Below, one piece after another: positions 1 to 64,000 of a DNA stretch of 64,000 nucleotides. Source of the stretch: a virus. Lineage: Duplodnaviria > Caudoviricetes. Location of the stretch: the IMG/VR virus record IMGVR_UViG_2862784999_000001, positions 1 through 64,000 of that record. The stretch is one strand, 5' to 3'. The notes below the pieces were generated by a model. That model made no database searches. It had not been told where the DNA came from and was given only the letters and a program-made list of their open reading frames with translations. Numbering within the stretch: position 1 is the stretch's first letter; each line of letters opens with the position of its first letter. The translations under genes and the position numbers were made by a program.

Positions 1-126
1 TCATTGAGGATCTTGACTGGCCGCTCCTTCGCTGGTCAAAGAGTTATCGGCGATCCGCTCATGGTGTCTGATCACTTCAGCGATGATGAAGGTGAGGAGC
101 TTCTCGGCGAAGGCCGGGTCCAGTTC
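1..126 (-). pseudogene. Orphaned 3' fragment of a chorismate mutase gene (integration target, att junction)
   Basis: Minus frame reads ELDPAFAEKLLTFIIAEVIRHHERIADNSLTSEGAASQDPQ* with TGA at 3-1. This matches the C-terminus of actinobacterial AroQ-type chorismate mutases as I recall it; the similarity stops upstream of LDPAF. Confidence 0.75.
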
Positions 127-249
127 TGACCTCGCGCTCTTCCGCAACGCCCCAGCTAGGCGGCATCGCCCTCGAACGGCGAGCCCTCCCCGACGTCCTG
201 GGAGTACCTCCGGAGTTCATTGCGGATGTCGTCCGCCTACCTCTAGTCG

Positions 250-268
250 TCCCCTAAAAATCCCCTAA
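250..268. repeat. Direct repeat TCCCCTAA x2 at 11-bp spacing, probable integrase arm-type sites
   Basis: TCCCCTAA at 250-257 and 261-268, about 130 bp inside the putative att core. Confidence 0.5.
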
Positions 269-477
269 GGGATCACTGGATTGCTGCAGCTCAGGGCAGC
301 CAAGAAGAGACAGGCGGCCCCCCACACTCCTGCCGGCCAGGCGTGAGGGGCCGCCCCAAGTGCCGAGCCATCACCGAGGGGGGGCTAATCCGTAGGTGAC
401 GGCCCGACACGCTCGTGGGGTTCGACCTGTCTCCTTGCCGGATGGATGCAGGTCGATGCCTTGATTCACTCGATCGA

Positions 478-493
478 GCGAACGGGCGTTCGA
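478..493. promoter_or_regulatory. LexA/SOS-box-like site
   Basis: GCGAAC-GGGC-GTTCGA, one mismatch to the actinobacterial consensus TCGAAC-N4-GTTCGA. Confidence 0.5.
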
Positions 494-644
494 ATCTTGC
501 ACACTACAGCCACCCCTGCGGCGTTCTCCATAGCGCGCAGAGCTGAGAGCTGCAGCGACGCACCTCGGGTGGCGCGTTTCAAGATCGAATATTGCCCGGT
601 AAACCGGGCTGACTTATGATCATCTTCGGCAGAGCGTTTGTCAC

Positions 645-881
645 GTGCCCCGCCTGCCCGATGACGACTCCTGGCTGCTCCGTGAGCGCCGCGCCATCGG
701 CGACCGCATCCGCATCAGGCGCCTTCACGAGAACATGACCCAGGAGACCGTGTTCCTCGCAGCCGGCCTGTCGCGCTCCGCCTATCAGGACATCGAGGCA
801 GGCAAGACCGACGCGCGCATCGGCTCCCTGCATCGGATCGCCTGGGTCCTCGGCGTGCACGTGACGGACCTCCTCCGCTGA
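645..881 (+). CDS. XRE-family HTH transcriptional regulator
   Basis: IGDRIRIRRLHENMTQETV...GLSRSAYQDIEAG...LHRIAWVLGV is an HTH_3 pattern. Confidence 0.85.
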   Translation: MPRLPDDDSWLLRERRAIGDRIRIRRLHENMTQETVFLAAGLSRSAYQDIEAGKTDARIGSLHRIAWVLGVHVTDLLR

Positions 882-1075
882 AGTTGAATCTTTGTCAAGA
901 GAAGACCATGACGCGAGACCGGAAACAAGCTTGTTGGGTGCATTTATCTGACCAATATTGGTCCACACCACCGATGTCCGTAACCGGTTGCGTATGCCCT
1001 GGCCAGGACTTTTCGGGACTGGTATCGGTTAACTGTCGCTTACTCGGCGTTTGACCGACCGTTCAGTACCGGCCA

Positions 1076-1303
1076 TCACGCGCCGCGGGCGATGGACCGT
1101 AAGGCCCGCGCGGCGATCCCCTGCCACAGCTCGTACAGTCGGGCCCCGTCGGGGCAGGCCTGGTCGATGTCCTTGCATGGCTTGCAGCTTCGGCAGTGCT
1201 GCACGTAGACGTTCCACGCGGCCGTCGGCGGCGACAGCTTCCCCCGGCCAGCCGACGCCTGTCGGCTTCCCGTGGGGGGTTCGGGGTCTCTACGCTCGTC
1301 CAC
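1076..1303 (-). CDS. Small Cys-rich hypothetical protein
   Basis: HCRSCKPC...CPDG motif; divergent from the GntR gene. Confidence 0.5.
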   Translation of the reverse strand: MDERRDPEPPTGSRQASAGRGKLSPPTAAWNVYVQHCRSCKPCKDIDQACPDGARLYELWQGIAARALRSIARGA

Positions 1304-1438
1304 GTCGACGCTCCGCTTGCCGGTTGGTTCCCCGGCCGTGCATGGCGGGGCTGTTTCAGCAGCTTAGACATAGCATGCTATGGCGTGCCACGTATGCGAC
1401 CGCTCGCGTGGCATGGGATGGCGTGTCACGTTGACCGT

Positions 1439-1684
1439 GTGATCGAATTCGAGGCGGATGTGCCCAGGTGGAAGCAGGTAGCCGAGGTGATCCGTGGACG
1501 GATCGCGGACGGCACCTATGCGCCCCGCACTCGTGTCCCCTCGGTCGTTCAGCTCGCCACCGAGTTCGGGATCGCGCAGGCGACCGCACAGAAGGTTCAC
1601 CGCGGCCTCCGCGACGAGGGCCTCATCTACACGGAGCCGGGCCTCGGATCGTTCGTCTCCAGCCGGCCTCCTGCCGAGGGCTGA
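1439..1684 (+). CDS. GntR-family winged-HTH regulator (HTH domain only)
   Basis: PRWKQVAEVIRGRIADGTYAPRTRVPSVVQLATEFGIAQATAQK...LRDEGLIYTEPGLGSFV; GTG start chosen at 1439. Confidence 0.88.
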   Translation: MIEFEADVPRWKQVAEVIRGRIADGTYAPRTRVPSVVQLATEFGIAQATAQKVHRGLRDEGLIYTEPGLGSFVSSRPPAEG

Positions 1685-1717
1685 CCGCTGTCACACCCGG
1701 CGGCTACGCTTTGATCT

Positions 1718-1906
1718 ATGTCCTCCCCTCCCCCGCTCCCGGGTTCCGCGCGGCCTGCCGACGTGGTGAATGAGGAGATCCGCGCCCTGATCACGCGGGC
1801 TGGCGGCTGGCTGTACGGGGAGACGCGGCAGCGGTACGAGGTACTGCGCGACGAGTGGACGGTCGCGACGGCCGCTGAACGCGGGGACATCGTCGAAGCG
1901 GCATAG
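1718..1906 (+). CDS. Hypothetical protein
   Basis: 62-aa ORF with ATG start, followed by a terminator hairpin. Confidence 0.65.
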   Translation: MSSPPPLPGSARPADVVNEEIRALITRAGGWLYGETRQRYEVLRDEWTVATAAERGDIVEAA

Positions 1907-1914
1907 AGTGCATG

Positions 1915-1951
1915 GCGAAGCCCCGGCCACTAGACCTGGCCGGGGCTTCGC
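1915..1951. terminator. Bidirectional hairpin terminator
   Basis: GCGAAGCCCCGGCCA-N7-TGGCCGGGGCTTCGC between convergent genes. Confidence 0.75.
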
Positions 1952-1962
1952 TGTGTCCTGCG

Positions 1963-2175
1963 TCAGGCGTCAGGGATGTCGGCGGCGGTCACGGTCTCGA
2001 AGTGCCACCATCGGCCGTCTTCCCACTTCATGACTTGGGCGGTGTCGGCGCCGGAGCGGAGTCCGGTCCGGACGTGCGCGAACGCCTTGGCCTCGCTGGT
2101 GTGGCCGATCTCGGCGAGCTGGGCGCCGCCTTGGGAGAGGATCACTCGCCAGGGCTCTCGGGGCTTTGCGGTCAT
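1963..2175 (-). CDS. Hypothetical protein
   Basis: 70-aa ORF with an RBS-like GAGG; downstream of 2183-2482. Confidence 0.7.
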   Translation of the reverse strand: MTAKPREPWRVILSQGGAQLAEIGHTSEAKAFAHVRTGLRSGADTAQVMKWEDGRWWHFETVTAADIPDA

Positions 2176-2182
2176 CGGTGCC

Positions 2183-2482
2183 TCACTTTTCGTGGATCTT
2201 GCGGGCGTGGTTACGGATGCTGAGGGGTGCTCCTGCGTACTCGCAGTTCGGGCAGATTTCCCAGCCGCCTTCGTCGACGGCGGCGTCGAGGACGGACTTG
2301 TCGGGGCCGAAGCCGTGGTGGCTGAGGAGGCGGGCTACGGAGCTGTCGTAGCGGGCGGCGAGGAGGGCGGCTTCGGCGACCTTGTCGTGGCCTCGGCAGA
2401 AGAAGGCGCCGAGGCTGGTGGTGCCGCCGCAGCCGCACCAGCAGGTGCCGGTGGGGAGTAGGCGGGGTGTCTCGTTGGTCAT
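2183..2482 (-). CDS. Zn-binding hypothetical protein
   Basis: CWCGC...FCRGHD motif and a C-terminal CPNC...H..H. Confidence 0.75.
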   Translation of the reverse strand: MTNETPRLLPTGTCWCGCGGTTSLGAFFCRGHDKVAEAALLAARYDSSVARLLSHHGFGPDKSVLDAAVDEGGWEICPNCEYAGAPLSIRNHARKIHEK

Positions 2483-2490
2483 GAAATCAA

Positions 2491-2514
2491 GATAGCCAAT
2501 CTAGATTGGCTATC
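2491..2514. promoter_or_regulatory. Perfect 24-bp palindrome over a probable leaderless promoter
   Basis: GATAGCCAATCTAGATTGGCTATC; the minus strand reads TTGATA-16-TATCTT-6-ATG(2482). Confidence 0.65.
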
Positions 2515-2586
2515 AAGATGGACTAGGAAAGATACGCACCCCGATGGACCGTGCGCCGGGACGGGCATGTCGCCCCGGCGGCGTGA

Positions 2587-3096
2587 TCAGACGTCGAGGA
2601 TGATCCCGAGCCCCATCAGCCGGCCGGCCATAGTCGACCTGGTGAGGTCGAAGCGTGGGGCGAGTAGGTCGACGAGCTGAGCGGCAGTCCGGAAGTCTGC
2701 CTCGACGGCCGCGCTCCGGACCGCCGTCTCGGGGGCGAGGAGTTCCAGGGCGAACCGGTTGGCCTCGGTCTCCTCGCGGTCCGTTGGCAGGCTGGCCAGG
2801 TTGCCCAGAGCGTGGCGTTCGACGGTGTCGAGGATCAGGTCACGCCGCCGGTGAAGTTGCAGATGCCCGACGAGGTGGGCGAGGGCGAACCGCTGCCGGG
2901 TCGGGTCCAGGTCCGCGTTGATGCCGATGACGGTTTGATCGTCGCGGCGCACCAGCATCCCGGACAGTTCGACGGGGGCCGGCTGGCGGACGACGGTGGC
3001 ACCGAGCCGTTCCGCGACAGCCTCCGGGTCTACTGGAAGCCCGCTGGCGGGGCTCTCCTGAACAAGCTGTCGTGCCGCTGCCTCACCTCGCGCCAT
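2587..3096 (-). CDS. ImmA/IrrE-family metallopeptidase-like protein, catalytic Glu absent
   Basis: PVDPEAVAERLG...IGIN...RQRFALAHLVGH...ETEANRFA; the HExxH motif appears as HLVGH. Confidence 0.85.
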   Translation of the reverse strand: MARGEAAARQLVQESPASGLPVDPEAVAERLGATVVRQPAPVELSGMLVRRDDQTVIGINADLDPTRQRFALAHLVGHLQLHRRRDLILDTVERHALGNLASLPTDREETEANRFALELLAPETAVRSAAVEADFRTAAQLVDLLAPRFDLTRSTMAGRLMGLGIILDV

Positions 3097-3295
3097 ACCG
3101 TCCCCTTCGCCGCAGCGGCGTGAAGAGGCCCCGTCCGCGAGGGACGGGGCCGTCTGCGCGGAGTCTGCGACCCGTTGCCTCGCAGCACTGGCGGCGCGCA
3201 CCGCCTTCGGTCGTCCCCGTCGCCGGCGACTTCCTACACGGGCCCGGTGAGACCTTGCCCCGCGCCCGGGGTCCGGCGTTCGCGTCATGCCGTGG

Positions 3296-3508
3296 CTACG
3301 AGGGTAGCTGGTATCGCCTCCCGCAGGACATGCATCGCGGCTTGCCGTGGTAGCCGGTGACGGTGCCGCCGTTCGTCATGCAGACGGCGCCGTTGGGTGC
3401 CGTGTTGTCGCCGTCGAGGAGGAACCAGGCCTCCCCGCATCCGCAGACTGCTCCGTCGTAGGCGGGCTGGGCAGCCTCGGACCTACGCTCATCAAGGTTG
3501 ATGGTCAT
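3296..3508 (-). CDS. Small Zn-ribbon hypothetical protein
   Basis: CGCG...CMSCG. Confidence 0.6.
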   Translation of the reverse strand: MTINLDERRSEAAQPAYDGAVCGCGEAWFLLDGDNTAPNGAVCMTNGGTVTGYHGKPRCMSCGRRYQLPS

Positions 3509-3575
3509 GGATCAAGGCTCGGCTACCGGGAGTGCCGCTTCAAAGGGGAACCGGTGAGCAACCTATGATCCCGGG

Positions 3576-3779
3576 GTGGCTATCGAACTCCCCCCGGACC
3601 TGATTGCGCTGGAACGTTCCGCCTGGACGGAGATTCAGGCTGGTGCGCTGACCGTGGACACGGCGCGGGCCGTGCACGAGGGGATCGCCGCGTTCGCTGC
3701 CGAGGCGGGGCACGCTCGGTACGCCGTCGAGATGGGGCTCAAGCAGACCGTGCGGCATCCGGAGCCCGAGGCGGCCTGA
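3576..3779 (+). CDS. Hypothetical protein
   Basis: 67-aa ORF with typical high-GC codon usage. Confidence 0.65.
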   Translation: MAIELPPDLIALERSAWTEIQAGALTVDTARAVHEGIAAFAAEAGHARYAVEMGLKQTVRHPEPEAA

Positions 3780-3780
3780 C

Positions 3781-4086
3781 CTACTCCGCCGCCTTGAGCG
3801 CCCGCTCGATGACCTCGTCGAATGAGCTACCCGCGATTCCGAGGCGCCCCAGGATCAGAGGCTCGCGTACCTGCTCCTCGGCGGCAGTCAGCCGGTCGTC
3901 GCGGCGCATCGCGCGCCACGTCCGGAAACCGAGCTCGTACTCCTGTGCCGACGAGTACGCGTGCCGGTGCGGCGCCTCGACACGCTCCCCCAACTCGCCA
4001 GCGGTGTACGGACGTCCCGAGTCGGTGTGTTCTTGGTCGTAGCCCCAGCGCACCGAGCAGCCGGGACCGTGCTTGCGGCAGTTCAC
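3781..4086 (-). CDS. Hypothetical protein
   Basis: GTG start overlaps the upstream stop (GTGA). Confidence 0.5.
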   Translation of the reverse strand: MNCRKHGPGCSVRWGYDQEHTDSGRPYTAGELGERVEAPHRHAYSSAQEYELGFRTWRAMRRDDRLTAAEEQVREPLILGRLGIAGSSFDEVIERALKAAE

Positions 4087-4433
4087 GGCGCCTCGCAGCG
4101 GTGGATACGGGTAGCGACAGGCCCCTGCCAGCTGTGAACCTCGACGGTGTCGCCGCGGCAGTCCTTCGTCAGGCAGATGGTGCGGCCGGGCCGGATCGGG
4201 CGCTCGGGCGACTCGTCGGCTAGGCCGAGTTCGCGCTCCAGGCGGGCGATGCGCGCGTAGTCCGGGCGGGCCGCGGCTGAGGCCGGGCGCCGCCAACTGT
4301 GGCGGGCGAGAGACTCCCAGATCATGTATGGCCATCGACAGAACAGTGGGGCGTTCGGCTGCTCCCCCACCAGCGCGAAAACGGCGGCAGCCGCACAGCA
4401 GAAGATCCAGACGTTGACTGGGATCTCAGGCAT
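4083..4433 (-). CDS. Hypothetical membrane-anchored protein
   Basis: GGAGGG RBS before the ATG; hydrophobic N-terminus; PDYARIARLERELG. Confidence 0.55.
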   Translation of the reverse strand: MPEIPVNVWIFCCAAAAVFALVGEQPNAPLFCRWPYMIWESLARHSWRRPASAAARPDYARIARLERELGLADESPERPIRPGRTICLTKDCRGDTVEVHSWQGPVATRIHRCEAP

Positions 4434-4565
4434 CGACGCGCCCTCCAAAGTCGTCCGCCCCGCCCGGTCTCTCAGCGGGCGGGGCGGCACCGAGTAGCTG
4501 CCCAATAGCTCTGCATACTGGACAGTTGACCGCCAGTTTACGGGCCGCCACCGACAACTCGGCGG

Positions 4566-4805
4566 TCAGCGCGTCGAGATGCGGTACTCGTCGACCGGCG
4601 GGTGCTGCTCGTCCGGGTCGATGACGTCGGGGATCTGGTCGACCCACCACGGCATGTCAGTGCGCGCTTCGATCCACGTCCGCTGCCGCCCGGCCAGCTC
4701 GTGCGCGTAGCCGTTCATCAGCGTCCGCGCCTCGTCCTCGCTCACACCAGCCGCGAGCAGGCGAAGCCAGAGAGCCATCGACGGAGACTTCGGATCCAGA
4801 CTCAT
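4566..4805 (-). CDS. Hypothetical protein
   Basis: 79-aa ORF; AHELA...IPDVIDP motif resembles small actinophage proteins. Confidence 0.55.
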   Translation of the reverse strand: MSLDPKSPSMALWLRLLAAGVSEDEARTLMNGYAHELAGRQRTWIEARTDMPWWVDQIPDVIDPDEQHPPVDEYRISTR

Positions 4806-4826
4806 GCGGCCAGGATGGCAGAGCGG

Positions 4827-5033
4827 TCAGTCCTCGTCGGGCCACCTGTGGATAACCGTCCCGGTCGCGGTGTCGGTGAGGGTGATGACGGCGCCCTCGA
4901 CACCCCAGTCCCGCACCCACACGGGGATCTGCTTCCTCGCCGCGGTCTCGGTTGCCCACCAGCCGCGCATCGTGCGACGCCCGCCCATCGTCAAGGTCAG
5001 GCGGTAGCGGCCCTCGTCATCCATGCTGCTCAT
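4827..5033 (-). CDS. Hypothetical protein
   Basis: RYRLTLT...MRGWW...ITLTD...WP; overlaps the upstream ORF. Confidence 0.65.
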   Translation of the reverse strand: MSSMDDEGRYRLTLTMGGRRTMRGWWATETAARKQIPVWVRDWGVEGAVITLTDTATGTVIHRWPDED

Positions 5034-5355
5034 CCTCGAGCAGGACGTGGAGCGGGACGCGCGCCTCGAGCGCCGCGTCGCGAAGAACGGCGAGTACTTC
5101 CTCGAGCGGCGCTGGCGGCCCTGCCGGTTTCGGTGTCGTCGCCACCATGCAGGCGATGCACCGGTCCACCCAGAAGCGGCCCCGGCCGGGAACGTCGGCT
5201 ACGCCGGCGACAGCCGCGGCGCGCCCGCAGCGGAGGCAGGCGCGTCCCTCGGCGAGGCGTCGCTTGCCGCTCGAGCGGAACGGGGCATCGGCGGGCGCCA
5301 GCTCGAGGTCGTCAACTGTGACGCCGAAGAGAGGCAGCAGGTCAGGGCTGTGCAT
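5017..5355 (-). CDS. Zn-finger hypothetical protein
   Basis: GGGAGG RBS; CLRC...RFWVDRCIAC. Confidence 0.6.
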   Translation of the reverse strand: MHSPDLLPLFGVTVDDLELAPADAPFRSSGKRRLAEGRACLRCGRAAAVAGVADVPGRGRFWVDRCIACMVATTPKPAGPPAPLEEVLAVLRDAALEARVPLHVLLEDEQHG

Positions 5356-5418
5356 GCTGTCCTCCCGTTGCTCGAGCCCGATGTGACGGTCGCAGCGTAC
5401 AGCCCTACTATCGAACAT

Positions 5419-5754
5419 GTGAACGACCCTGTCTTGTCCAGACTCGAGCAGCTCCGGTTCCTCGAGCGCGTCCAGCTCGCCGACCTCGAGCGCACCCAGC
5501 GCTGGATCGCAGCCGAAGAACAGCGGCAGCTCGAGCGGCGACGAGGCGAGCAGGCACGGCCGCCCGCCCCGGACTGGCTCCTCGAGCAAGGACTCAATGG
5601 CGGCCGACCCGTGTACGTCCATCGCGGCGACTGTCACATGGCGGGCAAGCGGCGGAGCGGCATCACCGAGGACCAGGCGCGCCAGGCCCTGCGGGAGCAG
5701 GTGGCCGCCTGCGCTCACTGCCGACCGGACACCGATCTCGGCCTGCTGGAGTAG
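5419..5754 (+). CDS. DUF6233-like protein
   Basis: N-terminal coiled coil; PDWLLEQG...VHRGDC...CAHCRPD; TACTAT -10 box and an SOS-like TCGAAC just upstream. Confidence 0.75.
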   Translation: MNDPVLSRLEQLRFLERVQLADLERTQRWIAAEEQRQLERRRGEQARPPAPDWLLEQGLNGGRPVYVHRGDCHMAGKRRSGITEDQARQALREQVAACAHCRPDTDLGLLE

Positions 5755-5794
5755 CCGACGGGCAGATACTCGAGGGCGGCGGCAGGCTGATCGC

Positions 5795-6661
5795 ATGGAC
5801 TTCCCCGTCGATGTCGCTCTCGCCGAGGCGGTGCCGCGCCTGCCCACGGGGGACGGCTGGTGGTACGAGGTGAAGTTCGACGGGCACAGAGCCGTGATCT
5901 GGCGGGAGGCAGAGACGGTCCGAGCACAGGCCCGGTCCGGGCGGGACGTGACCCGGGCGTGGATGGATCTCGCGGTCGCCGCACTCCACACTCTCCGGCC
6001 GGGCACAGTCCTCGACGGGGAGGCGGTCATCTACAAGGGCGGTCGCGTCGACTTCAGCGCCGCGCAGTCCCGGGCCGCCTCATCCCCGTCGCGCGCCCGG
6101 CAGCTGGCCGCAGAGTGGCCGGCCACCTTCGCCGCGTGGGACATCCTCCGCCACCCCGACCACGGCGACGTCCGAGGCCGCCCGTACACGGAGCGCCGCG
6201 GCCTCCTCCTCGACCTCCTCGAAGACGTTCCGCCACCCATCCAGGTCGTGCCCGCCACCGACGATCCGACGGTGGCGCAGGCCTGGTACGAGACGCTCCA
6301 CGACGTCGGCATCGAGGGAATCGTCGCGAAGCGGGCCGGCAGCCCGTATCGGGCCGGGCGGATCTGGCAGAAGATCAGGCATGCCGACACCGTCGACGCG
6401 CGGGTCATCGGTCATACCGGGCCCGCCGCACGGCCGCGCGCCCTCGTCGTCGAACTCCCCGACACACGGCACCGGCTGTCGCAGGCACTCACCGCGCCGC
6501 TCGCCGCAGCCGTCGCCGCACACATCGCCACATCCGGGCCCGGCCGGCGGAACCGCACCCGGGACCTCGGCAGCTACACCACCGTCGCGCCCGGGCTCAC
6601 CGTCGAAGTGCTGGCCGGCACCACGCGGCACGGGGTCGTCACGGTGACGCGAGTCCGGTGA
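5795..6661 (+). CDS. ATP-dependent DNA ligase (minimal LigC/LigD-ligase-like)
   Basis: YEVKFDGHR (KxDG adenylation motif), LDGEAV, AWDIL, EGIVAKR, WQKIR. Confidence 0.9.
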   Translation: MDFPVDVALAEAVPRLPTGDGWWYEVKFDGHRAVIWREAETVRAQARSGRDVTRAWMDLAVAALHTLRPGTVLDGEAVIYKGGRVDFSAAQSRAASSPSRARQLAAEWPATFAAWDILRHPDHGDVRGRPYTERRGLLLDLLEDVPPPIQVVPATDDPTVAQAWYETLHDVGIEGIVAKRAGSPYRAGRIWQKIRHADTVDARVIGHTGPAARPRALVVELPDTRHRLSQALTAPLAAAVAAHIATSGPGRRNRTRDLGSYTTVAPGLTVEVLAGTTRHGVVTVTRVR

Positions 6662-6687
6662 GCCACTGCGTGGCGCTAGGCTGAAAT

Positions 6688-6726
6688 AACGATGCCCCGC
6701 CTGCTTGCTTCAGGCGGGGCATCGTT
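6688..6726. terminator. Bidirectional hairpin terminator
   Basis: AACGATGCCCCGCCTG-N7-CAGGCGGGGCATCGTT between convergent genes. Confidence 0.8.
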
Positions 6727-6742
6727 TAGTCGTGAGGGCCGG

Positions 6743-6940
6743 TCAGGCGTCGCGGAGGTCGTTGTTGCGGTACGGCCCGTCGGCTGCCATCGACGCGACC
6801 TCGTAAGCACGTCGGGCTTCCGCGGCTCCGAGGGCAAGCTGTTCCGCGATGGCGTGGGCGTCACCAGCGGCCTTTTCCAGGCGGAGCGCCGCGGCATAGA
6901 GGGCGTTGATCAGGTCGGGCGCGGAGTCCGGGGTGGCCAT
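6743..6940 (-). CDS. Hypothetical protein
   Basis: 65-aa helical ORF. Confidence 0.55.
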   Translation of the reverse strand: MATPDSAPDLINALYAAALRLEKAAGDAHAIAEQLALGAAEARRAYEVASMAADGPYRNNDLRDA

Positions 6941-6944
6941 CGGT

Positions 6945-7130
6945 TCAGTCCCGGCCTACGACGATCACCGGCTGGCGCTTGGGGTAGGTGACCTTTTCTC
7001 CACTGGAGTAGGTGACGATGACCATTTGCGCCTGGTCCTCGACCCTGTCAACGAGGTACGGCAGTGGGTCATCCTCGCGGATAACTCGGTCGTTGCGGGT
7101 GAGGCTGTCTGCGGTGGCGATGCTGGTCAT
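6945..7130 (-). CDS. Hypothetical protein (SH3-like beta pattern)
   Basis: GGGGAG RBS before ATG at 7130. Confidence 0.55.
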   Translation of the reverse strand: MTSIATADSLTRNDRVIREDDPLPYLVDRVEDQAQMVIVTYSSGEKVTYPKRQPVIVVGRD

Positions 7131-7249
7131 TTCCGTCTCCCCTGCTTGCCATTCGTTTCTGTTCAACAAGAATGACGGGCGCAGCGCTCCTTGTCAACTC
7201 GTCACGCCAGATGGATGCTAGATTCTGTTAAACACAAACCGAGGGGGGA

Positions 7250-7441
7250 ATGATGGGACGACCCGCCACCGGGCAGACCAAGGTCATGGGCTTCCGGCCA
7301 CCCAAGCCGCTACGCGACGAGTTCGAGCAGTTGGCCGCAGCCGAGGAGCGCACACCGTCCGACGCCCTCATCGAAGCCATGCACGACTGGGTAAAGAAGA
7401 AGCGACGCGAACGAGAGACGCCCGGTAAGGCTGAGGCGTAG
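7250..7441 (+). CDS. Ribbon-helix-helix (CopG/Arc-like) DNA-binding protein
   Basis: MGRPATGQTKVMGFRPPKPLRDEFEQLAAAEERTPSDALIEAM. Confidence 0.75.
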   Translation: MMGRPATGQTKVMGFRPPKPLRDEFEQLAAAEERTPSDALIEAMHDWVKKKRRERETPGKAEA

Positions 7442-7475
7442 AGCGACTGTCAGACCCGGCGGCGATACTCACCCC

Positions 7476-7661
7476 ATGGCGATCACGATGAAGAACTACG
7501 GCCTCACCTGGACCGAGCCTGACGGTACGAAGCAGGCGTCCGGCGTCAGCTACGACAAGGCCAGCGCCGAGGACCGGAAGAAGCGGCTCATTGCGGCGAA
7601 GTGCACCGACGTCGAGATCGTCGAGGTGAAGCCCGGGGAACGGCTCCAGCCCGCAAGCTGA
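7476..7661 (+). CDS. Hypothetical protein
   Basis: 61-aa ORF with strong GC3 bias. Confidence 0.7.
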   Translation: MAITMKNYGLTWTEPDGTKQASGVSYDKASAEDRKKRLIAAKCTDVEIVEVKPGERLQPAS

Positions 7662-7840
7662 CAGCCGCATGGCCTCCCGTGGGGAGCCGGGAGGAGCGGC
7701 GGGCCCCGCACACGGCAACGCAGCGGGGCCCGAACGACATCCCGCCCGGGGGTGGATCGAGAAGCCGCACCACCACCATGCACCCGAACCAGCCACCGCG
7801 ATAGATCACGGCCGGAAACAGGTACACATCGAACCTGCGA

Positions 7841-8203
7841 TCAGTGATCCTTCGCCATGACTCGGACGAGATCGGTCAGCGCCCGTCGCTGGCCATCCGG
7901 CAGCAGGGCCATCATGCTCAGCAAGTCCGCGGCCTCACCGGTGACATTCCACGGCAGGTGCAGGTCAAAGAACTGTGCAGCGGCAGCCTCCCGAAGAGAG
8001 GCCACGTCTACGCGCAGGCCAACCGCCATCCCAGCCAGCGTTGCCGCGCTCGGTGCGACGACGACCTCTCCCGTCTCCAGGCGATGCAGCCAGGCCGACG
8101 ACACCGACGCTCCCGCTTCGGTGCAGGCCGCGGCGAGCGAGTGGTACGAAAGCTTCAACTCGCGACGTCGCGCCTTCACCAGTTCCCGCAGCTCGTCCGC
8201 CAT
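7841..8203 (-). CDS. XRE-family HTH regulator
   Basis: LRELVKARRRELKLSYHSLAAA...VSSAWLHRLETG; GAGGGAG RBS. Confidence 0.8.
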   Translation of the reverse strand: MADELRELVKARRRELKLSYHSLAAACTEAGASVSSAWLHRLETGEVVVAPSAATLAGMAVGLRVDVASLREAAAAQFFDLHLPWNVTGEAADLLSMMALLPDGQRRALTDLVRVMAKDH

Positions 8204-8450
8204 GGCCCTCTCCCTCAAAAGACAGACCCGCCTCGGCAGGGGCGCGAGGCAGGTCCGCAGCAGTCTGGCACGAGGGGCTGACAGGCGGGACGGCCTTCGC
8301 CTACCGTGATCAGGCGGCCACCGTGTTCGCAACCCCCCTTCGGGGCGGGGTCCTTCGGGACGCTCGGTGGCCGCACCTGACCTTGGAGGGGACGTGAGCG
8401 ACACCACGTGGGGCCTCAGCGACACCGCCTGGGGCTGAGCCAGACAGCAC

Positions 8451-8485
8451 AACGCCCCCGCAGCCGGCATGGCTGCGGGGGCGTT
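8451..8485 (-). terminator. Hairpin terminator after the recombinase/Endo VII operon
   Basis: AACGCCCCCGCAGCC-N5-GGCTGCGGGGGCGTT. Confidence 0.7.
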
Positions 8486-8492
8486 CGCGCGT

Positions 8493-9065
8493 TCAGAGCC
8501 CGATGTCTTCCGATGCCTTGGCTAGCGGGTTCCAGTAGCGCGCCTGAACCGTGAGGATCGCCGCAGGTGGCCGCTCCCGATATCTCCGGTACGGCCCGGC
8601 GTCCCGGAACGCTTCGGCGGTGTTGCACCTCTGACATAGCAGCCCGCGAACGAGCCCGGTCGCATGGTCGTGGTCCGTGACGAGGGTGGTTGTTGCGGAG
8701 CAAATCGCGCACCTGCTGGCCTGCCACTCTTCGATCACGGCGAGCCCGTGAACGTCCGGATCGGAGTCTCGGAGCGCGACCTCGTTCGGTAGGTCCCAGC
8801 TCCAGCATGCAGGCGCCATTCCCTCAATCCTCCGACGCACCTCTTGCTCCGCAGCTTCAGCGGCTGCCACCTCGCGGTCATATTCGGCGCGCTCCTCCGA
8901 AGTGAGGTGGCGCAGGCAGGAGCGAGGCCGCCCCTCACGCTTCGGTAGGCGCCAATACGCGAGTGGACTCTGCTGGCAGGCGGTTCCCCGCTTGGTGAGC
9001 CGGCCGCAGGGCGGTGGCGACGAGTAGGCAACCGTGTCCACGTCGAACGGGAACTTGTAGGTCAC
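8493..9065 (-). CDS. Recombination endonuclease VII-domain protein
   Basis: CAIC...DHDHATGLVRGLLCQRCN; N-terminal CGRLTKRGTAC; GTGA-coupled to the recombinase. Confidence 0.88.
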   Translation of the reverse strand: MTYKFPFDVDTVAYSSPPPCGRLTKRGTACQQSPLAYWRLPKREGRPRSCLRHLTSEERAEYDREVAAAEAAEQEVRRRIEGMAPACWSWDLPNEVALRDSDPDVHGLAVIEEWQASRCAICSATTTLVTDHDHATGLVRGLLCQRCNTAEAFRDAGPYRRYRERPPAAILTVQARYWNPLAKASEDIGL

Positions 9066-10219
9066 GGTCCCTCCTTGGATGCTGGGCGAAAGCGATCGGC
9101 GATCCCCCCGAAGAGGGCTTCGGCTGCGTCGACGTGAGCGGCGTTTCGTTGGCCCTTGTTGCGGCGCTTCCAGTAGCCGACGGTGGTGGCGGGGTTGTCG
9201 TGGTCGGCAAACGCCTGGACTTCGGCGAGGTCGACGTGATCGTCGAGCATGTGCGTGATCCGGCTGGCGCGTAGCACGTGCGGGGTGAGCTTCCGGCAGG
9301 ACTTGCACTTGGTAAAGCTGTGCTTCTCCGGCCCGTCGACCTGCGCGCAGGTGAGGACGCGGGCCTTTCGGCCAAGGCGGGTGAGGAGCCGGGCGATGTC
9401 GTGTCGGTCGAGGCGCTGGCCGGCGGAGTCGAGGAGCAGCGCCTTCTCTGTGCGTCCTGCGGTGTGCGCATCGAGGAGTTCGGCGACGGTGACGGGGAGC
9501 GGCAGGATCCGCTCCTTGTGTTCCTTACGGGTGACGTCGAGGTACGAGCGTCGTCCTCGTTCGATCCGGTCGGTGACGTCGGCGGCGCACATCTCGGAGA
9601 CGCGTCCGGCGAGGGTATAGAGGAGCAGGACGATGAGCGCGTCGAACTCGTTCTCCGCTGCCCGAACTACCGCTTGGACCTCGCCGACCTCAAGGACGGG
9701 CGTACTGCGGGAGGTGTTGCCCTTGTCGACCTTGGGCCGGTCGTCTTGGGTGACGGGGTTCCTGGGGAGGTCGATCTTCTCGGCGGCGTAGGTGTGCAGC
9801 GAGGAAAGCGCGTTGAGGTAGCGGCTGATCGTGGTCGGCGGAGTGCCACGGCCTTCCATCCGTAGTCGCCAGGCGCGGATGTGGTCGGCGGTGAAGCAGC
9901 CGAGGGCGAACCGTTCGTGGCCGAGCTCTTGGGCGTACCCGCCCCAGACGCGGCGGATGTCGTCGACGTAGTTGCGTTTGGTCTGGAGGCTGCCGCGGCG
10001 GGTGGAGGATAGCCAGTCCATGACCATGACGAAGGTGTCGGGGGTGACGGCTTCGGCGAGGAGTTCGGCGCGGGGCCGGTAGATGCGCTTCTGCCCTTGG
10101 CGGCCGACTTGGACCATGCCGAGGTCGTCGACGAGCTTGCGGCGGACTTCCTCGAACAGGTCTGAGCCGGGCAGCGCGATCGAGCGCTCGGTGCACTGTG
10201 TGGCGAGCTGGTCGGTCAC
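9062..10219 (-). CDS. Tyrosine recombinase (Xer/Cre-like resolvase type)
   Basis: Core-binding domain (TKRNY..D; TISRYLNALSSL) and catalytic residues R (GRVSEM), K (TRKEHKER), HxxR (HVLR), H (ADH), Y (TTVGY). Confidence 0.92.
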   Translation of the reverse strand: MTDQLATQCTERSIALPGSDLFEEVRRKLVDDLGMVQVGRQGQKRIYRPRAELLAEAVTPDTFVMVMDWLSSTRRGSLQTKRNYVDDIRRVWGGYAQELGHERFALGCFTADHIRAWRLRMEGRGTPPTTISRYLNALSSLHTYAAEKIDLPRNPVTQDDRPKVDKGNTSRSTPVLEVGEVQAVVRAAENEFDALIVLLLYTLAGRVSEMCAADVTDRIERGRRSYLDVTRKEHKERILPLPVTVAELLDAHTAGRTEKALLLDSAGQRLDRHDIARLLTRLGRKARVLTCAQVDGPEKHSFTKCKSCRKLTPHVLRASRITHMLDDHVDLAEVQAFADHDNPATTVGYWKRRNKGQRNAAHVDAAEALFGGIADRFRPASKEGP

Positions 10220-10220
10220 G

Positions 10221-10586
10221 TCACTGTCCCGTAGAGACGTGGATGGACTCGCCCGGCCGGTTGGCGGTGATCGGGAAGTCGTAGGCGCCGAGGATGGTGA
10301 CGAGGGCTCCGTGCATTGCCCGCTGCGCTGCCGTGTAGCGCGCTCGCACCTCCTTGCCGCCTTCATCTTCGAAAGCGATGGCGAGTCGGTCGTGGACCTC
10401 CCAGCGGACCAGGATGCAGCCGAGAGTCATGTCGGCGGTGACTGCCGCGCCTCCCGGGTCGTTTCCGTCGGCGCTCGGATCGGCGTCCATGTTCAGGAGG
10501 TTGATCCCGGCGTCGACAAGGGCGGCCCGCACGGCGTCTTCCAGGTCGATCAGAGCAGGCGTGCACTGAGGCTGAGTCATAGTCAA
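10221..10586 (-). CDS. Hypothetical protein, first gene of the recombinase operon
   Basis: Lies between the dif-like site and the recombinase, ending 2 bp from the recombinase start. Confidence 0.6.
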   Translation of the reverse strand: MTMTQPQCTPALIDLEDAVRAALVDAGINLLNMDADPSADGNDPGGAAVTADMTLGCILVRWEVHDRLAIAFEDEGGKEVRARYTAAQRAMHGALVTILGAYDFPITANRPGESIHVSTGQ

Positions 10587-10589
10587 ATG

Positions 10590-10618
10590 CTAGCGCATAA
10601 GGGAACGTTATGCGCTAG
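10590..10618. other. dif/loxP-like recombination site
   Basis: Perfect 11-bp inverted arms CTAGCGCATAA / TTATGCGCTAG around the asymmetric 7-bp spacer GGGAACG. Confidence 0.75.
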
Positions 10619-10644
10619 GCTGCCGTCTCGACTAAGGGGGATGA

Positions 10645-10824
10645 ATGAGGATTGATCAAGCGATCGACGAAGTGCTGGACGCGATCGGCGACGACCCGGA
10701 GTATGCCGAAGCCCGCCGCGAGCTGGACGCGGCATCCGACGCGCTACGCACCGGCACCACAGCCGAGGCGCACTCCCACCTCGTCACCGCGAATCGCCTC
10801 CTGGCTGAGGCTTGCCCAATTTAA
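10645..10824 (+). CDS. Small helical hypothetical protein (59 aa, not in the ORF track)
   Basis: AAGGGGG RBS; MRIDQAIDEVLDAIGDDPEYAEARREL...CPI*. Confidence 0.6.
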   Translation: MRIDQAIDEVLDAIGDDPEYAEARRELDAASDALRTGTTAEAHSHLVTANRLLAEACPI

Positions 10825-10840
10825 TGCCGCACAGACGGAT

Positions 10841-10877
10841 CGCCCCCGCCCGCCTGCCGAAGCAGGGGGCGGGGGCG
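10841..10877. terminator. Hairpin terminator at the end of the late/lysis operon
   Basis: CGCCCCCGCC...GGCGGGGGCG between convergent genes. Confidence 0.65.
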
Positions 10878-10881
10878 TTCG

Positions 10882-11040
10882 TCACCCACTCTCGGGCGGG
10901 TAGTCGGGTTCGAGGAACGGGCTGATCGACGGTGCCGGCGTCGGCTGCTCGTCGAGGCGGCCCATCTCTTCGAGGGTGTCCGCGTCCGCCGCGGCATCGT
11001 CGCGGCGGGGCCGCATCGGGATCGGCTCAGGCTGGGGCAT
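10882..11040 (-). CDS. Small acidic Pro-rich protein (52 aa) at the end of the lysis cassette
   Basis: GGAG RBS; MPQPEPIPMRPRRDDAAAD...PPESG*. Confidence 0.5.
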   Translation of the reverse strand: MPQPEPIPMRPRRDDAAADADTLEEMGRLDEQPTPAPSISPFLEPDYPPESG

Positions 11041-11054
11041 TCGCACTCCAGTTC

Positions 11055-11408
11055 TTACACGTCGATGGAGTCGAGGTAGGGCCGGGCCCGTTCCGGGATC
11101 GGCCGCGGCAGCGGCGGTTCGAGCCCCGACTTGCGGATGTAGGACACGAGTCTGCGCCGGTCCACGACCAGCCAGGAAATCGCGGCACCCTGCCCGGTGA
11201 TCTGCTCCTGCTTCACGACAGAGTCCGATTCGAGTTCACTGATCCGGCTCCCCTGGCGGCCGATCTCCTTCTCCATACGGTCGGTGACCGCGGTGAAGTC
11301 ATCCCGCTTCTCCTGCCGCTTCGTCCGACGTGCGGACCGCGCGGAGACGACGCCGCCAGCTGCCGCGACCACCGCCATCCCCGCCTGAACCCAGGTGTCT
11401 ACGCCCAT
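11055..11408 (-). CDS. Lysis-associated membrane-anchored coiled-coil protein
   Basis: N-terminal TM segment (AGMAVVAAAGGVV) followed by a coiled coil; TAATG coupling. Confidence 0.75.
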   Translation of the reverse strand: MGVDTWVQAGMAVVAAAGGVVSARSARRTKRQEKRDDFTAVTDRMEKEIGRQGSRISELESDSVVKQEQITGQGAAISWLVVDRRRLVSYIRKSGLEPPLPRPIPERARPYLDSIDV

Positions 11409-11833
11409 TACTCGACTCGCACTCTCTTCACGCGGGGCGGCTCGCGCCATCCCGCTACAACCAGCACGGGAACGGCGATCGCAGTCCACACCGAGGCGGC
11501 GACCCAGCCTCTGGGGAAGTCGCCCTGCAGCCATGCGGTCAGATAGGACAGCATCCACGGCAGCACGATCAGCGGCAGCACCAGGAAGCCGACCCAGTCG
11601 GCGCCCTGGGGAAGCCAGGCCGAGATGACGCCGGCGAGTCCTGCCGCAATCCACAGCCAGCCCCACACGTGCAGCGACATGATCTGCGTGGCGAGGGTCA
11701 GGCCGCGTTGGTCGGGCTGCGGGGAGACGAGTTGCGCGTACCCGTACAGCGTCCACACGGTTCCGTAGGGCAGCAAGAAAGCCCCTCGACGGCCAAGCAC
11801 CTTGCTCAGCCGTCGGGCGGCACGACGGTGCAT
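11408..11833 (-). CDS. Lysis-associated 4-TM membrane protein
   Basis: Four hydrophobic segments; lies downstream of the holin. Confidence 0.8.
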   Translation of the reverse strand: MHRRAARRLSKVLGRRGAFLLPYGTVWTLYGYAQLVSPQPDQRGLTLATQIMSLHVWGWLWIAAGLAGVISAWLPQGADWVGFLVLPLIVLPWMLSYLTAWLQGDFPRGWVAASVWTAIAVPVLVVAGWREPPRVKRVRVE

Positions 11834-12202
11834 CTACACCACCGTCGGGCTGGTGCCGACCGAGGCGGGTGCCGCCGGGCTGGACGGGGAGACCTGAGCT
11901 CGGGTCAGGAGGGTGAGCGTTGCCAGGACGACCGTGTTGATCGCGCCGACCGTCGACTGCGACACGTCGTAGCCGAGGGTTCCGACCAGGACAGCGCCCG
12001 CGGCGACGATCGCTGTGAAGGCCTGCGGGGCGATCGGGCGGGTCATGGCCGCGGCGATACCGCCGAGGATCGCGGAGACGGCCGCGACGATGGCGCCAGC
12101 GGTCTCGGCGGACAGGCTGGTGACGCCGAGGCTGACGATCAGGCCGAGCACGGCAGACAGCGTGTTCAGAACCACGACCGGTTCCTTGCCGAAGATTCTC
12201 AC
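11834..12202 (-). CDS. Holin-like membrane protein
   Basis: RIFGKEPVVVL...TRAQVSP with 4 TM segments, directly after the endolysin. Confidence 0.8.
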   Translation of the reverse strand: MRIFGKEPVVVLNTLSAVLGLIVSLGVTSLSAETAGAIVAAVSAILGGIAAAMTRPIAPQAFTAIVAAGAVLVGTLGYDVSQSTVGAINTVVLATLTLLTRAQVSPSSPAAPASVGTSPTVV

Positions 12203-12204
12203 GT

Positions 12205-13143
12205 TCAGGACTCCTGTCCGGTGACGGCGACGTCGACCTTGATGACGGCGTCGGCGATGGCCTTGTCCACCGCGGCCACCACGGCCGCCGTGTCGACGTT
12301 CTTGCCGAGCTGGCCAGCGATCGCGGTGATCGCGGCGGACTGTGCGGCGAGCGTCTTGTTCGCGTTGTCGAGGCGCTTGAGGATCTCGGTGACCGAACTC
12401 GACAGCGTCCAGGTCGGGTTGGTCTTCGGTGCGCCCGGGACGACGATGACGCCGTCGTAGGTGAGGACGGCTTTCGCGACCTCGGCGGCAGTGGGCATGT
12501 CGTCCTCCTGGGCGGGGGTGGTGCCGCCGCTGACGGCGGCGAGGATGGCGGCCATCGGGAACTGGCCCGGGTCGCCGTGGTCGTTTTCGGGGACGTGCTG
12601 GTGGCCGCAGTGGCCGGTGAAGGCTGTCCACTTCGAGGGGGACATGCGGACGCCGTTGTCGCCGTAGCTGCCCGGGTACGCCTTGAACGTGACCGTGGAG
12701 GTGAGCGGCACGCCGTGCTGATCGTGGGCCCACTTCGCGAACGCGGCGAGGTCTCGGATCGCCCAGTCGGGCAGCTCGGGCGTGTACAGGTGGGCGTAGC
12801 CGGCCTTCGTCCACTTGGCGTGGGTGGCCGGGTCGCAGGTGCCGACGATCTCGATCTGGCAGACGTTGAGGGTGTTCGTCTCGACGCCGCCCGCCTTGTT
12901 GACGAGGGCGCGGGCGGACACGTCGAAGTCGAAGTGCTGGTACCAGACGAGGCGCTTGGCGGCGAAGTCCGGCTTCGCGGTGAGGTTCGGCGCCTCCGCT
13001 CCCCCGCTGTACGAGGGGAGAGACGTTCCTTCGGTGGTGTGCCAGACGATCACGTTCGACTCCATGACGGAGCCCGGGTACTTCGTCCCGTACCAGTAGG
13101 CAGTCGATGCGCCGGGGTAGCGCTGCGGGCCTGTCCTGGCCAT
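12205..13143 (-). CDS. Endolysin, N-acetylmuramoyl-L-alanine amidase (Amidase_2)
   Basis: VWHTTEG, QIEIVG and GHQHVPENDHGDPG Zn-amidase motifs. Confidence 0.9.
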   Translation of the reverse strand: MARTGPQRYPGASTAYWYGTKYPGSVMESNVIVWHTTEGTSLPSYSGGAEAPNLTAKPDFAAKRLVWYQHFDFDVSARALVNKAGGVETNTLNVCQIEIVGTCDPATHAKWTKAGYAHLYTPELPDWAIRDLAAFAKWAHDQHGVPLTSTVTFKAYPGSYGDNGVRMSPSKWTAFTGHCGHQHVPENDHGDPGQFPMAAILAAVSGGTTPAQEDDMPTAAEVAKAVLTYDGVIVVPGAPKTNPTWTLSSSVTEILKRLDNANKTLAAQSAAITAIAGQLGKNVDTAAVVAAVDKAIADAVIKVDVAVTGQES

Positions 13144-13208
13144 GAGGCCCCCAATCAGGGCATAGAAAAAGCCCCAGTTCAGGGGCGCGGGCGTGGTGCT
13201 GTGGGGGG

Positions 13209-13829
13209 TTAGAGGGAGACGGTGACGCCGTTGAAGCCGATCCACGGCGGTTTCACGTCCGTGCCGATGCCGAAAATCACGAGGTAGCCGTCGGTCTGCA
13301 CGTCGAGCTTGAGGGTGATGCGCTCGCTGCTGATGTCCGAGCAGGGCACGACGACGGTGCGGAGGGTGGTCGGCCGGACTGACGTCGGCAGGGCGGAGGC
13401 GTTCACGGCGTAGCTGGACGGCGGGGACGCCGGATACGAGGTCCGGTTCACCGCGCCGCGGAGCTGCAGGGAGTCCTCGCCGGAGACGTTCAGCCGGCGG
13501 TACTGCAGGTTGCCGTTGCTGTTGCCGTTCTGCGTGAAGCCGGAGGCCAGGCTGATCGTCGTCCACGACGAGGTACCGACAGACATGGCCACCCACGCGG
13601 TGCCGTCGTACACGTCGAGGCGTCCCACATCGGTCAGCCACGTCATCATGCCGGGGACCGGAGCCGAGGACCCGACGAGAGTGGCGCCCCGTGCGGACGC
13701 CGACGCGAACGTCATCCTCAACCGAGGCAACACCCCCGCGGCGAACAGAGCGATGGCGTCAGGGATCGACGGGGCGTCCGTCATCGACCAGAGGCCGATG
13801 CCCTGCCCGTAGCCGTCCGTGGTGGACAT
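13209..13829 (-). CDS. Minor tail / receptor-binding protein
   Basis: FASASAR...PVPGMMTWLTD..RLDVYDGTAW, then a beta-rich head domain (LPTSVRP). Confidence 0.75.
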   Translation of the reverse strand: MSTTDGYGQGIGLWSMTDAPSIPDAIALFAAGVLPRLRMTFASASARGATLVGSSAPVPGMMTWLTDVGRLDVYDGTAWVAMSVGTSSWTTISLASGFTQNGNSNGNLQYRRLNVSGEDSLQLRGAVNRTSYPASPPSSYAVNASALPTSVRPTTLRTVVVPCSDISSERITLKLDVQTDGYLVIFGIGTDVKPPWIGFNGVTVSL

Positions 13830-13837
13830 GCGGTCTC

Positions 13838-14599
13838 CTATCCGATGCGGGTGACGCACAGGGTGGAACCCTGCGCGAGGCGAGTACTGGCAGCGTTGGA
13901 GACGGCTTGCGCCCACTGAAGAGTGACGGAGCCTGCCGTTGTCGTCGTGACGATGCCTTCCTCGATGGCGCACGCCTGGTTGGTTGAGGAGTCCCGGTCG
14001 CCGTAGGTGCAGGCAGTGCTGAAGTTGTGGACGCCCCAGCGCCCCTGCCCGCCGGACGAGGTGGCCGACAGGACGGTGCCCTGGTCTGCGCCCACCGCGG
14101 ACCGGTTACCGGTCCAGCCGGCGGGCACCGACCACATCGTCTTGAACCGGCCAGCCGGGCTGCTGCTGACCAGGTCGATCGCGGCGTAGTGCAGCCAGAA
14201 CTCGACGCGGTAGACGGCGTTCGCATCCAGCAGGCATGTGAGGTCGGGATCGTCGGTGAACGTCGTCGTGCTGCTGCGGTCGGTGTTGGCGGGCTTGTAC
14301 CGGTAGACCGACATGTAGAGCGGGGTTGCGCTGGTGGCGAGCCGGTTGAGGGCGATTAGGTTGCCGCTGCTCGACTGGCTGACGACGGCGACGTCCCCGA
14401 TGGTCGGGCTGACGTAGGAGGATAGGCAGCGCCAGACGAGGCCGTCCGCGGTGATCGTGCCGGCCCCCACTGCGGTGACGGTGGCGAGGCGCCAGTCCGC
14501 GCCGCGCACTGAGGGGGCCTGTTCGCCGACCCGTTTCGCTTGGCCTTGGAGTGCGGTGGTGAGGGCGGAGCGGATCGCGTGGTCGCTGCTCGTCGTCAC
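13838..14599 (-). CDS. Minor tail protein
   Basis: RLATVTAV...YVSPTIGDV OB-like N-terminus and a C-terminal beta sandwich; tail-tip synteny. Confidence 0.75.
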   Translation of the reverse strand: MTTSSDHAIRSALTTALQGQAKRVGEQAPSVRGADWRLATVTAVGAGTITADGLVWRCLSSYVSPTIGDVAVVSQSSSGNLIALNRLATSATPLYMSVYRYKPANTDRSSTTTFTDDPDLTCLLDANAVYRVEFWLHYAAIDLVSSSPAGRFKTMWSVPAGWTGNRSAVGADQGTVLSATSSGGQGRWGVHNFSTACTYGDRDSSTNQACAIEEGIVTTTTAGSVTLQWAQAVSNAASTRLAQGSTLCVTRIG

Positions 14600-15687
14600 G
14601 AGTCCTCCTTGGCGGAGATCGTCGCGATGGGAAAGTCGCCGCCTTCGTCGAGCGGGACGGAGAACGAGGCGACCTGGTGGAGTTCACGGCTCTGGTCCTC
14701 GTGCATCACGCGCAGCACGTCGCCGGGTTCGAGCGCAGGGTTGGGCAGGCTGGAGAAGTCGCCGGACGCGTTCGGGGCCTTGGACTGGGCGAGCTTGAGG
14801 TTCGCGGCCTGCGTGCATGCGGCGAGTGTCATCAGCGTCGACGAGGAGAAGAACATCGGTCTCCGCCCGAAGGGTCCGCCCCAGTACGTCGGGGAGTTCA
14901 CGTCGGTGTCGGTGGCCAGGTAGGAGACGGGCGGAATGTTGTCGGTCGTGTTCTCGCCGCGCGCCAGGACGCCGTTGAATACGTTGTCCGAGGTCATGGC
15001 CCGGTTGCCGGAGATGTAGACGCCACCCTCGGTGGCCTCAACCGCCCACACGGGCGGGGTCGTCAGCAGCTCAGGCAGGGTGGCGATGATGAAGACGCCG
15101 TCGGCGTTCGGGTACACCTCGGCGCCAGCCGCCGCCGCGATCTCCTGCGCGCCGGCCCACGGATCCGCTTCGACGTCGAAGGCGCGTGATCCGATGGGGG
15201 CGTCGACGATGAGGCCGAGGATGTCCGCGTCGGGGATGCTCCGCTGGATCAGGCTGGATACGGCACCGACGACCGTCCCGGACACAGTGAACGGCAAGGT
15301 GAACTTGTCGTCGGCGACGATCGCAGACAGATCCTTGCCGGTCAGGGTGATCGGGCCGTCGTTGATGTCGCCGCCGACCGAGTCCAGCCGGAAAAGCCCG
15401 AGTGGCACGAGTTCCTCGGTACCGTCCCCGAAGTACACGCCGCGGGAGATCCGGAGCCGGGCCCCATAGGTGGCGAGCTGGTCAGTCGGCGAGCGCGGGA
15501 TCAGGGCCGGGTCGGGGCAGGTGACCGAGCAGGTCCGCCGGGTTGCCTGCCCGCGGTCCACGGTCACCGACCCGCCCGTATGGTCGAGGTCGATGACCTG
15601 GCCGGTCGTCAGGAACAGTTGGACGCGCGTGGCTACCTGGTGGGACTCGGCGAGCCGGGCCAGGAAGCGGTCGGAGACGGGGTACAA
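14596..15687 (-). CDS. Minor tail (baseplate hub-like, DUF5047-like) protein
   Basis: GGSVTVDR...RRTCSV...VPLGLFRL...PNPALEPGD. Confidence 0.8.
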   Translation of the reverse strand: MYPVSDRFLARLAESHQVATRVQLFLTTGQVIDLDHTGGSVTVDRGQATRRTCSVTCPDPALIPRSPTDQLATYGARLRISRGVYFGDGTEELVPLGLFRLDSVGGDINDGPITLTGKDLSAIVADDKFTLPFTVSGTVVGAVSSLIQRSIPDADILGLIVDAPIGSRAFDVEADPWAGAQEIAAAAGAEVYPNADGVFIIATLPELLTTPPVWAVEATEGGVYISGNRAMTSDNVFNGVLARGENTTDNIPPVSYLATDTDVNSPTYWGGPFGRRPMFFSSSTLMTLAACTQAANLKLAQSKAPNASGDFSSLPNPALEPGDVLRVMHEDQSRELHQVASFSVPLDEGGDFPIATISAKEDS

Positions 15688-15690
15688 AGC

Positions 15691-17922
15691 TCACCCCATT
15701 CGCCGGTCGAGCAGCAAGTCCTCGCAGGTGGCGTACACGGCGAGAAGGTCCGCACAGGTATCGAATTCGGTCACGACGTCCTGCCAGGTACGGCCCGCCG
15801 CGCCGTTCACCGCGGTCGTCACCGGCATGTCCTGCTCAGTGAGAGGCAGCGTCCACGTCCGCCATGGCTCCTGAGCCGGCCCGCCGATCCGGCCCTCGGA
15901 GACGCCGGCGACGGACACGTACATGTCGTCGACGCCCATCCCCGGATTGGCCTGCCAAAGCAGCGTGTTGCCGGAGCTGAGGAGGGTGCGGAGCGCGATC
16001 CGTTCCTCGTCCGTGCGAGTCCAGACAGCAAGGCTGCCCTCCAGCCCGCCGCGGATACCAGACAGAACAACCGCCCGGCGCCGGCCTCGCACCCGTTGCA
16101 CGGACTGCTGGATCGGCTGCTCCCAATCCGGGGGCCCCTGCACCACGACGCGCATGTTGCGCTGCGGGTTCCCGGGGTCCTTCAGCCACGTTTCGTTGAT
16201 GTCGGCGAGCGACAGGACGGCTGGCGCGGAGGTCCGCGAGGAGGGTCCCGCGCTGGGACTCGACCGCATCTCGATGCGGTAGTAGACGCTCACCCCGATG
16301 GGCGCCTCGTGGTCCTCGATGACGAGGATGTCCGAGGTGATGGCCTGCTGGTTGACCAGCCCGGATGTTCCCCGGACGAGGGCGCGCGCCCCGTCAGGCG
16401 TGATCCGGTAGACGGTGAGGAGCCAGTCGAGCGGCAGTTCGCGCAGGGTCAGTTGGATGTAGCCGCTGTCGTCGACGGCTTGGACGGATGTCAGGGGCAG
16501 GACTTGCCACAGGACGACCTGGTCGATGTGGAGAACACTCGACGTCGCCGAGGCGGTGGGGATGAGCTCGATGGCTGCCTGCGTCGCGGTGGCCGGTGCC
16601 ACGGCGTCGCTGGCCAGCGCGTACCAGGAGCCGCCAGGGATGGCGTACAGGGTGCCGGTGGATGCTCCGAGGTCCGTGTTGGAGGCGTTGTACCAGCGGA
16701 CCTTGATGGTGATGTTGGTCCACGATCCGGCGCCGACGTGAGCAAGGATCTGTGCCCGGAAGTTCTGTCCGGCCGCGCCGGGTGTAGCGAACTTCGCCGA
16801 GCGCAGCGTCGAAGCTGTCGCCGTGGACGAGGCGACGTTGAGGGCGTAGGAGCCTTCGAAGTACGCGTTACCCCATGGGGTCGTCCGCGACAGCACGGCG
16901 ATACCGGACGCAGTCGTCCACCCTGCGACGCCCTGCTCGAAGCCGGTGTCGGCATACGGCATGACCGAACCGGCCTGCAGCTTCGTAGCTGCAGTGACAA
17001 CAACGGTCTCCAGGCGGAGCACCTGTCCGGCAGTCGCCGAGTCCACGCCGGCCGCGACAGAGCAGGTCGCCGCGTTCGACGGCGCCGCCAGCGACGCCCG
17101 CTGCCGGTACATGCCGGTGCCGGGGGCGGCCAGCGTCGACTTCTGGGCGGCGATCTGCGTGCCGGACCCGTCGTAGAAGCGCAGCTCGATCCACGTCGTC
17201 GACCCGGAGGTGGGCGGCTGCAGGTAGGCGTAAGCCAGGTACTCGGTGCCCGGGGTGACTGTCGGCCGGTCGATGGCCAGGGCCGAGGCGTTGCCGTTGG
17301 CGACCGCCGTGATCGCCAGGGTGTGCCCGCCGACGTTGTACGCGTCGACCGCCCACGAAACGACGGGGACCTGACGGGAGATGGCCGCGTTGGTGATGGA
17401 CGCCCAGCCCGCAGCGTCAATCTCCGCAGACTCGGTGTTGAAGTTCAGGAGGTTGCCGACCGTGCGGATCGGTAGCCCGAGGTAGACGTTCTCCCAGTAG
17501 TGATTGACCGTGGAGCCGACCTCGGTCGACGAGAGCAGCACCTGCGCCTGCGTTGCTGTCGCAGGTGCTGCCCCCGCCACGCTCACCCGGTGCCAGCCGG
17601 ATGATGCGGCAGCCGTGGTGAGCGACCAGGTGACGCTCACCTCAGTGCCCGTCGCTGTCAGCCAGCGGATGCCGATGCGTTCGGCGACCACCCCGGCCGT
17701 GTCGGAGAACGCCTGGTAGACGGTCCCGGCGACGACCGGATAGGAGGAGACGGTGCGGGCCTGGATCTCACCCGCGGCGACGGACTTGACGACGAGGCAG
17801 CCATCCCCGTTCCGGCCGCCCGTCCCCTTGGCGATCGTGCAGTTGAGCTTGGACGTCCACCCGGAGGTGTTCGGGTCGATGGACTCAGTGGTCGAGCTGA
17901 GGAGGTTTCCGGGGATCGCCAA
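15691..17922 (-). CDS. Distal tail protein with three tandem carbohydrate-binding-like domains
   Basis: Three ~150-aa repeats (GNLL...GW...WY/F..ASG...A.AP.TATQA) followed by a Dit-like C-terminus (DHEAP...WLKDP...WTLPLTEQD). Confidence 0.75.
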   Translation of the reverse strand: MAIPGNLLSSTTESIDPNTSGWTSKLNCTIAKGTGGRNGDGCLVVKSVAAGEIQARTVSSYPVVAGTVYQAFSDTAGVVAERIGIRWLTATGTEVSVTWSLTTAAASSGWHRVSVAGAAPATATQAQVLLSSTEVGSTVNHYWENVYLGLPIRTVGNLLNFNTESAEIDAAGWASITNAAISRQVPVVSWAVDAYNVGGHTLAITAVANGNASALAIDRPTVTPGTEYLAYAYLQPPTSGSTTWIELRFYDGSGTQIAAQKSTLAAPGTGMYRQRASLAAPSNAATCSVAAGVDSATAGQVLRLETVVVTAATKLQAGSVMPYADTGFEQGVAGWTTASGIAVLSRTTPWGNAYFEGSYALNVASSTATASTLRSAKFATPGAAGQNFRAQILAHVGAGSWTNITIKVRWYNASNTDLGASTGTLYAIPGGSWYALASDAVAPATATQAAIELIPTASATSSVLHIDQVVLWQVLPLTSVQAVDDSGYIQLTLRELPLDWLLTVYRITPDGARALVRGTSGLVNQQAITSDILVIEDHEAPIGVSVYYRIEMRSSPSAGPSSRTSAPAVLSLADINETWLKDPGNPQRNMRVVVQGPPDWEQPIQQSVQRVRGRRRAVVLSGIRGGLEGSLAVWTRTDEERIALRTLLSSGNTLLWQANPGMGVDDMYVSVAGVSEGRIGGPAQEPWRTWTLPLTEQDMPVTTAVNGAAGRTWQDVVTEFDTCADLLAVYATCEDLLLDRRMG

Positions 17923-17932
17923 GATGGCCTCC

Positions 17933-20900
17933 TCAGCTCGCGTTGAGTACCTGGATCAGGGCCTGCTGGCCCTCCCGCATGACCGCCGAGGCTTCACCGC
18001 GGACCCGGCCGAGGAACTCGCCGGAGTCGAGCCTGAGGTCGCCCTCGAAGCTCATCGGCCCTGACGGTCCGCCGCGTGCCGCCATCGACGTGAGGGCGTT
18101 GGCCTGAGCCGTCGTGAACACCGGCTCCGGTCGCCCGGTGCCGTTGTTGACAAGGTTGAGGCCGGGCGGGATGTAGCCGCCAGCGTCGTAGGTGCCGGGC
18201 TTGAACCCATACCAGCTGCCGAACAGACGGTCGTTGTAGCCTCGGGCCCGCGAGCCGACGACGACCCCGGCGCCGCCGCGGGATTCCACGTTGGTCTTGG
18301 CGATCGTGCCCGCCGTGTGACCCACACCCGCGTTGGTGATGCCGATCTTGAACGGGCTGTTGCCGTGGTAGACCCAGCCGGGCGGCGCCGTCTTCCCCGA
18401 GAAAGCTCCAGTCGCCCACCTGCGGTGCGGCTTCTGGCCTCGGATGACGGACTCGATCGCCGACATGAACCCAGAGCAGTCCCAGCTGGGGTTGCCGTTA
18501 CCGGCCCACTGGTACGGGAGACCAGCCTGCGTCTTCGCCCACTTCAGACCCGCGGCGATCCGCGGGCCACCGATACCGCCGGCGCCCTTGTCGTCGGCCT
18601 TCTTGCTGTAGCCGAACAGGGCATCAATGATCTTGTCGGGGATCTTGCGGATCAGCTTGCCGATCCCAGTGTCCATGCCCGGGAACTTGGCCAGCAGCGG
18701 GTTGACGACGTTCTTCACGCCCGCCCGCGCTGACGCCTCCAAGGTGTCCGTCAGCCAGGAGGCACCCTTCTTGATGGAGTTCCAGGCGTCCGAGCCGGCA
18801 CCCTTCAGTGCTGAACCGGCCGACTTGATCCATCCGAAGATGCCGCCGTCCGCGAACCGCTGGACCACGCCACCCGCGGCGTACCGCGAGGACATGTCCG
18901 TCGCCATCGGTGCGCTACCGCCGAACGCGGGCGCCAGAGCAGCCTTCACGCCCTGGGCGCCACGGCTGGAGGCGATCGAGTTCAGCGTGTTGATGAACCC
19001 GGAGCCGACCGCCCGCGTGAACTCGGGCCGCATGATGGCCTCGCCGCCCGACAGTTCAAGCGCGCCGCCCGTCGGGGAGACGAACCGATGAACGTCCTTG
19101 CCGGGCGTGTAGCCAGGCATGATGCCGCCAGAGGCGAAGGAGAACTTGCCCAGCTTCGGCGCGCCGAAGGCCGAGGCGACCTTGTTCCAGACGCCGCGGA
19201 TGCCGTTGTTGTAGACGACGTCGACGACGTACTGGACGGGGGCTTTCGCGATCCCCTTGATCTTGTCCCAGGCGACCTTGATGGCGTCTTTCGCCACCTT
19301 GAACGCGTCGGCGACCTTGCCGACCGCGGACTTCAGCCCGTCGAAGACGGGCTTGATGCCCTTGTCCCAGGCCCACTTCGAGACGAGGACGATCCCATCC
19401 CAGGCGGGCTTGAGGGCGTTCTTCCACAGCCAGACGCCCCACTTGCCGACGGTCTTCAGCCCGAGGACGAAGGCGTCGAAGAGCGGCTTGAGGACGTTCT
19501 CCCACATGATCTTCGCGCCAGACTTGATGCCGTCCCACGCAGGCTTGATCGCGTTCGACCACAGCCACTTCGCCTTGTCGCCGATCTGCTGGAACGTCGG
19601 CTGGAAGACGTTCTTCCACAGCCAGACCGCGACTGTGGCGATGCCCTGGAAGGCGGGCTTGATCGCGTTGTTCCACAGCCACATTCCGGTGGCGGCCAGG
19701 ATCTTGAACGTTGCGATGATCGGCAGAAGGACGATCACGACCAGCGCCGTGAACAGGATCTTCGCCGCCGCAGCGATGAAGTTGAAAGCGGGCTGGATCG
19801 CGTTCGTCCACAGCCACGTCGCCACGCTGGCGACGCCCTTGAAGTAAGCGATGATGAAGCCGATGTACGGCTTGATGATGTACGTCCACAGCCAGACGAC
19901 GATGTTCCCGATCCACGTGAACACCGGCTTCAGCACCGTGTTCCACAGATACAGGGACGCCGTCTTCAGCCAGTCCCAGACCGCCTGCACCCCGGCCCGG
20001 AACCAGCCGAACCGGTTGTAGGCGTAGACCACCGCGGCGATCAGGGCCAGGATGCCGATCACGATCAGCGTGTACGGGTTCGCCGCAGCCGCCGCGTTGA
20101 ACGCCCACTGGGCGATCGTCCACAGCCGCATCGCCACGACAATCCCGTAGATCAACAGGATGAACCACGGCGCCTTGTCCGCCACGATCGCGATCGCATT
20201 GGCGATCCCGCCGAGGATCTGCAGCAGGGGCCCCGACAGGGGCGACAGGGCTTCGCCGACCTGCAGGAAAGCGTTGGCTATCTTGCCGAGGGCGTCACCC
20301 AGAAGCGGCGCCTTGTCCGACGCGAAGTTCAGGAACCGCTCGAACTCCGGCGACCCCTTCAGGCCAGCCCCCCAGTCGGCGAACCGCTGGGTGATCTTCT
20401 GCATCCGCTTCGAGATGCCGTCCATGTGCGGCAGGAAGGCGTCGACGATCCCGGCCATGCCCTTGATCAGGTTGCCGATCGCGACACCGAGCCCGACGAC
20501 CGCCGGGACGACATTGCCCTGCAAGTCCTTCTTGAAGCCCTGCCAGAACGGCGACTTCACCGACCGCGACGCCCGATCCTGCAGCTCCGTGATCGCAGTG
20601 ACCGCACCCCGCACAAACGGCGTCAGCGTCGGCAGCGTGTTCCGCAACGACACCAGCGCCCGCGTGAAGATCGGCATCACGGCGGGCTGGAGCGACTTCG
20701 ACCAGTCCCCGAACGCCGACCTCAGGCCGACGAAGGCGTTCAGTGTCGCCCGCGCCGCCGGCGTCAGTTTCGCGAGTTCCGCCTGGTATTTGGCCTGCGC
20801 GATCGCCGCCTGATCGATGCCGCCCGCCGCGGACAGCGAAGCCGACTGGATCTGGCGCTGCGCCGAGGCGATGGAGTCCGCGCCCGACTGCTGCGCCTGC

Positions 20901-22867
20901 ACAACCCGCTCCTGGGCGCGCGCAATGTTCTCCGCGCCCTGCCGCTGCGCCTCCGAGACGTTCTTCTGCGCCTCAGACAGCTTCGCCTGCGCGTCCGCGA
21001 TCGACCGCGTGTTCTCGATCTGCGTCTTCGCGACGTCAGCTTGCGCCTTCTTCAACGCGCTGGTCTTGTCGATGACGGCCTGCTGCGCCGAAGCAAGCTG
21101 CTCCTGCGCCGACTTGACCGTCGCCGAGCCCTCGACGCCGGCCTTGTTGGCCGCCTTCGTGTCCGCCTGCAACCGCTTGGTCGCCAACTGCTGTTCGTTA
21201 AGCCGCTGCACCGCCCGGTCGTAGGCGAGCAGCACCTTCTGCCGGTCGAGATCCGAGGCGTTGGGGTTGTTCATCACCGCATTGCGTGCGGCCGTTGCTT
21301 CCTTCAACGCGATCTCGGCGTCACGCTCGCTGAGCTGCGAGTCCTTCAGCTGGTTGTTCAAGTCCTGCAGCTGCCGCGACGCCTCCGCGCGGGCCGCCGT
21401 CAGATCCAACTGCGCCTGACGCGACGCCTTCTGCGCCGAAGCGAGATCCTTCTCCGCACGGTCGACCTGCTCGTTGGCCTGCTGCATCCGCTCCGCGGCA
21501 GCCGCATACGCGTCCGCGAGACTGACGCGCGCAGACTTGACCTGTGCCGCAGCCTGCGCGTTCGCCTTCGCCGCGGCTCGCGACGCGTCGCTCACGCCAC
21601 GCTCGGCGTCAGCGATCTGCCGGGCAGCATTGCGCTGCGCAGTCGCCAGCGACTGCTGCGCGCCCGCCATCTGCAGCGCCTTCGACGCGCCCTGCGACGA
21701 CGCCTGACCGCCCTTGTACGTGGCGTTCGTCGCCGCATCCTGGGCAGCCTTCTGAGCCTGCAGAGCAGACCCGATGCCCTTGAATGCGGGCACCGCAACC
21801 AGCGCGATCGAGCCGATACCAGCAGCAGCCGCGACACCAGCCGCAGCGATAGCACCCAGGCCGGCGGCCACCACCGGCAGAGCCGGAATGATCGCCGGGC
21901 CAAACGCGATCGCAGCCGTGATCAGCACCTGCATGCCCGACACGGCAGACGTAGTATCGACATCCACCCGGGCCGTCTGACCATCGAGACGGTTCACCGC
22001 CGCCTGGAACGCCGCCAGTTGAGCGGCAGCCGCACCGGCATCCACGCGGACGTTGACGTCCGCGTTCTGCGAGGACAGGCGCGCCAGGCGGGCCTGGATC
22101 TCCGTGATCCTAGCCAGGGCGCCGCTGGCGTCGATGTCGATTCCGACGCGGGCATCGCGAAGGGACGTCAGCTGCGCCCGCAGGCGAGCGATCTCCACCT
22201 CGGCCGGCGTGGTGTCCGCCCCGATGTTGACATTCGGCAGAGACGCCTCAGCCTGAGCCACCGCGGCCCGCAGACGGGTGCCGAGCTGGCCGTCCGTCTC
22301 CATACGGATCCGCAGCGGGTCGGCCGACACCTCGTCGATCTGCGCCTGCAGGGCCTGCAGCTGTGCGATCGCCCGCGCCGTGTCCGCGCGCACCGCCACG
22401 TTCGGGTGGGCTGCGCCAATACGGCGCAGCCGCTCCTCGATGTCCGCGGCCTGCGCGCGCGCCGTCGCAGCGTCGATGTCGATGCCGACGGTTTTGCCGG
22501 ACAGCGACTCCAGGCGGGCCCGCAATCGGGCGAGGTCCGCATCGATACCCGTGTCGCCGAGCTTGATGTCAAGCTTCGGCATGCTGCGGAACGCTTCAGT
22601 GAGCTTCGCCCGCAGACTCCGCGCGAACGCACCACCCGTGTCCGACCCCTGCCGCGTCGCGGCCGGACGTGCCGCCTTCGCACCTTCGTTGATGCCGTCG
22701 CGGATCGCTGGCGCCAGGTGAGTGACCACCTGACGGCCGATGATCTTCCCGATCTCCTCGCCGACCTGCGTAGCCGGCGGCACAAGAGCGGCCTGCAGTC
22801 GGCCGAGGATGCCCGACGCGTTCGGCAGAACATCGACCTCGACTGAGCCGACAGAGATAGCGGGCAC
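17933..22867 (-). CDS. Tape measure protein with C-terminal NlpC/P60-like peptidoglycan hydrolase
   Basis: About 1640 aa, coiled-coil with aromatic WLW..IKP repeats; PYQWAG...WDCSG...GHT near the C-terminus. Confidence 0.92.
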   Translation of the reverse strand: MPAISVGSVEVDVLPNASGILGRLQAALVPPATQVGEEIGKIIGRQVVTHLAPAIRDGINEGAKAARPAATRQGSDTGGAFARSLRAKLTEAFRSMPKLDIKLGDTGIDADLARLRARLESLSGKTVGIDIDAATARAQAADIEERLRRIGAAHPNVAVRADTARAIAQLQALQAQIDEVSADPLRIRMETDGQLGTRLRAAVAQAEASLPNVNIGADTTPAEVEIARLRAQLTSLRDARVGIDIDASGALARITEIQARLARLSSQNADVNVRVDAGAAAAQLAAFQAAVNRLDGQTARVDVDTTSAVSGMQVLITAAIAFGPAIIPALPVVAAGLGAIAAAGVAAAAGIGSIALVAVPAFKGIGSALQAQKAAQDAATNATYKGGQASSQGASKALQMAGAQQSLATAQRNAARQIADAERGVSDASRAAAKANAQAAAQVKSARVSLADAYAAAAERMQQANEQVDRAEKDLASAQKASRQAQLDLTAARAEASRQLQDLNNQLKDSQLSERDAEIALKEATAARNAVMNNPNASDLDRQKVLLAYDRAVQRLNEQQLATKRLQADTKAANKAGVEGSATVKSAQEQLASAQQAVIDKTSALKKAQADVAKTQIENTRSIADAQAKLSEAQKNVSEAQRQGAENIARAQERVVQAQQSGADSIASAQRQIQSASLSAAGGIDQAAIAQAKYQAELAKLTPAARATLNAFVGLRSAFGDWSKSLQPAVMPIFTRALVSLRNTLPTLTPFVRGAVTAITELQDRASRSVKSPFWQGFKKDLQGNVVPAVVGLGVAIGNLIKGMAGIVDAFLPHMDGISKRMQKITQRFADWGAGLKGSPEFERFLNFASDKAPLLGDALGKIANAFLQVGEALSPLSGPLLQILGGIANAIAIVADKAPWFILLIYGIVVAMRLWTIAQWAFNAAAAANPYTLIVIGILALIAAVVYAYNRFGWFRAGVQAVWDWLKTASLYLWNTVLKPVFTWIGNIVVWLWTYIIKPYIGFIIAYFKGVASVATWLWTNAIQPAFNFIAAAAKILFTALVVIVLLPIIATFKILAATGMWLWNNAIKPAFQGIATVAVWLWKNVFQPTFQQIGDKAKWLWSNAIKPAWDGIKSGAKIMWENVLKPLFDAFVLGLKTVGKWGVWLWKNALKPAWDGIVLVSKWAWDKGIKPVFDGLKSAVGKVADAFKVAKDAIKVAWDKIKGIAKAPVQYVVDVVYNNGIRGVWNKVASAFGAPKLGKFSFASGGIMPGYTPGKDVHRFVSPTGGALELSGGEAIMRPEFTRAVGSGFINTLNSIASSRGAQGVKAALAPAFGGSAPMATDMSSRYAAGGVVQRFADGGIFGWIKSAGSALKGAGSDAWNSIKKGASWLTDTLEASARAGVKNVVNPLLAKFPGMDTGIGKLIRKIPDKIIDALFGYSKKADDKGAGGIGGPRIAAGLKWAKTQAGLPYQWAGNGNPSWDCSGFMSAIESVIRGQKPHRRWATGAFSGKTAPPGWVYHGNSPFKIGITNAGVGHTAGTIAKTNVESRGGAGVVVGSRARGYNDRLFGSWYGFKPGTYDAGGYIPPGLNLVNNGTGRPEPVFTTAQANALTSMAARGGPSGPMSFEGDLRLDSGEFLGRVRGEASAVMREGQQALIQVLNAS

Positions 22868-22889
22868 TGAGGGCCTCCCCTCAGCAGCG

Positions 22890-23351
22890 CTACGCGGCGC
22901 CTCCGTTGAGCAACTCGAACAGGGTGTTGGCCTGCAGATCCGACATCTGCTGTTTCGCCTTGACGGCCCTCGCGCCGGGCCGGCGGATGGGCTCCGGCGC
23001 CGTCGGCCGCTGCGACTTCTTCTCGGTGTTGACGCTGAGCAGCACGTACTCCAGGCGGGCAACCCGGTCCGCGATCACGGCCAAGAGGTGGTCGCTCTGC
23101 GACCAGCGGCCCTTCTCCGGTTCGCCCTTCTCCGACTGCTCCGCAAGCTCTTCATCCGACAGGCCGTTACGAAGGGCAGTCCACGTCGCCGACTCGGACG
23201 GCAGATGCTGGATGAGGACCCGCAGGCGGCGCCATGTCATGGCGCCGCGGTGCACGTCGAGGAGGTCGACACCCTGGTAGTAGCGGAGCAGGTCGGCCTC
23301 TACCGCCTCCGGGTGCGCCTCGACGACGGAGCGGGTCCACTGGATTTCCCC
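22890..23351 (-). CDS. Tail assembly chaperone, -1 frameshift extension (gpT-like)
   Basis: The -1 frame after CTG GGG AAA reads GEIQWTRSVVEAHPEAVEADLLRYYQGVDLLDVHRGAMTWRRLRVLIQHLP. Confidence 0.8.
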   Translation of the reverse strand, partial: GEIQWTRSVVEAHPEAVEADLLRYYQGVDLLDVHRGAMTWRRLRVLIQHLPSESATWTALRNGLSDEELAEQSEKGEPEKGRWSQSDHLLAVIADRVARLEYVLLSVNTEKKSQRPTAPEPIRRPGARAVKAKQQMSDLQANTLFELLNGGAA

Positions 23352-23734
23352 AGGCTCTCACCGGCCAGCGCTGCGGCCCCCTGGGAGAACTCCATGAACT
23401 CAACGATGGTGGGGTCGAGTTCGAGGTACAGCTCGTAGTCGTCCGGGTGCAGCACCGCCTGGGCGAACCCGTCGAGGTTGCCCTGATTGAGCATGCGCTG
23501 CCACGACGACCGCCACGCCGACGGCGGAATGACCTGCACCTCTTCGCCGCACAGGTCGGTAGTGACGTAGTGGCCGTCTGCTTCGATCTCCTGGGCCTCA
23601 GCCTCAGTGACGTCCGGCTCGTCGACCTCATCGGGTTCGACGTCGCGACGCGACACCGGAGGGCGGGACGCGGATCGGGCCGCGGTCCGCGGCTTCCTGC
23701 TGCTGGCGGTCGACTTGCGGGGTGTGGTGGCCAC
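23300..23734 (-). CDS. Tail assembly chaperone (gpG-like)
   Basis: Between the major tail gene and TMP; ends ...GESLGKS over the slippery GGGGAAA (23351-23345). Confidence 0.82.
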   Translation of the reverse strand: MATTPRKSTASSRKPRTAARSASRPPVSRRDVEPDEVDEPDVTEAEAQEIEADGHYVTTDLCGEEVQVIPPSAWRSSWQRMLNQGNLDGFAQAVLHPDDYELYLELDPTIVEFMEFSQGAAALAGESLGKSSGPAPSSRRTRRR

Positions 23735-23823
23735 GGCGCGGGTCTCGCTTTCTGTGATGGCGCGGGCAAGGTGCAGAGGTGGGCGGACCGGGCCCGCGCC
23801 AGCATGCCGGTCCGCCCACCCGT

Positions 23824-24411
23824 TCAGGAGCCCGAGTAGGCGGGCGTCGCGGGGATCTTGTCGACGTGGTAGACCGTGTTGCCGGCCTCGTCCGGGTAGG
23901 TGGTGATCGTCCACTCGTAGCCGCTGATCTCGTCCTGCTTGAACGAGACGTCGGAGCGGTCGTTGATCTCCCCCTGCGGGACGTAGAAGCCCTTGAAGGA
24001 CTCGCCGTCGACGACGAGGAACCAGAACGCGCGCCGGTCCGGGACGGGAGAGGCGGTCTCGGCGAACTTGGTGATGCCGTCCTCGTCCGGCTCCAGGTCC
24101 GCCTCGTCCAGCCGGTACTGCAGCGACTGGACTGCGACGCGGCCCGTCTCCCACACCGTCAGCCCGAACGTCCGCACGGACTTCGTGATCTGGGTGCGGA
24201 ACGGGGAGGTCAGGCCCCACGGCGTGAACTCCTGAGAGTCCTCGTCGAAGCCGTAGGTCAGACCGTCGTCGCTGATGGCGCCCAGCGGCGTCCACGGGGC
24301 CATAGGCTGATCGGTCGGCGAGGCGAGAGCCGGCGTGCCCACCGGGCTCACCCAGCCCCCACCCGTCGCCCCGACGAGCGAAAGATCCGAAGATCGAGTG
24401 ATGTTGACCAT
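23824..24411 (-). CDS. Major tail (tube) protein
   Basis: SPVGT...WTPLGAISDDGLT...YEWTITTYPD actinophage tail-tube pattern. Confidence 0.9.
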   Translation of the reverse strand: MVNITRSSDLSLVGATGGGWVSPVGTPALASPTDQPMAPWTPLGAISDDGLTYGFDEDSQEFTPWGLTSPFRTQITKSVRTFGLTVWETGRVAVQSLQYRLDEADLEPDEDGITKFAETASPVPDRRAFWFLVVDGESFKGFYVPQGEINDRSDVSFKQDEISGYEWTITTYPDEAGNTVYHVDKIPATPAYSGS

Positions 24412-24482
24412 GCTGTGTCTCCAGACAGAGAAGAGCCCGCGCACGGGCAGGAACGGGGGTCCGGCGCGGGCCCAGAGGACGG

Positions 24483-24875
24483 TCAGGAGACCGGGTGGCA
24501 GAAAAGCTCGTAGGTCGCTCCGACACGGCGGAGCAAGGTGTTCTCGTAGGGGCGGATCGCAGGTAGAGATAGGCAGCCGGTTCGGCCGATCACCGTCGAA
24601 TCCGAGGTCGAGCCGCGCAGTTCACGCGTCACCCAGTCGTGCACCTCGCGGGCCAACGCGATCGCGTCAGGCCTGCTCGCTGCGTACACGTTGATATCGA
24701 CGATCGGACGGGACAGCAGAAGGCCGTCATCGCCGCCGCCCGGGATCTGCTCGATCTGGATCGTCGGTAGCTCACTGAGGAGCCGGTTGTCGAGCTCGTC
24801 ACGCACGACCGCGTCCGGAAACCGGGCCGTCCCGCGGGTGATGAGCTCCAGCTCGATATCGACGAGGGCGGTCAC
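24483..24875 (-). CDS. Tail terminator
   Basis: GGGDD...RPIVDINVYA...ALAREV; synteny. Confidence 0.8.
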   Translation of the reverse strand: MTALVDIELELITRGTARFPDAVVRDELDNRLLSELPTIQIEQIPGGGDDGLLLSRPIVDINVYAASRPDAIALAREVHDWVTRELRGSTSDSTVIGRTGCLSLPAIRPYENTLLRRVGATYELFCHPVS

Positions 24876-25201
24876 TGATTTCGCCCGCCGATCTGAGCGG
24901 CCCGCAGCAGCACGTGATGCGCGCGGACCTTCTCCGTGCCGTACTCCACCCAGCGGGCGTAGTAGGCCGAGTTCGAGACCGTGGCTACAGCGCGGTCCCG
25001 GCGACGCCCGCCACGGGAAGTACTGTCCGTCGACCACGACGCCTTGTAGTGCCCGGCGGTCGAACTGCCCTCGTCGACGGGAGACAAAGCCACGGCGGCG
25101 CCCTTGATGACCTTGGCTCGGCGAAGCATTTCCGCTTCCATGCCGGGCATGCGGAGCATCTGCCCGACGCCCTTCTTTTTCATCTTGAACCTGGCAGCCA
25201 C
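24872..25201 (-). CDS. HK97 gp10-like neck/tail completion protein
   Basis: SPVD..GHYKASW...YARWVEYGT...HHVLLRAA. Confidence 0.85.
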   Translation of the reverse strand: MAARFKMKKKGVGQMLRMPGMEAEMLRRAKVIKGAAVALSPVDEGSSTAGHYKASWSTDSTSRGGRRRDRAVATVSNSAYYARWVEYGTEKVRAHHVLLRAAQIGGRNQ

Positions 25202-25216
25202 TGCACCTCCCCTCGA

Positions 25217-25597
25217 TCAGCCGGTGACGCGGTCGGCGGCGAACTGGATGACGCCGCGGGTGCCGGTGAACGGGGAGCGGCCCCAGTCGCCGGGCTCGCC
25301 CGTGATGTCGCAGACAATCCCGCGGACCTTCGCCTTGTCCGTCGTCCTCAACGGCAGGCGAGCATGGCTGGGCTGGCTGGACGGCACGTACACGGTCCAG
25401 CCGACGATGACGGTGTCCCTGGCCTGCTGCTGATCCCCGCCAACCTGCGGTGTCTCCGCTCGCGGAGTGACCACGCAGCCCACCAGGTCGAAGGACTCGT
25501 CCATGCCTGGAAGCGGCTGACCGCGCGGCCCTCGGCCGGGTGACTCGCCCCTGCGCAGGATCCGCACCGTCTCGCCGTAGGGGTACGAGCCGGGCAT
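25217..25597 (-). CDS. Head-to-tail stopper
   Basis: ETVRILR...TVY.P...D..VRG...ITGEP..W.SPFTG...RVTG. Confidence 0.85.
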   Translation of the reverse strand: MPGSYPYGETVRILRRGESPGRGPRGQPLPGMDESFDLVGCVVTPRAETPQVGGDQQQARDTVIVGWTVYVPSSQPSHARLPLRTTDKAKVRGIVCDITGEPGDWGRSPFTGTRGVIQFAADRVTG

Positions 25598-26013
25598 CAG
25601 GGGAACCCCCAGCCCGCCTCGAAGTCCTCCACGAACACGCCGTCGTCGTCGATCGGCCAGGACGCCGACGGATCCGCTGATGCGGGCGTCGGATCGACCG
25701 TGAACGCGCCACCCCGGCCGGCCAGGGACTTCAGCGCCGACTTGTCGGCCTTCGTCAGATACAGGCCGCCCGAACCGGACGGACGCTGAACCGACATCGG
25801 ACCGATCGTCTCGTAAGACACCTGCTGCGGATTCACGTAGGCCCGGCCGGCGACCGAGAGGACGACAGCCTCGGCGCCCTCAGGCAGGGGCGTCACGATC
25901 GTCTGGCAGAGCGAAGTCGCCGTCGAAACGAGAAGGTCAGCGCGGTCGCCTTGGATCTCATCGAGACCCAAGTAGAGGCCGAGCTGCTCGGCTGTCGGAG
26001 ACGTGAAAGCCAT
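25597..26013 (-). CDS. Head-to-tail adaptor
   Basis: VVLSVAGRAYVNP..SYETIGP..GGLYLTKADKSAL. Confidence 0.85.
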   Translation of the reverse strand: MAFTSPTAEQLGLYLGLDEIQGDRADLLVSTATSLCQTIVTPLPEGAEAVVLSVAGRAYVNPQQVSYETIGPMSVQRPSGSGGLYLTKADKSALKSLAGRGGAFTVDPTPASADPSASWPIDDDGVFVEDFEAGWGFP

Positions 26014-26021
26014 GACGCCTC

Positions 26022-27056
26022 CTATCGGGCCAGGCCCTCCACGGCGGAACACCACGCGGCCAGATCGGCCGCCGGATCAAGCTCGACACTGCGGGCCTTC
26101 GCCCGCTTCGACGCCAACCGGTACTCGGCAGAGGTCAGCAACTTCCGCAGCACCGCCTCGTAGCCGGCAACATCCTCGCGATCGACGAAGATGCCCGCCT
26201 CGCCCAGTGATTCGCACAGGCCCGGCGTCGGATGTGCAACGACCGGGATGCCACTCGCGAGCGCTTCCACACCGGTGCGACCCCACGACTCGTAGGACGA
26301 CGGCATGAGCAGCACGCGGGTGCGGGCGTACACCTGCTCCCGCATGTCCTCGCCGCGAACATGCTCGACGATCTCCACGTTCGGCAGGTCCGGGAGGATC
26401 TGCTCCCCGTAAGCGCCCTTCACAGCAAGGAACTGCTGATCCGGCATGCGGCGCGCCAAGGCAGCGAGCACCTTGCCACCCTTCTCCGGATTGCAGTTGA
26501 CCAGCGTGATCGCCTTCCCAGGCTTGGTCGCATACTCGCCGGCGAAGACGGGCGGGCGCACGATCAGCGAAGACTCCGGCCGAACCGACTTCGGGTACTC
26601 GGCAAAGAAGAGCTCCGCCTCCCGCTCCATCCACACCGAGTTGTAGACCGCCAGGGCGGTCCCGCCAGCTGCGGCATCCCGGAACGTCGCGCGGTGCGTG
26701 TTGTGGCAGACCACCACCAGCGGCTTGCCGTAGCCGCGGGCCAAGGACGCCGCCGACGGCACCGTCTCCAGATGGGCGAGCAGCATGTGCGACCGCTTCA
26801 CGGCGGTCGGAAAGTCCAGCCGAGACTCCAGCGGAATCACGCGGATCCCGTGGTACTCGTACTCCTTGTGGGCCTTCCCATACCGCGACAGCCACACCTG
26901 CACGTCGTGGCCACGTTCCACCAGGGGCCGCAGCATCGACACGAGCATGTGCTCCGCGCCCGCATTGTGCTCCGGCGGCATCGCGTGCACCCGGGCAACG
27001 ATCGACAGCGGCTTGGCGGTCCCGCCCGGCGCGGACACCGGGACCGCCCTACTCAC
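26022..27056 (-). CDS. GT-B fold (family 4-like) glycosyltransferase within the head operon
   Basis: GAEH..L...LVERGHDVQV; KGG; LLMPSSYESWGRTGVEALASGIPVV (Ex7E); GTG start overlaps the capsid stop (GTGA). Confidence 0.92.
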   Translation of the reverse strand: MSRAVPVSAPGGTAKPLSIVARVHAMPPEHNAGAEHMLVSMLRPLVERGHDVQVWLSRYGKAHKEYEYHGIRVIPLESRLDFPTAVKRSHMLLAHLETVPSAASLARGYGKPLVVVCHNTHRATFRDAAAGGTALAVYNSVWMEREAELFFAEYPKSVRPESSLIVRPPVFAGEYATKPGKAITLVNCNPEKGGKVLAALARRMPDQQFLAVKGAYGEQILPDLPNVEIVEHVRGEDMREQVYARTRVLLMPSSYESWGRTGVEALASGIPVVAHPTPGLCESLGEAGIFVDREDVAGYEAVLRKLLTSAEYRLASKRAKARSVELDPAADLAAWCSAVEGLAR

Positions 27057-28009
27057 GAGCCGCTCGGGGTACCGGTGAACTTCACGAACGCGTCGGCGTC
27101 GCCCATCACGAAGCCGTAGTACGCCTCCGCGAGGATCAACACCAGGTTCTCCTGGAACGCGCTGTGGACGCCGCCGTCCTCGTCCACGTAGGTCGCCTGG
27201 TCGGAGATCCGCACGGTGATGTCCATGCCCACGCCGTAGGCGGCCTGAGTCCAGTCGCCGCCGATCGCGCGCAGACCCGTGTCCGCAGACGCGGACTGCC
27301 GGCGCTGCTTGCCCGACACGCTCCGCGAGTAGGCGAGCGGCTCGCCGATCAGGGTGCCCGCCGACGCCATGTTCGTGCCCGGCGTCTGCGTGTCGACCAG
27401 GATCGGACGGCCGGTCGTGTCCGTCGCCAGCAGCAGCTTCGGCTTCAGCCGGTGGTCGGCGACCGTGCCCGTGTAGTCGTAGTCCTCGTCGACGACGAGG
27501 TCCATGCCCTTGACGAGGTCGGCCCAGATGCCGCCCTGGCCCTGCGCCGTCGTGCCCAGTGCGACGGACTGCGAGGTCATCGCCAGGTACTCGGCGAAGG
27601 GACCGGTCGCACCCTTCATCGTCTTGCCGTGGATCGCCGCATGGTCGAAGGCCCGCGCGAACGCCGTCGGCAGGTCGTTCTGCAGCTGGGAGTACAGGCC
27701 CGCCGTGTTCGTGCGGGCGACCTCCATCGCGACCGGGATGAGCACGGCGAGCTTCTTCGCCGTCATGTGCTTGACGTCGATGCCGCCGGTCGACAGGGGC
27801 TTCTTCTGCCCCTGACCGACCCAGTCGGCGGTCGGCACGTCCATCGGGATCGGCACGGACGTGGTGGCGTCCAAGGCCAGCGGCGCCTGACGTGCGAGCG
27901 CCATGACCGCGGACTGCTCCACCGACTTCTCGAAGATCGGAGCGGTGATGGTCCGCGGGAGGAGCTCCTCGGGCAGACCGGAGGTAGTGATCGGGGCCGT
28001 AGCCACCAT
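27053..28009 (-). CDS. Major capsid protein (HK97 fold)
   Basis: SAVMALA...WVGQG.KKP...AKKLAVLIPV..E...AFDHAAIHG...GGDW...FQENLVLILAE. Confidence 0.93.
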   Translation of the reverse strand: MVATAPITTSGLPEELLPRTITAPIFEKSVEQSAVMALARQAPLALDATTSVPIPMDVPTADWVGQGQKKPLSTGGIDVKHMTAKKLAVLIPVAMEVARTNTAGLYSQLQNDLPTAFARAFDHAAIHGKTMKGATGPFAEYLAMTSQSVALGTTAQGQGGIWADLVKGMDLVVDEDYDYTGTVADHRLKPKLLLATDTTGRPILVDTQTPGTNMASAGTLIGEPLAYSRSVSGKQRRQSASADTGLRAIGGDWTQAAYGVGMDITVRISDQATYVDEDGGVHSAFQENLVLILAEAYYGFVMGDADAFVKFTGTPSGS

Positions 28010-28020
28010 GATTCCTTCTC

Positions 28021-28680
28021 TCAGCGGCCAGGAAGCCGCGACTTAAGCCATCCGGAGAACTCGTCCTCCGGGCTGGGGGCCTTCGTTCGGTTGGCGCCGG
28101 ACGCTTGAGTGCGATCCGGTGCAGGACGCCGCGGGCCCTCCGGGGGCTGGCTCTTCGCCCAGTGCGGCTTGCGCTCCAAAAGCGCCTGAAGGTCGGCCTC
28201 GATGGCCGCCTCGTCGATGTCGCCGTCAGAGTCGATGTACGAGTCGAGGTCGAGCTCACCGAACGCGTCGGCTGGATCGGCGAACGCCGCCCGACTGTCT
28301 GTTGCGGTGCCAGCGAGGGCCTGCACCTGGCTGCGGACCAGCCGCTGCCGGGTCTTGGCGATCTGCTCCTGCGCTGCCGTGAGCTGCTCGGTGAGGCGCT
28401 CGGACTCGGACAGGTCCGCTTCCTTGCGCTTCTTGAGTTCGGCCAGCAGCGGCTCCTGCTCCTTGAGTCGCTTGCGGAGGTTCTCGGCCTCGCTGTTCTT
28501 CTTGCGCAGCGCCGCTTCGAACTTCTTCCGGTCGAACGGCTTCTCCTCGCCGCCGGCGTCCGCCTCCTGGGCGTCGTCCTGCTGCTCGATACCGTCCTGT
28601 TCCGCAGTGGCCGTCTCCTCGACGGTCTCCTCGGTCCCGGACTCCTGCTGCTCGCTGCTCTGCTCGGTCTCTTCGGGCAT
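28021..28680 (-). CDS. Capsid scaffolding protein
   Basis: Acidic N-terminus, coiled coil, LLERKPHW; upstream of the capsid gene. Confidence 0.85.
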   Translation of the reverse strand: MPEETEQSSEQQESGTEETVEETATAEQDGIEQQDDAQEADAGGEEKPFDRKKFEAALRKKNSEAENLRKRLKEQEPLLAELKKRKEADLSESERLTEQLTAAQEQIAKTRQRLVRSQVQALAGTATDSRAAFADPADAFGELDLDSYIDSDGDIDEAAIEADLQALLERKPHWAKSQPPEGPRRPAPDRTQASGANRTKAPSPEDEFSGWLKSRLPGR

Positions 28681-28743
28681 GACGAATCGGCCCTCCAGGG
28701 GCTGTGGAAATGAGAAAGGCCGCCACCAGGGCGACCTCGTTGA

Positions 28744-29517
28744 TCAGAAAGAACCGGGGAGCGGGTTCGAGTCGTGCTCCGTCAGCGCCCGCCGAAAGCG
28801 GGCCAGTTGACTCCCCGAATGGCCAGCGGCGTACTCCTCGTACAACCGCGCCCACTCGGAGGCCTGGGGGGAGGGCTCGAACTTCTGCCCTCGAAAGACC
28901 GGGATGACGCCGCAGTGGCAGCCGTCATGCGCCCGGAAGCCAGCCGTGTCCTGCGCATACACCGAACCGCGGGCAGCCAGCAGCTTGCAGAACGCGCACG
29001 CGCCGAGCGCCGCAGACCGTGCCCACGCTGTCGCCTGCGCGTCCCGACGCACCGCGCCCAGAACCGTCGCCCGCCCGGTATCCGCAACCAGCTTCTGCGC
29101 GACGGCCTCCGCCTTCTTCTCAGCCTGGCCGAGACGTACCTCGACCGGCTGAAGCTGCGCTCCGGTTGCCGCGTCCGGGTCGCGGTCCCAGACGTCCTTG
29201 GCGGCCCACCGTAGGCTCACCTCGGTCTGCTCCGGTGTCGGCGGGTCTGCGACCGGCACGGTGAACGTGCCGGCGACTCTTGCCGCCTCCCGTTGGGCGT
29301 CGTAAAACTCGGCGCCCAACGCCGCTGATGTCTGCGCGTACTGGTCGACCACGGCCTGCATGGCCGTGAACCAGTCCGGCATCGATGCCCGCAGCCGGGC
29401 GGGAAGGATCAGCCGTCGCAGGCCTCGGACATCGCGCACCAGCAGACGGGTCAGGCCGAGCTGCGCGGCCCGGTACCGGTCGGCGTCCCGGCCCCCGTCA
29501 GAGACCGCCGTCGCCAC
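28744..29517 (-). CDS. Minor capsid / maturation protein (MuF-like)
   Basis: WAR....ACAFCKLLAARGSVY...HDGCHC; between portal and scaffold. Confidence 0.8.
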   Translation of the reverse strand: MATAVSDGGRDADRYRAAQLGLTRLLVRDVRGLRRLILPARLRASMPDWFTAMQAVVDQYAQTSAALGAEFYDAQREAARVAGTFTVPVADPPTPEQTEVSLRWAAKDVWDRDPDAATGAQLQPVEVRLGQAEKKAEAVAQKLVADTGRATVLGAVRRDAQATAWARSAALGACAFCKLLAARGSVYAQDTAGFRAHDGCHCGVIPVFRGQKFEPSPQASEWARLYEEYAAGHSGSQLARFRRALTEHDSNPLPGSF

Positions 29518-30961
29518 CAGACACCTCCGCAGCCGTCGGCAAGCCGACCGCAGGCCGCTCGTTCACCGCGGCCAGCCGATCCAGCAGGCCGCCACCGGTA
29601 GCTGCCGCCGACGAGCGACGGCGGTCCACGGCAATCCGCTGCCGCTGACCCTCGGTGAACCCGGCCATCTCCAACGTGACGTCGGAGTCCGCCGGCAGGA
29701 CACCTGCCTGGACCAGCTTGACGGTCGCGTCGACTTGCGCGGCCACCGTCGGGGTCGCCGGGTTCCGCCACACCGTTTCGATGCGGCGCGTGCTGTCCGG
29801 CGGCTCACCGTCACGAACCCAAAGGGCCAGCCGCATCGCCTGCTGCCATCCCGCACCGAACCGCCGGATCCGGCGCTCCGCCTTCTTCACCTGCCGGTTA
29901 TCCGCGAACCGAATCGCGTCCGCTGACGCTGGATTGTCACTGCTGTAGCCCAGTACGTGCGGCGCCACCGACATCTGCGACGCCATAATCCTGGCATACA
30001 GGTCGATGAACTTCGTCATGCCCGACGGATCATGAGCAGCGAACTGACCCACGGTCGGAATGGCGCCGTCCTCGTCCCGCTCCAACGCCAGCACCCGGCC
30101 GATGTACGTCTCCCAGGCGGACTTGGCGTTGCCCTCCGCGTCCTGGAACGCCGACTCCGACGCACCCAGGATGTAGCGCTGCGGCGCCCCGTAGAACTCG
30201 GCGGCAACCTCCATGCCCATCAGCCGGCGGCACGCCGCATCCGTGATCGACATGACCTCCGGGGTGATCTCCGACTTGCCGACCCGGTCCGCGGTCCGCT
30301 GCCGATTCGCCAACCGAACCACCGGCACGACCCCCAGGCCGTGCATGTCCCGATCGACAACCTCCCAGCCACCCGACGGCGACGGCACAGCCATCACCGT
30401 CTGGTCCGGCAGATACAGGACCAGCATCCGCTCCTCGGGGCCCGACTCGACGAACGAGTCAGCGGCGCACTCGCGGAGCGCGGCCGTGCCCATCCGCAGG
30501 CGGGCATCCCACATCAGCGTCATGTCCAGCGGCGACTCAGCCGAGATCAAGGGCGGACAGTCGTCCCCACAGTCCCCCGCTCCGACCGCCAGATACTCGC
30601 GGCCGTACACCAGCGCATCCAGGTGCGCGAGGCTCGACTCGTCGAACAAGTCGTTCGCCTCGGCGATCTCCGTCAGCTCCGAAGCGTCAGCACCATCGGC
30701 CCAGCGGAACGCCTCCAAGTCGAGGCGCTCCTCCAGCGATTCGACACCGACCCGCGGCCAGCCGATCACCGTGTGCAAGCCACGGAGCTGCGGAGGGATA
30801 GAGATACCGAGGTCGCGGACCAGCTGCTCGCCGTTGAAGTAGGCGTCGCGCAACTTGAGTTCCCACCGGTCCCGCAGCATGTCCGCGCGAAGCACGTTGA
30901 TCAGCGCGAGCTCGTCATCCGACAACGTCAGCAGCGGCAGGTCAGGAATCGAGACGGTCAC
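29498..30961 (-). CDS. Portal protein (SPP1 gp6-like)
   Basis: YFNGEQ..LGI..P; WPRVGV..LEERL; GKSEIT; EFYGAPQRYILG; NPASADA. Confidence 0.92.
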   Translation of the reverse strand: MTVSIPDLPLLTLSDDELALINVLRADMLRDRWELKLRDAYFNGEQLVRDLGISIPPQLRGLHTVIGWPRVGVESLEERLDLEAFRWADGADASELTEIAEANDLFDESSLAHLDALVYGREYLAVGAGDCGDDCPPLISAESPLDMTLMWDARLRMGTAALRECAADSFVESGPEERMLVLYLPDQTVMAVPSPSGGWEVVDRDMHGLGVVPVVRLANRQRTADRVGKSEITPEVMSITDAACRRLMGMEVAAEFYGAPQRYILGASESAFQDAEGNAKSAWETYIGRVLALERDEDGAIPTVGQFAAHDPSGMTKFIDLYARIMASQMSVAPHVLGYSSDNPASADAIRFADNRQVKKAERRIRRFGAGWQQAMRLALWVRDGEPPDSTRRIETVWRNPATPTVAAQVDATVKLVQAGVLPADSDVTLEMAGFTEGQRQRIAVDRRRSSAAATGGGLLDRLAAVNERPAVGLPTAAEVSGGDGGL

Positions 30962-32589
30962 CGCAACACCACCACCCGTCCCGACTTGCCGGTCTTCTTC
31001 TTGCCGAGCCCCTTGGCCATGGCGTCTACTCGGGCTTGCCATGCGAGGACAGCAGCAATGGCGGCGTCGATCTTCTTCGGACTGTCGGGGTGCTCTTTCA
31101 TGATCTGGATACCGCTGCGCGACTCCCGCCGGCGAGAGTTCAGGATGTGCCTCGTCAGCACGCTCGACCCGTCGTGTGAAAGCTCCCCGTCGACGACGCT
31201 CGACCGGAACTTCTCCAGCGCGCGCACGATCTGATTGGAACGACCTCCGGTCATCCACCACTCGATCGGATGCTGAGTCGACGACTTGAGCTTCAGTCGG
31301 CGCCCGTGATCCGCCTCCCACTTCGCCACATGCGACTCCCACCTGGCCGGGTCCGCATACATGCCGACGACCTTGTACTCGCGGAACGCGTCCTCGACGG
31401 CTGCCAGCACCTCGACAGTGGGGACCTGCCAGTCCTGGCCAAAAGGCCCGTCAGGCTGCTCCCAGCAGCCGAGAAGGAAGAGATGACCGTCGGACACCCG
31501 GCAGCCGACCAAGGCGGTGGCGTCCGTGACGCCGCGGTTTCGTCGCCGCGAACCGTCGAAACCAAGGACAATCTCCTCGCCGCGACCGACGACCTTGTCG
31601 GCGGCGGCTACGCCAGCCCACTCGGGCTGCGAGATCCACGAGTCGGATGCGTGAGTGATCTGATTGAGGAAGTCGGCGCGGGCCGTCTGCGGGTCTGTAC
31701 TCGGATCCCAGATCGTGGCAACGATCGTGTCCAGGTCGACGTGCCCGCCGTTACGGTCGGCCGAGTCGCCGTAGGTGTACGCCAAGCCAGCCGTAAGCGA
31801 CTGGCGGTCCGTCATGTCGGTCTCAGGCGGGGCCTCGCGATGGTCGTAGTACAGCCCGTCATCCCGAGCCCGGCCCTCCCGGATCTTGGCCCAGAACGCC
31901 GCCGACTCCTCTGCTACCGATCCCTCTCCGGGAGTGAAGGCGTTTGGGGACTCGATGGTCGTACCGCCGACCTTCGCGGCGTTGATACGCATCGTCTCCG
32001 CTAGCCGGTTGCCGCGGTTCGAACGCACCCACTCCTCGGTCTGGTCCAGCACAGCGAAGACCGGCTTGTTGCCCTTCACTGTTCGAGCCGACGACGTGAT
32101 CGGCTCGATCCTCCCCCGTGGCAGATTGACGAAAGTGTCCAGCGGCTCCAGGCCCGGATACTCGTCGATGACCGGCCCCTGCAGCATCTCCAGCAGCGGC
32201 GCCCACGTGTTCTTCGTCTGGGTCTCTGACACCGCGGCGATCTGCACCAGTGGTGTGCGCACCTCAGACCACGGCTTGCCGACAGGCTGTCCATCAGCGT
32301 CCCAGCCATCTGGGACCACCGGGCCGAGAGCCTCAACGATCGCCAGTGCTGCGAGGAAGGGGCTCTTCCCCCACCCGCGCGGGCGACTGATGACCCCTCG
32401 CCGGAAGCGTCGCTTTCCGGTACGTGGGTCGATCTCGTAGTAGCGGAGGACAAAATCCTCCTGCTCCGGATACAGCAGGAACGGCTCGTAGTCGCCTCGG
32501 TCCGGAGCTGCCAGCATCTCCGAGATCCAGTCGATGACCTCGAATCCGAGGGTCGGGACGGCTCCGGGCTCCGACGGCTTCCACGGCAT
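30958..32589 (-). CDS. terL: Terminase large subunit
   Basis: Walker A RPRGWGKS, LDQTEE, RNase H-like LGFDGS..DATAL, KKIDAA. Confidence 0.95.
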   Translation of the reverse strand: MPWKPSEPGAVPTLGFEVIDWISEMLAAPDRGDYEPFLLYPEQEDFVLRYYEIDPRTGKRRFRRGVISRPRGWGKSPFLAALAIVEALGPVVPDGWDADGQPVGKPWSEVRTPLVQIAAVSETQTKNTWAPLLEMLQGPVIDEYPGLEPLDTFVNLPRGRIEPITSSARTVKGNKPVFAVLDQTEEWVRSNRGNRLAETMRINAAKVGGTTIESPNAFTPGEGSVAEESAAFWAKIREGRARDDGLYYDHREAPPETDMTDRQSLTAGLAYTYGDSADRNGGHVDLDTIVATIWDPSTDPQTARADFLNQITHASDSWISQPEWAGVAAADKVVGRGEEIVLGFDGSRRRNRGVTDATALVGCRVSDGHLFLLGCWEQPDGPFGQDWQVPTVEVLAAVEDAFREYKVVGMYADPARWESHVAKWEADHGRRLKLKSSTQHPIEWWMTGGRSNQIVRALEKFRSSVVDGELSHDGSSVLTRHILNSRRRESRSGIQIMKEHPDSPKKIDAAIAAVLAWQARVDAMAKGLGKKKTGKSGRVVVLR

Positions 32590-32590
32590 G

Positions 32591-33070
32591 TCAGCTCCCC
32601 GTCGACTCCTCCGGTGGCGGAAGCGCACGAAGAACACCGCGGCGCTCCCTAGCCGACCGGCCACCCTCGGGCCTCTTGCTATCGGCTTCGTCGGCCTGCG
32701 CGAACTGCATCCGCAGTCGCGCCCTGTCCTCCGGAGTCGCGCCGAACTTCGCCACCCGCAGTCGCAGCTCCCCGGCCGCCGACATCTCCCCCGACCACAG
32801 CCGGGCATGCACGACAGCCGTGTCCAGGAGGAAGTCCCAGTCGGTCGACGAGAAGTGCTCCGCCTGGGGCGACGCCTTCCACATCTCCCACCAGTCCAGC
32901 GTCCTCGCCGGCCACGCGTACTCGACCAGATCGCCGTCCTTCATCACCGACAGGGTCGGGAGTTCGGGCGGCTCGGCCTGCTCGAAGCGCAGGATCGTCT
33001 GAGCGTGCGGGTCCTTGCTATGCCCAGCTCGCCGCCTCGGGTCCTTCGGCGCGGGTCCGCGGCCAGCCAT
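32591..33070 (-). CDS. terS: Terminase small subunit
   Basis: MAGRGPAPK...WW..W..SPQA...DW...ELRLRVAKFGATPEDRARLR. Confidence 0.92.
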   Translation of the reverse strand: MAGRGPAPKDPRRRAGHSKDPHAQTILRFEQAEPPELPTLSVMKDGDLVEYAWPARTLDWWEMWKASPQAEHFSSTDWDFLLDTAVVHARLWSGEMSAAGELRLRVAKFGATPEDRARLRMQFAQADEADSKRPEGGRSARERRGVLRALPPPEESTGS

Positions 33071-33091
33071 GAGGCTCACCTCCGCCCGTCT

Positions 33092-33353
33092 GATCTCAAG
33101 ATCCAAATTCCCCAGACCCAGGGCCGACCTCAGCGCGTATACGGCCCCGATCCCTGAAGATCGCGGGGAGGGGGCATGCCCCCGGGTGGATCATGGTGGA
33201 GCCGGCCGATCAGGATCCCTAGTTCGATCATGGAATTTCAGGCCTTGCCGATCTTGCTCATCTCGATCATGTTCGTGTGTTCGAACTCGCTTCGTTCGAC
33301 TGATCGTTCGATCGAGCCTTCGCTCACTCGACCTTGATCCCGAACGTGCGATC
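33092..33353. other. Probable cos/packaging-initiation region, rich in GATC
   Basis: Non-coding gap upstream of terS with 14 GATC, a G/C-run element at 33163-33187, and a candidate overhang CGGGGCCGTAT (minus strand, 33149-33139). Confidence 0.5.
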
Positions 33354-33426
33354 GAGTCATGCCTCACCGCGACCACGACCTCAGGCCTGCCCGACCACGA
33401 CCCCTAGGCCGGCGCCGCCCTGCCCC

Positions 33427-34629
33427 TCACCCGTACCGGTAGGCGGTGACGTCGAGGGTCTGGCCTGCCGCGACGAGGAGCCCTGCGGTGACGGTGACCG
33501 TGAGGCCGGCTGCCGTCTGGGTCCCTGCCTTAACGGTTGCTGTGGCCTTGCCGATCAGCCCTGAAGTCTGCGCGATGTCCACGCTGTACGTGCTGCTCGG
33601 CATGGGCATGGACCACGTGATGACCTGGTCGTAGCTGGCACCGAGCGCGATGAGAGGCAGCGTCGGAACGGCTCGCCTGATCGCAACGGTCTTGGCCTTG
33701 AGCGCTGCGACGTCTGTCTCCAGTGCTGTTGCCCTGCTGGCAACGGCTGCTGCTGCAGTGTTCGCCTGGTCGGCTTTGGTGCCGGCGGTTGAGGCTGCCG
33801 CCTGTGCTGCGGTTGCTGCGGCTTGGGCTGTCCCCGCTGCCGTGGCCGCACTGTCGGCCGTGGTCTTGGCGCTGGCAGCCGTGGTGTTGGCTGCGGTGGC
33901 TTTCGTGGCGGCGTCTTGTGCCGTGGTCTGCGCCGAGGTGGCCGCGTTCTGTGCAGAGCTCGCCGCGTTCTTCGCGGTGGCGGCGTCCGAAGTGGCTTGT
34001 CCGGCGGCCGTCTTGGCCGCCGCTGCGTCCTTGCTTGCCAAGTTGGCGGTCGACTGGGCGGTATCCGCCGCAGTCTTGGCGTCCCGCGCGTCGGTCTGGG
34101 CCGTGCTCGCTGTGGCCTTCGCCTGACTGGCGTCGGCCTTGGCGGCCGTGCTCGCGGTCTGCGCTTGGTCGGACTGCGCGAGGGCCTGTGCGGATGCGTT
34201 GCTCGCCGCGGTCGCCGTGGTGCTGGCCTGCTGGGCAAGGACTGTCGAATCCTGGGCGACACCGATTGCGGTGCTGGCCTTGTCGTAGGCGCCCTGGGCC
34301 TGGACACCTGCGGAGTCCGCGTCGGCTTGTGCTTCAGCGATGAGCGGCCGGAGGGCCGCGGTCGCCTCCTCGGCTTGGTCGATGAGGCCTTGGAGGCGGG
34401 CGTGTTCGATGCCGGCGTTCTGCTGGATGGGGGCGAGTTGGGCTGCGATGTCGCCGAGGGTGGCCATGCGCGTGGCTATCTCTGCGGCGAGCGCGTCCTG
34501 ATCGGCCTTCTGTGCGGCGAGCCGCTCCGCGACCTCGGCGTTGTCGGCGAGTGCCGCGTTGGCGACGGTATCGACCATCGCTTTGGTGGCGGCGTCGGGC
34601 ACCTTGGGGCTGTAGCTGGTGCGCCTCAT
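33427..34629 (-). CDS. Ala-rich coiled-coil fibre protein with C-terminal beta domain (head spike/fibre candidate)
   Basis: Long heptad A..A Ala/Thr zipper followed by VITWSMPMPSSTYSV; ATGA-coupled to 34626-34925. Confidence 0.75.
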   Translation of the reverse strand: MRRTSYSPKVPDAATKAMVDTVANAALADNAEVAERLAAQKADQDALAAEIATRMATLGDIAAQLAPIQQNAGIEHARLQGLIDQAEEATAALRPLIAEAQADADSAGVQAQGAYDKASTAIGVAQDSTVLAQQASTTATAASNASAQALAQSDQAQTASTAAKADASQAKATASTAQTDARDAKTAADTAQSTANLASKDAAAAKTAAGQATSDAATAKNAASSAQNAATSAQTTAQDAATKATAANTTAASAKTTADSAATAAGTAQAAATAAQAAASTAGTKADQANTAAAAVASRATALETDVAALKAKTVAIRRAVPTLPLIALGASYDQVITWSMPMPSSTYSVDIAQTSGLIGKATATVKAGTQTAAGLTVTVTAGLLVAAGQTLDVTAYRYG

Positions 34630-34925
34630 GCCCGGGTCACCGACACCTTCGGCGTCCCGGCCGAGATCAGTTTGACGACGGTCGGGCCTGCGGTGGGCGG
34701 CTCGACTTGCGCGGAGCTGATGGCGGCGGGGAGGACGCGGGAGGCGCGGCCTTCGACGGCGGGGTCGCTGCCGTCGACGGTGAAGTAGATGGGCGCGGCG
34801 CCGTCGTGGGAGAGGACTTCGATCTCGTCGACGTCGTCGGGGAAGTGGATGGTGGTGACGGTGCCGGCGTCGAGGGTGACGCCGTGAACGCCCCACTCGT
34901 CGGCTTGGACGGTGTAGCTAGCCAC
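34626..34925 (-). CDS. Small beta-sandwich virion protein (spike-base/decoration candidate)
   Basis: IEVLSHDGAAPIYFTVDGSDP...VVKLIS; all-beta pattern, coupled to the fibre gene. Confidence 0.6.
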   Translation of the reverse strand: MASYTVQADEWGVHGVTLDAGTVTTIHFPDDVDEIEVLSHDGAAPIYFTVDGSDPAVEGRASRVLPAAISSAQVEPPTAGPTVVKLISAGTPKVSVTRA

Positions 34926-35169
34926 GGCGTCCTCCGCGCATTGCCTTGGCGTGGGCGCTGGTGGTCATGCCGGTGGCGGCCATGTGCCGGAGCTGGCAGT
35001 AGCCCTTGGCGCGGGCGCCCATGTACTTGGAGAGCAGACGGTTACAGCGGGACCAGTCTCCGGGTGTGCCCCAGCGGATCTTGGCTGCGCCTTCGCCGCG
35101 GGTCCAGTAGTTGCGGAGGGTTTGGGCGTTGCCGCGGTTCTTGCGGCTTCCTCGACCCTTGCTGGCCAC
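34918..35169 (-). CDS. Small basic actinophage-type protein
   Basis: LRNYWTRGEGAAKIRWGTPGDWSRC...GYCQLRH. Confidence 0.75.
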   Translation of the reverse strand: MASKGRGSRKNRGNAQTLRNYWTRGEGAAKIRWGTPGDWSRCNRLLSKYMGARAKGYCQLRHMAATGMTTSAHAKAMRGGRRG

Positions 35170-35175
35170 AGATCA

Positions 35176-35394
35176 TCACTCCTTCTGCGGCGCGGGCTCC
35201 TGGTGTGCGGGTTCCTGTTCTTCGTCTACCCGTTGGATCTGGGCGCCCAGTCCTGCGGGGATGGCGAGGCAGATGCCGTCGGTGTCTTTGAAGACGGCCC
35301 ATCCGTCGGTGATGACGAGGTGGAGGTGGGGGTCTTCGATGAGGACGTCTTCGCGTTTCTGGTCGCGCGGGTGGACGATCAGGTAGGCGGGCAC
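35176..35394 (-). CDS. Hypothetical protein
   Basis: 72-aa ORF in the late operon. Confidence 0.7.
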   Translation of the reverse strand: MPAYLIVHPRDQKREDVLIEDPHLHLVITDGWAVFKDTDGICLAIPAGLGAQIQRVDEEQEPAHQEPAPQKE

Positions 35395-35585
35395 GCGGTC
35401 TCGCCTTCGTATTCGACCTCGATCTGGTGTGGATCGCTGGCTCGCGCGGGCAGGGTCACGGTCACCTTGGCGTTCTCGGGCAGCATGAAGCCTGCTCGTT
35501 CAGCGAGGACGCCCGCGTAGTACGCGAGCTCATCGACGTTCGGGGCCTCGTCTTCGAGGTGGAGTGAGAAGCGGATGCTGGACAT
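35379..35585 (-). CDS. Hypothetical protein
   Basis: ATG preceded by AAGGACCCGCGCC. Confidence 0.6.
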   Translation of the reverse strand: MSSIRFSLHLEDEAPNVDELAYYAGVLAERAGFMLPENAKVTVTLPARASDPHQIEVEYEGETACPPT

Positions 35586-35596
35586 GGCGCGGGTCC

Positions 35597-35884
35597 TTAG
35601 AGGAGTCCGGGGTGCTGCTCGGCCGGCCGTGTCCGTCCGGGTCGTGGGTTGGCGCGCTGGGCGTCGTTCCCTTCCCGGCTGCTCTTCTGTGCGTGGCATT
35701 CGGCGCAGACGCCTTGGAGCTGCTTGTGGTCGTCGGTCTTGGCCTTGATGTGGTCGCAGTGCGTCGAGGGCCGAACGCCGCATAGAACGCAGGTCGGATT
35801 CTTGGCCAGCGTCTCGGCGCGAAGGCGGGCCCAGTTACTGGGCAGCCGGCTCTTACGGTCCGAGTTCTTCCAGCCGCCGCTCAT
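35597..35884 (-). CDS. Packaging-associated HNH endonuclease
   Basis: LPSNW..LR...CVLC...DHI...LQGVCAECHAQKS..EG. Confidence 0.9.
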   Translation of the reverse strand: MSGGWKNSDRKSRLPSNWARLRAETLAKNPTCVLCGVRPSTHCDHIKAKTDDHKQLQGVCAECHAQKSSREGNDAQRANPRPGRTRPAEQHPGLL

Positions 35885-35886
35885 CG

Positions 35887-36087
35887 CTACTCCTCGGGGC
35901 TGCGTTCGGTGTCACTGCCGAGTGCCCAGTTGGCGAAGCCGGTGCGTTGCCCGGTGGGGCTGCTGGCGACGACAACGCCGTACAGGCGGATGGCGGCTGC
36001 TTCGGCTTCGTCGAGTGCGCTGTCGCCTTGGGCTTCGACGGTGATCTCGCGGACGCCGTCGGACAGTTTGACGGTGACGTCAGGCAT
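35887..36087 (-). CDS. Hypothetical protein
   Basis: 66-aa ORF in the operon. Confidence 0.6.
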   Translation of the reverse strand: MPDVTVKLSDGVREITVEAQGDSALDEAEAAAIRLYGVVVASSPTGQRTGFANWALGSDTERSPEE

Positions 36088-36808
36088 CGGTCGGCTTGGC
36101 GCGGAGATTGGCCACTTCAGCTTTCAACTCGGCGAGCTGGGCTACATGGTTGTCCCTGAGGCATTCGCTTGATCGTTTCATGCCTGCGAGGGTCTGCGCC
36201 GCCATGCTGAGGCGCTTCTCTGGTGTGACCTGGTTCCATCGCGCGATGAACTGTCCGGGGGTGGGTGCGACGTCGGGACTCCAGCCGGGTTCTTCGCCTG
36301 TACGAAGCCGCTCCAGTTCCTCTGCCTGCATGTTGCGTTCCTTGCGGATTGCGGCAGCGGCGTTGCGGATGTCGTCCCAGTCGCGGAGCGGGTCCATACC
36401 GAGCGCGTCGGTGAGCTCGCGTTTCCACTTGGCGAGCCGGTCCATGTCGCGGGCGATGTCGGTGCGCTCGTTGGCGGCCTCGACGGCGCGGGCGCGCAGT
36501 TCGTCGGCCTGTGTCCAGTTGACGGGCTTGCCAGCGATGGTCATCTCGTAGCGGGCATCCCCTGGCAGGTCGCCGCGTGCCGGGTCGAGGTACGCACTGG
36601 TGTCGTTGGCGGGGATCTCGACAGTCTCGGGCGTGACGATGACAGCTCGTGCCCCGATCTGCTGGGCGATGTCCCGCCAGTAGTCGCGGTACGGCACGTC
36701 CGGTCCGATGGCGACACGCTGCGGGACAGACTCGTCGACGACGAGCACGAACGGTGCCCGCTCATCGTTGGCGCCTTCGGGGAGTTCGAGGATCTGCAGG
36801 CGGGCCAT
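36080..36808 (-). CDS. Hypothetical protein
   Basis: MARLQILELPEG..PFVLVVD; C-terminal coiled coil. Confidence 0.75.
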   Translation of the reverse strand: MARLQILELPEGANDERAPFVLVVDESVPQRVAIGPDVPYRDYWRDIAQQIGARAVIVTPETVEIPANDTSAYLDPARGDLPGDARYEMTIAGKPVNWTQADELRARAVEAANERTDIARDMDRLAKWKRELTDALGMDPLRDWDDIRNAAAAIRKERNMQAEELERLRTGEEPGWSPDVAPTPGQFIARWNQVTPEKRLSMAAQTLAGMKRSSECLRDNHVAQLAELKAEVANLRAKPTDA

Positions 36809-37023
36809 CAGACGTCACCTCCGTCTACCGGAGGGAGGGCGGCGTTTTCGATGAGGTAGTTGCCAGCCTCAACGAGGAATTCACCGAGGGCTCGGTATAC
36901 GTCTTCGGCATGGAGGGTAGTGCCACGGAGCGCAACGGAGAGGGTGCCGATGCGCCCGCCGATGGGGACGGCTCCGGGCAGGCAGGTTGTGACGTCTACG
37001 GGTGCTTCGATTTCTGCAGCCAT
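36808..37023 (-). CDS. Hypothetical protein
   Basis: Start context AGGAGCCCGCGCCATG. Confidence 0.6.
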   Translation of the reverse strand: MAAEIEAPVDVTTCLPGAVPIGGRIGTLSVALRGTTLHAEDVYRALGEFLVEAGNYLIENAALPPVDGGDV

Positions 37024-37039
37024 GGCGCGGGCTCCTGGG

Positions 37040-37285
37040 TCAGAGGTCGTCTTCGGCGGCGATGACGATGCGGCGGGCGAACAGGGTCAGCGTGACCGTG
37101 ACCGCTTCGTCCTCACTGATGTCGTGCACGCGGATCTTCGTGCCAGCCGGCATTGGGATCTCCACGCCGTTGATGCGCACTGCGCTCGGCACGAGGATTG
37201 GAGCGGCGCCTTCATGCCGGTCGATGATCTCGATGTCGGCGCCGCGTCGCTGGGGCGCCTCGTCCTTGCTGGTGTCGATGGCCAT
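37040..37285 (-). CDS. Hypothetical protein
   Basis: Start context GGAGCCCGCGCCATG; VRINGVE. Confidence 0.65.
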   Translation of the reverse strand: MAIDTSKDEAPQRRGADIEIIDRHEGAAPILVPSAVRINGVEIPMPAGTKIRVHDISEDEAVTVTLTLFARRIVIAAEDDL

Positions 37286-37303
37286 GGCGCGGGCTCCGTG
37301 GGG

Positions 37304-37687
37304 TCAGTGCGGGTCGATGGGCACGGTGACGAGTCGTAGCGGGTGGTCGCGCTCGTCGAGTGCCTGGAGTGTGAAGGTGAGCAGTGCGCGGAGCAGGGCT
37401 CGTTCCCGTGCGCTGCCGGGGAGCCCGCCGACCTGGTCGACGACGCCGATCGTCTGCCCGTCGGAGTGGCCGTAGACGAGGCTGACGGGGTTCGGCGCGT
37501 AGAGCTTGGCGTACTCCTGCGCGTACTCGTTGAGAGTGCGCATGAGGTCTTCGCCGTCGATGGCGTGGCAGAGGGAGCAGATCCGGACTGAGGCCGACGC
37601 GTGCGCGGGCTTGTTGTAGGACCAGGAGTGCTCGCAGAGACTCTGGGCGCTCATCGCCTGGTGTTCGGGCATGTCAGGGGAAGCCAT
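37304..37687 (-). CDS. Hypothetical protein
   Basis: CEHSW...CSLC. Confidence 0.6.
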   Translation of the reverse strand: MASPDMPEHQAMSAQSLCEHSWSYNKPAHASASVRICSLCHAIDGEDLMRTLNEYAQEYAKLYAPNPVSLVYGHSDGQTIGVVDQVGGLPGSARERALLRALLTFTLQALDERDHPLRLVTVPIDPH

Positions 37688-37708
37688 GGGCGCGGGCCTT
37701 CCGTGGGG

Positions 37709-37903
37709 TTACTCGGCGGCTTCACGGCCGTCGAGGCTGTGGTGGGTGTAGACCCAGCCGTCGGATCCGTCACCCATCGGGCTGGGGCTGGGCGTGGGTC
37801 CGCACGGGCAGAGGTCGGTGAGGTCGCGGACGAGCAGGTCGTCGAGCGGGGCGACGTGGACTTCGTTGCCGCCGGTCTGCTTGGCCAGCCACTGCCCGCT
37901 CAT
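37709..37903 (-). CDS. Small His/Cys-rich hypothetical protein
   Basis: HVAPLDDL...CPCGP...HHSLDGRE; ATGA-coupled to the epimerase gene. Confidence 0.65.
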   Translation of the reverse strand: MSGQWLAKQTGGNEVHVAPLDDLLVRDLTDLCPCGPTPSPSPMGDGSDGWVYTHHSLDGREAAE

Positions 37904-38766
37904 GCGGCGAGCGCCCGCGCGATGCCTTCTTCGAGGCTGACGCGAGGCTGGTACACGTCGAGCATCCGCTTCGGGTCGCACACGCGGTGGTGGACGCCTT
38001 GGGGTGCGGTGGCGAGGTGCTTCAACTCGGGCTGGTAGCCGGCTGCGATAGTGACGAGGCCGGCGAGTTCGTCGAAGCTGGTCGCCCTGCCCCAGCCGAT
38101 GTTCATCGGCCCGGTGGCGTCCTGGTCGACGGCTGCGAGGGTGGCGCCGACGAGATCCGAGATGTGCACCCAGTCGCGCGTGCTACTGCCGTCGCCCCAG
38201 ATCTCGAACGGATCCTGCCGCTCGCGGGCCCGGCGGATGAACGCGGGGAACGGGTAGCAGTCGTCTTGATCTTCGCCGTAGCCGGAGAACGGCCGCAACG
38301 AGTGGACGCGGCAGCCTTCGGCTTCGGCGTACTGGGCGAGCTGCTCCCCCGCGAGCTTGGCGAGCCCGTAGGTCGCGTCGGGTCGTCCGGGCTGCTCGTA
38401 GTTGATGTCCGTCTCGACGAGCCGGTGGATCTCGCCGGGCTGCTGAAGCGCGACCGGGTAGGCGGCTGAGCTGGAGAAGTAGACGGCGCGCGGGGTGCCG
38501 GTGCGGATCAGCCACCGGAAGTACCAGGCGTCCAGCGCTAGATTGGTGGCGACCCCGAGCGGCGATCCGTCGATGCTGGCCCGGCCGCCGACGACTGCCG
38601 CGCAGTGAATGGCGAGGTCGTAGGGCCGCTGGTCGAAGCGGTACAGATCGAGTGCGTCGCGGCCGTCGATGAGGTCGACGCCGGTGACATCGTCGCCTCG
38701 CTCGTCGAGTGCGGCGTGCAGGTGGCGGCCGACGAAGCCCCGGTGGCCGGTGAGGAGAACGCGCAT
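37900..38766 (-). CDS. NAD-dependent nucleotide-sugar epimerase/dehydratase (extended SDR)
   Basis: LLTGHRGFVG (GxxGxxG), FSSSAAY, YGLAK (YxxxK), IWGDGSSTRDWVHISD. Confidence 0.93.
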   Translation of the reverse strand: MRVLLTGHRGFVGRHLHAALDERGDDVTGVDLIDGRDALDLYRFDQRPYDLAIHCAAVVGGRASIDGSPLGVATNLALDAWYFRWLIRTGTPRAVYFSSSAAYPVALQQPGEIHRLVETDINYEQPGRPDATYGLAKLAGEQLAQYAEAEGCRVHSLRPFSGYGEDQDDCYPFPAFIRRARERQDPFEIWGDGSSTRDWVHISDLVGATLAAVDQDATGPMNIGWGRATSFDELAGLVTIAAGYQPELKHLATAPQGVHHRVCDPKRMLDVYQPRVSLEEGIARALAA

Positions 38767-39365
38767 CAGCCGGCTGCCTTGACGGCCCGGTAGACGCCCC
38801 AAGGCAGGTGGCTGTCGATGGGCTCCAGTCCGATCCGCGCGCACGCCTCGTCCTGCTGTTCCTTGGACCAGGTGGTGACGCCGATCCAGCTGTCGGCTTC
38901 GGCGGGCTGGTCGCTGAGTGGCCAGTCGAGGACGAGGATCCCGCCGAGTTTCGTCGCGGCCCGCAGCTTGGCGACGATGTTGAGGCAGTCGCTGTAGCTG
39001 TGGTGGATGAGGACGGCGAGGCTGTAGACGGCGTCCATTCGGCGGCGGCCGAGGTGCTTGGCGATGCCGTCGGCGTCTGCGAGGACGGCGTCAGCGTCGG
39101 GGAGGCGTTCGGCGAGCCGTTCGAGCATGCGTGGCGAGGAGTCGACGGCGGTCACCTCGTAGCCGAGGACGGTCATGGGGATGGCGACGCGGCCGTCACC
39201 GCAGCCGAAGTCGAGCACCTTCGCCCCGTCGGGGATGACGGTGGCGAGCATCTCCGCCTGGTCCTGCCCGGACTCCCAGTACGCGTCTTCGGACACGCGG
39301 CGGAGCGGGTGAATCGCTTCGGGGTCGGCCTGATCCCAGGCCTGGATGACAGCTTCGGCGGTCAC
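38766..39365 (-). CDS. Class I SAM-dependent methyltransferase
   Basis: VLDFGCGDGR, AVDSSPRML, DAVYSLAVLIH, GGILVLD. Confidence 0.92.
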   Translation of the reverse strand: MTAEAVIQAWDQADPEAIHPLRRVSEDAYWESGQDQAEMLATVIPDGAKVLDFGCGDGRVAIPMTVLGYEVTAVDSSPRMLERLAERLPDADAVLADADGIAKHLGRRRMDAVYSLAVLIHHSYSDCLNIVAKLRAATKLGGILVLDWPLSDQPAEADSWIGVTTWSKEQQDEACARIGLEPIDSHLPWGVYRAVKAAG

Positions 39366-40072
39366 GCTGCCTCCTCGACGAGCTTCCGCAGCTTGACGAG
39401 GTCGGCTTCGAGCCCGCCGTTGTCGCGGTAGTCGATGTAGGCGGCGCCGTCAGCCTGGGAGCGTTCCGGGCTGTTGCAGTCCTCGTAGACGGCGTCGAGG
39501 CTGGCCTTCCCGGCGGCCGGGTGCAGGTGCTCGATGACCATGTCGTCGAGGTAGGTGATCCGTCCCATGCCCTTCCCCCAGTCGAGCCAGACGAGGTCGA
39601 GGCAGAGGTGGACGAGCTGTGGCGGCGCCATGTAGTCCAGCGTCGTGACGATGTCGGAGGTCATTGCGACGGCGGTGGCCATGGCTTGGCCTTGGAGCAG
39701 GTCGTTGCCGTAGACGATGCCGGGGCCGCCGGACAGGCACTCCCGGATCCGGGCGTCCCACGCCATCGTTGCGGCCCGGGGCCGGTGGTCGTCGCCCATG
39801 AAGGCGAGGTACCGGTAGTTGGGGGCGTTCTTCACCGCGGCCTGGTTGAGGGTGCCGCACAGCCGCTTCCGCGCCCAGAACACAAACCGCACCCGCTGGT
39901 CGTCGGCGAGATCCTTCGCCAGCGCCTTGTACGCGGCAAGCTCCGGATCGTCCTTGTCGACACAGAACAGCAGGTCGGCGGTCGCCCCGGTGTCGTCCCA
40001 CGCCTGCACGATCTCGGGCACGGCCTGGGGTCGGCCGCGGGTGGGGATGATGACGAGCAGGTCGTCGGCCAT
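39362..40072 (-). CDS. GT-A fold (family 2-like) glycosyltransferase
   Basis: LLVIIPTRGRP, FMGDDH (DxD-like), IEHLHP. Confidence 0.88.
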   Translation of the reverse strand: MADDLLVIIPTRGRPQAVPEIVQAWDDTGATADLLFCVDKDDPELAAYKALAKDLADDQRVRFVFWARKRLCGTLNQAAVKNAPNYRYLAFMGDDHRPRAATMAWDARIRECLSGGPGIVYGNDLLQGQAMATAVAMTSDIVTTLDYMAPPQLVHLCLDLVWLDWGKGMGRITYLDDMVIEHLHPAAGKASLDAVYEDCNSPERSQADGAAYIDYRDNGGLEADLVKLRKLVEEAA

Positions 40073-40084
40073 GGCGCGGGCTCC

Positions 40085-40372
40085 TCAGTTGATCGTGAAG
40101 CGCGGGGATTTGATGACGGGCCGCTCTGGTGGGGCCTGGATGCGCACCCAGGTCCGGTAGGTGCCGGGTCCGGGGTCGATGGCGCCGTCGGGGCCGATGA
40201 GGATCATCGCGACGTGATGCCCGTTGTCGGTGCCCCAGGCGGCGGCATGCCAGTCGCCTGGCTCGGGCCGTTCACCGTCTTCGAGGACGGCGACCTCGAC
40301 CGTGTATCCGGCGGGGTCGCCGCTGCCCGCGGTGACGGGGGTCATCAGATATTCGCTGCTCTCGCGTTCCAC
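40085..40372 (-). CDS. Small Ig-like (BppU-like) virion adaptor protein
   Basis: SEYL..PVT...LIGP..G.Y..WVRI..PE.PV; follows the long repeat protein. Confidence 0.6.
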   Translation of the reverse strand: MERESSEYLMTPVTAGSGDPAGYTVEVAVLEDGERPEPGDWHAAAWGTDNGHHVAMILIGPDGAIDPGPGTYRTWVRIQAPPERPVIKSPRFTIN

Positions 40373-40380
40373 CAGACCCC

Positions 40381-43140
40381 CTACGTGTGCGGCTGCTGCG
40401 CTCTCCAGGAGCTGTACGGCGCGCCGGCTTCATGCCGGGGGCGGAGGGTTCCTGCGGCCCAGCGGGTGCGGGGGGCTCCGGCGGTGAGCGTGTCGAGTTG
40501 TTCGACGGGCCCGGGTCCGGTGACGCCGCCTGCCGCGATGAGGGCTGCGAGGACGGCGAGTTGGCCGGTGATTTTCCGCGTGACGGCGGGGGTTGCGCTC
40601 GTCGTCGCTGTGACGGCGAGGCTGGCTGTGCTGGTGACGGCGACAGTCCCGCTGGCGGCCAGGCTCGCGGTGGCGGTGAGCGCGGCGGATCCGTCGCCTG
40701 CAGCGGTAACGGTTCCGTCGGCGGTTGCCGTTGCGGTCGCCGCGAGTTGCGCGCCACCCGCGGTGGCAAGGTCACCGTGGGCGGTCGTGCCCGCGCTGAC
40801 GTCCAGAGTGTCCGCGGGGGCGGAGGTGCCGAGCGCACCTTCGGCTGCTGTCCCCGCGGTAGCTGTGAGGCTCCCGCCGCTGGCCGTTGCGCGGGTTCCC
40901 GCTGCCGCCGCGGTAGCAGTGGCGTCGAGGAGTCCGTTGCCGGCTGCCGCGGTTTGGCCGTCGGCGATGAGGCCAGCGGTTGCCGTGAGGCTGGCCGACG
41001 ATTCGCCTGCCGCGCTGACCGCGCCTGCCGCAGTGGCGGTCGCGGTGGCCGCGAGTACGGCGGCGGCCTGGCTGGACGCTGCCCCGCCGGCTGCCGCTGT
41101 CGCGACGGCGGTCAGGTCTGCCGAGCCTTGTGCGGCTCGAATTCCGTCGCTGGTGGCGGTCGCGGTCGCCGCGAGGTCTGCGGTGCCGGTTCGGCCGGGA
41201 ACGCCCGAGGCGGCCAGGCCTGCCACGGCTGCGAGTTCTCCGCCCGCTGTTGCCGCGACTGTGCCGCTGGCGGATCCGGTTGCGGCGGCGGTGAGGCTGC
41301 CAGCCCCGGTCGCTGCACGGTCGCCGCTGCTCGTGGCGGTGGCCGTGACGGCCAGGTCGCCGGCGAGGTCGCGCCCGACGCTGCCGCTGGCCGCGATGGT
41401 TGCTGTACCCGCGAGGCTGCTCGCTCCGGTGCCTGCGACGGCTCCTGCCGAGGTCGCTGTGCCGGTGGCCGCGAGTGCTGCCTGGCCGCTGGCCGCCCTG
41501 GCGCCTGCGCTGCTCGTCGTCGCAGTGACCGCGAGGCTTCCTACTCCGACCGTGCTGGTGGTACCAGCCGCTGTCGGTGCGGCCGTGGCGGCGAGTGTTG
41601 CTGCCCCTGCCGCTGCGGTCATTCCGGCTGCTGTCGGGGATGCGGTGGCGGTGAGCGTGCCAGCGCTGGCCGTTGCAGACGACCCGGCGGCCGTGAGGGC
41701 TGCGGTCGCGGCGAGCGTGGCGGCACCGGCCGCGTCGCGGGTACCGGTCGCACTGCTGACGGCGGTTGCCGCGAGGGTGGCGCTGCCTGCCGCGGCAACG
41801 GCCCCTGAGGCGGATGCGGTTGCTACTGCGGCGAGGCTTCCACCAGCCGCTGTCGCCCGCTGTCCTGTTGCGGTGGGGCTGGCGGTCGCGGCGAGCGTCC
41901 CGCTGCCCGAGCCGCCGAGAGCGCCGGTTGCTGTCGCGGTGGCGGCGCCGGTGAGGCTTCCGTCGCCGGTGACCGCGTTGACGGGCACGTACTCGACGAG
42001 CGCCCACGCGGTGGAGATGCGGCGGGTAGTGGTCTGAGAGGTGTTGGAGCGGTAGCCGATCTGCGCGTTGGCGAGGGTGGCTGCCGTCCAGGCGGTGCTG
42101 GTCTGCGGATTGCTGTAGGCGGTGAGCTGGTACAGGCGGGGGACGGCCGCTTTGTGCGTCGACCAGCCGTTGACGTTGACGGAAGTCGACGCGGATTCGG
42201 AGACGGTGCCGCCGGACTGGCCTTTGATGCGGGTGACGATGCTCGCTGCGGTGGTGGCGTTGGAGCCGATCCGCACGCCGACGGAGACGAGGCTGATCGC
42301 GTCGGAGGCGCCGATCCCTGCGCTAGTCGGGGAGGTGAGGGTGAAGTCGTCGATCGTGGTGGTGCCCGTGGCGATCGTCGAGTTGTAGCTGGTCGCGTCG
42401 TTGGGCGTGACTTCGTTGACGCGGGTCCAGTTGTTCGCGGCGCCCGCGGTGCCGCCGACGACGGTGGCGAAGCCGTTGTTGTCGCCCTGCCCTGCGGGCT
42501 GGAGGTGGACCACGGTGCCGGGGCCGGGGAGGCCGGTCTGTGCCGTGCCCGTCGTGTCGTTGACGGCGATGTCGTCGATGCAGATGTCCAGCGAGTTCGC
42601 TGACTGGAGGGCGCCGGCACGGACGCGACTGAACCCGTTGATGTTGGTGCACATCTGGTCGCTGACCAGGGTGCCGTCGATGTACAGCTTGAACGCGGAG
42701 GTCCCGGCCGTGATCGTGCCCGCGACGTCGTTGAAGTCCGCTTCGATCCGGTACCACTGGCCGATGCTGAGCGGGCTGGTGGCGGAGCCGAGGTCACTGC
42801 TGGCCTGATCGTCGCGGAGGACCAGGCTGCCGTCGGTCTTCAGCCGGATCATGCCGGGGAAGTAGCCGGACTGGCCGATCCCGTACACATTGCAGTCGGC
42901 GGCCGGGAGCGCGTTGATGTACAGGTAGAAGCGGTGGAATGTCCGCATGACGACACCGCTGGTCAGCTGGTGCTCGATGTAGGACGTGCCCGCGGTCGGG
43001 GTGACGCGCAGGGAGGCCGCGCCGCCGCGGTGGATGCTGGTGGAGATGGCCGGTGAGCCGCCGACGGTGTTGACGTCCTGCGTCTCGACGAGGGCTGTCA
43101 CGGACTGGAGCTCGAAGCCGCACGTCCACATCCGCGCCAC
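40381..43140 (-). CDS. 919-aa virion fibre/scaffold protein: N-terminal lectin-like beta domains plus about 24 x 20-aa Ala/Thr/Gly repeats
   Basis: LamG-like pattern (IGQWYRIE...LYIDG...IDDIAVND); repeat xxxxLxxTAxxxAxGxxxxx; short GxPxxxW-type repeats at the C-terminus. Confidence 0.75.
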   Translation of the reverse strand: MARMWTCGFELQSVTALVETQDVNTVGGSPAISTSIHRGGAASLRVTPTAGTSYIEHQLTSGVVMRTFHRFYLYINALPAADCNVYGIGQSGYFPGMIRLKTDGSLVLRDDQASSDLGSATSPLSIGQWYRIEADFNDVAGTITAGTSAFKLYIDGTLVSDQMCTNINGFSRVRAGALQSANSLDICIDDIAVNDTTGTAQTGLPGPGTVVHLQPAGQGDNNGFATVVGGTAGAANNWTRVNEVTPNDATSYNSTIATGTTTIDDFTLTSPTSAGIGASDAISLVSVGVRIGSNATTAASIVTRIKGQSGGTVSESASTSVNVNGWSTHKAAVPRLYQLTAYSNPQTSTAWTAATLANAQIGYRSNTSQTTTRRISTAWALVEYVPVNAVTGDGSLTGAATATATGALGGSGSGTLAATASPTATGQRATAAGGSLAAVATASASGAVAAAGSATLAATAVSSATGTRDAAGAATLAATAALTAAGSSATASAGTLTATASPTAAGMTAAAGAATLAATAAPTAAGTTSTVGVGSLAVTATTSSAGARAASGQAALAATGTATSAGAVAGTGASSLAGTATIAASGSVGRDLAGDLAVTATATSSGDRAATGAGSLTAAATGSASGTVAATAGGELAAVAGLAASGVPGRTGTADLAATATATSDGIRAAQGSADLTAVATAAAGGAASSQAAAVLAATATATAAGAVSAAGESSASLTATAGLIADGQTAAAGNGLLDATATAAAAGTRATASGGSLTATAGTAAEGALGTSAPADTLDVSAGTTAHGDLATAGGAQLAATATATADGTVTAAGDGSAALTATASLAASGTVAVTSTASLAVTATTSATPAVTRKITGQLAVLAALIAAGGVTGPGPVEQLDTLTAGAPRTRWAAGTLRPRHEAGAPYSSWRAQQPHT
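40513..41967 (-). repeat. About 24 degenerate 60-bp (20-aa) coding tandem repeats
   Basis: Examples: GSGTLAATASPTATGQRATA / AGGSLAAVATASASGAVAAA / GSATLAATAVSSATGTRDAA. Confidence 0.85.
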
Positions 43141-43173
43141 GGCGACCTCCCGACGGTCAGGCCGCGGTCAGGA

Positions 43174-43569
43174 TCAGGAGGCCTGCGGTGAGAGGGAGAG
43201 GCTGAGCGACGTCGCCGTGAACGTGTCGCCCGACGACCACGCCTTCGACGAGCTGAGGGCGACGGAGAACAGGAACGTGCCGCCGGAGGCTGCGGACCAT
43301 ACGGAGATGTCGGTGATCGTCTCGCTGGTGCCGCCGTTCGTCCACGACGGGTTAGTGCCGGTGAGGGCGAGCGCGGACCCGGACGAGGACGCGGCGAACG
43401 TGAAGACGGGCCGGGTCGTCGAGCCGGCGGACACCGCGGTGGTTCCGGCCGCCCCGGGGTTCGCGGTGTGGATCTGCGCGTAGGTGGTGATCGGCCCATA
43501 GGCCGCGCCGGCCGTCCGCAGGGTGTTGAGCCAGCTGGATACCAGGGAGGTGGAGAGGCCCTCAGCCAT
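43174..43569 (-). CDS. Small Ser/Thr-rich beta-sandwich virion fibre subunit
   Basis: QIHTANPGAAG...ETITDISVWSAASGGTFLFS...GDTF resembles a widespread phage structural family. Confidence 0.7.
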   Translation of the reverse strand: MAEGLSTSLVSSWLNTLRTAGAAYGPITTYAQIHTANPGAAGTTAVSAGSTTRPVFTFAASSSGSALALTGTNPSWTNGGTSETITDISVWSAASGGTFLFSVALSSSKAWSSGDTFTATSLSLSLSPQAS

Positions 43570-43678
43570 CGGTGTTCGTCTCCTCTGTGTCGGGAGACGC
43601 GTCGGCCTCCGGCTGCGGGGGGTGGGTGACTTCGCCCTCGGCGTGGAGGGTGATCGTGATCGTGTGCGTGTCGGCCAC
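43562..43678 (-). CDS. 38-aa peptide (not in the ORF track)
   Basis: GGAGG RBS; MADTHTITITLHAEGEVTHPPQPEADASPDTEETNTDG*; overlaps the next start. Confidence 0.5.
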   Translation of the reverse strand: MADTHTITITLHAEGEVTHPPQPEADASPDTEETNTDG

Positions 43679-43723
43679 GGCGGCCTCCGTTCGCGTGAGT
43701 TCCGCTGGGGACGTTCGGGGAGC

Positions 43724-43790
43724 GCCGCCGTTCCGGAGTCGAACCGGGACTGGCCAGCTGTGGACGACAGCCCTCGTCTGCCGACGACGT
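43724..43790 (-). ncRNA. tRNA-like element / degenerate tRNA
   Basis: T-arm CCGG-TTCGACT-CCGG and an acceptor-like pairing CGTCGT/ACGGCG; D and anticodon arms are non-canonical. Confidence 0.35.
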
Positions 43791-43845
43791 CCCGGCTTAG
43801 CGGTCCCGCCGCCCGGCGCTGGGGGCGTAAGAGGCGGCGGGACGA

Positions 43846-44064
43846 TCAGGGGTGTGGGCCTCGGGCGGCGCCAGAGAATGGGAGCTCGGTGGCGTCAGCG
43901 GATCCGAGGTCGTGCTCGGCGACGTGGTCACGCACGACCGCCAGGTCGAACGAGAGGTACATCGTCGAGCCGGACTGGCCCGCGAACGGGACAGCGGACA
44001 CGGGGATATCGAGGCCTGCGGCACAGACGGGACAGGTGATCGTGCTGGTTCCGACTGCTGCCAC
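43846..44064 (-). CDS. Small Zn-finger hypothetical protein
   Basis: GGGAGG RBS; CPVC...H...H. Confidence 0.55.
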   Translation of the reverse strand: MAAVGTSTITCPVCAAGLDIPVSAVPFAGQSGSTMYLSFDLAVVRDHVAEHDLGSADATELPFSGAARGPHP

Positions 44065-44182
44065 GGTCTGCCTCCCATGTGTTGTGCGTCCGCCCCAGAC
44101 CCCCACAGGACTGGGGCGGACGAGGGGGCCGAGCGCGTGGCGCTTCAAGGCCCGGCCTGCGCGACCACCCGCGCAGGGGCTT

Positions 44183-44428
44183 TCAGGCGGCGTGAGCGTC
44201 TGCCTCGCGCGCCGGGATTTTCGGGGGCGGCGTGGGGGTGATGACCCGCTGGGTTTCCTTGTCCCGTTCAGCGGGATCGATCTCCATCAGGTCGTACCGG
44301 GCGTTGCGGCCCTTGCCGTAGACCTTGATGCGCCCTTCGGATGCCCAGCGCCAGATCGTGCCGACGGGACGGCCGGTCCAGTAGGCGGCGTCTGCTGCGG
44401 TAGCGAGTGCGATGGAGGGCACGGTCAC
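44183..44428 (-). CDS. MerR/excisionase-like HTH DNA-binding protein
   Basis: ADAAYWTGRPVGTIWRWASEGRI...ARYDL. Confidence 0.75.
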   Translation of the reverse strand: MTVPSIALATAADAAYWTGRPVGTIWRWASEGRIKVYGKGRNARYDLMEIDPAERDKETQRVITPTPPPKIPAREADAHAA

Positions 44429-44545
44429 CTCCGGGAACGACGAAGGCCACCCGGTGCCGGGTGGCCTCAGCGCGAAGTTCTGCTATCTGAGCAGATGATC
44501 GCTTCGGTGATCGGGTTTTGTCAACCCACCGATGTCAACAGCCCC

Positions 44546-45319
44546 TCACGCCACGTTGCGGCGTTTCTCCGTCAGAGACTTGAGGTCCGCCAGGAGGTAC
44601 AGCTTGGTGCCGCTGGAGTCTTTCAGTAGGTGATGCAGCTTGCCTCTATGGACCCAGACGTGAGCGGTACCAAGCCTGATGCCGAGGGCGCGAGTCCCGG
44701 CTTCCAGCGTGACCAGGTGTGGGGTCATCGGTACGTCGGGAAGCCGCAACCGTCCGGGCTTTTGAGCGAGGTTGGCCAGTGTTGGCCAGCTCGGGTCGGG
44801 CGACCCGTGTGCGGAACGGACGGCTTCGATGTGCGCGTCGAGGATTTCGTCGCGGTGGAAGTACTCGGCTCCACGGCTGATCCGAAGGGCTTTGAACTCC
44901 TCGTGCCTCGCCGCCTCTTCGGGACGTCCGCCCGGCTCCCACGCAAGGACAGCATCAGGGATGAGATTCCCGAAGCGCTTATGCGGCTGCGAGGTGTATC
45001 CGATCTTCACTAGCGACCCGCGCTGCGCGTAGTAGACGATCGACTCCGGGAAACGGCTGGGCTGCCGGTCCGCTTCATTCTGTAGATGGCGCGCATGCTT
45101 GCCGCGTCCCTCTTTGATGGCCTCGGCGATCGTCTCGCTGTCGAACTCTCCGCCCTCGCGTCGGATCCTCTGAAGTTCTGCCGCGATGAACATGAACGCC
45201 GGATCGCTCTGGTCGACTACGCCGATGAGGCTCTGAACGCTTGGGCGCACACCCGCCGACGCGGTTTCCGCTCTCCCGTATGGGCGGGCTAGTGGGGCCT
45301 TGCGGTTACTCTGAACCAT
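44546..45319 (-). CDS. T5orf172/GIY-YIG-like domain protein with C-terminal HTH
   Basis: IVYYAQRGSLVKIGYT..P.KR...E..RH..F...R..GAEYF; C-terminal TRALGI..GT..VWVHRGKL. Confidence 0.75.
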   Translation of the reverse strand: MVQSNRKAPLARPYGRAETASAGVRPSVQSLIGVVDQSDPAFMFIAAELQRIRREGGEFDSETIAEAIKEGRGKHARHLQNEADRQPSRFPESIVYYAQRGSLVKIGYTSQPHKRFGNLIPDAVLAWEPGGRPEEAARHEEFKALRISRGAEYFHRDEILDAHIEAVRSAHGSPDPSWPTLANLAQKPGRLRLPDVPMTPHLVTLEAGTRALGIRLGTAHVWVHRGKLHHLLKDSSGTKLYLLADLKSLTEKRRNVA

Positions 45320-45433
45320 GTCGATCTGCTTTCTCCAGGTCGGCCACGCCCCGGGATCGGTCGCACGATCGCCGGGGTCTCAACTGCCCCAATTCTACCG
45401 TCCTTTGGATCTATTCGGCGGGATTCGCGCAGG

Positions 45434-45655
45434 TCAACGGACGGATGCCGTGTCGCTACGTGGAGCGTTCCGGCAGATCCAGAACAGCAGTGCGGACAGT
45501 CCGCAGATTCCAACGGCGCAGATGATCAATCCGATGCCGCCGATGATGTGTTCCAGGTCGCCCCAGAAGTAGCTGACGCCGAGGGCGCCGACGCCCAGCC
45601 CGAGCAGGCACGTCAATACGGAAAGCACGCATCCGGCGATGTTCGACCCGCTCAC
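45434..45655 (-). CDS. Small 2-TM membrane protein
   Basis: Two hydrophobic stretches; GTGA coupling. Confidence 0.55.
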   Translation of the reverse strand: MSGSNIAGCVLSVLTCLLGLGVGALGVSYFWGDLEHIIGGIGLIICAVGICGLSALLFWICRNAPRSDTASVR

Positions 45656-46110
45656 GGCGCCCACTCCTCGCCCTTGTGGTCGGGGTGCCCGGCGAACGGT
45701 TGGGCGAGCAGACGCAGGGTTCGGCAGGGGTGGCGCTGCGGAGTGCTGCCGCCATGGGTGGGGTACCCCCACCGCCCGTCAACGCAGGTGCCGCAGCTCC
45801 CGTCATTCACGTCTGGGTGCTCTTCGATCAGTGCGAGCTTGGCGTCGAGGTCGGCGATGACGTCGGGGTCGGGTGCTGGCTCCTCGAACTGGGTCATGAC
45901 CGACGCCTCATGGACCTCGTGACCGCACGGGTCGAAGGACCCGAGTGGCCAGCCGATGGATTGGCCGCCCAGGGAGGTCGTCATGCCCGACGTCGGGCGG
46001 GAGCAGACCGGGCAGCACGCTCCGGGCTCCCATGTGCCCCGCACGATCCGCTGCTGACGGTCGCGGGCTTCGGCATACCGGGCGCGCAGAAAGTCGGTGA
46101 TCTCGCTCAT
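45652..46110 (-). CDS. DUF6221-like protein
   Basis: ITDFLRAR...DLDAKLALI..H...PCRTLRLLAQPFAGHPD. Confidence 0.75.
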   Translation of the reverse strand: MSEITDFLRARYAEARDRQQRIVRGTWEPGACCPVCSRPTSGMTTSLGGQSIGWPLGSFDPCGHEVHEASVMTQFEEPAPDPDVIADLDAKLALIEEHPDVNDGSCGTCVDGRWGYPTHGGSTPQRHPCRTLRLLAQPFAGHPDHKGEEWAP

Positions 46111-46279
46111 ATGGCGGCTCGTGGCAACCAGACCCATGCGGCCGGTTCAAGGTCGGGGTCGTCGTCAGCGCTGTCGAACCACGAGTCGAGGCACACCTTG
46201 CAGAGGGGAAACCAGTAGCCCGAGCTGGTCTTCCATCGGGCGACCGTGGGGCCACAGCTGCCGAGATTGATGACGCAGT

Positions 46280-46675
46280 TCACGCCGCTGCCTCTTCCGT
46301 CGGCAACGCCCAGCAGGCATCAGTGCAGTCGCGCCCCTCGTGTGGCAGCCCGCCCTCGCTCATCTCCTCGAAGGAGACGGTCCGCATCGCCTGGAGGCAC
46401 CAGGCGCCCTTGGGTGTAAGCCATGCGCCGTTGACGCTCGATCCGTGCTCGGTCAGCTCGGCCACGTCGATGACGGACATGATGATGTGGTGCGCCGCGC
46501 CACCGCCGGTGAGGGTTTCCGCTAGCCGCCAGCCTTCATTCTCGTAGTAGGGGGCGAGCGAGAGGAGGTCGCGGACCAGCACGTAAGCCTCGTCGGGGTT
46601 ACCGCAGCCGCAGAGTCCGAGGTCTTCGTAGAAGATCCTGTTCAGATGGTCGCGGACCGCTTCATCCACGCTCAT
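46280..46675 (-). CDS. Hypothetical protein
   Basis: LCGCGNP...TEHGSSVNGAWLTPKG. Confidence 0.7.
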   Translation of the reverse strand: MSVDEAVRDHLNRIFYEDLGLCGCGNPDEAYVLVRDLLSLAPYYENEGWRLAETLTGGGAAHHIIMSVIDVAELTEHGSSVNGAWLTPKGAWCLQAMRTVSFEEMSEGGLPHEGRDCTDACWALPTEEAAA

Positions 46676-47391
46676 GCCGCTACCCCCGCCGCTTCGGCGA
46701 GTACGGCGTCTTGTGCGGCCCGGAGTTCCCGCCACTCCCCCAGCGTCTCCCACCGCTGCCCGCAGGTGTCGCAGTGGACGCGGTGGCTGTCGGCGCGGGC
46801 GGTGAGCGGCTTCCAGCAGAGTTGCCCGTCGGGCCGGGCCGGGCAGTTGCCGATTTTGACGCGGCCGGGGCGGCGGACGTCGTTGACGATCGCCGCGCAC
46901 TCGGCGTGCAGCTTCCGCAGGTCGTCGATGTCTTGGCCGACTGAGTCGTAGGAGTCGGCAGCCCACGGCAGATTGTTGAGCAGGAACGTCACCAGATGCG
47001 GGACCGTTTGTGCCGCACTGCCGCGCCAGGGTGCGACGGTCCAGCCGAGGGCCTGCCGCCACGAGTCCTCGACCGCCGACAGCCTGGCCGCGACACCGCC
47101 GGGCCCGACGAGGGAGAGTACTTCGAGGCGGGGCGGGATCGGCGGCGTCTTCGTCCCCGAACTTCCCCCGCCTGTCCGGGAGGCGCCCCGCATCAGTGCG
47201 GCCGTCGTGTTCAGGCGCTGGAAGAGGGCGGGGAGTTCGGTGAGCCGCACGCGGGTCTTGTCTTCACAGGGCCGGCATATCTGGCGGCCGAGCTCGTCGG
47301 CCCACAACTGGTGGGCCCGGGTTCCGTCGGCGGGTCCGGCGGCGCAGGTCGGCCATTCGTATCCGTCGTCGGGGGTGGGGTGGTCGTGCAT
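46672..47391 (-). CDS. Zn-finger protein, possible late-gene regulator
   Basis: CRPC...LP.L...PPRLEVL...CP....C...CDTCGQRW; upstream of the late operon. Confidence 0.65.
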   Translation of the reverse strand: MHDHPTPDDGYEWPTCAAGPADGTRAHQLWADELGRQICRPCEDKTRVRLTELPALFQRLNTTAALMRGASRTGGGSSGTKTPPIPPRLEVLSLVGPGGVAARLSAVEDSWRQALGWTVAPWRGSAAQTVPHLVTFLLNNLPWAADSYDSVGQDIDDLRKLHAECAAIVNDVRRPGRVKIGNCPARPDGQLCWKPLTARADSHRVHCDTCGQRWETLGEWRELRAAQDAVLAEAAGVAA

Positions 47392-47725
47392 CGTGCGGCT
47401 CCTCGGCGGTGGTACGGGAAGCAGTGACGCTAGGGCCAATGGTGCCCTATGTGACCGACAAGCCGGGCCAATGGCCCTGTCCTAGTCCTCATTGGGGCCG
47501 GCTTGGCGTCGCGCCGTGTAGTAGGTGAGGGCGGCACGTTGCCGGCGGCTCGCTGTCTGTCCGGTCGCGAGGTATCGGACGAGCACCCAGAAGCGGGCGG
47601 TGAATCGCTTGAGGCGTTCCATCTGTGAGGCCCTCTCGGATCGTTGGTGCATGGACTGTCGTGCGGGAGTGGTCGCTTTATCGATTCCTACCCTGCTCCG
47701 TTACCGGCCTTGCAACACTGCCGCC

Positions 47726-47923
47726 ATGAGCGACGTCGTCTACATGGTGCGGGCGCGAACCGAAGCGGCCTGCAAGCGGGAGTTGGCGCGGATCTGCGAG
47801 CGTATGGACGCCGAGGTCGCCACCGATCCCACGGACGCAGCTGGCCGTCACTGGGTTGCGCGGGCTGTTCCCCGAACGGCAAAGGCCCCGACCGCGGACG
47901 GTCGAGGCCCTGTCTCCGGCTAG
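47726..47923 (+). CDS. Hypothetical protein
   Basis: MSDVVYMVRARTEAACKRELARIC...WVARA. Confidence 0.55.
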   Translation: MSDVVYMVRARTEAACKRELARICERMDAEVATDPTDAAGRHWVARAVPRTAKAPTADGRGPVSG

Positions 47924-47926
47924 CAG

Positions 47927-48412
47927 CTACTCGTCTTCCTGCTCCAGTTGTGCGGCGAGGGCGTTGAAGGCGGTCACGTAGCGGTTGGCTGCCGAGAGCG
48001 TCTGGCTTTCGGGGGTGACGTTGAACGTCTGTGCGGCCCCGTTCCCGAAGGTCACGTTGATGACGGCCGCACCCTTGTTCTTGCGGCCGGTGGCGGCAGC
48101 TGAAGCGCCCATCGTTGCCGCCCCGGCAATGAGCCGGGTCGCTGTCCAGCCCTTGTGGGCGCCGGCGTTGACGAACTCCGCGGATCCGCCCTTGATCGGC
48201 CCGAGGTTGGTGACGCCCATCTTCGACGACGGCCACATTCTCATCGTCGCGGCCGTGTTCATCGTGCGCTCGGCCGGATGGGCTTCTCGCCACGCTTTGA
48301 GCGCGGCCTTGTCGGCGGCCTTCTGGTCGGCTGCTTCACCGCGGATCCGCTGCTTCTCTGCCTTCGCGGCAGCCTTCTGTGCGGTCTTCTCCGGGTCCTG
48401 CTTGAAGAACAT
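47927..48412 (-). CDS. Hypothetical protein
   Basis: Lys/Ala-rich N-terminus; TATRL..G.AT.G. Confidence 0.7.
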   Translation of the reverse strand: MFFKQDPEKTAQKAAAKAEKQRIRGEAADQKAADKAALKAWREAHPAERTMNTAATMRMWPSSKMGVTNLGPIKGGSAEFVNAGAHKGWTATRLIAGAATMGASAAATGRKNKGAAVINVTFGNGAAQTFNVTPESQTLSAANRYVTAFNALAAQLEQEDE

Positions 48413-48521
48413 GACGCCCCCTCGGTGCGAGTCCAAGGGGGCATCATGCGCCTGCTGCCGGAGCGGTGGGGTCGGGAGTGCCCGAGTTGTAGCCGATCGA
48501 GGACATCGAGATGGAGCGTGG

Positions 48522-48794
48522 CTACGTCCACACGCCGTCGATGTAGGCGCGGGCCGCGGCGTCGACGTCGGCTGTCTGCCCGGCGGCGATGGCGAGGAGT
48601 GGCGCCTGGTCGTTGAGGTGCGGGTTCATGCCGATCATCCAGTTGCGGGCGGTCGCCTCCTCTTCCTGGTCGGCTATGTGCCGGAAGATGCGGTGTGCGG
48701 CTTCCCGCTGTTCGGCGTCGGTGAGACGGTCGGTGAGCGGTTCGCCGAGCCAGGCGGTCAGGTCGGTGGTGGTGCGGTCGGATGTTCGGGTCAC
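48522..48794 (-). CDS. Hypothetical protein (toxin-binding/antitoxin-like)
   Basis: ARNWMIGMNPHLNDQAPLLAI. Confidence 0.6.
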   Translation of the reverse strand: MTRTSDRTTTDLTAWLGEPLTDRLTDAEQREAAHRIFRHIADQEEEATARNWMIGMNPHLNDQAPLLAIAAGQTADVDAAARAYIDGVWT

Positions 48795-49050
48795 GCCTGC
48801 TCCTTCATGCTCGCCGGGCGAGCGTCGCTTCTGTGATCGACCGGGCTACAGCGCCGAGTCGAAGGTGATCGGTCGGACTGGCGGCCGGTCGGCGCGGACG
48901 GTGATCCGGCCTGCGGTGTCGCGGCTGGCCGGCTTGATGGCGGACAGGGGCGTGTGCGGGCGCCGGGCCGGTGGGGCGGAGCGGCGGGGGATGTCGGTGA
49001 CGGTCATGTCAGCAGTGTGCTCTCGGCTCCTTCTCATCGGGTCCTTTCGG

Positions 49051-49560
49051 TTAGAGCCCACGGCTGTGGGCGAGTTCGGCTGCGCGTTCGAGGTAGCGGG
49101 CGGGGAGTCGGGGGTCGCGCTGGTTGTCGTTCCAGCTGGGGATGGTGTTGGCGTGGGGGAAGTCGCGGCGGATCGCTTCGAGGAGCACCACGCAGGCGTC
49201 GTCGGCCTGGCCGCGACTGTCGGCTGCGGCCTGGATGGCGCCGATGAGGCAGCGGGCGCCCTGCTCGTTTCGCAGCCCTCCGGTGCACCAGCCGGCTGCG
49301 TCGAGGCGGAGCCGGGCGCGGTGGAGGGTGGCGGCGATCGGCGTGGGGTACGGGCAGGGCGCCGCAGTGGGGGTGAGCGGCAATGGCGCGGTGATCTCGG
49401 GGATGGGGTCGGCGGCGGGGATGTGGGCGGTGTCGACTTCGAAGGTGAGGTTGGCGAGGGTGAGGCGTGCGTCCATGACGAGGCCCACCTCGACCAGCCG
49501 CGCGTCCAGGTCGAGTTCGACCGGGGCGGCGGCTCTCGCGGTCGTGGCGGGCGCGGTCAT
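49051..49560 (-). CDS. DUF6197-like protein
   Basis: LHRARLRLDAAGWC.G....GARCLIGAI...IPSWND. Confidence 0.7.
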   Translation of the reverse strand: MTAPATTARAAAPVELDLDARLVEVGLVMDARLTLANLTFEVDTAHIPAADPIPEITAPLPLTPTAAPCPYPTPIAATLHRARLRLDAAGWCTGGLRNEQGARCLIGAIQAAADSRGQADDACVVLLEAIRRDFPHANTIPSWNDNQRDPRLPARYLERAAELAHSRGL

Positions 49561-50351
49561 CAGGCGGCGACCTTGGCGGGTGCTCCGGTGCCCTTGCATT
49601 CGGGGCAGACGACGAGGAGTTGTTCGTTGCCGAATGCGGCATGGATCTTGCCGTGGCCGGAGCACTTCCAGCACTTCCCGGCGGCGATGGCCTTGCCGAC
49701 GGGCATGAACTTGTTCTGCTTGATCCACTGCTCGTCGGTCATGCCGGAGTCGGTGACGACCTTCGACGGCATCGGCTCGGGCTGCGGGTCGGCGGCCTGC
49801 TTGGCTTCTTCGCTGGCCTGCGCGTACCAGGCGCCGCCGACGCTGCTGCCGCCGTGCTTCTGACGTTCGTGGGTGCGTAGGCCGGCGGTGGCGGCCTTGG
49901 CGTCGCGGTAGCGGGGCTTCTCCTTCTTGCCGCAGGGGCAGGCCCAGCCGAGCAGGCCGGTGCTCTTGTCGGGGCCGAACCGGCTGGCCTTGTAGACGGC
50001 CCACTTAGAGACTCGCTGCTTGGTGGGCTTGGCCGGGCAGCGCTTGGCGCCGGTGAAGGCGCCGCTCTTCTTGTCCTTGGTGTAGACCTGCCCGAGACCC
50101 TTACAGGTGGGGCAGCCTTCATGGGTCAGCTTGAGGATCGCGGCGTTCTTGCGGGAGAGGACGGTGTCGTCATGGTTCTCCAGCCTCTTCACCGCGAAGA
50201 GGACCATCCGGGATCCGATCTGGGCGTGGAGGGGGCCGGTACGGGGGACCTTGACGCGGCCGACGGACTTCTTCCGCGACGAGGTGCGGGCGGCGGGCTT
50301 GCGGCCCTTCGCGGCGGTGCGCCGGGCCGGCTGCTTGCGCTTCGGGGGCAT
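49560..50351 (-). CDS. Basic multi-Zn-finger (DnaJ-type CxxCxGxG) protein
   Basis: CPTCKGLG, CWKCSGHG, CPECKGTG; follows traB. Confidence 0.75.
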   Translation of the reverse strand: MPPKRKQPARRTAAKGRKPAARTSSRKKSVGRVKVPRTGPLHAQIGSRMVLFAVKRLENHDDTVLSRKNAAILKLTHEGCPTCKGLGQVYTKDKKSGAFTGAKRCPAKPTKQRVSKWAVYKASRFGPDKSTGLLGWACPCGKKEKPRYRDAKAATAGLRTHERQKHGGSSVGGAWYAQASEEAKQAADPQPEPMPSKVVTDSGMTDEQWIKQNKFMPVGKAIAAGKCWKCSGHGKIHAAFGNEQLLVVCPECKGTGAPAKVAA

Positions 50352-50407
50352 GATCGGAACTCCTCTTCAAGAACGTCATATATATGGATCAATAGGGTGG
50401 CAATGGG

Positions 50408-50531
50408 CCGTCTTTGGCCCGGCAAGGCCCCGTCTACGGCCCGGCTAGGCGATCAAGGGGATCCGCTGGTAGCCGGGCCATAGACGGCCCGAAGACGGGG
50501 GTCAGGCGGCCCGAAGACGGGCTTTAGCCGG
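50408..50531. repeat. Head-to-head 11-bp-phased repeat arrays, candidate clt / TraB-recognition locus
   Basis: CCGTCT/CCGGCA/CCGTCT/CCGGCT at 50408, 50419, 50430, 50441; AG(A/C/G)CGG at 50471, 50482, 50493, 50504, 50515, 50526. Confidence 0.75.
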
Positions 50532-52580
50532 GTCAATGAGCCCCGCAGCGGCCTGCTCGACCGCTCCACGCGACCAACCTCGGACCTGCTTGCCGTCCCA
50601 CTCCTGGCGGGTCGATGCCACCGCTGGCGCATGCTTGCGCAGCACCTGCGCCAGACTCGTCGCATCCAGTTCGAAGCCGGCTTCGCCAAGCGCGGGCAGC
50701 AGTTCCTCGGTCGTCGGCAAGAAGGGCTTCTCCCCGAACGTCCGCAGCAGGAAGGCGACGGTGCGCGCGTCGTCCACGCCGCCCTGCGCGTCGAGGGCTT
50801 CGAGCCGGTCTGCGAGTGAGACCTCGCCCGCCTGGCCGTCTCGGCGGATGACGTGCAGGAGGTCCGCCGCGGCGAGGCTGGCGTGGTCGAACCAGGGCCG
50901 GCCTGCCTGCTCGCGCTCCCTGACGGCCTGCCGGATCTGGTCTCGCTCGAAGCGGTTCCAGCGCCACAGGACGGGCCGGTCGAAGCCGGGGCCTGCCATA
51001 TAGAACTTGCCTGCGTCGTAGACGCGTTCGTCATCGACTGCGGGCCGCAGCCGGTCCGGGCGGTAGCCCATGGCGCTGGCTCCCTTTCCGAGGACGAGGG
51101 GAATGTCCTCGCTTCGGGAGGCGAGCATGACGCGGTAGGTGACCGCGCTGGCGATGGCGTCGCCGAGTGAGTCCTGGGTGGCTTCCTGCGCAGCGAAGAT
51201 CAGGTAGACGCCGGTCTCCCGACCGATACGGATGATCTCGATGGCGAGGTCTTTGGCCTCCTGCGGCAGGAAGATGAACTCGTCGACGATGCCGAAGATC
51301 GCCGGGTCCTCGGGGGTGGGTTCCCACAGGTCACCCATCTCCTTGGCCGACTTGACCTGGTTGCGGCCGGACGCGATATCGCGCATCCACCGGAGCTTCT
51401 CTGTGCATTCCTTGCCTCCGCGGATGGGCGGCAGGGCCATGACCTCAGAGAACTCGCGGATGCCGTCCTTGACGGGGTCCATCTCGATGGCGATGGCGTC
51501 CCGGCATGCCGTGATTACTTCGGCGAGGCTTCGCAGTGCACCCTTGGTCTTCGCGGACCCGGACGAGCCGATGATCAGCATGAACATTCCACGCAGGCGC
51601 AGCTCCAGCGATGAACCGTCCATGCAGCGGCCGTAGACCACGGCGTCCCGAACCGAGAGGCTGTTCGGCGCGTGGACCGCAGGGCGCGGCATGTCGGCGA
51701 ACGGGTCCGTCTGCACGAGGCGCAGCGTGACGTGGGAGTTGTCGTCGAGGTCCGGCTCGATGAGCGTTCCGCCAGTCCCGATCCCGAAGTGGGAGTCCAG
51801 TTGGTCGGCGACCGCGTTGACCTTGCCGGGGGTGGCTCCCTTGAGGACGACGTCGATCTCCCAGCCCCAGCCGCGGTATCCGAGGACGCGCACGCTGCGC
51901 GTTCCGATGCCCTCCCAGGCAAACGCACGCGAGATGCACTCCTCGACCTGGCCCGGGGACTGGCAGACGGCGAGAGGATAGGGCTCGTCGGAGTCCGGGT
52001 TGTCCTGCTCGGCGATCATCATCTGGGGTGCGATGTCGGGACGCTGGTCGCGGTAACGGCCGTACAGGGTGATGCCGACGCCCGCCGCGAGACCGGTCAC
52101 GGTCGGAGGGATCGCGGTGGACAGGCCAACCGCGTCGAGACTGGTGCCCTCAGCGAGCGCGATCCAGCCGGCCAGGTTCAGCCCGGCGGTGACGCCTCCC
52201 GTCCAGCCGAGGAACCGCCACCGGGAGTGCCGCTCCTGCTTGACCTTGTTCCAGTCGGACGACTTCGCCATGCCACCGATGACCTCTTGGAGATCGTGGG
52301 CGCGGACGTAGCGCCAGCCGAGGAACGAGACGGCCTTCATCCCGATGCTGAAGTAGCGGACGGACAGCCCGGTGAAGCGCGCGGTCCGGGAAAGGGCGAC
52401 CATGCTGGCCCCGCCCGCCTTCGCGAGGACGGGCACGCGCGGCTCGTAGGTGGCGACGATGCCGGGCGCGATGTCGTCGACGTCCTCACCGGAAAGGTCG
52501 TCGGGGACTTCGAGCTCGCCCGGGATCACCTTAGACAGGTCCCAGCCGGCGGGGAAGTCGGGGTGCTGATCGAGGCTCAT
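50502..52580 (-). CDS. traB: FtsK/SpoIIIE-family conjugative DNA translocase (Streptomyces TraB-like)
   Basis: N-terminal TM segments, Walker A GSSGSAKT, Walker B FGIVDEF, RIGRETGVYLIFAAQ, C-terminal winged-helix-like segment. Confidence 0.85.
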   Translation of the reverse strand: MSLDQHPDFPAGWDLSKVIPGELEVPDDLSGEDVDDIAPGIVATYEPRVPVLAKAGGASMVALSRTARFTGLSVRYFSIGMKAVSFLGWRYVRAHDLQEVIGGMAKSSDWNKVKQERHSRWRFLGWTGGVTAGLNLAGWIALAEGTSLDAVGLSTAIPPTVTGLAAGVGITLYGRYRDQRPDIAPQMMIAEQDNPDSDEPYPLAVCQSPGQVEECISRAFAWEGIGTRSVRVLGYRGWGWEIDVVLKGATPGKVNAVADQLDSHFGIGTGGTLIEPDLDDNSHVTLRLVQTDPFADMPRPAVHAPNSLSVRDAVVYGRCMDGSSLELRLRGMFMLIIGSSGSAKTKGALRSLAEVITACRDAIAIEMDPVKDGIREFSEVMALPPIRGGKECTEKLRWMRDIASGRNQVKSAKEMGDLWEPTPEDPAIFGIVDEFIFLPQEAKDLAIEIIRIGRETGVYLIFAAQEATQDSLGDAIASAVTYRVMLASRSEDIPLVLGKGASAMGYRPDRLRPAVDDERVYDAGKFYMAGPGFDRPVLWRWNRFERDQIRQAVREREQAGRPWFDHASLAAADLLHVIRRDGQAGEVSLADRLEALDAQGGVDDARTVAFLLRTFGEKPFLPTTEELLPALGEAGFELDATSLAQVLRKHAPAVASTRQEWDGKQVRGWSRGAVEQAAAGLIDPAKARLRAA

Positions 52581-53908
52581 GACGCGTCCTTCTGGCGGGC
52601 GTTACGGGTGCGGAGCAGATCGGCGTGCGCGCGTCCCGCGGCACGGTTGTATCGGGGCGTGTCGCCCTTCGTCCGTCGGGGCGGATTCGGCTTGTAGCCA
52701 GAGCGGGGTGTTTGGATCGCACGCTGCGCGTTCGTGGTCTTGCTGAGGGTGCTGACGGGGGTGCCGGTGAGGGCGGCTTCGACGCGCTTTTCGGCGGCGC
52801 GGCGGGAGCTGATGGACGTGATGGACTCGCCCGGGTCGGTGCCCTCGATGTTGCGGTAGGCGCGCGGCCACACGGCCGAGTCGTCCGGCTCCTTGCCGAG
52901 CGCGGCGCCGATCTTCACGGCCTCCTTCCAGACCTCCGGAAACTCCCGCTGCCGGGTCTCTCGAAGTTCCGTGCGTGCCTTCTCGGCAGCCTCCCTTGCG
53001 ACCTTCGCGTCGGCGGCGCGCTGCTTAGCTTCGGCGGCCAGACGCGCGGCCTCGGCGCGCTCGGTCTTGCGCTTCGCTCGCCGCTCGCGGCGGGTGAGTG
53101 CTCCGTCGCGCTTCCGGATGCGGCCGTGCTCGTGGAGATCCCACACACCGGGGCCGGCGACCGAGGCGAAGGCAGTCGCGATGGCCGTGGCGGGGTCGAA
53201 GGCGTTAAGGCCGTGCCACAGGTTGATCGCGGCGGCGATGAACGCGAGGAGCCAGGCGATGAGGCGGTAGTGCCAGTGCGGCCGGCGGGCGGCTACCGCG
53301 GCGGCGGCACCCTTGAGGACGACCCAGGCTCCGCCTTCGAGCATGAGCGGTGCGGCCATCAGCCAGAGGGCGTTGGGGTCGTAGAACGCGGCGACCTGTA
53401 CGGGGAGGGCGACGATCGCGCAGACGATGTAGAAGCCGCGGGCGTAGTCGCTCCACTTGTCCTCGGCCTTGGCCTGCTCAGCCTCGCCAGCCTCGGCCGC
53501 GTGCTTCTTCTTCTCGGCGGTCTGCGCCGCTTCCTCGCGAGCCCGGTCGGCGTCCTCCCGTCGCCGGTTGTGTTCGGCGATCCGCGCTTCGGAGGCGGCC
53601 TGTTCTTCGGCTTCCTTCCGCTCGTTGCGGTTGTTGGCGAGGGCGAGCTTCCGTGCTTCCTCGGCGGCCTTGGTGCGGATCGCTTCGGCTTCGGCTTCGG
53701 CGAGAATGCGCGCCTTCTCGACCTCGGCTTCGCTGCGGGCCCGGATCGCTGCGGCCTCGGCGGCAGCAACCAGGTCGACGGCCGGCTCGGCGGTCTCGAC
53801 CGGCTGGGGGCTGCTCTGTTCCTTGTCGGGCTGGGTGATGCGCCAGTCCGCGAACTGCACGGCGCGCGGCCTGGTGCTTCCGTTGGCGATAGACGGGCTG
53901 GCGGTCAT
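52577..53908 (-). CDS. Spd-like (DUF2637-like) multi-TM spreading/transfer protein
   Basis: Coiled coil, 4 TM helices (AAPLMLEG...AAINLWHG), coiled coil; ATGA-coupled to traB. Confidence 0.75.
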   Translation of the reverse strand: MTASPSIANGSTRPRAVQFADWRITQPDKEQSSPQPVETAEPAVDLVAAAEAAAIRARSEAEVEKARILAEAEAEAIRTKAAEEARKLALANNRNERKEAEEQAASEARIAEHNRRREDADRAREEAAQTAEKKKHAAEAGEAEQAKAEDKWSDYARGFYIVCAIVALPVQVAAFYDPNALWLMAAPLMLEGGAWVVLKGAAAAVAARRPHWHYRLIAWLLAFIAAAINLWHGLNAFDPATAIATAFASVAGPGVWDLHEHGRIRKRDGALTRRERRAKRKTERAEAARLAAEAKQRAADAKVAREAAEKARTELRETRQREFPEVWKEAVKIGAALGKEPDDSAVWPRAYRNIEGTDPGESITSISSRRAAEKRVEAALTGTPVSTLSKTTNAQRAIQTPRSGYKPNPPRRTKGDTPRYNRAAGRAHADLLRTRNARQKDAS

Positions 53909-53929
53909 GAGACTCGGTGTCCTTTCAGG

Positions 53930-54139
53930 TCAGCCGCGAGTGCGGCGGTCGACGAGGGCGGCGGTGATGCCGAAGACGGCGAACAGAACGACGAAACTGC
54001 CTGTCGTCACCAGCGGCTTCGGGAGTCCGGCGAGACTGAGGACGACGGTCGTCGCCATGGAGGCGATCACGGACGGGATGAAGATCGCGGACATCTGGGG
54101 GAGCGGATAGCGGCGCTTGAAGAAGGCGATGATCCGCAT
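53930..54139 (-). CDS. Small 2-TM membrane protein (Spd-like)
   Basis: Two TM segments; in the transfer operon. Confidence 0.6.
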   Translation of the reverse strand: MRIIAFFKRRYPLPQMSAIFIPSVIASMATTVVLSLAGLPKPLVTTGSFVVLFAVFGITAALVDRRTRG

Positions 54140-54140
54140 G

Positions 54141-54344
54141 TCACTCCCCCGTCCTGCGTCGGCTGCGGGTGGAGCGCCAGCCGAACGGGCCGGGCAGGTC
54201 CATCGACGTGGTGCGACGGCCGGTGGACGAGATCGTGTGGCGCGGGCCGGATCCGCCGCCCAACGTGACCGACCAGGAACGCCGGTTGATGTTGAGCCGG
54301 ACACCGGGGAAGATCCGGAAGCTCTGGCGGAACGTGATCGGCAT
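54141..54344 (-). CDS. DUF4236-like protein
   Basis: FRQSFRIFPGVRLNIN...SVTLG. Confidence 0.75.
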   Translation of the reverse strand: MPITFRQSFRIFPGVRLNINRRSWSVTLGGGSGPRHTISSTGRRTTSMDLPGPFGWRSTRSRRRTGE

Positions 54345-54655
54345 CAGACGCCCGCCGATCCGTGGCTGGTGTGGTCGGTGGCCATGCCTTCCAGAACGGC
54401 AAGCCGCGCTTGGGTGTGGTTGCGGGTCGCCCGGATCTCGACCGCGCAGCCCTCGACGGAACACCGGTACACCTGCGTCGTGACGCCCTTCATGACCGCC
54501 ATCAGCAGCCAGATGCCAGACGACAACATCGACAGGGCCACGGTGACCAGAGTCAGCGCCCCGACATCATGTACCGCCAGGTTCGCTACGGTGACGCCGG
54601 TGGTCACGCTGATCACCGCGCCGCCCGCCACCTCGGCGGGGTTCAGCTTCTTCAT
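54344..54655 (-). CDS. Small membrane protein with Zn-finger tail
   Basis: Two TM segments followed by CSVEGC...H..H. Confidence 0.65.
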   Translation of the reverse strand: MKKLNPAEVAGGAVISVTTGVTVANLAVHDVGALTLVTVALSMLSSGIWLLMAVMKGVTTQVYRCSVEGCAVEIRATRNHTQARLAVLEGMATDHTSHGSAGV

Positions 54656-54666
54656 GGGGACCTCTC

Positions 54667-54963
54667 TCAGATGGGCGCGCTGGTGCGCGCCTTGTGGAAT
54701 TCGCGAATGAACTCGTCGGTCAGGCCGGAGCCGATCGCGGCTCCGACCGGGCCGATGCCGGTCACGGAGGCGGCCCACAACTCCAGCCAAGCCGCCCGGA
54801 ACGCGATGTAGTTGAGGACGGGGCGGGCGGCACGCAGCGGGAACACGACCGCCCCCAGCCCGACCATCACGAGGAGGGCCAGGAGCCGCACCGTCCACCG
54901 GCCCACGAACCGGGCCGCCAGCGTGAGCCGGCCGGGCTTCGCGGTGATCAGATAGGCGTGCAC
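54667..54963 (-). CDS. Small membrane protein
   Basis: AGGAG RBS; one TM segment. Confidence 0.65.
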   Translation of the reverse strand: MHAYLITAKPGRLTLAARFVGRWTVRLLALLVMVGLGAVVFPLRAARPVLNYIAFRAAWLELWAASVTGIGPVGAAIGSGLTDEFIREFHKARTSAPI

Positions 54964-54982
54964 GGGAAGCTCCTCTCGGCGA

Positions 54983-55579
54983 TCAGCGGGTGGCGGGGGT
55001 TCGGACGGCCGCGTCGAGGGCGTCCCACACGCGTGTGCCGGGTCCGAGGTCGGGGTCGATGACCGTCACCTGCCAGGCGTCGGCGATCTCCTTCATGGCG
55101 TCCCGGCTCACCCCGGCCCAGATCTGGCGGAGGATCCGGGGCGGCAGGTAGGCGCCGAACTCGGTGTACGGCTCGCCGTCCCGCGTCGTCGCCGTGTAGC
55201 CCTGGCCCTGCGGAAGCAGCCACGGATGGGCGATCAGCACGATCACGCCGGCCGCCTCACCCGCCTTGCGGATCCGGGACATGAGCAGCTCGTCGGCGAC
55301 CAGACCGGACACGGCCGCCCGCTGCTGCCAGCGCAGACCGTCGAAGCCGACACCGTCGAACCCAGGCTGGGACTGGTCGGTGAGGAACCCGGCCCGGTTC
55401 AGGCGGGCCAGCGTCGGAGCGATCTCGACGGTCTCCTCGGCGGCACCATCCCGGTAGCCGGGCCACATCGACAGCTCGCCGTCCACCCAGCGGGCCATCA
55501 AGTCGGCCAGCTCGGGCAAGGTGCGGGCCCGGCGCCACAGCTTCATGTCGGCTTGGCGCTTACGCCAGTTGGTGAACAT
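54983..55579 (-). CDS. DUF6919-like hypothetical protein
   Basis: W..A.TL..L..L.ARW..G...LARLNRAGFLT..SQPG...QRAAVSG. Confidence 0.7.
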   Translation of the reverse strand: MFTNWRKRQADMKLWRRARTLPELADLMARWVDGELSMWPGYRDGAAEETVEIAPTLARLNRAGFLTDQSQPGFDGVGFDGLRWQQRAAVSGLVADELLMSRIRKAGEAAGVIVLIAHPWLLPQGQGYTATTRDGEPYTEFGAYLPPRILRQIWAGVSRDAMKEIADAWQVTVIDPDLGPGTRVWDALDAAVRTPATR

Positions 55580-55857
55580 CAGGCGGCCTCGGTCCAGGCG
55601 GTGAGCGCGTTCAGCTGGTCGACGAGCCGGGGTCCGAACGGCTGCGCAGCGTCGATCTCCTCGGCCCGGTCGAAGATCGCGGCCAGGGTCGGGGAGTCGT
55701 TCGACCGGTCCGCGGCGATCGCACGAAGCAGGAGCTCGGCGCCCTCGTCGCCGCGGACGGCCTCCCAGGAGTCATCGACCTGGGTGGCGCGGAGGCCAGC
55801 GGAGATCTCCCGGACAGTCGAGGAGACGGTGCGGAGGTCGGCATCGAAAACGAACAT
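55579..55857 (-). CDS. Hypothetical protein
   Basis: TGATG coupling to the next gene. Confidence 0.65.
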   Translation of the reverse strand: MFVFDADLRTVSSTVREISAGLRATQVDDSWEAVRGDEGAELLLRAIAADRSNDSPTLAAIFDRAEEIDAAQPFGPRLVDQLNALTAWTEAA

Positions 55858-56212
55858 GGGGGATCACAGACCCTTTCAAGGTCACAGGAACAGTCGGGGT
55901 AGAGCTGAGGTGGAGAGCCGCGCCGGCGGGTGCCGGGGGGGGAAGGATTTCTCCGCCAGCGCGGCCGTTCAGGGGCCCTACTTGGGCAAGGGGGTCTCGC
56001 TTCGCCGGTTGGCTTCGGCGACCTTCTTCGACATCGCGGCGCGCTCGTCGGCGGTCACCGTCGGCCTGCCACGACGAGGAATCGGTCCGACTCCAGGTCC
56101 ATGACGACCTCGACAGGCTGACCAGCCTTGCGGAGCTCGGCCGCCTTCTGCTCGGCCGGCCACGAGCCGCGTGGGCCACCGGCGGGGAAGCTGTCCAGGA
56201 TCTCGGCGCCCA

Positions 56213-56614
56213 TCACGCACCCGCCTTCACGGGCCCGTAGGCGGCTGCGAGTTCGGCCGCCTGAGTGATGAGGTCGAGGACGTCGGCCAGATCCCGGCCG
56301 GGCTTCTCCGCCCAGGCGTCGATCTGCGCGAACGGCGCCTTCAAGTGGACCTGGAGGATCTGCTCCATCAGGTCCCGGCCGACAACCTGCGTATCCTCGT
56401 CGCCGACACCGTTAGCGCGGGCTGCCCGCATAGCTGCGGACAGGTCACGCTCGAAGGTGGGCTCCCAACCGGTCAGCTTCAAAAGATCGGCAGTCGCCGT
56501 CAGGTGTGCGGAGATACTGGCGCCGCTCGGGCGTTCACCGGACACACCGATCCACGTCGCAACCGGGATCCGGAACGACACAGCCTGCGCGGCGAAAGCG
56601 AAGTCAGCCATCAC
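56213..56614 (-). CDS. DUF6197-like protein (paralogue of 49051-49560)
   Basis: LTATADLLKLTGW...IDAWAEKPGR..DVLDLI. Confidence 0.6.
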   Translation of the reverse strand: MMADFAFAAQAVSFRIPVATWIGVSGERPSGASISAHLTATADLLKLTGWEPTFERDLSAAMRAARANGVGDEDTQVVGRDLMEQILQVHLKAPFAQIDAWAEKPGRDLADVLDLITQAAELAAAYGPVKAGA

Positions 56615-56844
56615 GCACCCACCTTCGGCCGGACGTAGGAGGCCAGGTCGTGCGCCAGGCGGTCCGCGGGAGACATCGCCGCGGTGGGCCTGTCGAGGGC
56701 GACGGCCTCGGCGAGGCTGACCGCGACGACCTCCGTGCCGTTGATGACCGCGGTGTCGCCGACGCCCATGCCGGACACGACCCGCTCGATACGGCGGTGC
56801 TCGGCGATGACGGGGCTGGTGTCGACCTCGATCGCGGCGCCCAT
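56611..56844 (-). CDS. Hypothetical protein
   Basis: Coupled at both start and stop. Confidence 0.55.
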   Translation of the reverse strand: MGAAIEVDTSPVIAEHRRIERVVSGMGVGDTAVINGTEVVAVSLAEAVALDRPTAAMSPADRLAHDLASYVRPKVGA

Positions 56845-57482
56845 CAGACGGCCTTCACGAGGAACAGCACCCCGGCGTCGGCGAGGATGCCCGCGTTCTC
56901 GGCGAGGTTCTGCTGCGCGTTGCTGATCGCGTAGAACTCCGCAGCCGACAGGCTTGCGGCGGGCTTTGCACTCAGCTCGTCGTAGCGGGCGGCGTTCGTC
57001 TTGTAGCGGGCGACGGCCTTCCGCACGGCCTCCGGGGCGGCGGCGCCGGCCATGGCTGCGCGGACAACGGGCAGGTCCGTGGGGTAGACCGCCGACTCCT
57101 CTTCCAGGTCGGTGGTGACCTGGACGGGGCCGACGCCCTGCACGTTCACGGTGAGGATGAGCTCGATGGCCATCCACGTGGACGAGCCGTCGGAGGTGCT
57201 GCGCTCGACGTGGCGGGCGGTGACGGTGCCGCCGACCCGCTCGAAGATGGCGTTCAGCTCGACCTGCGACCAGACGATGTGGCGGGTCGCGGTCTCGCCG
57301 AGGTCTTCGCGCGGCTGGTAGCTGCCGCGGAAGCCGAGCGCCTTGCCGACCTTGGCGGCCAGCTCGCGCTGCGGGGCGGCCAGGGCGTGCTCGATGCGGT
57401 GCATCGCCTGCACCGCCGCCGGGGGAAGCGGGGAGGTGGGGCGCTGGGCGCCCGCACGGTTCTGTACGATCTGCGTAGCCAC
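56844..57482 (-). CDS. Hypothetical protein, first gene of the transfer operon
   Basis: GAGGAG RBS before GTG at 57482. Confidence 0.7.
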   Translation of the reverse strand: MATQIVQNRAGAQRPTSPLPPAAVQAMHRIEHALAAPQRELAAKVGKALGFRGSYQPREDLGETATRHIVWSQVELNAIFERVGGTVTARHVERSTSDGSSTWMAIELILTVNVQGVGPVQVTTDLEEESAVYPTDLPVVRAAMAGAAAPEAVRKAVARYKTNAARYDELSAKPAASLSAAEFYAISNAQQNLAENAGILADAGVLFLVKAV

Positions 57483-57616
57483 AGGGTCTCCTCGTTAGAG
57501 CCTGGTGGTGAGGCCCTGGCCAGGGAGTGGAGTCCCTGAGCTGGGGCCGTTTTCGTTTGTGGGGCGCAGTCGGTGGAGCGACTGCTGACGCTTTGGGCGG
57601 TGGAGCGCCCTCGGCT

Positions 57617-57695
57617 TCAACACCATACTGAAGATGTTCTGAGGCTGTGTCAACACTCTATTGAGAACTGGCGCGTTGACTTCTACTCTGGCCTC
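57617..57695. promoter_or_regulatory. Divergent promoter/operator region
   Basis: Plus strand TTGAGA-17-TACTCT-6-ATG; minus strand TTGACA at 57653-57648; paired boxes TCAACACCATACTGA and TCAACACTCTATTGA. Confidence 0.6.
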
Positions 57696-58040
57696 ATGAC
57701 AGATGCGTTCACGGAGTCCCTGGAGGCGAAAGTCGCCGAAGTAGCAGCCATAGACGACCTGCTTGCGCGAGGCCTTGCCGCGCTCGAAGCCCGCCAGAAA
57801 CTGGCGTCGAGCGACCAGGACCTCTACGCGATCCAGCAAGCGGCCGTGCAAGGGCTGCGCCCAGGACGCACGTGGGCGGAAGTCGGAGAACTCTTCGGGC
57901 GCAGCTACGCCTGGGCGGAAGCCATCGCCAAGGGGCGGAGTTCGAAGCGGAGCAAGACTGACCATGCCGTCGAGTCAACGCCCCCCGCGGGCGCGGCAGA
58001 AGGACAGCCGACGGACACCGGCACGCCAGATCAGCCGTAG
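57696..58040 (+). CDS. HTH repressor divergent from the transfer operon (Kor/TraR-like position)
   Basis: GRTWAEVGELFGRSYAWAEAIAKG HTH; leaderless start. Confidence 0.7.
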   Translation: MTDAFTESLEAKVAEVAAIDDLLARGLAALEARQKLASSDQDLYAIQQAAVQGLRPGRTWAEVGELFGRSYAWAEAIAKGRSSKRSKTDHAVESTPPAGAAEGQPTDTGTPDQP

Positions 58041-58112
58041 GTAGACACGGGGGCGACACCGCCTAGCCGTCGCCCCGCCAGACCCGAGCGCCACGAGCAC
58101 GGGAGCCAGATA

Positions 58113-58763
58113 GTGGACGTCGCGACCTGGACAGGCCGTACCGCCTGCCTGCTTCAGCAGGCCATGCGGATGACCAACGAGGAGTTCGCCGAACGCCTCG
58201 GCCTGTCCGACCGAACGATCAGCCGATGGCATTCATCGCCCGCGATGACCCACCGGCCTGAAGTCCAGCAGATCTTGGACCTGGCATACGAGAGGGCAGG
58301 TGAGGCGGTGCACCGACGGTTCGCGCTCCTGATGCGACCAGCCGAGCCGGCTGTTGCCCAGCCAGCTGTTGCGGCGCAGGCGCTGCGGGTGGCGATAGCA
58401 GTCGTACTGCGCGGCGACGAGGTTCTCCTCGTGTGCCGCCGCGGGGACGGGGAGCTGCGCTGGCAGTTCCCGGCCGGCATGGTCAAGCCGGGCGCGGCGC
58501 CGGAGTCGGTGGCGGTGCAGGAGACGCACGGCGAGACCGGCGTGCACTGCACGATCCGCGCGCAGCTCGGCGAGCGCATCCACCCGGTGACCGGCGTGGT
58601 CGCCTCCTACTTCCTGGCCGATCACCTGGCCGGTGAGGCGTCGAACCGTGATCCGTTGGAGAACGTCGACGTGGCCTGGGTGCAGCGTTCGGCGTTGACC
58701 CGCTTCATTCCGCAGGACCAGATTTTCCCGCCCATCCTGAACGCCCTGGAGGCTGCTGCGTGA
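58113..58763 (+). CDS. XRE-HTH fused to a degenerate Nudix domain
   Basis: MTNEEFAERLGLSDRTISRW followed by WQFPAGMVKPGAAPESVAVQETHGETG. Confidence 0.85.
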   Translation: MDVATWTGRTACLLQQAMRMTNEEFAERLGLSDRTISRWHSSPAMTHRPEVQQILDLAYERAGEAVHRRFALLMRPAEPAVAQPAVAAQALRVAIAVVLRGDEVLLVCRRGDGELRWQFPAGMVKPGAAPESVAVQETHGETGVHCTIRAQLGERIHPVTGVVASYFLADHLAGEASNRDPLENVDVAWVQRSALTRFIPQDQIFPPILNALEAAA

Positions 58764-59173
58764 CGACCGAGACGACGACCGAGAAGCCTCCCGTATCGGT
58801 GGCGATCATCACCGACGGCGGCAAAGTCCTGATGGCGCGCCGCAGGGCCGCGGAGGGCGAGATCTCGTGGGTGTTCCCGGGGGGCGCGATCGAGGCCGGC
58901 GAGTCGCCGGAGCAGGCTGCGGTCCGCGAGGTCGACGAGGAGACCGGGCTGAAGGTCGAGTCGGTCAAGGTGCTCGGCGACCGGGTGCATCCGAAGAGCG
59001 GGGTGCCGATGCACTACGTCGCGGTGCGCCTGGTCGGCGGGGAGGCCCGGGTCGCGGACGATGAGGAGCTCGACGCCGTCGCCTGGATCACGCACGCCGA
59101 GATCGCCGACTACGTGCCCTACGGCCTGTTCGGGCCGGTGCAGGAGTACCTCGACGAGGTCCTGCCGCACTGA
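58760..59173 (+). CDS. Nudix hydrolase
   Basis: Canonical box GAIEAGESPEQAAVREVDEETGL; GTGA-coupled. Confidence 0.92.
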   Translation: MTTETTTEKPPVSVAIITDGGKVLMARRRAAEGEISWVFPGGAIEAGESPEQAAVREVDEETGLKVESVKVLGDRVHPKSGVPMHYVAVRLVGGEARVADDEELDAVAWITHAEIADYVPYGLFGPVQEYLDEVLPH

Positions 59174-59491
59174 TCGAGTTTCAGCCACGTTCCGGCCGGA
59201 TTGTCGCGGGCATCCCGTAGACACTCGCTGCACCCAGCAGCATTCACCGACATGGGGCAGCAGTCAGCGTCATCCAGCGACACCGAAGTGCGGGCCGGTT
59301 ACGTAGACAGCTGCACGAAACCGCAGCTCAGGCCACCTACCGAAAAGCGCACGCTGCACCATCGAGATCCTGCCGACAGAGGTAGGTTCCAGAAACGCGA
59401 ACGGCCCGGTGCGTCAACACCGGGCCGGTTCAACCAGCGGTACCAGCCGCTGATCATCCGTTCACTCACGCCAGCGAGAGAGGGACTATCC

Positions 59492-59797
59492 ATGAGCGTA
59501 GCGCAAGGCTGCACGCTGCCCCAGACCGAATCCCCGAGCACTGCCGACCTGCTCGACACCCCACTCCCCCAGTTGCTGGCCGACCTGGGCGCCGTGCTGG
59601 TCGAGTCCGGGATCACCGAGTACGGGTTCTCCGGGTACGCGCATCGGGAGGGTGGCCGGCTGCTGTTGGCGATGCGCCGGGGGCAGCCGGCGCTGGAGCG
59701 GGACTGTGTCGCGCGGGCGCTGCTGGGTAACGCGCTGGGGGTTCCGATGCCGGAGCTTCCGGAGCCGTTCCGGGTGTCTGACCTGGCGACGCTGTAG
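59492..59797 (+). CDS. Hypothetical protein
   Basis: GAGGG RBS; LLDTPL..LL...ERD.VARALL. Confidence 0.65.
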   Translation: MSVAQGCTLPQTESPSTADLLDTPLPQLLADLGAVLVESGITEYGFSGYAHREGGRLLLAMRRGQPALERDCVARALLGNALGVPMPELPEPFRVSDLATL

Positions 59798-59808
59798 CTC
59801 CTTCCACT

Positions 59809-59851
59809 CTATGCACCCCTGCATTGACAGGAGCTATGCAGGGGTGCATAG
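59809..59851 (+). promoter_or_regulatory. Promoter within a perfect 16-bp inverted repeat (two operators)
   Basis: CTATGCACCCCTGCAT-N11-ATGCAGGGGTGCATAG containing TTGACA-17-CATAGT. Confidence 0.75.
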
Positions 59852-59890
59852 TTACCGACGTCGGAGCACCACAGACCAGCAGGGGGCGTC

Positions 59891-60385
59891 ATGTTCAGCG
59901 AGATCGGCGAGCGATACCGCAGCGAGAACGGCACCACCTACATCGTCGTCGAACCCAGCACACCGGGCAGTGGCGGCGCCCTGCTGCTCGAAGACTTCGA
60001 GATCCTGGAGAAGCCCGACAGCTTCGACTGGGGCCCCGCGCTCATCGCCTCGGGCAACATGGACGGCCCCCTCACCCGCATCGACGACAACCCGGAAATG
60101 ACGCGCCTGGTACTCAAGCGCATGGAGCGCATCCGGATTGAAGAGGCCGTGTGGGCGAAGGTGCCGGCCGACCAGCACCGGCGGTTCTACAACGCGATGG
60201 TCGACGTCCAGCGCTGCACGGTAGCGATGGACAAGGCGCAGGCCGAAGTCCTCGCTTACGCCGGAACGCGGGCCCGCGAGCTGCAGAAGATGGTCGACAT
60301 CGTCGGCAGCCAGTCCGCCGTGGCGCGACTGCTCGACGTCGAGCAGTCAACGATCAGCCGGGCGCTGCGACACCAGAACGACTAG
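59891..60385 (+). CDS. Protein with C-terminal HTH
   Basis: GSQSAVARLLDVEQSTISRAL. Confidence 0.75.
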   Translation: MFSEIGERYRSENGTTYIVVEPSTPGSGGALLLEDFEILEKPDSFDWGPALIASGNMDGPLTRIDDNPEMTRLVLKRMERIRIEEAVWAKVPADQHRRFYNAMVDVQRCTVAMDKAQAEVLAYAGTRARELQKMVDIVGSQSAVARLLDVEQSTISRALRHQND

Positions 60386-60395
60386 GACGGCCGCC

Positions 60396-60433
60396 AAAGC
60401 CCCCGCCACCTCGGTCGAGGTGGCGGGGGCTTT
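60396..60433 (+). terminator. Intrinsic terminator
   Basis: AAAGCCCCCGCCACCTCG-GT-CGAGGTGGCGGGGGCTTT. Confidence 0.8.
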
Positions 60434-60486
60434 CGCGTGTGAGCTGGGGTTTTCAACTCGGCTGTCACTCATTCTAGTTACACCCC

Positions 60487-60518
60487 TTGCCATAACGTAG
60501 CGCGGCGCTACATTATGG
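60487..60518 (+). promoter_or_regulatory. Promoter with a 29-bp near-perfect palindromic operator
   Basis: CCATAACGTAGCGCGGCGCTACATTATGG overlapping TTGCCA and TACATT/CATTAT. Confidence 0.7.
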
Positions 60519-60541
60519 AGTCATCGACCAAGGGGGACCCG

Positions 60542-61084
60542 ATGAACACCACCGCCGCCGCACTCCAGGCCAACGTCACCGTCGCCACCATCCGCACCTG
60601 GTGCCGCCGCGGCGTCGTCACCGCCGCCAAGCAGGCCGGACGCTGGATCATCGACACCGCCTCCCTCGCCGCCCGCATCGCCATCGGCGCCATGCGCACC
60701 CGGAAGGCCACCCACGTGATCGACCTCAACGCGACCTACAGCGGCCAGCTGCTCCCCGACGAGGCGCCCCGGACGTTCACCGTCACGGTCAAGCGGCGCG
60801 TCTCCCCCGACGGCGAGCACCTCACCGTCATCCGCAGCATCATTCCCCTGGTTGCCGACAAGCTCGACGCCATCGCCGATCTCGGCGACCGCATCGCGAG
60901 CCTCAACGCTCTGGCGGGGGCGAACATCGTCATCAGCGACACCGCGCACGACGACTGGGAGGGTGACCCGATCGCCCGCGAGCGTGGACTGTTGCGCACC
61001 ACCTACCGCGGCGGCGCAGCCGGAATCTCTGTCGACGACGTGTTCGAGCTTGCGGCCCAGATCCGCACCCAACTCGCGGCCTGA
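60542..61084 (+). CDS. N-terminal excisionase-like HTH domain protein
   Basis: MNTTAAALQANVTVATIRTWCRRGVVTAAKQAGRWIID. Confidence 0.8.
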   Translation: MNTTAAALQANVTVATIRTWCRRGVVTAAKQAGRWIIDTASLAARIAIGAMRTRKATHVIDLNATYSGQLLPDEAPRTFTVTVKRRVSPDGEHLTVIRSIIPLVADKLDAIADLGDRIASLNALAGANIVISDTAHDDWEGDPIARERGLLRTTYRGGAAGISVDDVFELAAQIRTQLAA

Positions 61085-61108
61085 CAGCGCCCAACAAGGA
61101 GCCCCGAA

Positions 61109-61816
61109 GTGATCCCCGCCTTCCCGCCCATGCCGGATCAGGACGTCCCGTTCTTCGTGCAGACGTCCGGAACCTACGACACCGACGACTGGGGTGACCT
61201 GGAACGTCACGGCATCGACCCCGACCGCGACTGGTGGTGCGAGGTGGTCCTCCGAACGAGGAGGAGCGACGCCATCGCGAGCCTGTATCCGCCCGGCGCG
61301 CAGCGTCACCAGCCCCTCGTGGAGTTCATCCTCGGCGCCGACGACCTGTACGAGGCCGAGGCTGTCGCGCACCGCGCCATCCGCGTCGGCCGTTCGATCG
61401 CCGCACTCCTCGTCGATCCGGCCGACGCGGCTGCCTGGCAGGCGCTACGAGGACAGGGGCTGCCGGCCGCGCATGTGGATGAGATCAGGTCGTGGCTCCG
61501 GGCCGTCGAGGAACTGGGGCACCGCTGGGAGCCCCTCACTCTGGAGGCCTCGGGCTGGGCCGGCGAGTTGTGGACGGTGTCGATGATCGCCGAGTACCTC
61601 GGATACGAGGGCGCGTCCGCCACCAACAGTGCCCGCGTCTGGCTCTCCCGCAAGGGGATCAAGCCGGAGGGTCGCCAGACAGGGCGCCACGGACAGACCG
61701 AATACGACGCTGATCTGATCCGTCAGGCGAAAGAGGCCAGCCCAGGCAAGGGGCGGCGTGGCGCCCAGCGAACAGGTGGGCGCTTCACGGGCGCGGCCAC
61801 TCCCTCGCCAGAATGA
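61109..61816 (+). CDS. Hypothetical protein with C-terminal HTH
   Basis: LWTVSMIAEYLGY...ARVWLSRKG; AAGGAG RBS. Confidence 0.7.
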   Translation: MIPAFPPMPDQDVPFFVQTSGTYDTDDWGDLERHGIDPDRDWWCEVVLRTRRSDAIASLYPPGAQRHQPLVEFILGADDLYEAEAVAHRAIRVGRSIAALLVDPADAAAWQALRGQGLPAAHVDEIRSWLRAVEELGHRWEPLTLEASGWAGELWTVSMIAEYLGYEGASATNSARVWLSRKGIKPEGRQTGRHGQTEYDADLIRQAKEASPGKGRRGAQRTGGRFTGAATPSPE

Positions 61817-61861
61817 GCGACCCGCCCCCGCTCCGGTACCCGGGCGGGGGCTTCGTCGTGT

Positions 61862-62347
61862 TCACCGTCGTCGTCGGGCTGGCCCATACGGGCTCTGCCA
61901 CGCCGGCCGATCACGGGGGCGGACGGGCTTGCAGTCGGCGTCGATGACCCCGGCCTGCTTGAGGGAGTCGAGGGAGCGGGCGATGTTCCGGCCTGCTTCC
62001 TCGACGGCGGGCTTGACGGACTCGTAGAGGGTGCGGGCCAGTACGTCGAGGATCTCGCGGGCGCGGCGGGCTCGTTCGATCTGGACTCGCCGTATCTGTT
62101 CCTGAAGTTCCTGCCAGGCACGCATGAACGCTTCGTCCGGGGCTGGCAGTTCAGTGTGGAAAACCAGGCCGGTGGCGTGCCCGAGCTCCTGCCACTCACC
62201 CGCCTCGTCGGCGACGAACACGCTCGGGGTGACGCCCTGGAAGCCGGCCGGGTCGACGGCGGGCTGGCTGCGCATCGCGTCGCCGCTGACCGTCCAGTCG
62301 TCGAGGGTGGAATCGATCTGCTGGAGGATGTCGTCGGCTCGGGTCAC
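61862..62347 (-). CDS. Hypothetical protein
   Basis: IDSTL.DW.VS.DAMR...DRPAWQSPYGP. Confidence 0.65.
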   Translation of the reverse strand: MTRADDILQQIDSTLDDWTVSGDAMRSQPAVDPAGFQGVTPSVFVADEAGEWQELGHATGLVFHTELPAPDEAFMRAWQELQEQIRRVQIERARRAREILDVLARTLYESVKPAVEEAGRNIARSLDSLKQAGVIDADCKPVRPRDRPAWQSPYGPARRRR

Positions 62348-62823
62348 GGCTGGGTCCTCACGCATTCGGGATGCAGTTCGGCCGGTGCGAGCCCGGCCTG
62401 ATCAGCGCGGCTACAGGCAGGGCACGGCGCTGGCTCGGTCGCTGCCGGTTCGTTGGGTGCGACCCGCAGTTGCGCCTCCCGGATGATCCCGTCGGTGTTC
62501 CACCAGGGCTGGCCAGCCTCGCCCAGAGCGACGCCGTCGAGGATGTCGAGCATCGCTTCCGCGTGGCGGAAGATGCGGTTCAGGGCGTCGTCTTCGGCGA
62601 GATAGCCGTGCCCGCACGGGTGCATGACGATCGGCTGCGCGAGTGTCGCCAGCCGGCTTGGCAACACCTCGACCTTGATCACGTGACTGCGGCATGTCGA
62701 GCAGCGCGGGTACGGAAGCAGGATGGCGGCGCCGTCTCGCATCCGACGCCTCCGGTATTCGATGATCACCACCCAGGCGAGGAGTTCGGCATCCGTCAGG
62801 GGGCACACGTCGAGGTCGTTCAC
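62344..62823 (-). CDS. Zn-binding hypothetical protein
   Basis: CSTC...PCGH...CPAC. Confidence 0.55.
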   Translation of the reverse strand: MNDLDVCPLTDAELLAWVVIIEYRRRRMRDGAAILLPYPRCSTCRSHVIKVEVLPSRLATLAQPIVMHPCGHGYLAEDDALNRIFRHAEAMLDILDGVALGEAGQPWWNTDGIIREAQLRVAPNEPAATEPAPCPACSRADQAGLAPAELHPECVRTQP

Positions 62824-63065
62824 GGCTGCTCCTTGGCCTGGCCAGTGGGTCCCGCGATCGCGTCGTGCAGCTCGATGAGCCGCTTGTCCCACCAGCGGGC
62901 GAGCGGTACACCGAGCGGGGGCGCGCCTTCCTTCACCCACCGCTCGTACAGGGCGATCACGCGGGTGACGTCGGCTTCGGCGGATCGGTGGAGTCCGGCG
63001 AAGACGCGGGCCGTGGTCTCCGCGTCGGTCGCTTCGGTCGCTGCCTGCTCGGGCTGGTCGGTCAT
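62820..63065 (-). CDS. Hypothetical protein
   Basis: PPLGVPLARWWDKRLIELH. Confidence 0.65.
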   Translation of the reverse strand: MTDQPEQAATEATDAETTARVFAGLHRSAEADVTRVIALYERWVKEGAPPLGVPLARWWDKRLIELHDAIAGPTGQAKEQP

Positions 63066-63379
63066 GGTCGGTTTCCTCCGCAGGCGTGGACTCGGATGGT
63101 TCCGTCGTTCTTCGGCTCGTACAGGCGGTGGCAGTTAGGGCAGGGAATCTTGGGCTGGCCGGGTTCGATGAGGGCTGCAATGTCGGTGTCGAGGTCGAGC
63201 CAGACGAGCAGGGTGACCAGGGCGTCGGCTTCGATGCCGCGCCCGTTACCCATGCGGGTGAAGACGCTGACGGGCAGGCCGACTTGGCGGCCGACTCCGC
63301 GCCAGGACAGGCCGAGGCTGCGGCGCTGGATGTCGAGGCGGCGGTGGAGTTCGGGAACGTCGAGGCGGTGGCTGCTCAT
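63062..63379 (-). CDS. XRE-like HTH protein
   Basis: LDIQRRSLGLSWRGVGRQVGLPVSVFTRMGNG. Confidence 0.75.
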   Translation of the reverse strand: MSSHRLDVPELHRRLDIQRRSLGLSWRGVGRQVGLPVSVFTRMGNGRGIEADALVTLLVWLDLDTDIAALIEPGQPKIPCPNCHRLYEPKNDGTIRVHACGGNRP

Positions 63380-63774
63380 CCGGCCGCCTCCATCGCCCAG
63401 GCCCGGTCGGCTGCGGCCTCGAACAGATGGGCCAGCTGCTCGCTGGTGTGGGTGGCGGCCCAGCCGGTGACGGCTTTGTGGGCGCGGGCTACGCGCTGGG
63501 CGAAGTAGCCGGCCTGCCAGCTGATGTCGGGCCAGCCTTGGTCGGTGACTTCGGGGTCGACGAGACCGCCGAGGAGGATGAGGGCGACGCCTTCGGCTAT
63601 GGCGTGGTCTGGGGTGATGACCGCGGCGAAGTCTTCGAACGTTGCCGTACCGAAGAGGGCGCGCCGCAGGGCCATGATCGGACCGTCCACAGCGTAGGCG
63701 GCAGCCTCGGCGAGTCCGGTCGAGATTGTCGGGGCGGTGGGAAGCGCGGCGAGTTCCGCGACGGACAAGGTCAT
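63376..63774 (-). CDS. Hypothetical protein
   Basis: ATGA-coupled on both sides. Confidence 0.65.
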   Translation of the reverse strand: MTLSVAELAALPTAPTISTGLAEAAAYAVDGPIMALRRALFGTATFEDFAAVITPDHAIAEGVALILLGGLVDPEVTDQGWPDISWQAGYFAQRVARAHKAVTGWAATHTSEQLAHLFEAAADRAWAMEAAG

Positions 63775-64000
63775 GCTGCCCGCTCCCGATTGTCGGGTCG
63801 GACGGTGATGTCGATGACGTGCCCGGCCAGCCCGAGGATGCCTTCAGCCCAGGTGAGGGTGAGGGTGGCGTTGCCGGTCAGCATCATGTTCAGGTGCTTG
63901 GTGGACACGCCGAGCTGTCGGGCAACCTCGGCCTGGCTGAGGCCGGCAGCGGCGAGGGCGGCGCGGACCTGGGCGCGGAGTTGCTCCTCGGCGGTGGACT
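63771..64000 (-). CDS. XRE-family HTH protein (5' end outside the window)
   Basis: LRAQVRAALAAAGLSQAEVARQLGVSTKHLNMMLTG. Confidence 0.75.
   Translation of the reverse strand, partial: STAEEQLRAQVRAALAAAGLSQAEVARQLGVSTKHLNMMLTGNATLTLTWAEGILGLAGHVIDITVRPDNRERAA

Follow-up and report, generated by a model that had tools for sequence, protein, structure and literature searches.

The record analyzed here (86,583 bp) is a chromosomally integrated Streptomyces prophage with its own separate integrase, and the window is the 64,000-nt stretch of it whose numbering is used for all coordinates. Within the window, a minus-strand operon comprising ORF1, a tyrosine recombinase and an Endo VII-domain protein, in that order, was found behind a dif-like palindromic site. 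ORF1 (10221..10580, minus strand) encodes 119 aa, fills a cargo slot of variable content that separates the site from the recombinase gene, and had no Pfam, PHROG or NCBIfam match. The Xer/Cre-like tyrosine recombinase (9062..10219, minus strand) has 385 aa, and the Endo VII (HNH)-domain protein (8493..9065, minus strand; 190 aa) matched PF02945 (E value of 9.6e-14) and endonuclease VII PHROGs. The operon is tightly packed, with 1 nt from the ORF1 stop codon to the recombinase GTG and a GTGA overlap between the recombinase and Endo VII genes, the latter being translationally coupled to the recombinase at this locus. A G+C-rich hairpin read from the sequence 3' of the Endo VII stop codon (8452..8485, minus strand) is likely the operon terminator; lacking a T run, it was not called by the terminator scan. 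The hairpin and the last Endo VII codons resemble the 3' ends of the genes of another, Xer-like recombinase lineage (type B, below), many of which end in the tail ASEDIGL and a hairpin. On the far side of the site is a divergent 59-aa ORF (10645..10824, plus strand). In the related locus L013, a homologue of this ORF with 52% identity is encoded immediately after the recombinase gene and on its strand.

The site, CTAGCGCATAA-GGGAACG-TTATGCGCTAG, occupies 10590-10618 (no strand assigned) and consists of inverted 11-nt arms, 100% complementary, around an asymmetric 7-nt spacer, with a conserved core at 10591-10617. The palindrome was single in the window even when up to 3 mismatches were tolerated and did not occur in shuffled controls (0/100), confirming the palindrome and the single copy seen in the earlier note. 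Extending the search, as that note had proposed, gave one copy in the whole record, one core copy per virus record (14/14) and one per host genome (5/5), and with only one site per record an inversion switch was excluded. Around the palindrome there was no array of repeats that would point to arm-type sites. The geometry makes it a candidate cognate site, as two inverted arms with a 6- to 8-nt spacer are expected of simple recombinases, and an 11-(6/7)-11 arrangement with inner TAA/TTA is the tyrosine-recombinase core site type. The single-strand fold of the site was modest (-11.7 kcal/mol, z of -2.9). A main role as a transcription terminator or RNA hairpin was rejected given this modest fold, the position between divergent genes and the retention of the site in either orientation. 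A protelomerase site likewise appears to be excluded because the spacer is asymmetric.

A leaderless promoter and start were predicted at 10578..10592 (minus strand), comprising a -10-like TAGCAT (10592-10587) that overlaps the final 3 nt of the site, 6 nt, and an ATG at 10580-10578. At the same place, 13 relatives had the hexamer TAGAAT (7/13) or TAGCAT (1/13), and about 20 nt on the gene side of the site, including the ATG and the first three codons, were conserved as well. A sigma-70 scan of 8300-11100 that required a -35 element found no promoter. The site had earlier been placed 3 bp upstream of the operon; this is correct for a TTG at 10586 only, whereas the ORF1 ATG at 10580, a position shared by the relatives, sits 9 nt away. 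Since the site overlaps the -10-like hexamer, autoregulation is plausible, and the operon is probably autoregulated through the site.

The description of the operon as a three-gene unit holds for this locus, where the genes are packed as described, but not for the family. Homologues of ORF1 were found at none of 103 related loci, and the Endo VII gene had no DNA homology in 13 close relatives. At the protein level, an Endo VII homologue followed the recombinase in only three other elements, namely L063, L051 (= L192) and L202, so the proposed coupling of the recombinase to Endo VII is not a property of the system. On these comparisons, the operon carries ORF1 and Endo VII as passengers that can be exchanged.

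The recombinase and its prophage

The recombinase matched PF00589 (E value of 3.4e-16) and PF02899 (E value of 1.2e-5), and R206, K235, H314, R317, H340 and Y349 did not vary across 28 sequences, the most distant of them 36% identical. By its domain content and intact catalytic residues the protein is assigned to the tyrosine site-specific recombinases (PF00589). It is not an orthologue of XerC or XerD, as its scores were below both NCBIfam equivalog cut-offs (the best match, XerC, gave 95.6 bits versus 335.15, and XerD gave 76.5 bits versus 329.6). Sequence matches in the PDB were to XerA (4a8e, E value of 4.3e-11) and XerD (1a0p), and the best folds for the predicted structure (pLDDT of 86) were XerA (5hxy, the top match), Cre, Tn1549 Int, XerH (5jk0) and the lambda Int core. 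A 17-residue insertion that contains Cys is located at about residues 289-306 of the protein, and the predicted structure has an additional N-terminal helix and hairpin at residues 19-57. The pairing of PF02899 with PF00589, the fold match to XerA, Cre and XerH, the absence of repeat arrays near the site and the one unconserved flank are compatible with a simple (Cre/Xer-type) recombinase, a two-domain protein that has no arm-binding domain and uses a minimal core site, though the additional N-terminal helix and hairpin make this assignment tentative. The nearest annotated phage integrases were approximately 30% identical, and the family comprised 368 clusters at an E value of ≤1e-10 among 8000 candidates scored. 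The phage collection contained no DNA match to the element, no RNA run was listed for it among sequencing runs, and no DNA run matched more than 0.06 of its sampled words; a literature search returned nothing on this recombinase family or on the function of its plasmid homologues.

A 3' fragment of a chorismate mutase gene (4..147, minus strand; NCBIfam NF006691, E value of 3.8e-11, a match below the cut-off because the piece is a fragment) marks the att junction, from which the site is 10.4 kb away, in keeping with the approximately 10 kb first estimated. Across the record ends from this fragment, beside a CI/Cro-like pair, is a second tyrosine integrase, the one that uses this junction (record positions 85,296-86,546, outside the window; phrog_1, E value of 1.1e-28). 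The assertion that the present enzyme is not the prophage integrase is thereby upheld: the other integrase adjoins the att junction, and the palindrome is unduplicated, intact and single in the record and in 5/5 hosts. No conjugation genes were found in the element, and no ParA or ParB was found among the ORFs scanned, which were a subset of the total. A tandem satellite element at 150-10,600 gained no support, the left end having only 13- to 15-nt chance matches to the rest of the record and no att-like repeat. Patches of the region 150-10,600 recur in the right arms of prophages related to this one.

In the 5 host genomes, no XerD equivalog scored above the cut-off (best, ≤85 bits versus 329.6), although this test is weak because the XerD model passed its cut-off in only 4/14 control genomes. 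Of the best XerD-model matches in the hosts, three were these prophage recombinases. The accessible part of PMC11894783 makes no mention of Xer in Streptomyces.

Conservation of the palindromic site

Of 13 related viral loci, 12 had the identical 27-bp core and one differed from it by a single mismatch; the recombinases of these loci were 79 to 90% identical. The left flank was unrelated between loci, the cargo and downstream genes differed, and the cargo slot contained 0 to 2 unrelated ORFs of 95 to 288 aa. By sequence comparison, the site and the recombinase are therefore the only conserved partners. In a subgroup with recombinases of 61 to 67% identity, the same 27 bp were inverted relative to the gene at 4/4 distinct loci, directly upstream of it and with no cargo between. 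Promoter function alone is therefore insufficient to account for the site, and since the inverted 27 bp retain the asymmetric spacer, the spacer is conserved for its own sake and not as an oriented promoter element.

Matches to the arm pattern were consistent with this constraint. Among 15 in genome contigs, the exact spacer was present in 10/10 from Streptomyces or Kitasatospora and differed in the 5 from other taxa; among 20 in metagenomes, 16 had the exact spacer and the other 4, from other taxa, did not. The matches outside the actinomycetes (L029 [= L066], L036, L037, L041, L042, L049, L050, L053, L064 and L068), with other spacers and no recombinase match, were set aside as unrelated. 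A 15-nt core was present in 3/401 Streptomyces genomes, in a single copy each.

Sites with the same spacer were also found near two other recombinase lineages. They occurred at 10/67 loci of the type B Xer-like recombinases, which have no significant BLASTP similarity to the present enzyme, and at 4/28 loci of type C, the enzymes of which are about 27 to 33% identical to it. The arms of these sites were degenerate, both being perfect in only 1/14. Their occurrence could mean that the site is not specific to the present enzyme.

Plasmid homologues and related systems

Homologues with 41 to 51% identity over approximately 90% of the length were found on Streptomyces and Kitasatospora plasmids and plasmid-phages, where the genes are annotated merely as "tyrosine-type recombinase/integrase." Nine plasmid records were examined: 8 are circular, 2 (pFP3 and the 21.6-kb plasmid CP108844) have the recombinase gene beside parA, and pFP3 bears a terminase as well. 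A like-built dif-like site was present 12 to 16 nt before the operon start in 6/9, while no candidate site was seen in the other 3. The arms differed by clade, being AGCCTCTTAA in two, of the GCGCATAA type in three and ACACATAA in one, and the spacers were 6 nt. Among distant viral relatives, a candidate site was located within 1.5 kb upstream in 16/31 and in the downstream window in 0/31, with 0.4 expected from shuffles; none was seen in 15/31. With the site conserved and like-built sites before the homologues, the recombinase and site behave as a cognate pair in sequence comparison, as the earlier note had held. PMC4487206 describes pSLE1 as a circular, pZL12-like plasmid of 86.4 kb that encodes ParA/ParB together with two putative integrases.

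The proposal of multimer resolution in an extrachromosomal or conjugative phase fared less evenly. Plasmid multimer-resolution systems reside on circular replicons, usually close to partition genes, with a single site in each replicon. The circular plasmids and parA neighbors of the homologues are consistent with multimer resolution and an extrachromosomal phase, but the lack of conjugation genes does not favor a conjugative one, and the present record is integrated, with one site and no ParA/ParB among the ORFs scanned.

The module resembles known recombinase/site systems and would be a new member of that kind. As in Cre/loxP of P1, a single, putatively simple, phage-borne tyrosine recombinase is accompanied by a palindromic core with an asymmetric spacer, next to its gene and in one copy per genome, and the proposed role, resolution of circular multimers, is the same. 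The predicted fold also matches Cre-lox complexes (target-normalized TM of about 0.66, rmsd of about 4.8), although identity to Cre in the structural alignment was only about 15 to 17%. The arrangement here is 11-7-11, whereas the arms of loxP are longer; P1 is a plasmid prophage, while the present prophage is integrated and has a separate integrase. The present site, moreover, lies on the predicted recombinase promoter.

The best sequence and fold matches were to the single-recombinase Xer systems, archaeal XerA/dif, XerH/difH and XerS/difSL, which likewise combine one enzyme with a nearly palindromic dif-like site having inner TAA/TTA. For XerS and XerH, the site adjoins the recombinase gene. 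In contrast to these, the present enzyme is not an orthologue, is found on phages and plasmids rather than at the chromosome terminus, and has a 7-nt spacer and the extra N-terminal helix and hairpin. The chromosomal dif of XerC/XerD, an FtsK-controlled system, differs in having a 6-nt central region and lying at the terminus, compared with a prophage site with a 7-nt spacer. The Streptomyces plasmid homologues (pFP3, pCQ4 and others) belong to the same protein family and share the like-built site (6/9) and, in two, the parA neighbor, but have 6-nt spacers and partly other arms. With lambda-type integrases, the module shares the tyrosine recombinase fold and a 7-nt overlap, a spacer length that is of the lambda-integrase type, and with many actinophages it shares the position of the gene to the right of the lysis genes, their annotated integrases being about 30% identical. 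It differs from the lambda type in that its core is a perfectly symmetric palindrome without arm-type repeats or a flanking att duplication, in that its site has no conserved chromosomal partner, and in that another integrase is at the att junction.

Possible functions of the site

We consider it somewhat probable, from the sequence comparisons above, that the locus is a Cre/loxP-like single-recombinase resolution module whose core site lies over the operon promoter, with probable autoregulation. Each 11-nt arm would be bound by one recombinase monomer, and when a circular phage or plasmid genome had become a dimer or multimer, two of its sites would synapse. Monomers would then be restored by strand exchange over the 7-nt spacer, much as P1 is resolved by Cre/loxP and chromosomes by Xer/dif, and an occupied site would also switch the operon off. 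In a host with a linear chromosome and putatively no Xer system of its own, the second recombinase would thus act on circular replicative or plasmid forms. A circular phase needing resolution is assumed here, since the element is integrated, encodes an integrase of its own and gave no ParA/ParB in the ORFs scanned. Also speaking against this reading are the same-spacer sites beside the type B and C lineages, the 6-nt spacers of the plasmid relatives as opposed to 7 nt here, and the homologues (3/9 plasmid, 15/31 distant viral) in which no candidate site was seen. We infer that the enzyme binds and recombines the site, that it serves in resolution and that the operon is autoregulated.

The palindrome could instead be an operator or promoter element only, to which the recombinase would bind as a repressor, or else some other regulator of phage or host origin, with no recombination. 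The site always heads the operon and overlaps the -10-like hexamer, the approximately 20 gene-side nucleotides are conserved too, and like sites lie upstream of operons ending in the unrelated type B and C recombinases. We nevertheless regard this explanation as unlikely: the spacer, which is asymmetric, 100% conserved and kept on inversion, would be under no constraint in an operator for a symmetric dimer, and a promoter would not survive inversion. The arms, moreover, vary by recombinase clade across plasmids and phages, the geometry with inner TAA/TTA is that of a tyrosine-recombinase core, and the catalytic residues are invariant. It is highly improbable that the host Xer recombinases use the site, in the style of XerCD-exploiting elements, while the phage enzyme does something else. 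The putative likeness of the arm to the XerC arm of E. coli dif, as given in the earlier note, would suit such a role, but no XerD equivalog was above the cut-off in 5/5 host genomes, and in every case a phage or plasmid recombinase gene accompanies the site.

An exchange or attachment function, either as a second attP for another target or as the shared crossover of co-resident phages or of a mobile site-cargo-recombinase cassette, is possible though not likely. The outer edge of the site is precisely where homology between the relatives stops, the spacer is identical in diverged lineages, as partner sites require, and the overlap is 7 nt. Directly after the stop codons of type B and C genes there are also asymmetric sites, with one conserved arm and the spacer, that have the look of hybrid products. 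However, 14/14 virus records and 5/5 host genomes contained no second or hybrid copy, and the 15-nt core was not found in 398/401 Streptomyces genomes, so there is no conserved chromosomal partner. Arm-type repeats are missing, the homologues adjoin parA on plasmids, and phage mosaicism alone may put breakpoints at conserved islands. In a more specific and quite unlikely form, the 27-bp site would be a crossover shared by Streptomyces temperate phages and plasmid-phages. Any two genomes with the site, such as a resident prophage and an incoming phage, could be fused and recut at it by the recombinase, which would exchange the late-gene and lysogeny arms and pick up cargo genes immediately behind the site. 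This would explain the break in homology at the site edge, the identical spacer across lineages and orientations, the variable cargo and the hybrid-looking sites, and, if true, would make the module a device dedicated to generating phage mosaicism by site-specific exchange, its expression slot resembling that of an integron.

An active pair would provide a compact recombinase and a 27-bp site native to high-G+C actinomycetes, and its relatives, which differ in arms and spacers and represent five or more types of site, could be mutually orthogonal tools beside Cre/loxP for Streptomyces genome engineering. The resolution reading, if true, would give a function to a large family labeled only "tyrosine-type recombinase/integrase" and would explain how the circular genomes of phages and plasmids stay monomeric in hosts with linear chromosomes that apparently do without XerCD.

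Phage genome and recombinase operon

The window spans the first 64 kb of an 86,583-bp IMG/VR virus record whose G+C content is 68%; it belongs to a temperate phage of the siphovirus type, with Streptomyces-like hosts. The minus strand encodes the small and large terminase subunits (33.1-31.0 kb), the capsid protein (28.0-27.1 kb), a tape-measure-sized protein of 1709 aa (23.1-17.9 kb), an endolysin (13.6-12.2 kb) and a holin (12.2-11.8 kb), and record positions 64-85 kb hold replication genes (DnaB, DnaN, an AAA_24 ATPase, a PD-(D/E)XK nuclease and a C5 methylase) together with a CI/Cro-like HTH pair. In the stretch that separates the terminase region from the early genes, window 37900-40072 encodes an NAD-dependent sugar epimerase and a SAM methyltransferase, possible moron or DNA-modification genes.

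An earlier note on this DNA had described the palindrome CTAGCGCATAA-GGGAACG-TTATGCGCTAG before an operon, and both were confirmed. The palindrome lies at 10590-10618 and is absent from shuffled sequences; the search for further copies that the note proposed found this one only, in the window and in the whole record. The operon, on the minus strand, comprises ORF1 (119 aa, no family, 10580-10224), a 385-aa tyrosine recombinase (10219-9065) and a 190-aa Endo VII-domain protein (9065-8496), with a G+C-rich hairpin at its 3' side. A -10-like hexamer, TAGCAT (10592-10587), overlaps the site 6 nt from the ORF1 ATG and reads TAGAAT in 7 of 13 relatives. This layout suggests a leaderless transcript and autoregulation, a step that we only infer because a sigma-70 scan gave no full promoter at the recombinase operon.

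Across the site from the operon is a divergent 59-aa ORF (10645-10824, plus strand). Its 52%-identical homologue in a related locus (L013:3315-3500) is directly 3' of the recombinase and shares its strand, on the opposite side of the site and in the opposite orientation relative to the window. The last Endo VII codons (...ASEDIGL, stop) and the hairpin (window 8452-8520) match the 3' ends of many genes for type B, another Xer-like recombinase lineage found at this position in related prophages; from this match, it looks as if the Endo VII gene replaced most of a type-B gene, keeping its tail and terminator. Between the operon and the att end are an ATP-dependent DNA ligase, a DUF6233 protein, an Arc-like repressor and an HTH_31 protein (5597-6661, 5023-5754, 7250-7441 and 7841-8110), and patches of this region are also present in related prophages, in their right arms.

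Conservation of the site with the recombinase gene

The window was compared with 13 IMG/VR loci whose recombinases are 79-90% identical to its own. Each record contained the 27-bp core TAGCGCATAA-CGTTCCC-TTATGCGCTA exactly once, identical in 12 loci and with one mismatch in the other. The site was upstream of the recombinase, with the spacer in the same orientation, in the 12 loci whose flanks were read and in the thirteenth, L008. DNA homology with the window was limited to two parts: the site with about 20 nt beside it, and the recombinase gene, where it ended 20-45 nt short of the stop codon. The far-side flank of the site was unrelated from locus to locus, the interval between site and recombinase held zero to two unrelated ORFs of 95-288 aa, the last overlapping the recombinase start by 4 nt in most loci listed, and the gene 3' of the recombinase varied. 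Among 103 loci searched, ORF1 had no homologue and an Endo VII-domain gene followed the recombinase only in L063, L051 (= L192) and L202, so that the proposed three-gene unit did not hold up. As ORF1 and the Endo VII gene are not kept and the site and recombinase are, the unit consists of site plus recombinase. The roughly 20 nt kept next to the site, towards the genes (window 10568-10589), take in the -10-like hexamer, the ATG and codons 1-3 (M-N/T-Q); beyond them, the ORFs of the relatives are unrelated.

A scan for both arms around any 7-nt spacer found 17 stretches in viral contigs, with the window's spacer in 15, a 1-nt difference in one and an unrelated spacer in one. Genome contigs gave 15 stretches, the window's spacer being present in 10/10 from Streptomyces/Kitasatospora and other spacers in the five from other taxa; metagenome contigs gave 20 (16 with the window's spacer, 4 with others). 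By these counts and the inverted sites described below, the spacer is conserved for its own sake. Stretches in Brevundimonas (L041:386-432) and Sphingobium (L042:1886-1932) had the same 10-nt arms with other spacers, within larger nested palindromes (...ttatgcggtt TAGCGCATAA ... TTATGCGCTA aaccgcataa); neither locus gave a recombinase match, and they probably represent an unrelated element.

Homologues 41-51% identical over about 90% of their length are carried by Streptomyces/Kitasatospora plasmids. Of nine examined, eight are circular records and one, pFP3, is filed as linear; parA adjoins the recombinase gene on pFP3 and CP108844, and pFP3 also has a terminase gene. A similarly built candidate site lies 12-16 nt before the operon start in six of the nine and was not found in the other three: AGCCTCTTAA arms flank a CGTGAA or TCTGAA spacer in two, one reads AGCGCATAA-CGTGAA-TTATGCGTT, and three have GCGCATAA or ACACATAA arms with the spacer CGTGTG. 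A further 31, more distant viral relatives (35-73% identical), often from contigs of about 90-99 kb, came from a profile search. In 16 of them a candidate site lies upstream, at most 1.5 kb away; the equal downstream window gave none in 31, with 0.4 expected from shuffles. At 56% identity, for example, the arms are CCGCATAA and the spacer CGTTCAC, and at 52-55% the arms are GCCCATAA. The arms thus vary between recombinase clades, as those of cognate pairs would.

The recombinase and a second integrase

Pfam assigned a SAM-like N-terminal domain and a catalytic domain to the 385-aa protein. The best curated models were XerC, XerA and XerD, all far under their cut-offs, and PDB sequence matches were to XerA and XerD. 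The AlphaFold model (pLDDT 86) matched the folds of XerA, Cre-lox complexes, Tn1549 Int, XerH and the lambda Int core, with an extra N-terminal helix and hairpin at residues 19-57. Residues R206, K235, H314, R317, H340 and Y349 were invariant in 28 sequences with identity down to 36%. A 17-residue insertion with three cysteines (C-x14-C-x2-C, about residues 289-306, window 9300-9360) was shared with L014 and absent from the other aligned homologues, those of groups A1 and A2 and those from plasmids.

The earlier note was right to reject this gene, at 9-10 kb, as the prophage integrase: another integrase, unseen by that note, is at the att end. This 417-aa protein is encoded beyond the window (record 85,296-86,546; L005:10296-11546) beside the CI/Cro-like pair, and the record ends 34 nt past its gene. 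It matched the integrase family phrog_1 (E value of 1.1e-28) and no Pfam or NCBIfam model at the thresholds used. The window opens with a 48-codon chorismate mutase 3' fragment (4-147, minus strand), and the two face one another across the record ends, the arrangement usual where an integrase uses an att site at a host gene's 3' end. The 417-aa protein is likely the true prophage integrase. It had no significant similarity to the 385-aa recombinase, and no serine recombinase domain was found.

Function of the site and recombinase

A Cre/loxP-like or single-Xer-like module is the best-supported reading, and the site and recombinase are probably a matched pair. The enzyme would act as dimers bound to the arms, exchanging strands across the 7-nt spacer between two site copies on a multimeric circle and so yielding monomers. 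We give multimer resolution an even chance of being the role; against it, the element sits integrated in the chromosome and the ORFs scanned yielded no ParA/ParB. An exchange or attachment site is an unlikely alternative. Five prophage-carrying host genomes each contain the 15-nt centre of the site a single time, as do 3 of 401 Streptomyces genomes; being single and rare, it gives no sign of a conserved chromosomal partner or of att-type duplication. No XerD equivalog exceeded the cut-off in the five hosts, a weakly controlled result given that only 4 of 14 reference genomes pass; their best XerD-model scores were at most 85 bits, three of them being these prophage recombinases. That the site is solely an operator is more doubtful still. 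The 27 bp are inverted relative to the gene in four distinct loci (L051 = L031, L065, L067 and L070; recombinases 61-67% identical), directly before the recombinase gene with no cargo. Inversion would abolish a promoter element and a symmetric-dimer operator would not fix the spacer, whereas a recombination core site explains both.

Counting against the pairing of site and enzyme, same-spacer sites also lie beside type B in 10/67 loci and beside type C, the other such lineage, in 4/28, at the same position in related prophages. Their arms are degenerate, both being perfect only in L080. Directly after type B/C recombinase stops in L127, L130, L090, L132, L152, L168 and L172, and in an eighth locus, L091, are one-armed sites that keep the spacer and one arm and have a different second arm, for example CCAGGACTTAA-GGGAACG-TTATGCGCTGC; each was single in the five records searched (L090, L127, L130, L132 and L091). 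They could be relics of recombinase gene replacement, hybrid products or real sites. In an IMG/VR provirus from an isolate genome (L134:4890-5120), a type-B gene is interrupted by three palindromes, CTTCGTATA-ATGTATGC-TATACGAAG, at about 4918, 5016 and 5089, which we take to be loxP, suggesting an engineered strain with Cre/lox scars.

The module is of an already known kind, that of phage- and plasmid-borne simple recombinases with a private site (Cre/loxP, plasmid resolution and single-Xer systems). The family comprises 368 clusters at E <= 1e-10 among 8000 candidates scored; its source names are only "tyrosine-type recombinase/integrase" or "XerD," and no description of it was found in the literature searched. 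If active, it would be of use chiefly for supplying actinomycetes with orthogonal recombinase/site pairs.

Follow-up and report, generated by a model that had tools for sequence, protein, structure and literature searches.

Side-by-side accessory modules for a putative chain-like virion fibre and a candidate virion-glycosylating cassette ahead of the terminase genes of a Streptomyces-type siphophage

The window analysed here, a stretch of 64,000 nucleotides (positions 1 to 64,000 of IMG/VR record IMGVR_UViG_2862784999_000001), belongs to a temperate siphophage of Streptomyces type, with an integrase gene at 9062-10366, tail genes at 14.6-24.4 kb and the small terminase gene at 32591-33106. Seven ORFs of one orientation occupy its minus strand 4.8 kb upstream of that terminase gene (Table 1), the adjacent fibre and cassette genes among them being separated by intergenic gaps of 8-33 bases. 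A preliminary description had placed this run upstream of the terminase and outside the tail cluster, and we found every ORF and both of these positional claims to be correct. Ahead of the fibre genes is an 81-aa helix-turn-helix protein (Pfam HTH_17, E = 8e-4, below cut-off), whose family also precedes fibre genes in three related loci (L004, L027 and L041; related loci carry L numbers throughout). The interval 32.5-46 kb holds a single sigma-70-like promoter match, where shuffled sequences led us to expect 0.6, and a late transcription unit may begin there; we found no minus-strand terminator-like site between this match and the terminase genes, nor between the enzyme cassette and the terminase genes. 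The first ORF of the run, of 38 aa, had no family match in Pfam and PHROGs profile searches, and tblastn showed it to be conserved in just two of the close relatives (L004 at 87%, L012 at 76%).

Table 1 Features of the fibre and cassette region and of the candidate acceptor genes.
Feature	Coordinates	Strand	Basis
Sigma-70-like promoter match	44495..44524	-	TTGACA-18-GATCAT, 10/12; consensus match only
81-aa helix-turn-helix (MerR-like) protein ahead of fibre genes	44183..44428	-	phrog_2474 E 1.2e-4
38-aa ORF, coding status uncertain	43562..43678	-	8-base overlap with next gene
131-aa Gp80-family putative fibre subunit, 'bead'	43174..43569	-	PF23140, phrog_240, PDB 8jou_a
919-aa protein, whole	40381..43140	-	phrog_14065; ConA-like domain and repeats
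919-aa protein residues 1-209, ConA-like lectin/glucanase jelly roll	42514..43140	-	predicted model, fold searches
919-aa protein residues 210-386, domain 2, largely beta	41983..42513	-	pLDDT 43-89
919-aa protein residues 387-866, ~24 repeats of 20 aa each, putative docking-site 'rope'	40543..41982	-	period-20 repeats
919-aa protein residues 867-919 and stop, non-repeat C-terminal tail	40381..40542	-	compared by eye
95-aa Ig-like beta sandwich, putative anchor	40085..40372	-	predicted model
236-aa glycosyltransferase	39362..40072	-	phrog_14945 E 8.5e-46
199-aa class I SAM-dependent methyltransferase	38766..39365	-	Methyltransf_25 E 2e-13
288-aa extended-SDR NDP-sugar epimerase/reductase, Fcl-like	37900..38766	-	PF01370 E 1.4e-36; phrog_540
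Major capsid protein, candidate glycan acceptor	27053..28009	-	phrog_10 E 1.6e-43; ends ...TPSGS
Second glycosyltransferase, GT4, GT-B type, exact start not fixed	26022..27023	-	Glyco_trans_1_4 E 3e-14; phrog_26352 E 3e-168
Major tail (tube) protein, candidate glycan acceptor	23824..24444	-	phrog_117 E 7e-37; ends ...YSGS

The 131-aa protein, which is 36% Ser plus Thr, matched the Pfam family Gp80 (E = 4.7e-20; 72.7 bits, cut-off 27), phrog_240 (E = 8e-20) and, by phmmer, PDB 8jou_a (E = 3e-6). The 919-aa protein encoded next to it is composed of distinct regions, of which residues 1-431 matched phrog_14065 (E = 1e-204). The predicted model of residues 1-209 (pLDDT mostly 70-95 over residues 31-200 and below 50 for residues 1-30) had VIA matches to 3zyp_A (Z = 18.0, rmsd 2.6, 180 aligned), 2zzj_A (Z = 17.8), sialidase lectin modules, the phage J-1 Dit CBM2 (Z = 13.3) and the Douge baseplate (8zdo_a, Z = 13.2), and a Foldseek match at E = 5e-7; fold searches of the N-terminal model were dominated by this first domain. 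Residues 210-386 belong to the region conserved across the 919-aa family. The repeat region, residues 387-866, is rich in A (35%), T (18%), G (15%) and S (10%), and its identity at a lag of 20 residues was 39% with a mean BLOSUM score of 1.51; lags of 5 to 69 that are not multiples of 20 never scored above 0.64. No DNA-level tandem repeat was found in the gene. The 20-aa period is common to most 919-aa homologues, to ORFs following other Gp80 genes and to gp24 of mycobacteriophage Faith1, and a by-eye comparison indicated that a short motif of the C-terminal tail recurs in rope proteins with other N-domains. The 95-aa protein was modelled as a six-strand beta sandwich (pLDDT 86.3) whose structural neighbours were only generic Ig-like domains (Z at most 6.4), with no 8JOU chain among the matches listed. 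Where the rope gene lies 'before terminase', the gene for this protein always comes 3' of it; homologues occupy that place in L004, L008, L011, L012, L019, L020, L022, L027 and L041.

We examined which genes accompany the repeat proteins. A Gp80-type gene lies directly 5' of the 20-aa-repeat protein gene in the window and in L004, L012, L007 and L040, despite differing N-domains, and at further Gp80 loci of this lineage the next ORF had at least 96 residues in period-20 repeats in nine of 13 cases (six of these with more than 300 such residues) and none in the other four. The pairing thus extends across three unrelated N-domain types and to Faith1. On the strength of the Gp80 family, this pairing and the lectin fold of the first domain, a virion fibre of the chain-like, 'beads-on-a-rope' kind is the most likely product of the first module (43678-40085). 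The ~24 repeats of the 919-aa protein would receive dimers of the 131-aa protein by beta-sheet augmentation; the two N-terminal sandwich domains of the 919-aa protein, the first ConA-like, would form a sugar-binding tip, and its C-terminal tail would serve with the 95-aa protein as the anchor. The preliminary description had spoken of a repeat scaffold, a subunit and an Ig-like protein, and this division fits the solved chain-like fibres as far as they are described in the accessible part of PMC13730344.

Alternatively, the 919-aa protein could be a self-sufficient, probably trimeric beta fibre with self-folding repeats, the 131-aa protein being a separate small fibre, decoration or assembly factor. 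In 13 of the scanned loci the 919-aa homologue is preceded by phrog_26662, a different family of 148 aa whose profile does not resemble that of Gp80 (hhalign probability 0.1%), and the ropes downstream of it still carry 20-aa repeats; therefore the repeats may not need Gp80. NCBI also names two of the homologues 'beta strand repeat-containing protein'. We nevertheless consider a self-sufficient fibre unlikely given the recurrence of the Gp80/repeat pairing with unrelated N-domains and in Faith1, and given that the solved examples show a bead/rope division of labour in the portion of PMC13730344 available.

Downstream of the fibre genes, the three enzymes form a translationally coupled cassette, as had been proposed: the methyltransferase start overlaps the glycosyltransferase stop (GTGA) and the epimerase ATG overlaps the methyltransferase stop (TGATG), both overlaps being read directly in the sequence. 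The second overlap places the epimerase start at the ATG at 38766 rather than the GTG at 38844. The best NCBIfam model for this enzyme was GDP-L-fucose synthase (E = 5e-26; 92 bits against a cut-off of 500). The 236-aa glycosyltransferase reached only E = 0.098 against Pfam GT2 and had no NCBIfam match and no PDB sequence match, while its homologues are annotated as glycosyltransferases in 69 phage records. Judging from the nearest ESM Atlas clusters, whose viral share is 91-100% (in one, 12% of the members carry GT2), its family appears to occur almost only in viruses. Hydropathy marks all three enzymes as soluble and agrees with the earlier claim that they lack a TM segment, as no 19-residue window in any of the three exceeded a Kyte-Doolittle value of 1.3.

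A second glycosyltransferase gene, of the GT4 family, lies directly after the capsid gene and has a homologue in the same place in 80 of 80 related loci. It probably belongs to the same pathway as the cassette. In L100 and L105 a glycosyltransferase gene (phrog_34859) follows the capsid gene, and after it come a homologue of the 236-aa glycosyltransferase and then the head-tail adaptor; in L101 a phrog_2170 GT4 gene directly adjoins a glycosyltransferase-methyltransferase-epimerase triplet. The capsid and tail-tube proteins, themselves unrelated, have in common a short tail ending in Ser. Ser or Thr is the last residue in 76 of 80 capsid homologues, and every one of the 66 complete tail-tube homologues has Ser there, 55 of them with a closing Gly-Ser. 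These tails are alike in relatives with and without the cassette, and they have no negative control because the GT4 gene is present in all 80 relatives.

We then asked whether fibre and cassette travel together. Among 20 relatives at least 90% complete, five had both, four the cassette only, five Gp80 only and six neither (odds ratio 1.5, Fisher p = 1.0), and of 58 loci of the 919-aa family searched by tblastn, only two had all three enzymes. Across 23 distinct prophage loci with the cassette, 16 carry a Gp80 gene just upstream and seven lack one anywhere in the record or genome; these seven include two proviruses rated 100% complete and three whole genomes. Fibre and cassette are therefore separate modules that are exchanged independently, and their adjacency arises because both use the same variable slot before the terminase genes.

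These counts bear on the original proposal that fibre and enzymes are one system, in which the cassette builds, transfers and methyl-caps a glycan specifically on the neighbouring Ser/Thr-rich fibre proteins. The close packing and common orientation of the genes favour it, as do the Ser plus Thr content of bead and repeats (28% in the latter), the Gp80 gene just upstream of most cassettes, and the glycosyltransferases of other families that adjoin 919-aa homologues in L007 (phrog_854) and L013 (phrog_28745 and phrog_1721), with a weak one in L017 and one farther off in L014. Against it, of 44 loci scanned for the 919-aa family only six had any glycosyltransferase within the nearest three upstream and five downstream ORFs (L039 has one farther off), near-complete relatives showed no association, seven cassette prophages lack Gp80, and the shared slot explains the adjacency. 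A conserved linkage to the fibre genes thus failed to appear, and the fibre proteins are not supported as acceptors; in other phages the glycosyltransferase family lies beside the capsid gene, and in this lineage the GT4 gene is fixed behind it. We regard a single system as improbable. What survives of the glycosylated-filament description is the kind of fibre, the enzymes and virion glycosylation by phage enzymes as a known actinophage trait.

We give similarly little credence to the cassette being a moron whose target is a host molecule, such as a cell-wall glycopolymer or some other compound, for superinfection exclusion or lysogenic conversion, with virions not its target. The PHROGs category of phrog_14945 is 'moron, auxiliary metabolic gene and host takeover', and the cassette sits in a variable slot and is patchy (9 of 20 close relatives), as accessory cargo would be; yet all three enzymes lack a TM-like segment, the cassette is co-oriented with the late genes with no terminator-like site found between them, and its glycosyltransferase family is nearly virus-only in the ESM Atlas and lies between capsid and adaptor genes in L100 and L105. 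It is very improbable that the enzymes glycosylate or methylate a hypermodified base of the phage DNA to evade restriction: the large Streptomyces phages Blueeyedbeauty and Jay2Jay do carry 236-aa glycosyltransferase homologues amid DNA-metabolism genes (replication and nucleotide metabolism), with a second glycosyltransferase and a nucleotidyltransferase, and phrog_2675, also matched, is labelled 'DNA methyltransferase', but that label stems from the Pas34 fusion, called a putative O-methyltransferase by its depositors, no hydroxymethylase, thymidylate-synthase-like or base-modifying gene was seen among the window ORFs scanned (all of them before the record's last 22.6 kb), and an NDP-sugar epimerase/reductase with a small-molecule-type methyltransferase suits glycan building better.

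The account we favour, with moderate confidence, is of two side-by-side accessory modules in a variable slot that would stand at the head of the late operon: the chain-like virion fibre and a virion-glycosylating cassette. The most likely role of the second module (40072-37900) is to modify a nucleotide sugar, to transfer this sugar and to methylate it, probably in cooperation with the GT4 enzyme fixed behind the capsid gene. Its favoured acceptors would be virion proteins, above all the Ser-ended C-termini of capsid and tail tube, as in the mycobacteriophages Che8 and Corndog. Freeman et al. are said to have located the Che8 glycans on C-termini in 2023. Because relatives of the glycosyltransferase lie next to the capsid gene in other phages, the GT4 gene is fixed and the tails end in Ser, virion glycosylation of the Che8/Corndog kind is the best reading, and glycans are more likely on capsid and tail tube than on the fibre. 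Points against this reading are the likeness of the Ser tails with and without the cassette, the homologues amid DNA-metabolism genes of Blueeyedbeauty and Jay2Jay, the absence of mycobacteriophage matches for either glycosyltransferase, and an Fcl match far short of the NCBI cut-off.

The closest solved counterparts of the putative fibre are the chain-like fibres of the podophages GP4 (Fiber I, PDB 8JOU), VP1 and A1002, whose beads belong to the same Pfam family as the 131-aa protein. According to the available part of PMC13730344, monomers of 140-171 aa (GP4 gp80, VP1 gp11, A1002 gp40/41) form dimers, five in GP4 and 11 in A1002, each augmenting a beta sheet of the rope or fibre-dock domain; as far as that part describes them, the bead gene likewise adjoins a protein with a long stretch able to carry many docking sites, and an Ig-like element is associated. 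In contrast, the window belongs to a temperate actinobacterial siphophage, its rope has N-terminal lectin-like domains and ~24 repeats as putative docking sites, and neither rope nor 95-aa protein has a detectable sequence or specific structural match to the solved chains.

In the Streptomyces phages Hiyaa, Keanu, Galactica and Spocter, gene 13, annotated either as hypothetical or as a 'minor tail protein', encodes an N-terminal 386 residues 56-66% identical to the 919-aa protein, with the 20-aa period in part of the C-terminal half and a small gene directly upstream. Unlike in the window, this gene lies between capsid and head-to-tail adaptor genes and its upstream partner is phrog_26662 rather than Gp80; no 95-aa or cassette homologue was found at gene 13. 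In mycobacteriophage Faith1 (cluster L), the Gp80-type gp23 (47% identity) is followed directly by gp24, a 762-aa protein with the record note 'structural protein' and 20-aa repeats in its C-terminal half (blastp against the window repeats, E = 3e-4). The N-terminal part of gp24 is unlike that of the 919-aa protein and has a Gly-rich region, and both genes belong to the tail module, ahead of the lysin genes, with no adjoining glycan genes.

For the cassette, the nearest parallels are Che8, Corndog and Myrna, for which virion glycosylation has been reported (PMC12363180, available part); in Corndog, an O-methyltransferase and three glycosyltransferases (genes 35-38) lie between the gene for the portal and that for the protease (PMC4351075, available part). 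These phages likewise have glycosyltransferases and an O-methyltransferase among virion genes. The putative counterpart in the window is the GT4 gene after the capsid gene and the enzyme trio before the terminase, with the addition of the Fcl-like sugar-nucleotide enzyme and a different host. Its glycosyltransferases are unrelated to the mycobacteriophage ones at tblastn level, neither having a mycobacteriophage match at E = 1e-3 or better (69 records matched for the 236-aa enzyme, three for GT4). Actinoplanes phage phiAsp2 has no annotated epimerase, and its cassette (Pas33-Pas35) follows the tail genes, whereas that of the window precedes the terminase genes. There, Pas34, a homologue of the 236-aa glycosyltransferase (37% identity) flanked by two more glycosyltransferases, is fused to a putative O-methyltransferase, which supports glycosyltransferase and methyltransferase acting on one product.

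The minus-strand run upstream of the terminase genes comprises two modules, a fibre module of four ORFs (a 38-aa ORF, a 131-aa protein or "bead", a 919-aa repeat protein or "rope" and a 95-aa Ig-like protein) and a cassette of three enzymes (glycosyltransferase, methyltransferase and NDP-sugar epimerase/reductase). All seven ORFs were present on the minus strand as the preliminary description had it, as were GTGA and TGATG, the overlaps of stop and start codons that join the three enzyme genes. None of these enzymes contains a TM-like stretch. The first five ORFs are spaced by at most 33 bases, including one 8-base overlap, and the region lies upstream of the small terminase gene at a distance of 4.8 kb. 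Within an IMG/VR record of 86.6 kb, of which the window covers the first 64 kb, the late region of a siphophage is complete on the minus strand, and the phage is temperate because a tyrosine integrase is encoded beyond the lysis genes; its near relatives are classified as Streptomyces proviruses. The sole promoter-like match between 32.5 and 46 kb, a weak match to the consensus, precedes a small helix-turn-helix gene and then the fibre genes, and on similarly weak consensus evidence no minus-strand terminator-like site was found from this match to the terminase genes. By megablast, the 5.8-kb region matched none of 50,697 phage records. Of the sampled words, 6–7% were present in three soil-metagenome DNA runs, and the sequencing runs listed included no RNA run containing them.

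Coordinates of the features discussed, with remarks on their identification
Feature	Position	Strand	Remark
Promoter-like match	44524-44495	-	weak consensus match
Fibre module	40085-43678	-	begins with 38-aa ORF
Bead, 131 aa	43174-43569	-	Gp80 family
Rope, 919 aa	40381-43140	-	short non-repeat tail at 40384-40542
Ig-like protein, 95 aa	40085-40372	-	
Cassette glycosyltransferase	39362-40072	-	phrog_14945
Methyltransferase	38766-39365	-	
NDP-sugar epimerase/reductase	37900-38766	-	
Small ORF	34918-35169		phrog_6439, conserved phage family
489-aa ORF	33427-34896		between cassette and terminase genes
Small terminase	32591-33106	-	
Large terminase	inside ORF 30958-32808	-	true start later
Portal	29498-31342	-	
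Protease	28744-29517	-	
Scaffold	28021-28680	-	
Major capsid protein	27053-28009	-	
GT4 glycosyltransferase	about 26022-27023	-	Pfam Glyco_trans_1_4, E 3e-14
Connector genes		-	between GT4 and major tail protein in listed order
Major tail protein	23824-24444	-	
Chaperone, 1709-aa tape measure protein, tail-tip proteins, endolysin, holin		-	listed after major tail protein
Tail-tip genes	14.6-17.9 kb		
Tyrosine integrase	9062-10366		beyond lysis genes
FtsK/SpoIIIE-like gene and 443-aa ORF	50502-53908		upstream of late region
Two neighbouring NUDIX genes	58113-59173		near 58-59 kb, on the opposite strand

Elsewhere in the window, a 692-aa FtsK/SpoIIIE-like protein (phrog_12531, E 1.5e-74) is encoded with a 4-base overlap to a 443-aa ORF without clear family. 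The 489-aa ORF, which had no PHROG match and noise-level Pfam matches only, overlaps smaller ORFs, one of them in a conserved phage family, and is probably a shadow frame in G+C-rich DNA.

The preliminary description had treated fibre and cassette as one system, in which the cassette glycosylates the Ser/Thr-rich fibre proteins encoded alongside; the linkage that this entails was absent. Amongst loci of the 919-aa family, all three enzymes occurred in 2 of 58, and any glycosyltransferase stood among the nearest ORFs in six of the 44 loci scanned, with one lying further off in another (L039). Searching from the glycosyltransferase, we found 23 distinct Streptomyces prophage loci in which the cassette occupies this position ahead of the terminase genes; a Gp80 gene, of the family of the bead, lay just upstream in 16 of these and was absent from the whole record or genome in seven. 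We scored Gp80 presence by HMM searches in every capsid-related record with a contig of at least 45 kb and at least 90% completeness, 20 in total (19 plus the related record G011). Five records held both modules, four the cassette only, five Gp80 only and six neither, giving an odds ratio of 1.5 (Fisher p 1.0) across relatives that are not phylogenetically independent. Fibre and cassette are thus independent, which is the best-shown point of this analysis, and a shared variable slot hosts both. The earlier interpretation was thereby supported in part only. As a caution, close adjacency in a phage variable slot is not evidence for shared function.

The rope is tripartite, with a conserved N-terminal region, about 24 units of 20 residues and a short non-repeat tail. 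Homologues of the N-terminal region numbered 160, nearly all from Streptomyces. The model of residues 1–209 aligned with concanavalin A-like jelly rolls (VIA against 3zyp_A: Z 18.0, rmsd 2.6, 180 aligned; against 2zzj_A: Z 17.8, rmsd 2.9, 192 aligned), which places the region in the concanavalin A-like lectin/glucanase fold. A role for this domain as the distal tail protein (Dit) was considered in view of homologues encoded behind the tape measure gene in three loci (L014, L035, L036) and of Dit carbohydrate modules among the fold matches; we set it aside for the window phage, which has its own tail-tip genes. Since a repeat HMM built from 15 units of 20 aa matched the window's own protein alone, we replaced it with lag-20 autocorrelation to score the 20-aa periodicity across homologues. 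By eye, a similar short non-repeat tail ends rope proteins with different N-domains (in the window and in L069, L073, L077, L114, L115 and L117), and this C-terminal tail could be the anchoring end. Three loci (L019, L022 and L043, at about 10001-14330) encode the conserved N-domain as a separate ORF of 408–409 aa, followed by a 154-aa ORF, a 727–762-aa ORF and a homologue of the 95-aa protein, which represents either a split rope gene or a different arrangement; the lag-20 scan flagged none of the 727–762-aa ORFs.

We scanned 283 ORFs neighbouring the 919-aa family in 44 dereplicated loci against PHROG profiles. These loci remained from 59 fetched ones once three with a gene truncated by the locus end and ten duplicates had been removed, along with L001 and L018, which nearly repeat L002 and L006, respectively. 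The small gene directly upstream of the rope was of Gp80 type in L004, L007, L012, L039 and L040, and by tblastn also in L055, and belonged to phrog_26662 (148 aa) in 13 loci (for example, L002:9033-9482). The phrog_26662 alignment showed no similarity to the Gp80-like alignment (hhalign probability 0.1%), and its profile had zero matches to PDB sequences; the 20-aa repeats were retained alike with either partner, which counts against the chain-like reading. The module as a whole also changes place. In phages like Hiyaa its site is between the capsid and adaptor genes; in five loci (L014, L035, L036, L039, L042) it follows the tape measure gene; and in the window and ten further loci it precedes the terminase genes, with the 95-aa gene next. 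The placing of fibre genes of relatives in structural modules, like the 'structural protein' note on Faith1 gp24 (below), is indirect evidence that the products may be virion parts. In L013, a 479-aa ORF just upstream of the 919-aa homologue (8096-9535) combines galactosyltransferase-like (phrog_1721) and head-tail-connector-like (phrog_2322/12035) parts, with a second glycosyltransferase (phrog_28745) encoded two genes upstream. The 479-aa ORF may represent a connector-tethered glycosyltransferase or a fused ORF call.

Chain-like fibres are described (PMC13730344) as dimers of 140–171-aa monomers (GP4 gp80, VP1 gp11, A1002 gp40/41), each dimer joining a rope protein or a fibre-dock domain in an augmented beta sheet; there are five dimers in GP4 and eleven in A1002, and the A1002 dock is terminated by an Ig-like domain. 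The 131-aa protein belongs to the Gp80 family of bead subunits (PF23140; E 4.7e-20, 72.7 bits where the cut-off is 27), and its residues 6–123 matched 8jou_a, the chain of the bead in the GP4 fibre structure (phmmer, E 3e-6). Gp80 genes are also followed by 20-aa-repeat proteins that have other N-domains: among 13 further Gp80 loci of the lineage, nine carried 96 or more residues in period-20 repeats in the following ORF (six of them more than 300), and the remaining four carried none. Mycobacteriophage Faith1 likewise pairs a Gp80-like gp23 with gp24, whose 20-aa repeats align to those of the window (E 3e-4) and whose record note reads 'structural protein'. The 95-aa protein was modelled with confidence as an Ig-like sandwich, with a best Z of 6.4 (rmsd 3.0, 82 aligned), and is a candidate for the element that ends or anchors the fibre. 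Foldseek and VIA returned generic Ig-like rows for it and no 8JOU chain among the matches listed, which leaves a likeness possible, and its family did not resemble the N-terminal extension of Hiyaa-type adaptors (hhalign probability 0.1%). On balance we think the window fibre is somewhat more probably a further member of the chain-like kind than something else, with putative docking. If so, lectin-tipped beaded fibres would join the known siphophage appendages.

The cassette belongs with the glycan cassettes of actinophages. Its glycosyltransferase clearly falls in the viral family phrog_14945 (E 8.5e-46), and the nearest ESM Atlas clusters of this enzyme were 91–100% viral. GT-A was the label of the preliminary description; against GT2 (PF00535) the protein scored 13 bits, below the cut-off of 23.3, and it had zero matches to PDB sequences and NCBIfam. 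The methyltransferase belongs to the class I SAM enzymes and the 'epimerase' to the extended SDRs. The latter, which scored 126.6 bits in the PF01370 epimerase/dehydratase family (cut-off 20.9), aligned to positions 4–297 of the 308 in the GDP-L-fucose synthase model (Fcl, NF047922), scoring 91.8 bits, far under the NCBI cut-off of 500 for an Fcl equivalog. The trio, or a core of glycosyltransferase, variable gene and epimerase, is an old mobile unit, found in phage contigs of 39–53% G+C and in Streptomyces prophages. In phiAsp2 a glycosyltransferase homologue forms one protein with a putative O-methyltransferase, and this fusion supports joint action of these two enzymes. Glycosyltransferase homologues also occur among the DNA-metabolism genes of the large Streptomyces phages Blueeyedbeauty and Jay2Jay, which limits the case made below for virion proteins as targets. 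There, amid replication genes of these lytic phages, a different trio is conserved, consisting of two glycosyltransferases and a small nucleotidyltransferase (L062, Blueeyedbeauty genes 76–78; L063, Jay2Jay genes 37–39).

We then considered where the sugars may go. GT4, the second glycosyltransferase of the window, follows the capsid gene, and a homologue of it starts 30–183 bases past the capsid match in all of the 80 best capsid-related loci (L121-L200). The capsid and tail-tube proteins, mutually unrelated, both carry a short Ser tail at the C-terminus; 76 of 80 capsid homologues end in Ser or Thr and all 66 complete tail-tube homologues end in Ser, although the presence of GT4 in all relatives leaves these tails without a negative control. 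The tails were the same with or without the cassette, which is found in about half of the relatives. Freeman et al. reportedly found, in 2023, glycans on the C-termini of capsid and tube. The GT4 gene together with Ser-ended capsid and tube tails is a candidate mark of C-terminal glycosylation, as read from the sequences. In L100 and L105 the capsid and head-tail adaptor genes directly flank a homologue of the cassette glycosyltransferase together with another glycosyltransferase, and in L101 a GT4 of the post-capsid kind adjoins the glycosyltransferase-methyltransferase-epimerase trio. Another Streptomyces phage with a glycosyltransferase in the head-tail module is TurkishDelight (L065), whose gene 20 stands between the genes for the capsid and the major tail protein. 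It encodes a 678-aa protein annotated as glycosyltransferase, the C-terminal part of which shares 38% identity with the window GT4; tblastn gave a second place of match in that record.

Of the possible targets of the cassette, virion proteins are the likeliest, capsid and tube being favoured over the fibre, and we put this at close to an even chance. A broader scheme, which we consider unlikely in its entirety, is that a large temperate Streptomyces lineage O-glycosylates the Ser tails of capsid and tube via GT4, and that the cassette is a swappable 'serotype' module extending this glycan by a methylated 6-deoxy sugar, and may also coat the beaded fibre where present. Were this true, there would be natural variants differing only in sugar coat and fibre. 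If the favoured reading of virion proteins as targets holds, relatives with or without the fibre and with or without the cassette would be ready controls for the roles of these modules in adsorption, host range and soil survival. Virion glycosylation would then extend to temperate Streptomyces phages and would have a simple sequence mark, Ser-ended capsid and tube tails beside a fixed glycosyltransferase gene. To our knowledge, virion glycosylation has so far been shown only in mycobacteriophages.

Compared with known systems, the fibre differs from the GP4 type in that the rope repeats have no sequence likeness to solved ropes and occur also beside a non-Gp80 partner. It resembles GP4 Fiber I in its Gp80-family bead; the roughly 24 units of 20 aa encoded directly downstream of the bead gene are a candidate series of docking sites. 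Glycosylated virions are reported for Che8, Corndog and Myrna (PMC12363180), and the head genes of Corndog include an O-methyltransferase and three glycosyltransferases (PMC4351075). No Mycobacterium phage was matched by either window glycosyltransferase (tblastn, 50,697 phage records, E 1e-3 or better); in its layout the window follows the Che8/Corndog type, with phage-encoded glycosyltransferases, accompanied as in Corndog by a methyltransferase, lying among virion and late genes.

Follow-up and report, generated by a model that had tools for sequence, protein, structure and literature searches.

What is built from a protein that consists largely of a 20-residue repeat and is encoded directly beside a far smaller one? 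The cassette that raises this question comes from a siphophage-type Streptomyces prophage and lies on the minus strand of the 64,000-nucleotide stretch analysed here (the window). A single, complete open reading frame with its stop codon (40381..43140) encodes a 919-aa protein; its GTG start is preceded, 6 nt upstream, by GGGAGG, and it follows 33 nt downstream of the gene for a 131-aa protein (43174..43569). An earlier note had proposed that each repeat completes the fold of one copy of the small protein, so that repeat number would set the length of a fibre. This strand-donor idea is already published as the ‘chain-like fiber’ architecture, and what we find here agrees with it: a chain of 24 regular units for which no independent fold is predicted, encoded beside the gene of a putative bead. 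We estimate a probability of about 0.65 that these two genes and a third one, p95, encode a beads-on-a-rope virion fibre of the kind found in phages GP4, A1002 and Bas63; most likely, the cassette specifies a very long member of this recently described fibre type and not a new principle.

The 131-aa protein and the repeat array

With a score of 72.7 bits (E = 4.7e-20), which exceeds the curated cut-off of 27, the 131-aa protein falls into Pfam family PF23140 (Gp80, podophage GP4 fiber I protein); its residues 5–126 align to positions 2–127 of the 128-position model, a result that was repeated in the whole record. It also matches phrog_240 (E = 8e-20) and GP4 gp80 itself (PDB 8jou_a, E = 3e-6, residues 6–123 to 5–134), and among its 389 relatives at E ≤ 0.001 PF23140 was recognised in all 120 of those listed. 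In the Bas63 paper the fold of the Gp80 family is said to combine a helix at the N-terminus with an incomplete β-sandwich. Family membership suggests that the 131-aa protein has this helix, forms a dimer and carries an incomplete β-sandwich with an open groove. The Pfam and PDB matches lend support, by homology, to the proposal that the repeats donate strands to small subunits.

The repeats occupy residues 386–870 of the 919-aa protein (40531..41985, minus strand). Its invariant-position leucines (396, 416 ... 861) follow one another at steps of 20 aa, the exceptions being 696 to 718 (+2), 758 to 779 (+1) and 799 to 821 (+2). Delimited at the conserved glycine, the array comprises 24 units, 21 of them exactly 20 aa long and the other three 22, 21 and 22 aa, just as the earlier note had read it: about 24 repeats with a fixed leucine, three of which carry insertions of one or two residues. 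The consensus is GxxAAxGAGxLAATATxTAx, and in the 21 exact units conservation is highest at Leu11 (21/21), followed by Ala15 (20/21), Ala19 (17/21), Gly1 (16/21) and Gly7 (13/21). Identity at a lag of 20 residues reaches 0.398, compared with a maximum of 0.266 over lags 3–60 among 1000 shuffled sequences, none of which matched the real value. Only lags 20, 40 and 60 stand out; since neither period 3 (G-X-Y) nor period 7 (heptads) gives a signal, a collagen-like or coiled-coil shaft can be dismissed, as had also been noted before. At the DNA level the units share 51% identity, third codon positions agree in 41% of cases at identical residues, and Tandem Repeats Finder detected no 60-bp array in the DNA, which together indicate that the repeats are old and are maintained at the protein level.

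The alternative that fares best, although we regard it as unlikely, is that the repeats need no partner protein and fold, as a monomer or a homotrimer, to give a β-solenoid or triple β-helix shaft as in other phage fibres, with the 131-aa protein an unrelated neighbouring decoration or tip. Even-lag identity exceeds odd-lag identity, a pattern expected from β-strands and equally suited to such a shaft; AlphaFold2 sketches one short strand per repeat unit; and two homologues are named ‘beta strand repeat-containing protein’ by NCBI. However, the monomer model of residues 394–919 has a pLDDT of 30–55 (below 50 for residues 394–796 and 849–919), so that no independent fold is predicted for the repeats; low pLDDT is not proof of disorder, and an oligomeric fold would be invisible to a monomer prediction. 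A search of the repeat region against PDB sequences returned no match at E ≤ 10. The composition would also make for a poor solenoid core, as 77% of the region is Ala, Thr, Gly or Ser and each stretch of 20 aa holds only a single large hydrophobic residue. Two further observations weigh against a self-folding shaft: pairing with a Gp80-like gene is conserved across loci, and the character of the repeats varies with the type of small protein next door (both described below). In the solved cases of GP4, Bas63 and A1002, the Gp80 family is described as mounted on a rope.

On the bead-and-rope reading, the 919-aa protein would be the rope, its repeat region unfolded or extended when alone. Each 20-aa unit would offer one amphipathic strand (L-A-A-T-A-T-x-T-A), with small hydrophobic residues on one face and threonines on the other, followed by a Gly-rich linker. 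Copies of the 131-aa protein, probably as dimers, would clamp successive units, each rope strand filling the open edge of a bead's incomplete β-sandwich; analogy with the solved fibres points to such physical binding. The number of units would set the number of beads and hence the length of the fibre; on the assumption that dimers follow one another every 27 Å or so, as in A1002, this would be roughly 30–65 nm. Each rope would carry either 24 monomers or 24 dimers, and because beads bind as dimers in the solved systems, the 24:1 ratio predicted earlier may in fact be 48:1.

Gp80-like loci in other phages

Using the bead alignment, we fetched 80 viral loci, each containing a close Gp80-like gene. 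In 52 of the 80 the next ORF contains a 20-aa periodic region; the other 28 showed no such neighbour, and in 10 of these no downstream ORF of at least 120 aa was found, two of the 10 being loci whose fetched DNA stops no more than about 230 bases from the bead gene. Ropes adjoining Gp80-like genes span roughly 5 to 30 units, and the lengths of 21 distinct ropes tend to fall on multiples of 20 aa (Rayleigh R = 0.57; p about 0.001, uncorrected for relatedness), which is consistent with the proposal that repeat number sets length. The same bead, Ala/Thr/Gly repeats, p95 and a glycosyltransferase recur together in a Streptomyces genome locus, L005.

The periodicity extends to distant phages. In GP4, gp79 has a lag-20 identity of 0.21, a value reached by none of 2000 shuffles, and each of the three mycobacteriophages examined encodes, beside its Gp80-like gene, a ‘minor tail protein’ with a 20-aa period (Akoma gp33, Crossroads gp24 and P3MA gp24; 0/500 shuffles each). 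In a tblastn search, GP4 gp80 hit 492 phage records, of which 412 belong to Mycobacterium phages. In Pseudomonas phage Rollin, which likely has an A1002-type rope, the 20-aa period was not significant (222 of 500 shuffles reach it), so periodicity is not required for a rope.

The flavour of the repeat shifts with the type of the upstream small protein: beside Gp80-like proteins the repeats are neutral and made of Ala, Thr and Gly, beside a 148-aa phrog_26662 protein they are charged (ALGxAxExxxAxxLGRxK), and beside a protein of about 215 aa they are rich in Arg and Thr. By profile comparison the 148-aa protein has no similarity to Gp80 (hhalign probability 0.4%), and a language model gave a weak lead towards that family (0.86).

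Directly downstream of the cassette lies a set of sugar genes (37900..40072, minus strand), identified from Pfam and PHROG matches as a glycosyltransferase (39362–40072), a methyltransferase (38766–39365) and a NAD-dependent sugar epimerase (37900–38844). Their position raises the possibility, to our mind a rather improbable one, that the repeats are a flexible, O-glycosylated, mucin-like stalk modified by these enzymes, the small protein having no templating role; glycosylation as such is compatible with the rope model. Low pLDDT and the Thr-rich face predicted for each strand would suit a stalk of this kind, and the trio follows the cassette in L005 and in 8 of the 80 viral loci, with the glycosyltransferase and methyltransferase also present in L054, where the DNA stops inside the methyltransferase match. 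Yet these genes are frequent but not constant neighbours, since most cassettes lack them and the full set is confined to those 8 of 80 viral loci. Moreover, the invariant leucine, the conserved glycine and the fixed 20-aa spacing exceed what a glycosylated linker needs, and the charged repeat flavours that are not Thr-rich are still 20-aa periodic.

More speculatively, the bead-and-rope reading can be widened into a rule, which we offer as a tentative idea with the balance of probability somewhat against it. The 20-residue period might serve the Gp80-family beads of tailed phages in general as a docking code, each unit receiving a single bead or a pair, on a rope that stays disordered until templated by beads; simply by gaining or losing 60-bp units, phages would then adjust how far a multivalent, possibly glycosylated fibre reaches and how avidly it binds. 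The fibre described here, with about 24–48 beads, a length of up to about 65 nm and a glycan-binding or glycan-cutting head, would be the longest such fibre yet, and the ‘minor tail proteins’ beside the Gp80-like genes of the 412 mycobacteriophage records would share its architecture.

The two ends of the putative rope

Ahead of the repeats, residues 1–390 (41971..43140, minus strand) are predicted with a pLDDT of about 90–98 as a ConA-like lectin/lyase jelly roll together with another β-sandwich. Foldseek returned 282 PDB matches at E ≤ 0.001 and placed residues 1–200 in the ConA-like fold, in agreement with the earlier description of the N-terminus as lectin-like. The top match is glucuronan lyase 2zzj (E = 1.1e-7, TMt 0.62, 15% identity), and others include X122 domains, alginate lyases, sialidase lectin domains and the receptor-binding domain of TM4 gp23 (9n6a). 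The likely role of the head is to bind a glycan of the cell wall or to cut it. A match to phrog_14065 is confined to residues 1–431, and we found 160 homologues of the N-terminal part. Gene 13 products of Hiyaavirus phages are 56–66% identical over the N-terminal 386 residues. In 11 of 20 loci examined for homologues of this domain, the partner is the 148-aa protein instead of a Gp80-like one.

At the other end, the C-terminal tail (residues 871–919; 40381..40530, minus strand) contains two GxPxxxW motifs, G888–W894 (GAPRTRW) and G906–W912 (GAPYSSW), and GAPYSPW-type tails recur among the ropes of the viral loci. The next gene encodes the 95-aa protein p95 (40085..40372, minus strand), which AlphaFold2 models with a pLDDT of 96.9 as a six-stranded sandwich; its structural matches are generically Ig-like only (best Foldseek E = 7.6e-3; VIA Z ≤ 7.1). 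A Trp-rich tail and an adjacent p95 gene occur together in 29 loci and are both absent from 21, with p95 alone in one and the tail alone in none. Among 150 listed relatives of p95 (601 were found), 11 have its domain fused to the C-terminus of a longer, mostly repeat-bearing protein, and in 9 it forms the N-terminus of a protein of 258–346 aa; five of five such proteins tested match head–tail adaptor PHROGs. In phages Hiyaa and Keanu, a head-to-tail adaptor gene directly follows the rope gene. The co-occurrence and the fusions to rope C-termini speak for the idea, put forward earlier, that the tail docks onto an Ig-like adaptor.

In the bead-and-rope fibre, the two GxPxxxW motifs would thus dock on p95, a collar or adaptor piece gripping the C-terminus of the rope, and p95 would probably be seated on the head–tail adaptor ring, making this a neck fibre with its C-terminus anchored and the ConA-like domain as its free end, or tip. 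The window does encode a candidate seat, the adaptor Ad1 (25597..26055, minus strand; phrog_137, E = 2.4e-10), and the putative p95–Ad1 link comes solely from the fusions found in other phages. A fibre of the same build might instead be mounted elsewhere, at the tail tip or on the capsid, with reversed polarity and the conserved N-terminal domain as anchor. The conservation of that domain over 160 proteins with differing ropes and tails is usual for virion-proximal fibre ends, and the periodic proteins of mycobacteriophages, which bear the annotation minor tail protein and are encoded in the midst of tail genes, have their Trp motifs at the N-terminus. We nevertheless consider this arrangement improbable: fusions connect the p95 domain both to rope C-termini and to head–tail adaptors, the Trp-rich tail travels with p95, and a carbohydrate-binding or lyase fold at the N-terminus is typical of receptor-binding ends. 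In the solved fibres of Bas63 and A1002, moreover, the ropes are described as held at their C-terminal side.

Comparison with known fibres

Bead-and-rope fibres have been recognised only recently, from a few cryo-EM structures of phages that infect Gram-negative bacteria. The present locus suggests that the design is common in actinobacterial phages, and its very regular 20-aa array makes the rope readable from sequence. If our reading is correct, it provides a sequence rule by which such fibres could be found and their length and bead number predicted, many ‘hypothetical’ and ‘minor tail’ genes could be reassigned, and Streptomyces, being non-pathogenic, would offer a simple system for asking in what way a multivalent receptor-binding fibre is templated by a chain that is itself disordered.

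Chaperone–usher pili use the same principle of completing an incomplete Ig-like sandwich in trans with an amphipathic strand of alternating small hydrophobic residues, but there each subunit's own N-terminal strand is donated to the next subunit, and assembly needs a chaperone and an usher. A pilus of this type can be dismissed, as all strands would be supplied by one continuous 919-aa chain and no chaperone or usher family was found among the 37 window proteins scanned.

Closer parallels come from tailed phages. According to the published accounts, virions of GP4, Bas63 and A1002 carry Gp80-like dimers one after another along a rope, whose strand fills in the β-sandwiches that the dimers leave incomplete. 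Fiber-1 of Ralstonia podophage GP4 (PDB 8JOU) reportedly has five gp80 dimers on a separately encoded rope, with gp77 as an Ig-like collar. As here, the bead is homologous by sequence, the rope has its own gene, the bead gene precedes the gene for a protein of 20-aa period (gp80, then gp79), and the cassette includes a small protein of about 95 aa (gp77, 93 aa and reportedly Ig-like; p95, 95 aa). Position and periodicity suggest that gp79 is the GP4 rope; its sequence was not found in the PDB. Between p95 and gp77 there is no detectable sequence similarity, and no specific structure match to gp77 was listed. The two systems differ in that GP4 is a proteobacterial podophage with, as described, five dimers per fibre, compared with 24 units in a siphophage-type Streptomyces prophage, and in the 390-aa ConA-like head borne by the rope here.

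In the whisker/collar complex of Escherichia myophage Bas63 (and Sf14), dimers of a Gp80-like whisker protein are described as threaded ‘like beads on a string’ on a rope that fills in their sandwiches, and this rope connects to an Ig-like collar seated at the adaptor; the fibre proposed here would share both features. Some p95 relatives display the Bas63-like fusion, rope and Ig-like domain forming a single polypeptide. Unlike the present cassette, Bas63 reportedly has two dimers per rope, the rope being an N-terminal extension of the collar; here rope and Ig-like protein have separate genes, and there are 24 units and a large distal head.

For Pseudomonas podophage A1002, the published report (PMC13730344) describes 11 dimers over about 300 Å, each forming an augmented β-sheet with the fiber-dock domain. 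The dock segment, residues 243–468, accommodates the 11 dimers in 226 aa. Our model shares with A1002 a long rope on which successive Gp80-fold dimers dock and which has a globular domain at its far end; in A1002, by the same account, the rope lies within the nozzle protein (gp39, nozzle-rope) and there are two bead proteins (gp40/gp41 dimers).

Finally, gene 13 of the Streptomyces phages (Hiyaavirus) Hiyaa, Keanu, Galactica and Spocter, annotated as a ‘minor tail protein’, resembles the 919-aa protein in having a related head followed by 20-aa repeats, with a small gene directly upstream. It differs in its charged repeats, in a second LamG-like insert and in its tail (SGPxL...TSGG, without Trp motifs and without p95), and its upstream 148-aa protein is phrog_26662 and not detectably Gp80.

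The proposed fibre cassette and its repeat protein

The window, at 68% G+C, covers the opening 64 kb of an IMG/VR virus record that is 86.6 kb long. Judged by PHROG scans of 37 ORFs, the element is temperate and siphophage-type, with an integrase (9062-10366), tape measure (17933-23062), major tail protein, head-tail adaptor (25597-26055), major capsid protein (27053-28009) and large terminase (30958-32808), all on the minus strand. Upstream of the terminase lies the probable fibre cassette, a co-directional run that comprises a 131-aa Gp80 (PF23140) protein, here called the bead (43174-43569, minus strand), and two further ORFs encoding the 919-aa repeat protein, or rope (40381-43140, minus strand), and the 95-aa protein p95 (40085-40372, minus strand). 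Directly downstream are genes for a glycosyltransferase, a methyltransferase and an NAD-dependent sugar epimerase (37900-40072, minus strand), whose products may glycosylate the beads or the Thr-rich rope. The same trio follows the cassette in a Streptomyces genome locus (L005) and in 8 of 80 viral loci; L054, where the DNA stops within the methyltransferase match, has the glycosyltransferase and methyltransferase.

The earlier note described about 24 repeats of 20 aa in the rope that are neither collagen-like nor coiled-coil, and our analysis bears out both points. Lag-20 identity is 0.398, against a maximum of 0.266 at any lag in shuffled sequences (n = 1000), and periods 3 and 7 are both absent. 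Cutting at the conserved Gly yields 24 units, of which 21 span 20 aa and the other three 21-22 aa, with a Leu every 20 aa from residue 396 to residue 861 (three steps are longer). The unit consensus is GxxAAxGAGxLAATATxTAx, in which Leu11 is invariant and Ala15 is found in 20 of 21. Since the units are only 51% identical in DNA, their third codon positions are near-random and no 60-bp tandem repeat was called (period 60), the pattern is maintained at the protein level. In the strand half of each unit small hydrophobics (L, A/V, A, x, A) alternate with Thr, much like an amphipathic edge strand. The repeat region had no PDB match by sequence at E<=10.

The idea that the ORF is an artefact of GC-rich DNA was rejected on account of its GC3 pattern, more than 100 homologues and a Shine-Dalgarno site. 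GC3 is 0.94 in the head (41971-43140) and 0.75 in the repeats (40531-41985), where second-position G+C rises to 0.82. Two long antisense ORFs on the plus strand (39521-42037 and 42122-43483) are frame shadows of the rope gene.

An AlphaFold2 model of the rope, built with 121 aligned homologues, folds residues 1-390 into two beta-sandwich domains (pLDDT about 90-98) and gives each repeat unit one short strand within a low-confidence region (residues 394-919). Folding of the repeats on their own, for example as a beta-helix, had been named as the outcome that would count against strand donation to a small subunit; at pLDDT 30-55 it was not seen in this model, which, as a monomer, is blind to an oligomeric fold of the repeats. 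In fold the head is a jelly roll of the ConA-like type, with glucuronan lyase 2zzj as its best PDB neighbour (E 1.1e-7), followed by X122 domains, alginate lyases, sialidase lectin domains and the TM4 gp23 receptor-binding domain; by sequence, residues 1-390 gave nothing but a chance match to the PDB.

Pairing of small proteins with periodic neighbours

The bead belongs to Pfam family PF23140, 'Podophage GP4 fiber I protein gp80' (72.7 bits, cut-off 27), and also matches the solved chain 8jou_a. It has 389 relatives at E<=0.001, with PF23140 present in 120/120 of those listed, and no tblastn match at 1e-5 among cultured phages. We fetched 80 viral loci with an alignment of 48 bead relatives, and in 52 of them the ORF just downstream of the bead gene shows 20-aa periodicity over a stretch of roughly 5-30 units. 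Ten of the remaining 28 lack a downstream ORF of at least 120 aa, including two in which the fetched DNA stops no more than about 230 bases from the bead gene. None of these periodic ropes carries the N-terminal domain of the 919-aa protein; the typical one begins with a LamG-like head (about 165 aa) and continues through the repeats to a GAPYSPW-type tail resembling that in the window. Across 21 distinct ropes, length is concentrated at multiples of 20 aa (Rayleigh R 0.57, p about 0.001, uncorrected for relatedness).

The N-terminal domain of the window rope is itself common to 160 proteins. Among the 120 listed homologues the best lag is 20 or 40 in 96, and the neutral Ala/Thr/Gly flavour occurs in only seven. 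Twenty loci were compared from this side (18 genomic loci plus the phages Keanu and Hiyaa): a Gp80-like protein lies upstream, in a window-type cassette with neutral Ala/Thr/Gly repeats, in L005 only, while a 148-aa phrog_26662 protein accompanies charged repeats in 11 loci and a protein of about 215 aa accompanies Arg/Thr-rich repeats in four. Repeat flavour thus shifts with the upstream small protein, as expected if the two touch. By hhalign, the bead alignment gave no signal against the 148-aa family (probability 0.4%) or the roughly 215-aa family (0.15%), whose profiles are shallow (nine and four sequences, respectively). A weak Atlas lead of 0.86 was obtained between the other small proteins and Gp80, and eight small or upstream proteins of related genome loci matched nothing in Pfam at E<0.01.

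In Keanu and Hiyaa (Hiyaavirus) the homologue is gene 13, of about 1106 aa, which has the capsid genes on one side and the head-to-tail adaptor on the other. On its 5' side, within genes 10-14, are a methyltransferase, a 279-aa protein whose C-terminus is connector-like and the 148-aa phrog_26662 protein. Gene 13, labelled a 'minor tail protein', probably encodes a neck fibre instead.

p95 and the proposed anchor of the rope tail

p95 is predicted to be an Ig-like sandwich (pLDDT 96.9). Its model finds generic Ig-like domains only in the PDB (best Foldseek E 7.6e-3; VIA wide Z<=7.1), and the 8JOU and Bas63 collar chains are not among the 50 matches listed for each of the two methods. BLASTP of p95 against gp77 of phage GP4 returned nothing.

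A full HMMER scan identified 601 relatives of p95. In 11 of the 150 listed the domain is C-terminal, in longer, mostly repeat-bearing proteins, right behind Trp motifs. In nine of the 150 it is N-terminal, in proteins of 258-346 aa, and 5/5 tested match head-tail adaptor PHROGs: P0249, P0251, P0257, P0274 and P0323 all carry it at the N-terminus of such adaptors (phrog_442, 137 and 783). This fusion would mark the mounting site of the fibre.

A p95 gene follows the periodic rope in 30 of 51 evaluable loci. Trp-rich tail and p95 gene are both present in 29 and both absent in 21; p95 stands alone in one (a wrong-frame ORF) and the tail alone in none. A p95 gene never adjoins the Trp-less tails, a class of 21/51 periodic ropes (e.g. 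L023, L029 and L060) that end in RRGEPAVP or TARGGA repeats or in SGPxL...TSGG. The suggestion in the earlier note that the C-terminal Trp motifs dock onto an Ig-like adaptor gains support from this co-occurrence and from the fusion of p95 to rope C-termini. Together with the fusions to head-tail adaptors, these gene arrangements support placement of the fibre at the neck.

In the window the TAG stop of the rope is followed by 8 nt (GGGGTCTG) and then by the GTG of p95 in a different frame (40373-40383, minus strand). Relatives exist in which rope and p95 are a single continuous protein, the break falling at exactly the rope stop and p95 start; within this family the two genes have undergone either fission or fusion.

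Comparison with known bead-on-rope fibres

Donation of one strand per small subunit, which the earlier note reached from sequence alone, is an already published architecture, since the bead falls in the gp80 family, whose solved members sit on ropes. According to PMC12609058, the Bas63 whisker monomer combines an N-terminal helix with an incomplete sandwich, and the GP4 rope is a separate protein, interlocked with an Ig-like collar, that bears five dimers. PMC13730344 describes 11 dimers in A1002, each in an augmented beta-sheet with a rope of about 300 Å whose main dock segment is residues 243-468, and classes GP4 gp77 as collar; this 93-aa protein is chain 8jou_D. Neck whiskers are also present on Sf14, according to PMC11821841. 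Keyword searches of the literature found nothing on bead-on-rope architecture in actinophages, and six related terms were absent from one mycobacteriophage baseplate preprint.

In GP4 (MH638294), gp80 is followed by gp79, a 325-aa 'virion-associated' protein (L103 8948-9925, minus strand). Residues 21-245 of gp79 have a lag-20 identity of 0.21 (0/2000 shuffles), a 10-aa sub-period and about 11 units; it had no PDB match by sequence and is put forward as a possible GP4 rope. If so, the 10 gp80 chains against about 11 units amount to one unit per monomer. In A1002, 226 dock residues for 11 dimers give about 20 aa per dimer (PMC13730344), and in Bas63 (PMC12609058) two dimers are placed on an extension that, judging by our reading of the collar cysteines, would end before residue 52. 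By analogy with these ratios, the 24-unit rope of the window would carry 24 or 48 beads.

By tblastn, GP4 gp80 matched 492 phage records, of which Mycobacterium phages account for 412. A 20-aa period is significant (0/500 shuffles each) in the 'minor tail proteins' that flank Gp80-like genes in Akoma (gp33, L104 4757-5959), Crossroads (gp24, L105 4340-6628) and P3MA (gp24, L107 2816-3970). Akoma and P3MA have N-terminal Trp motifs and a C-terminal Gly-rich domain, whereas the Streptomyces ropes have the opposite polarity. In Pseudomonas phage Rollin the 20-aa period of the 667-aa neighbour is not significant (222/500 shuffles). Its gene row (L106 2285-6834), annotated as hypothetical throughout, encodes proteins of 395, 171, 126 (Gp80-like), 147 and 667 aa, sizes that mirror those of A1002 gp42, gp41, gp40 and gp39.
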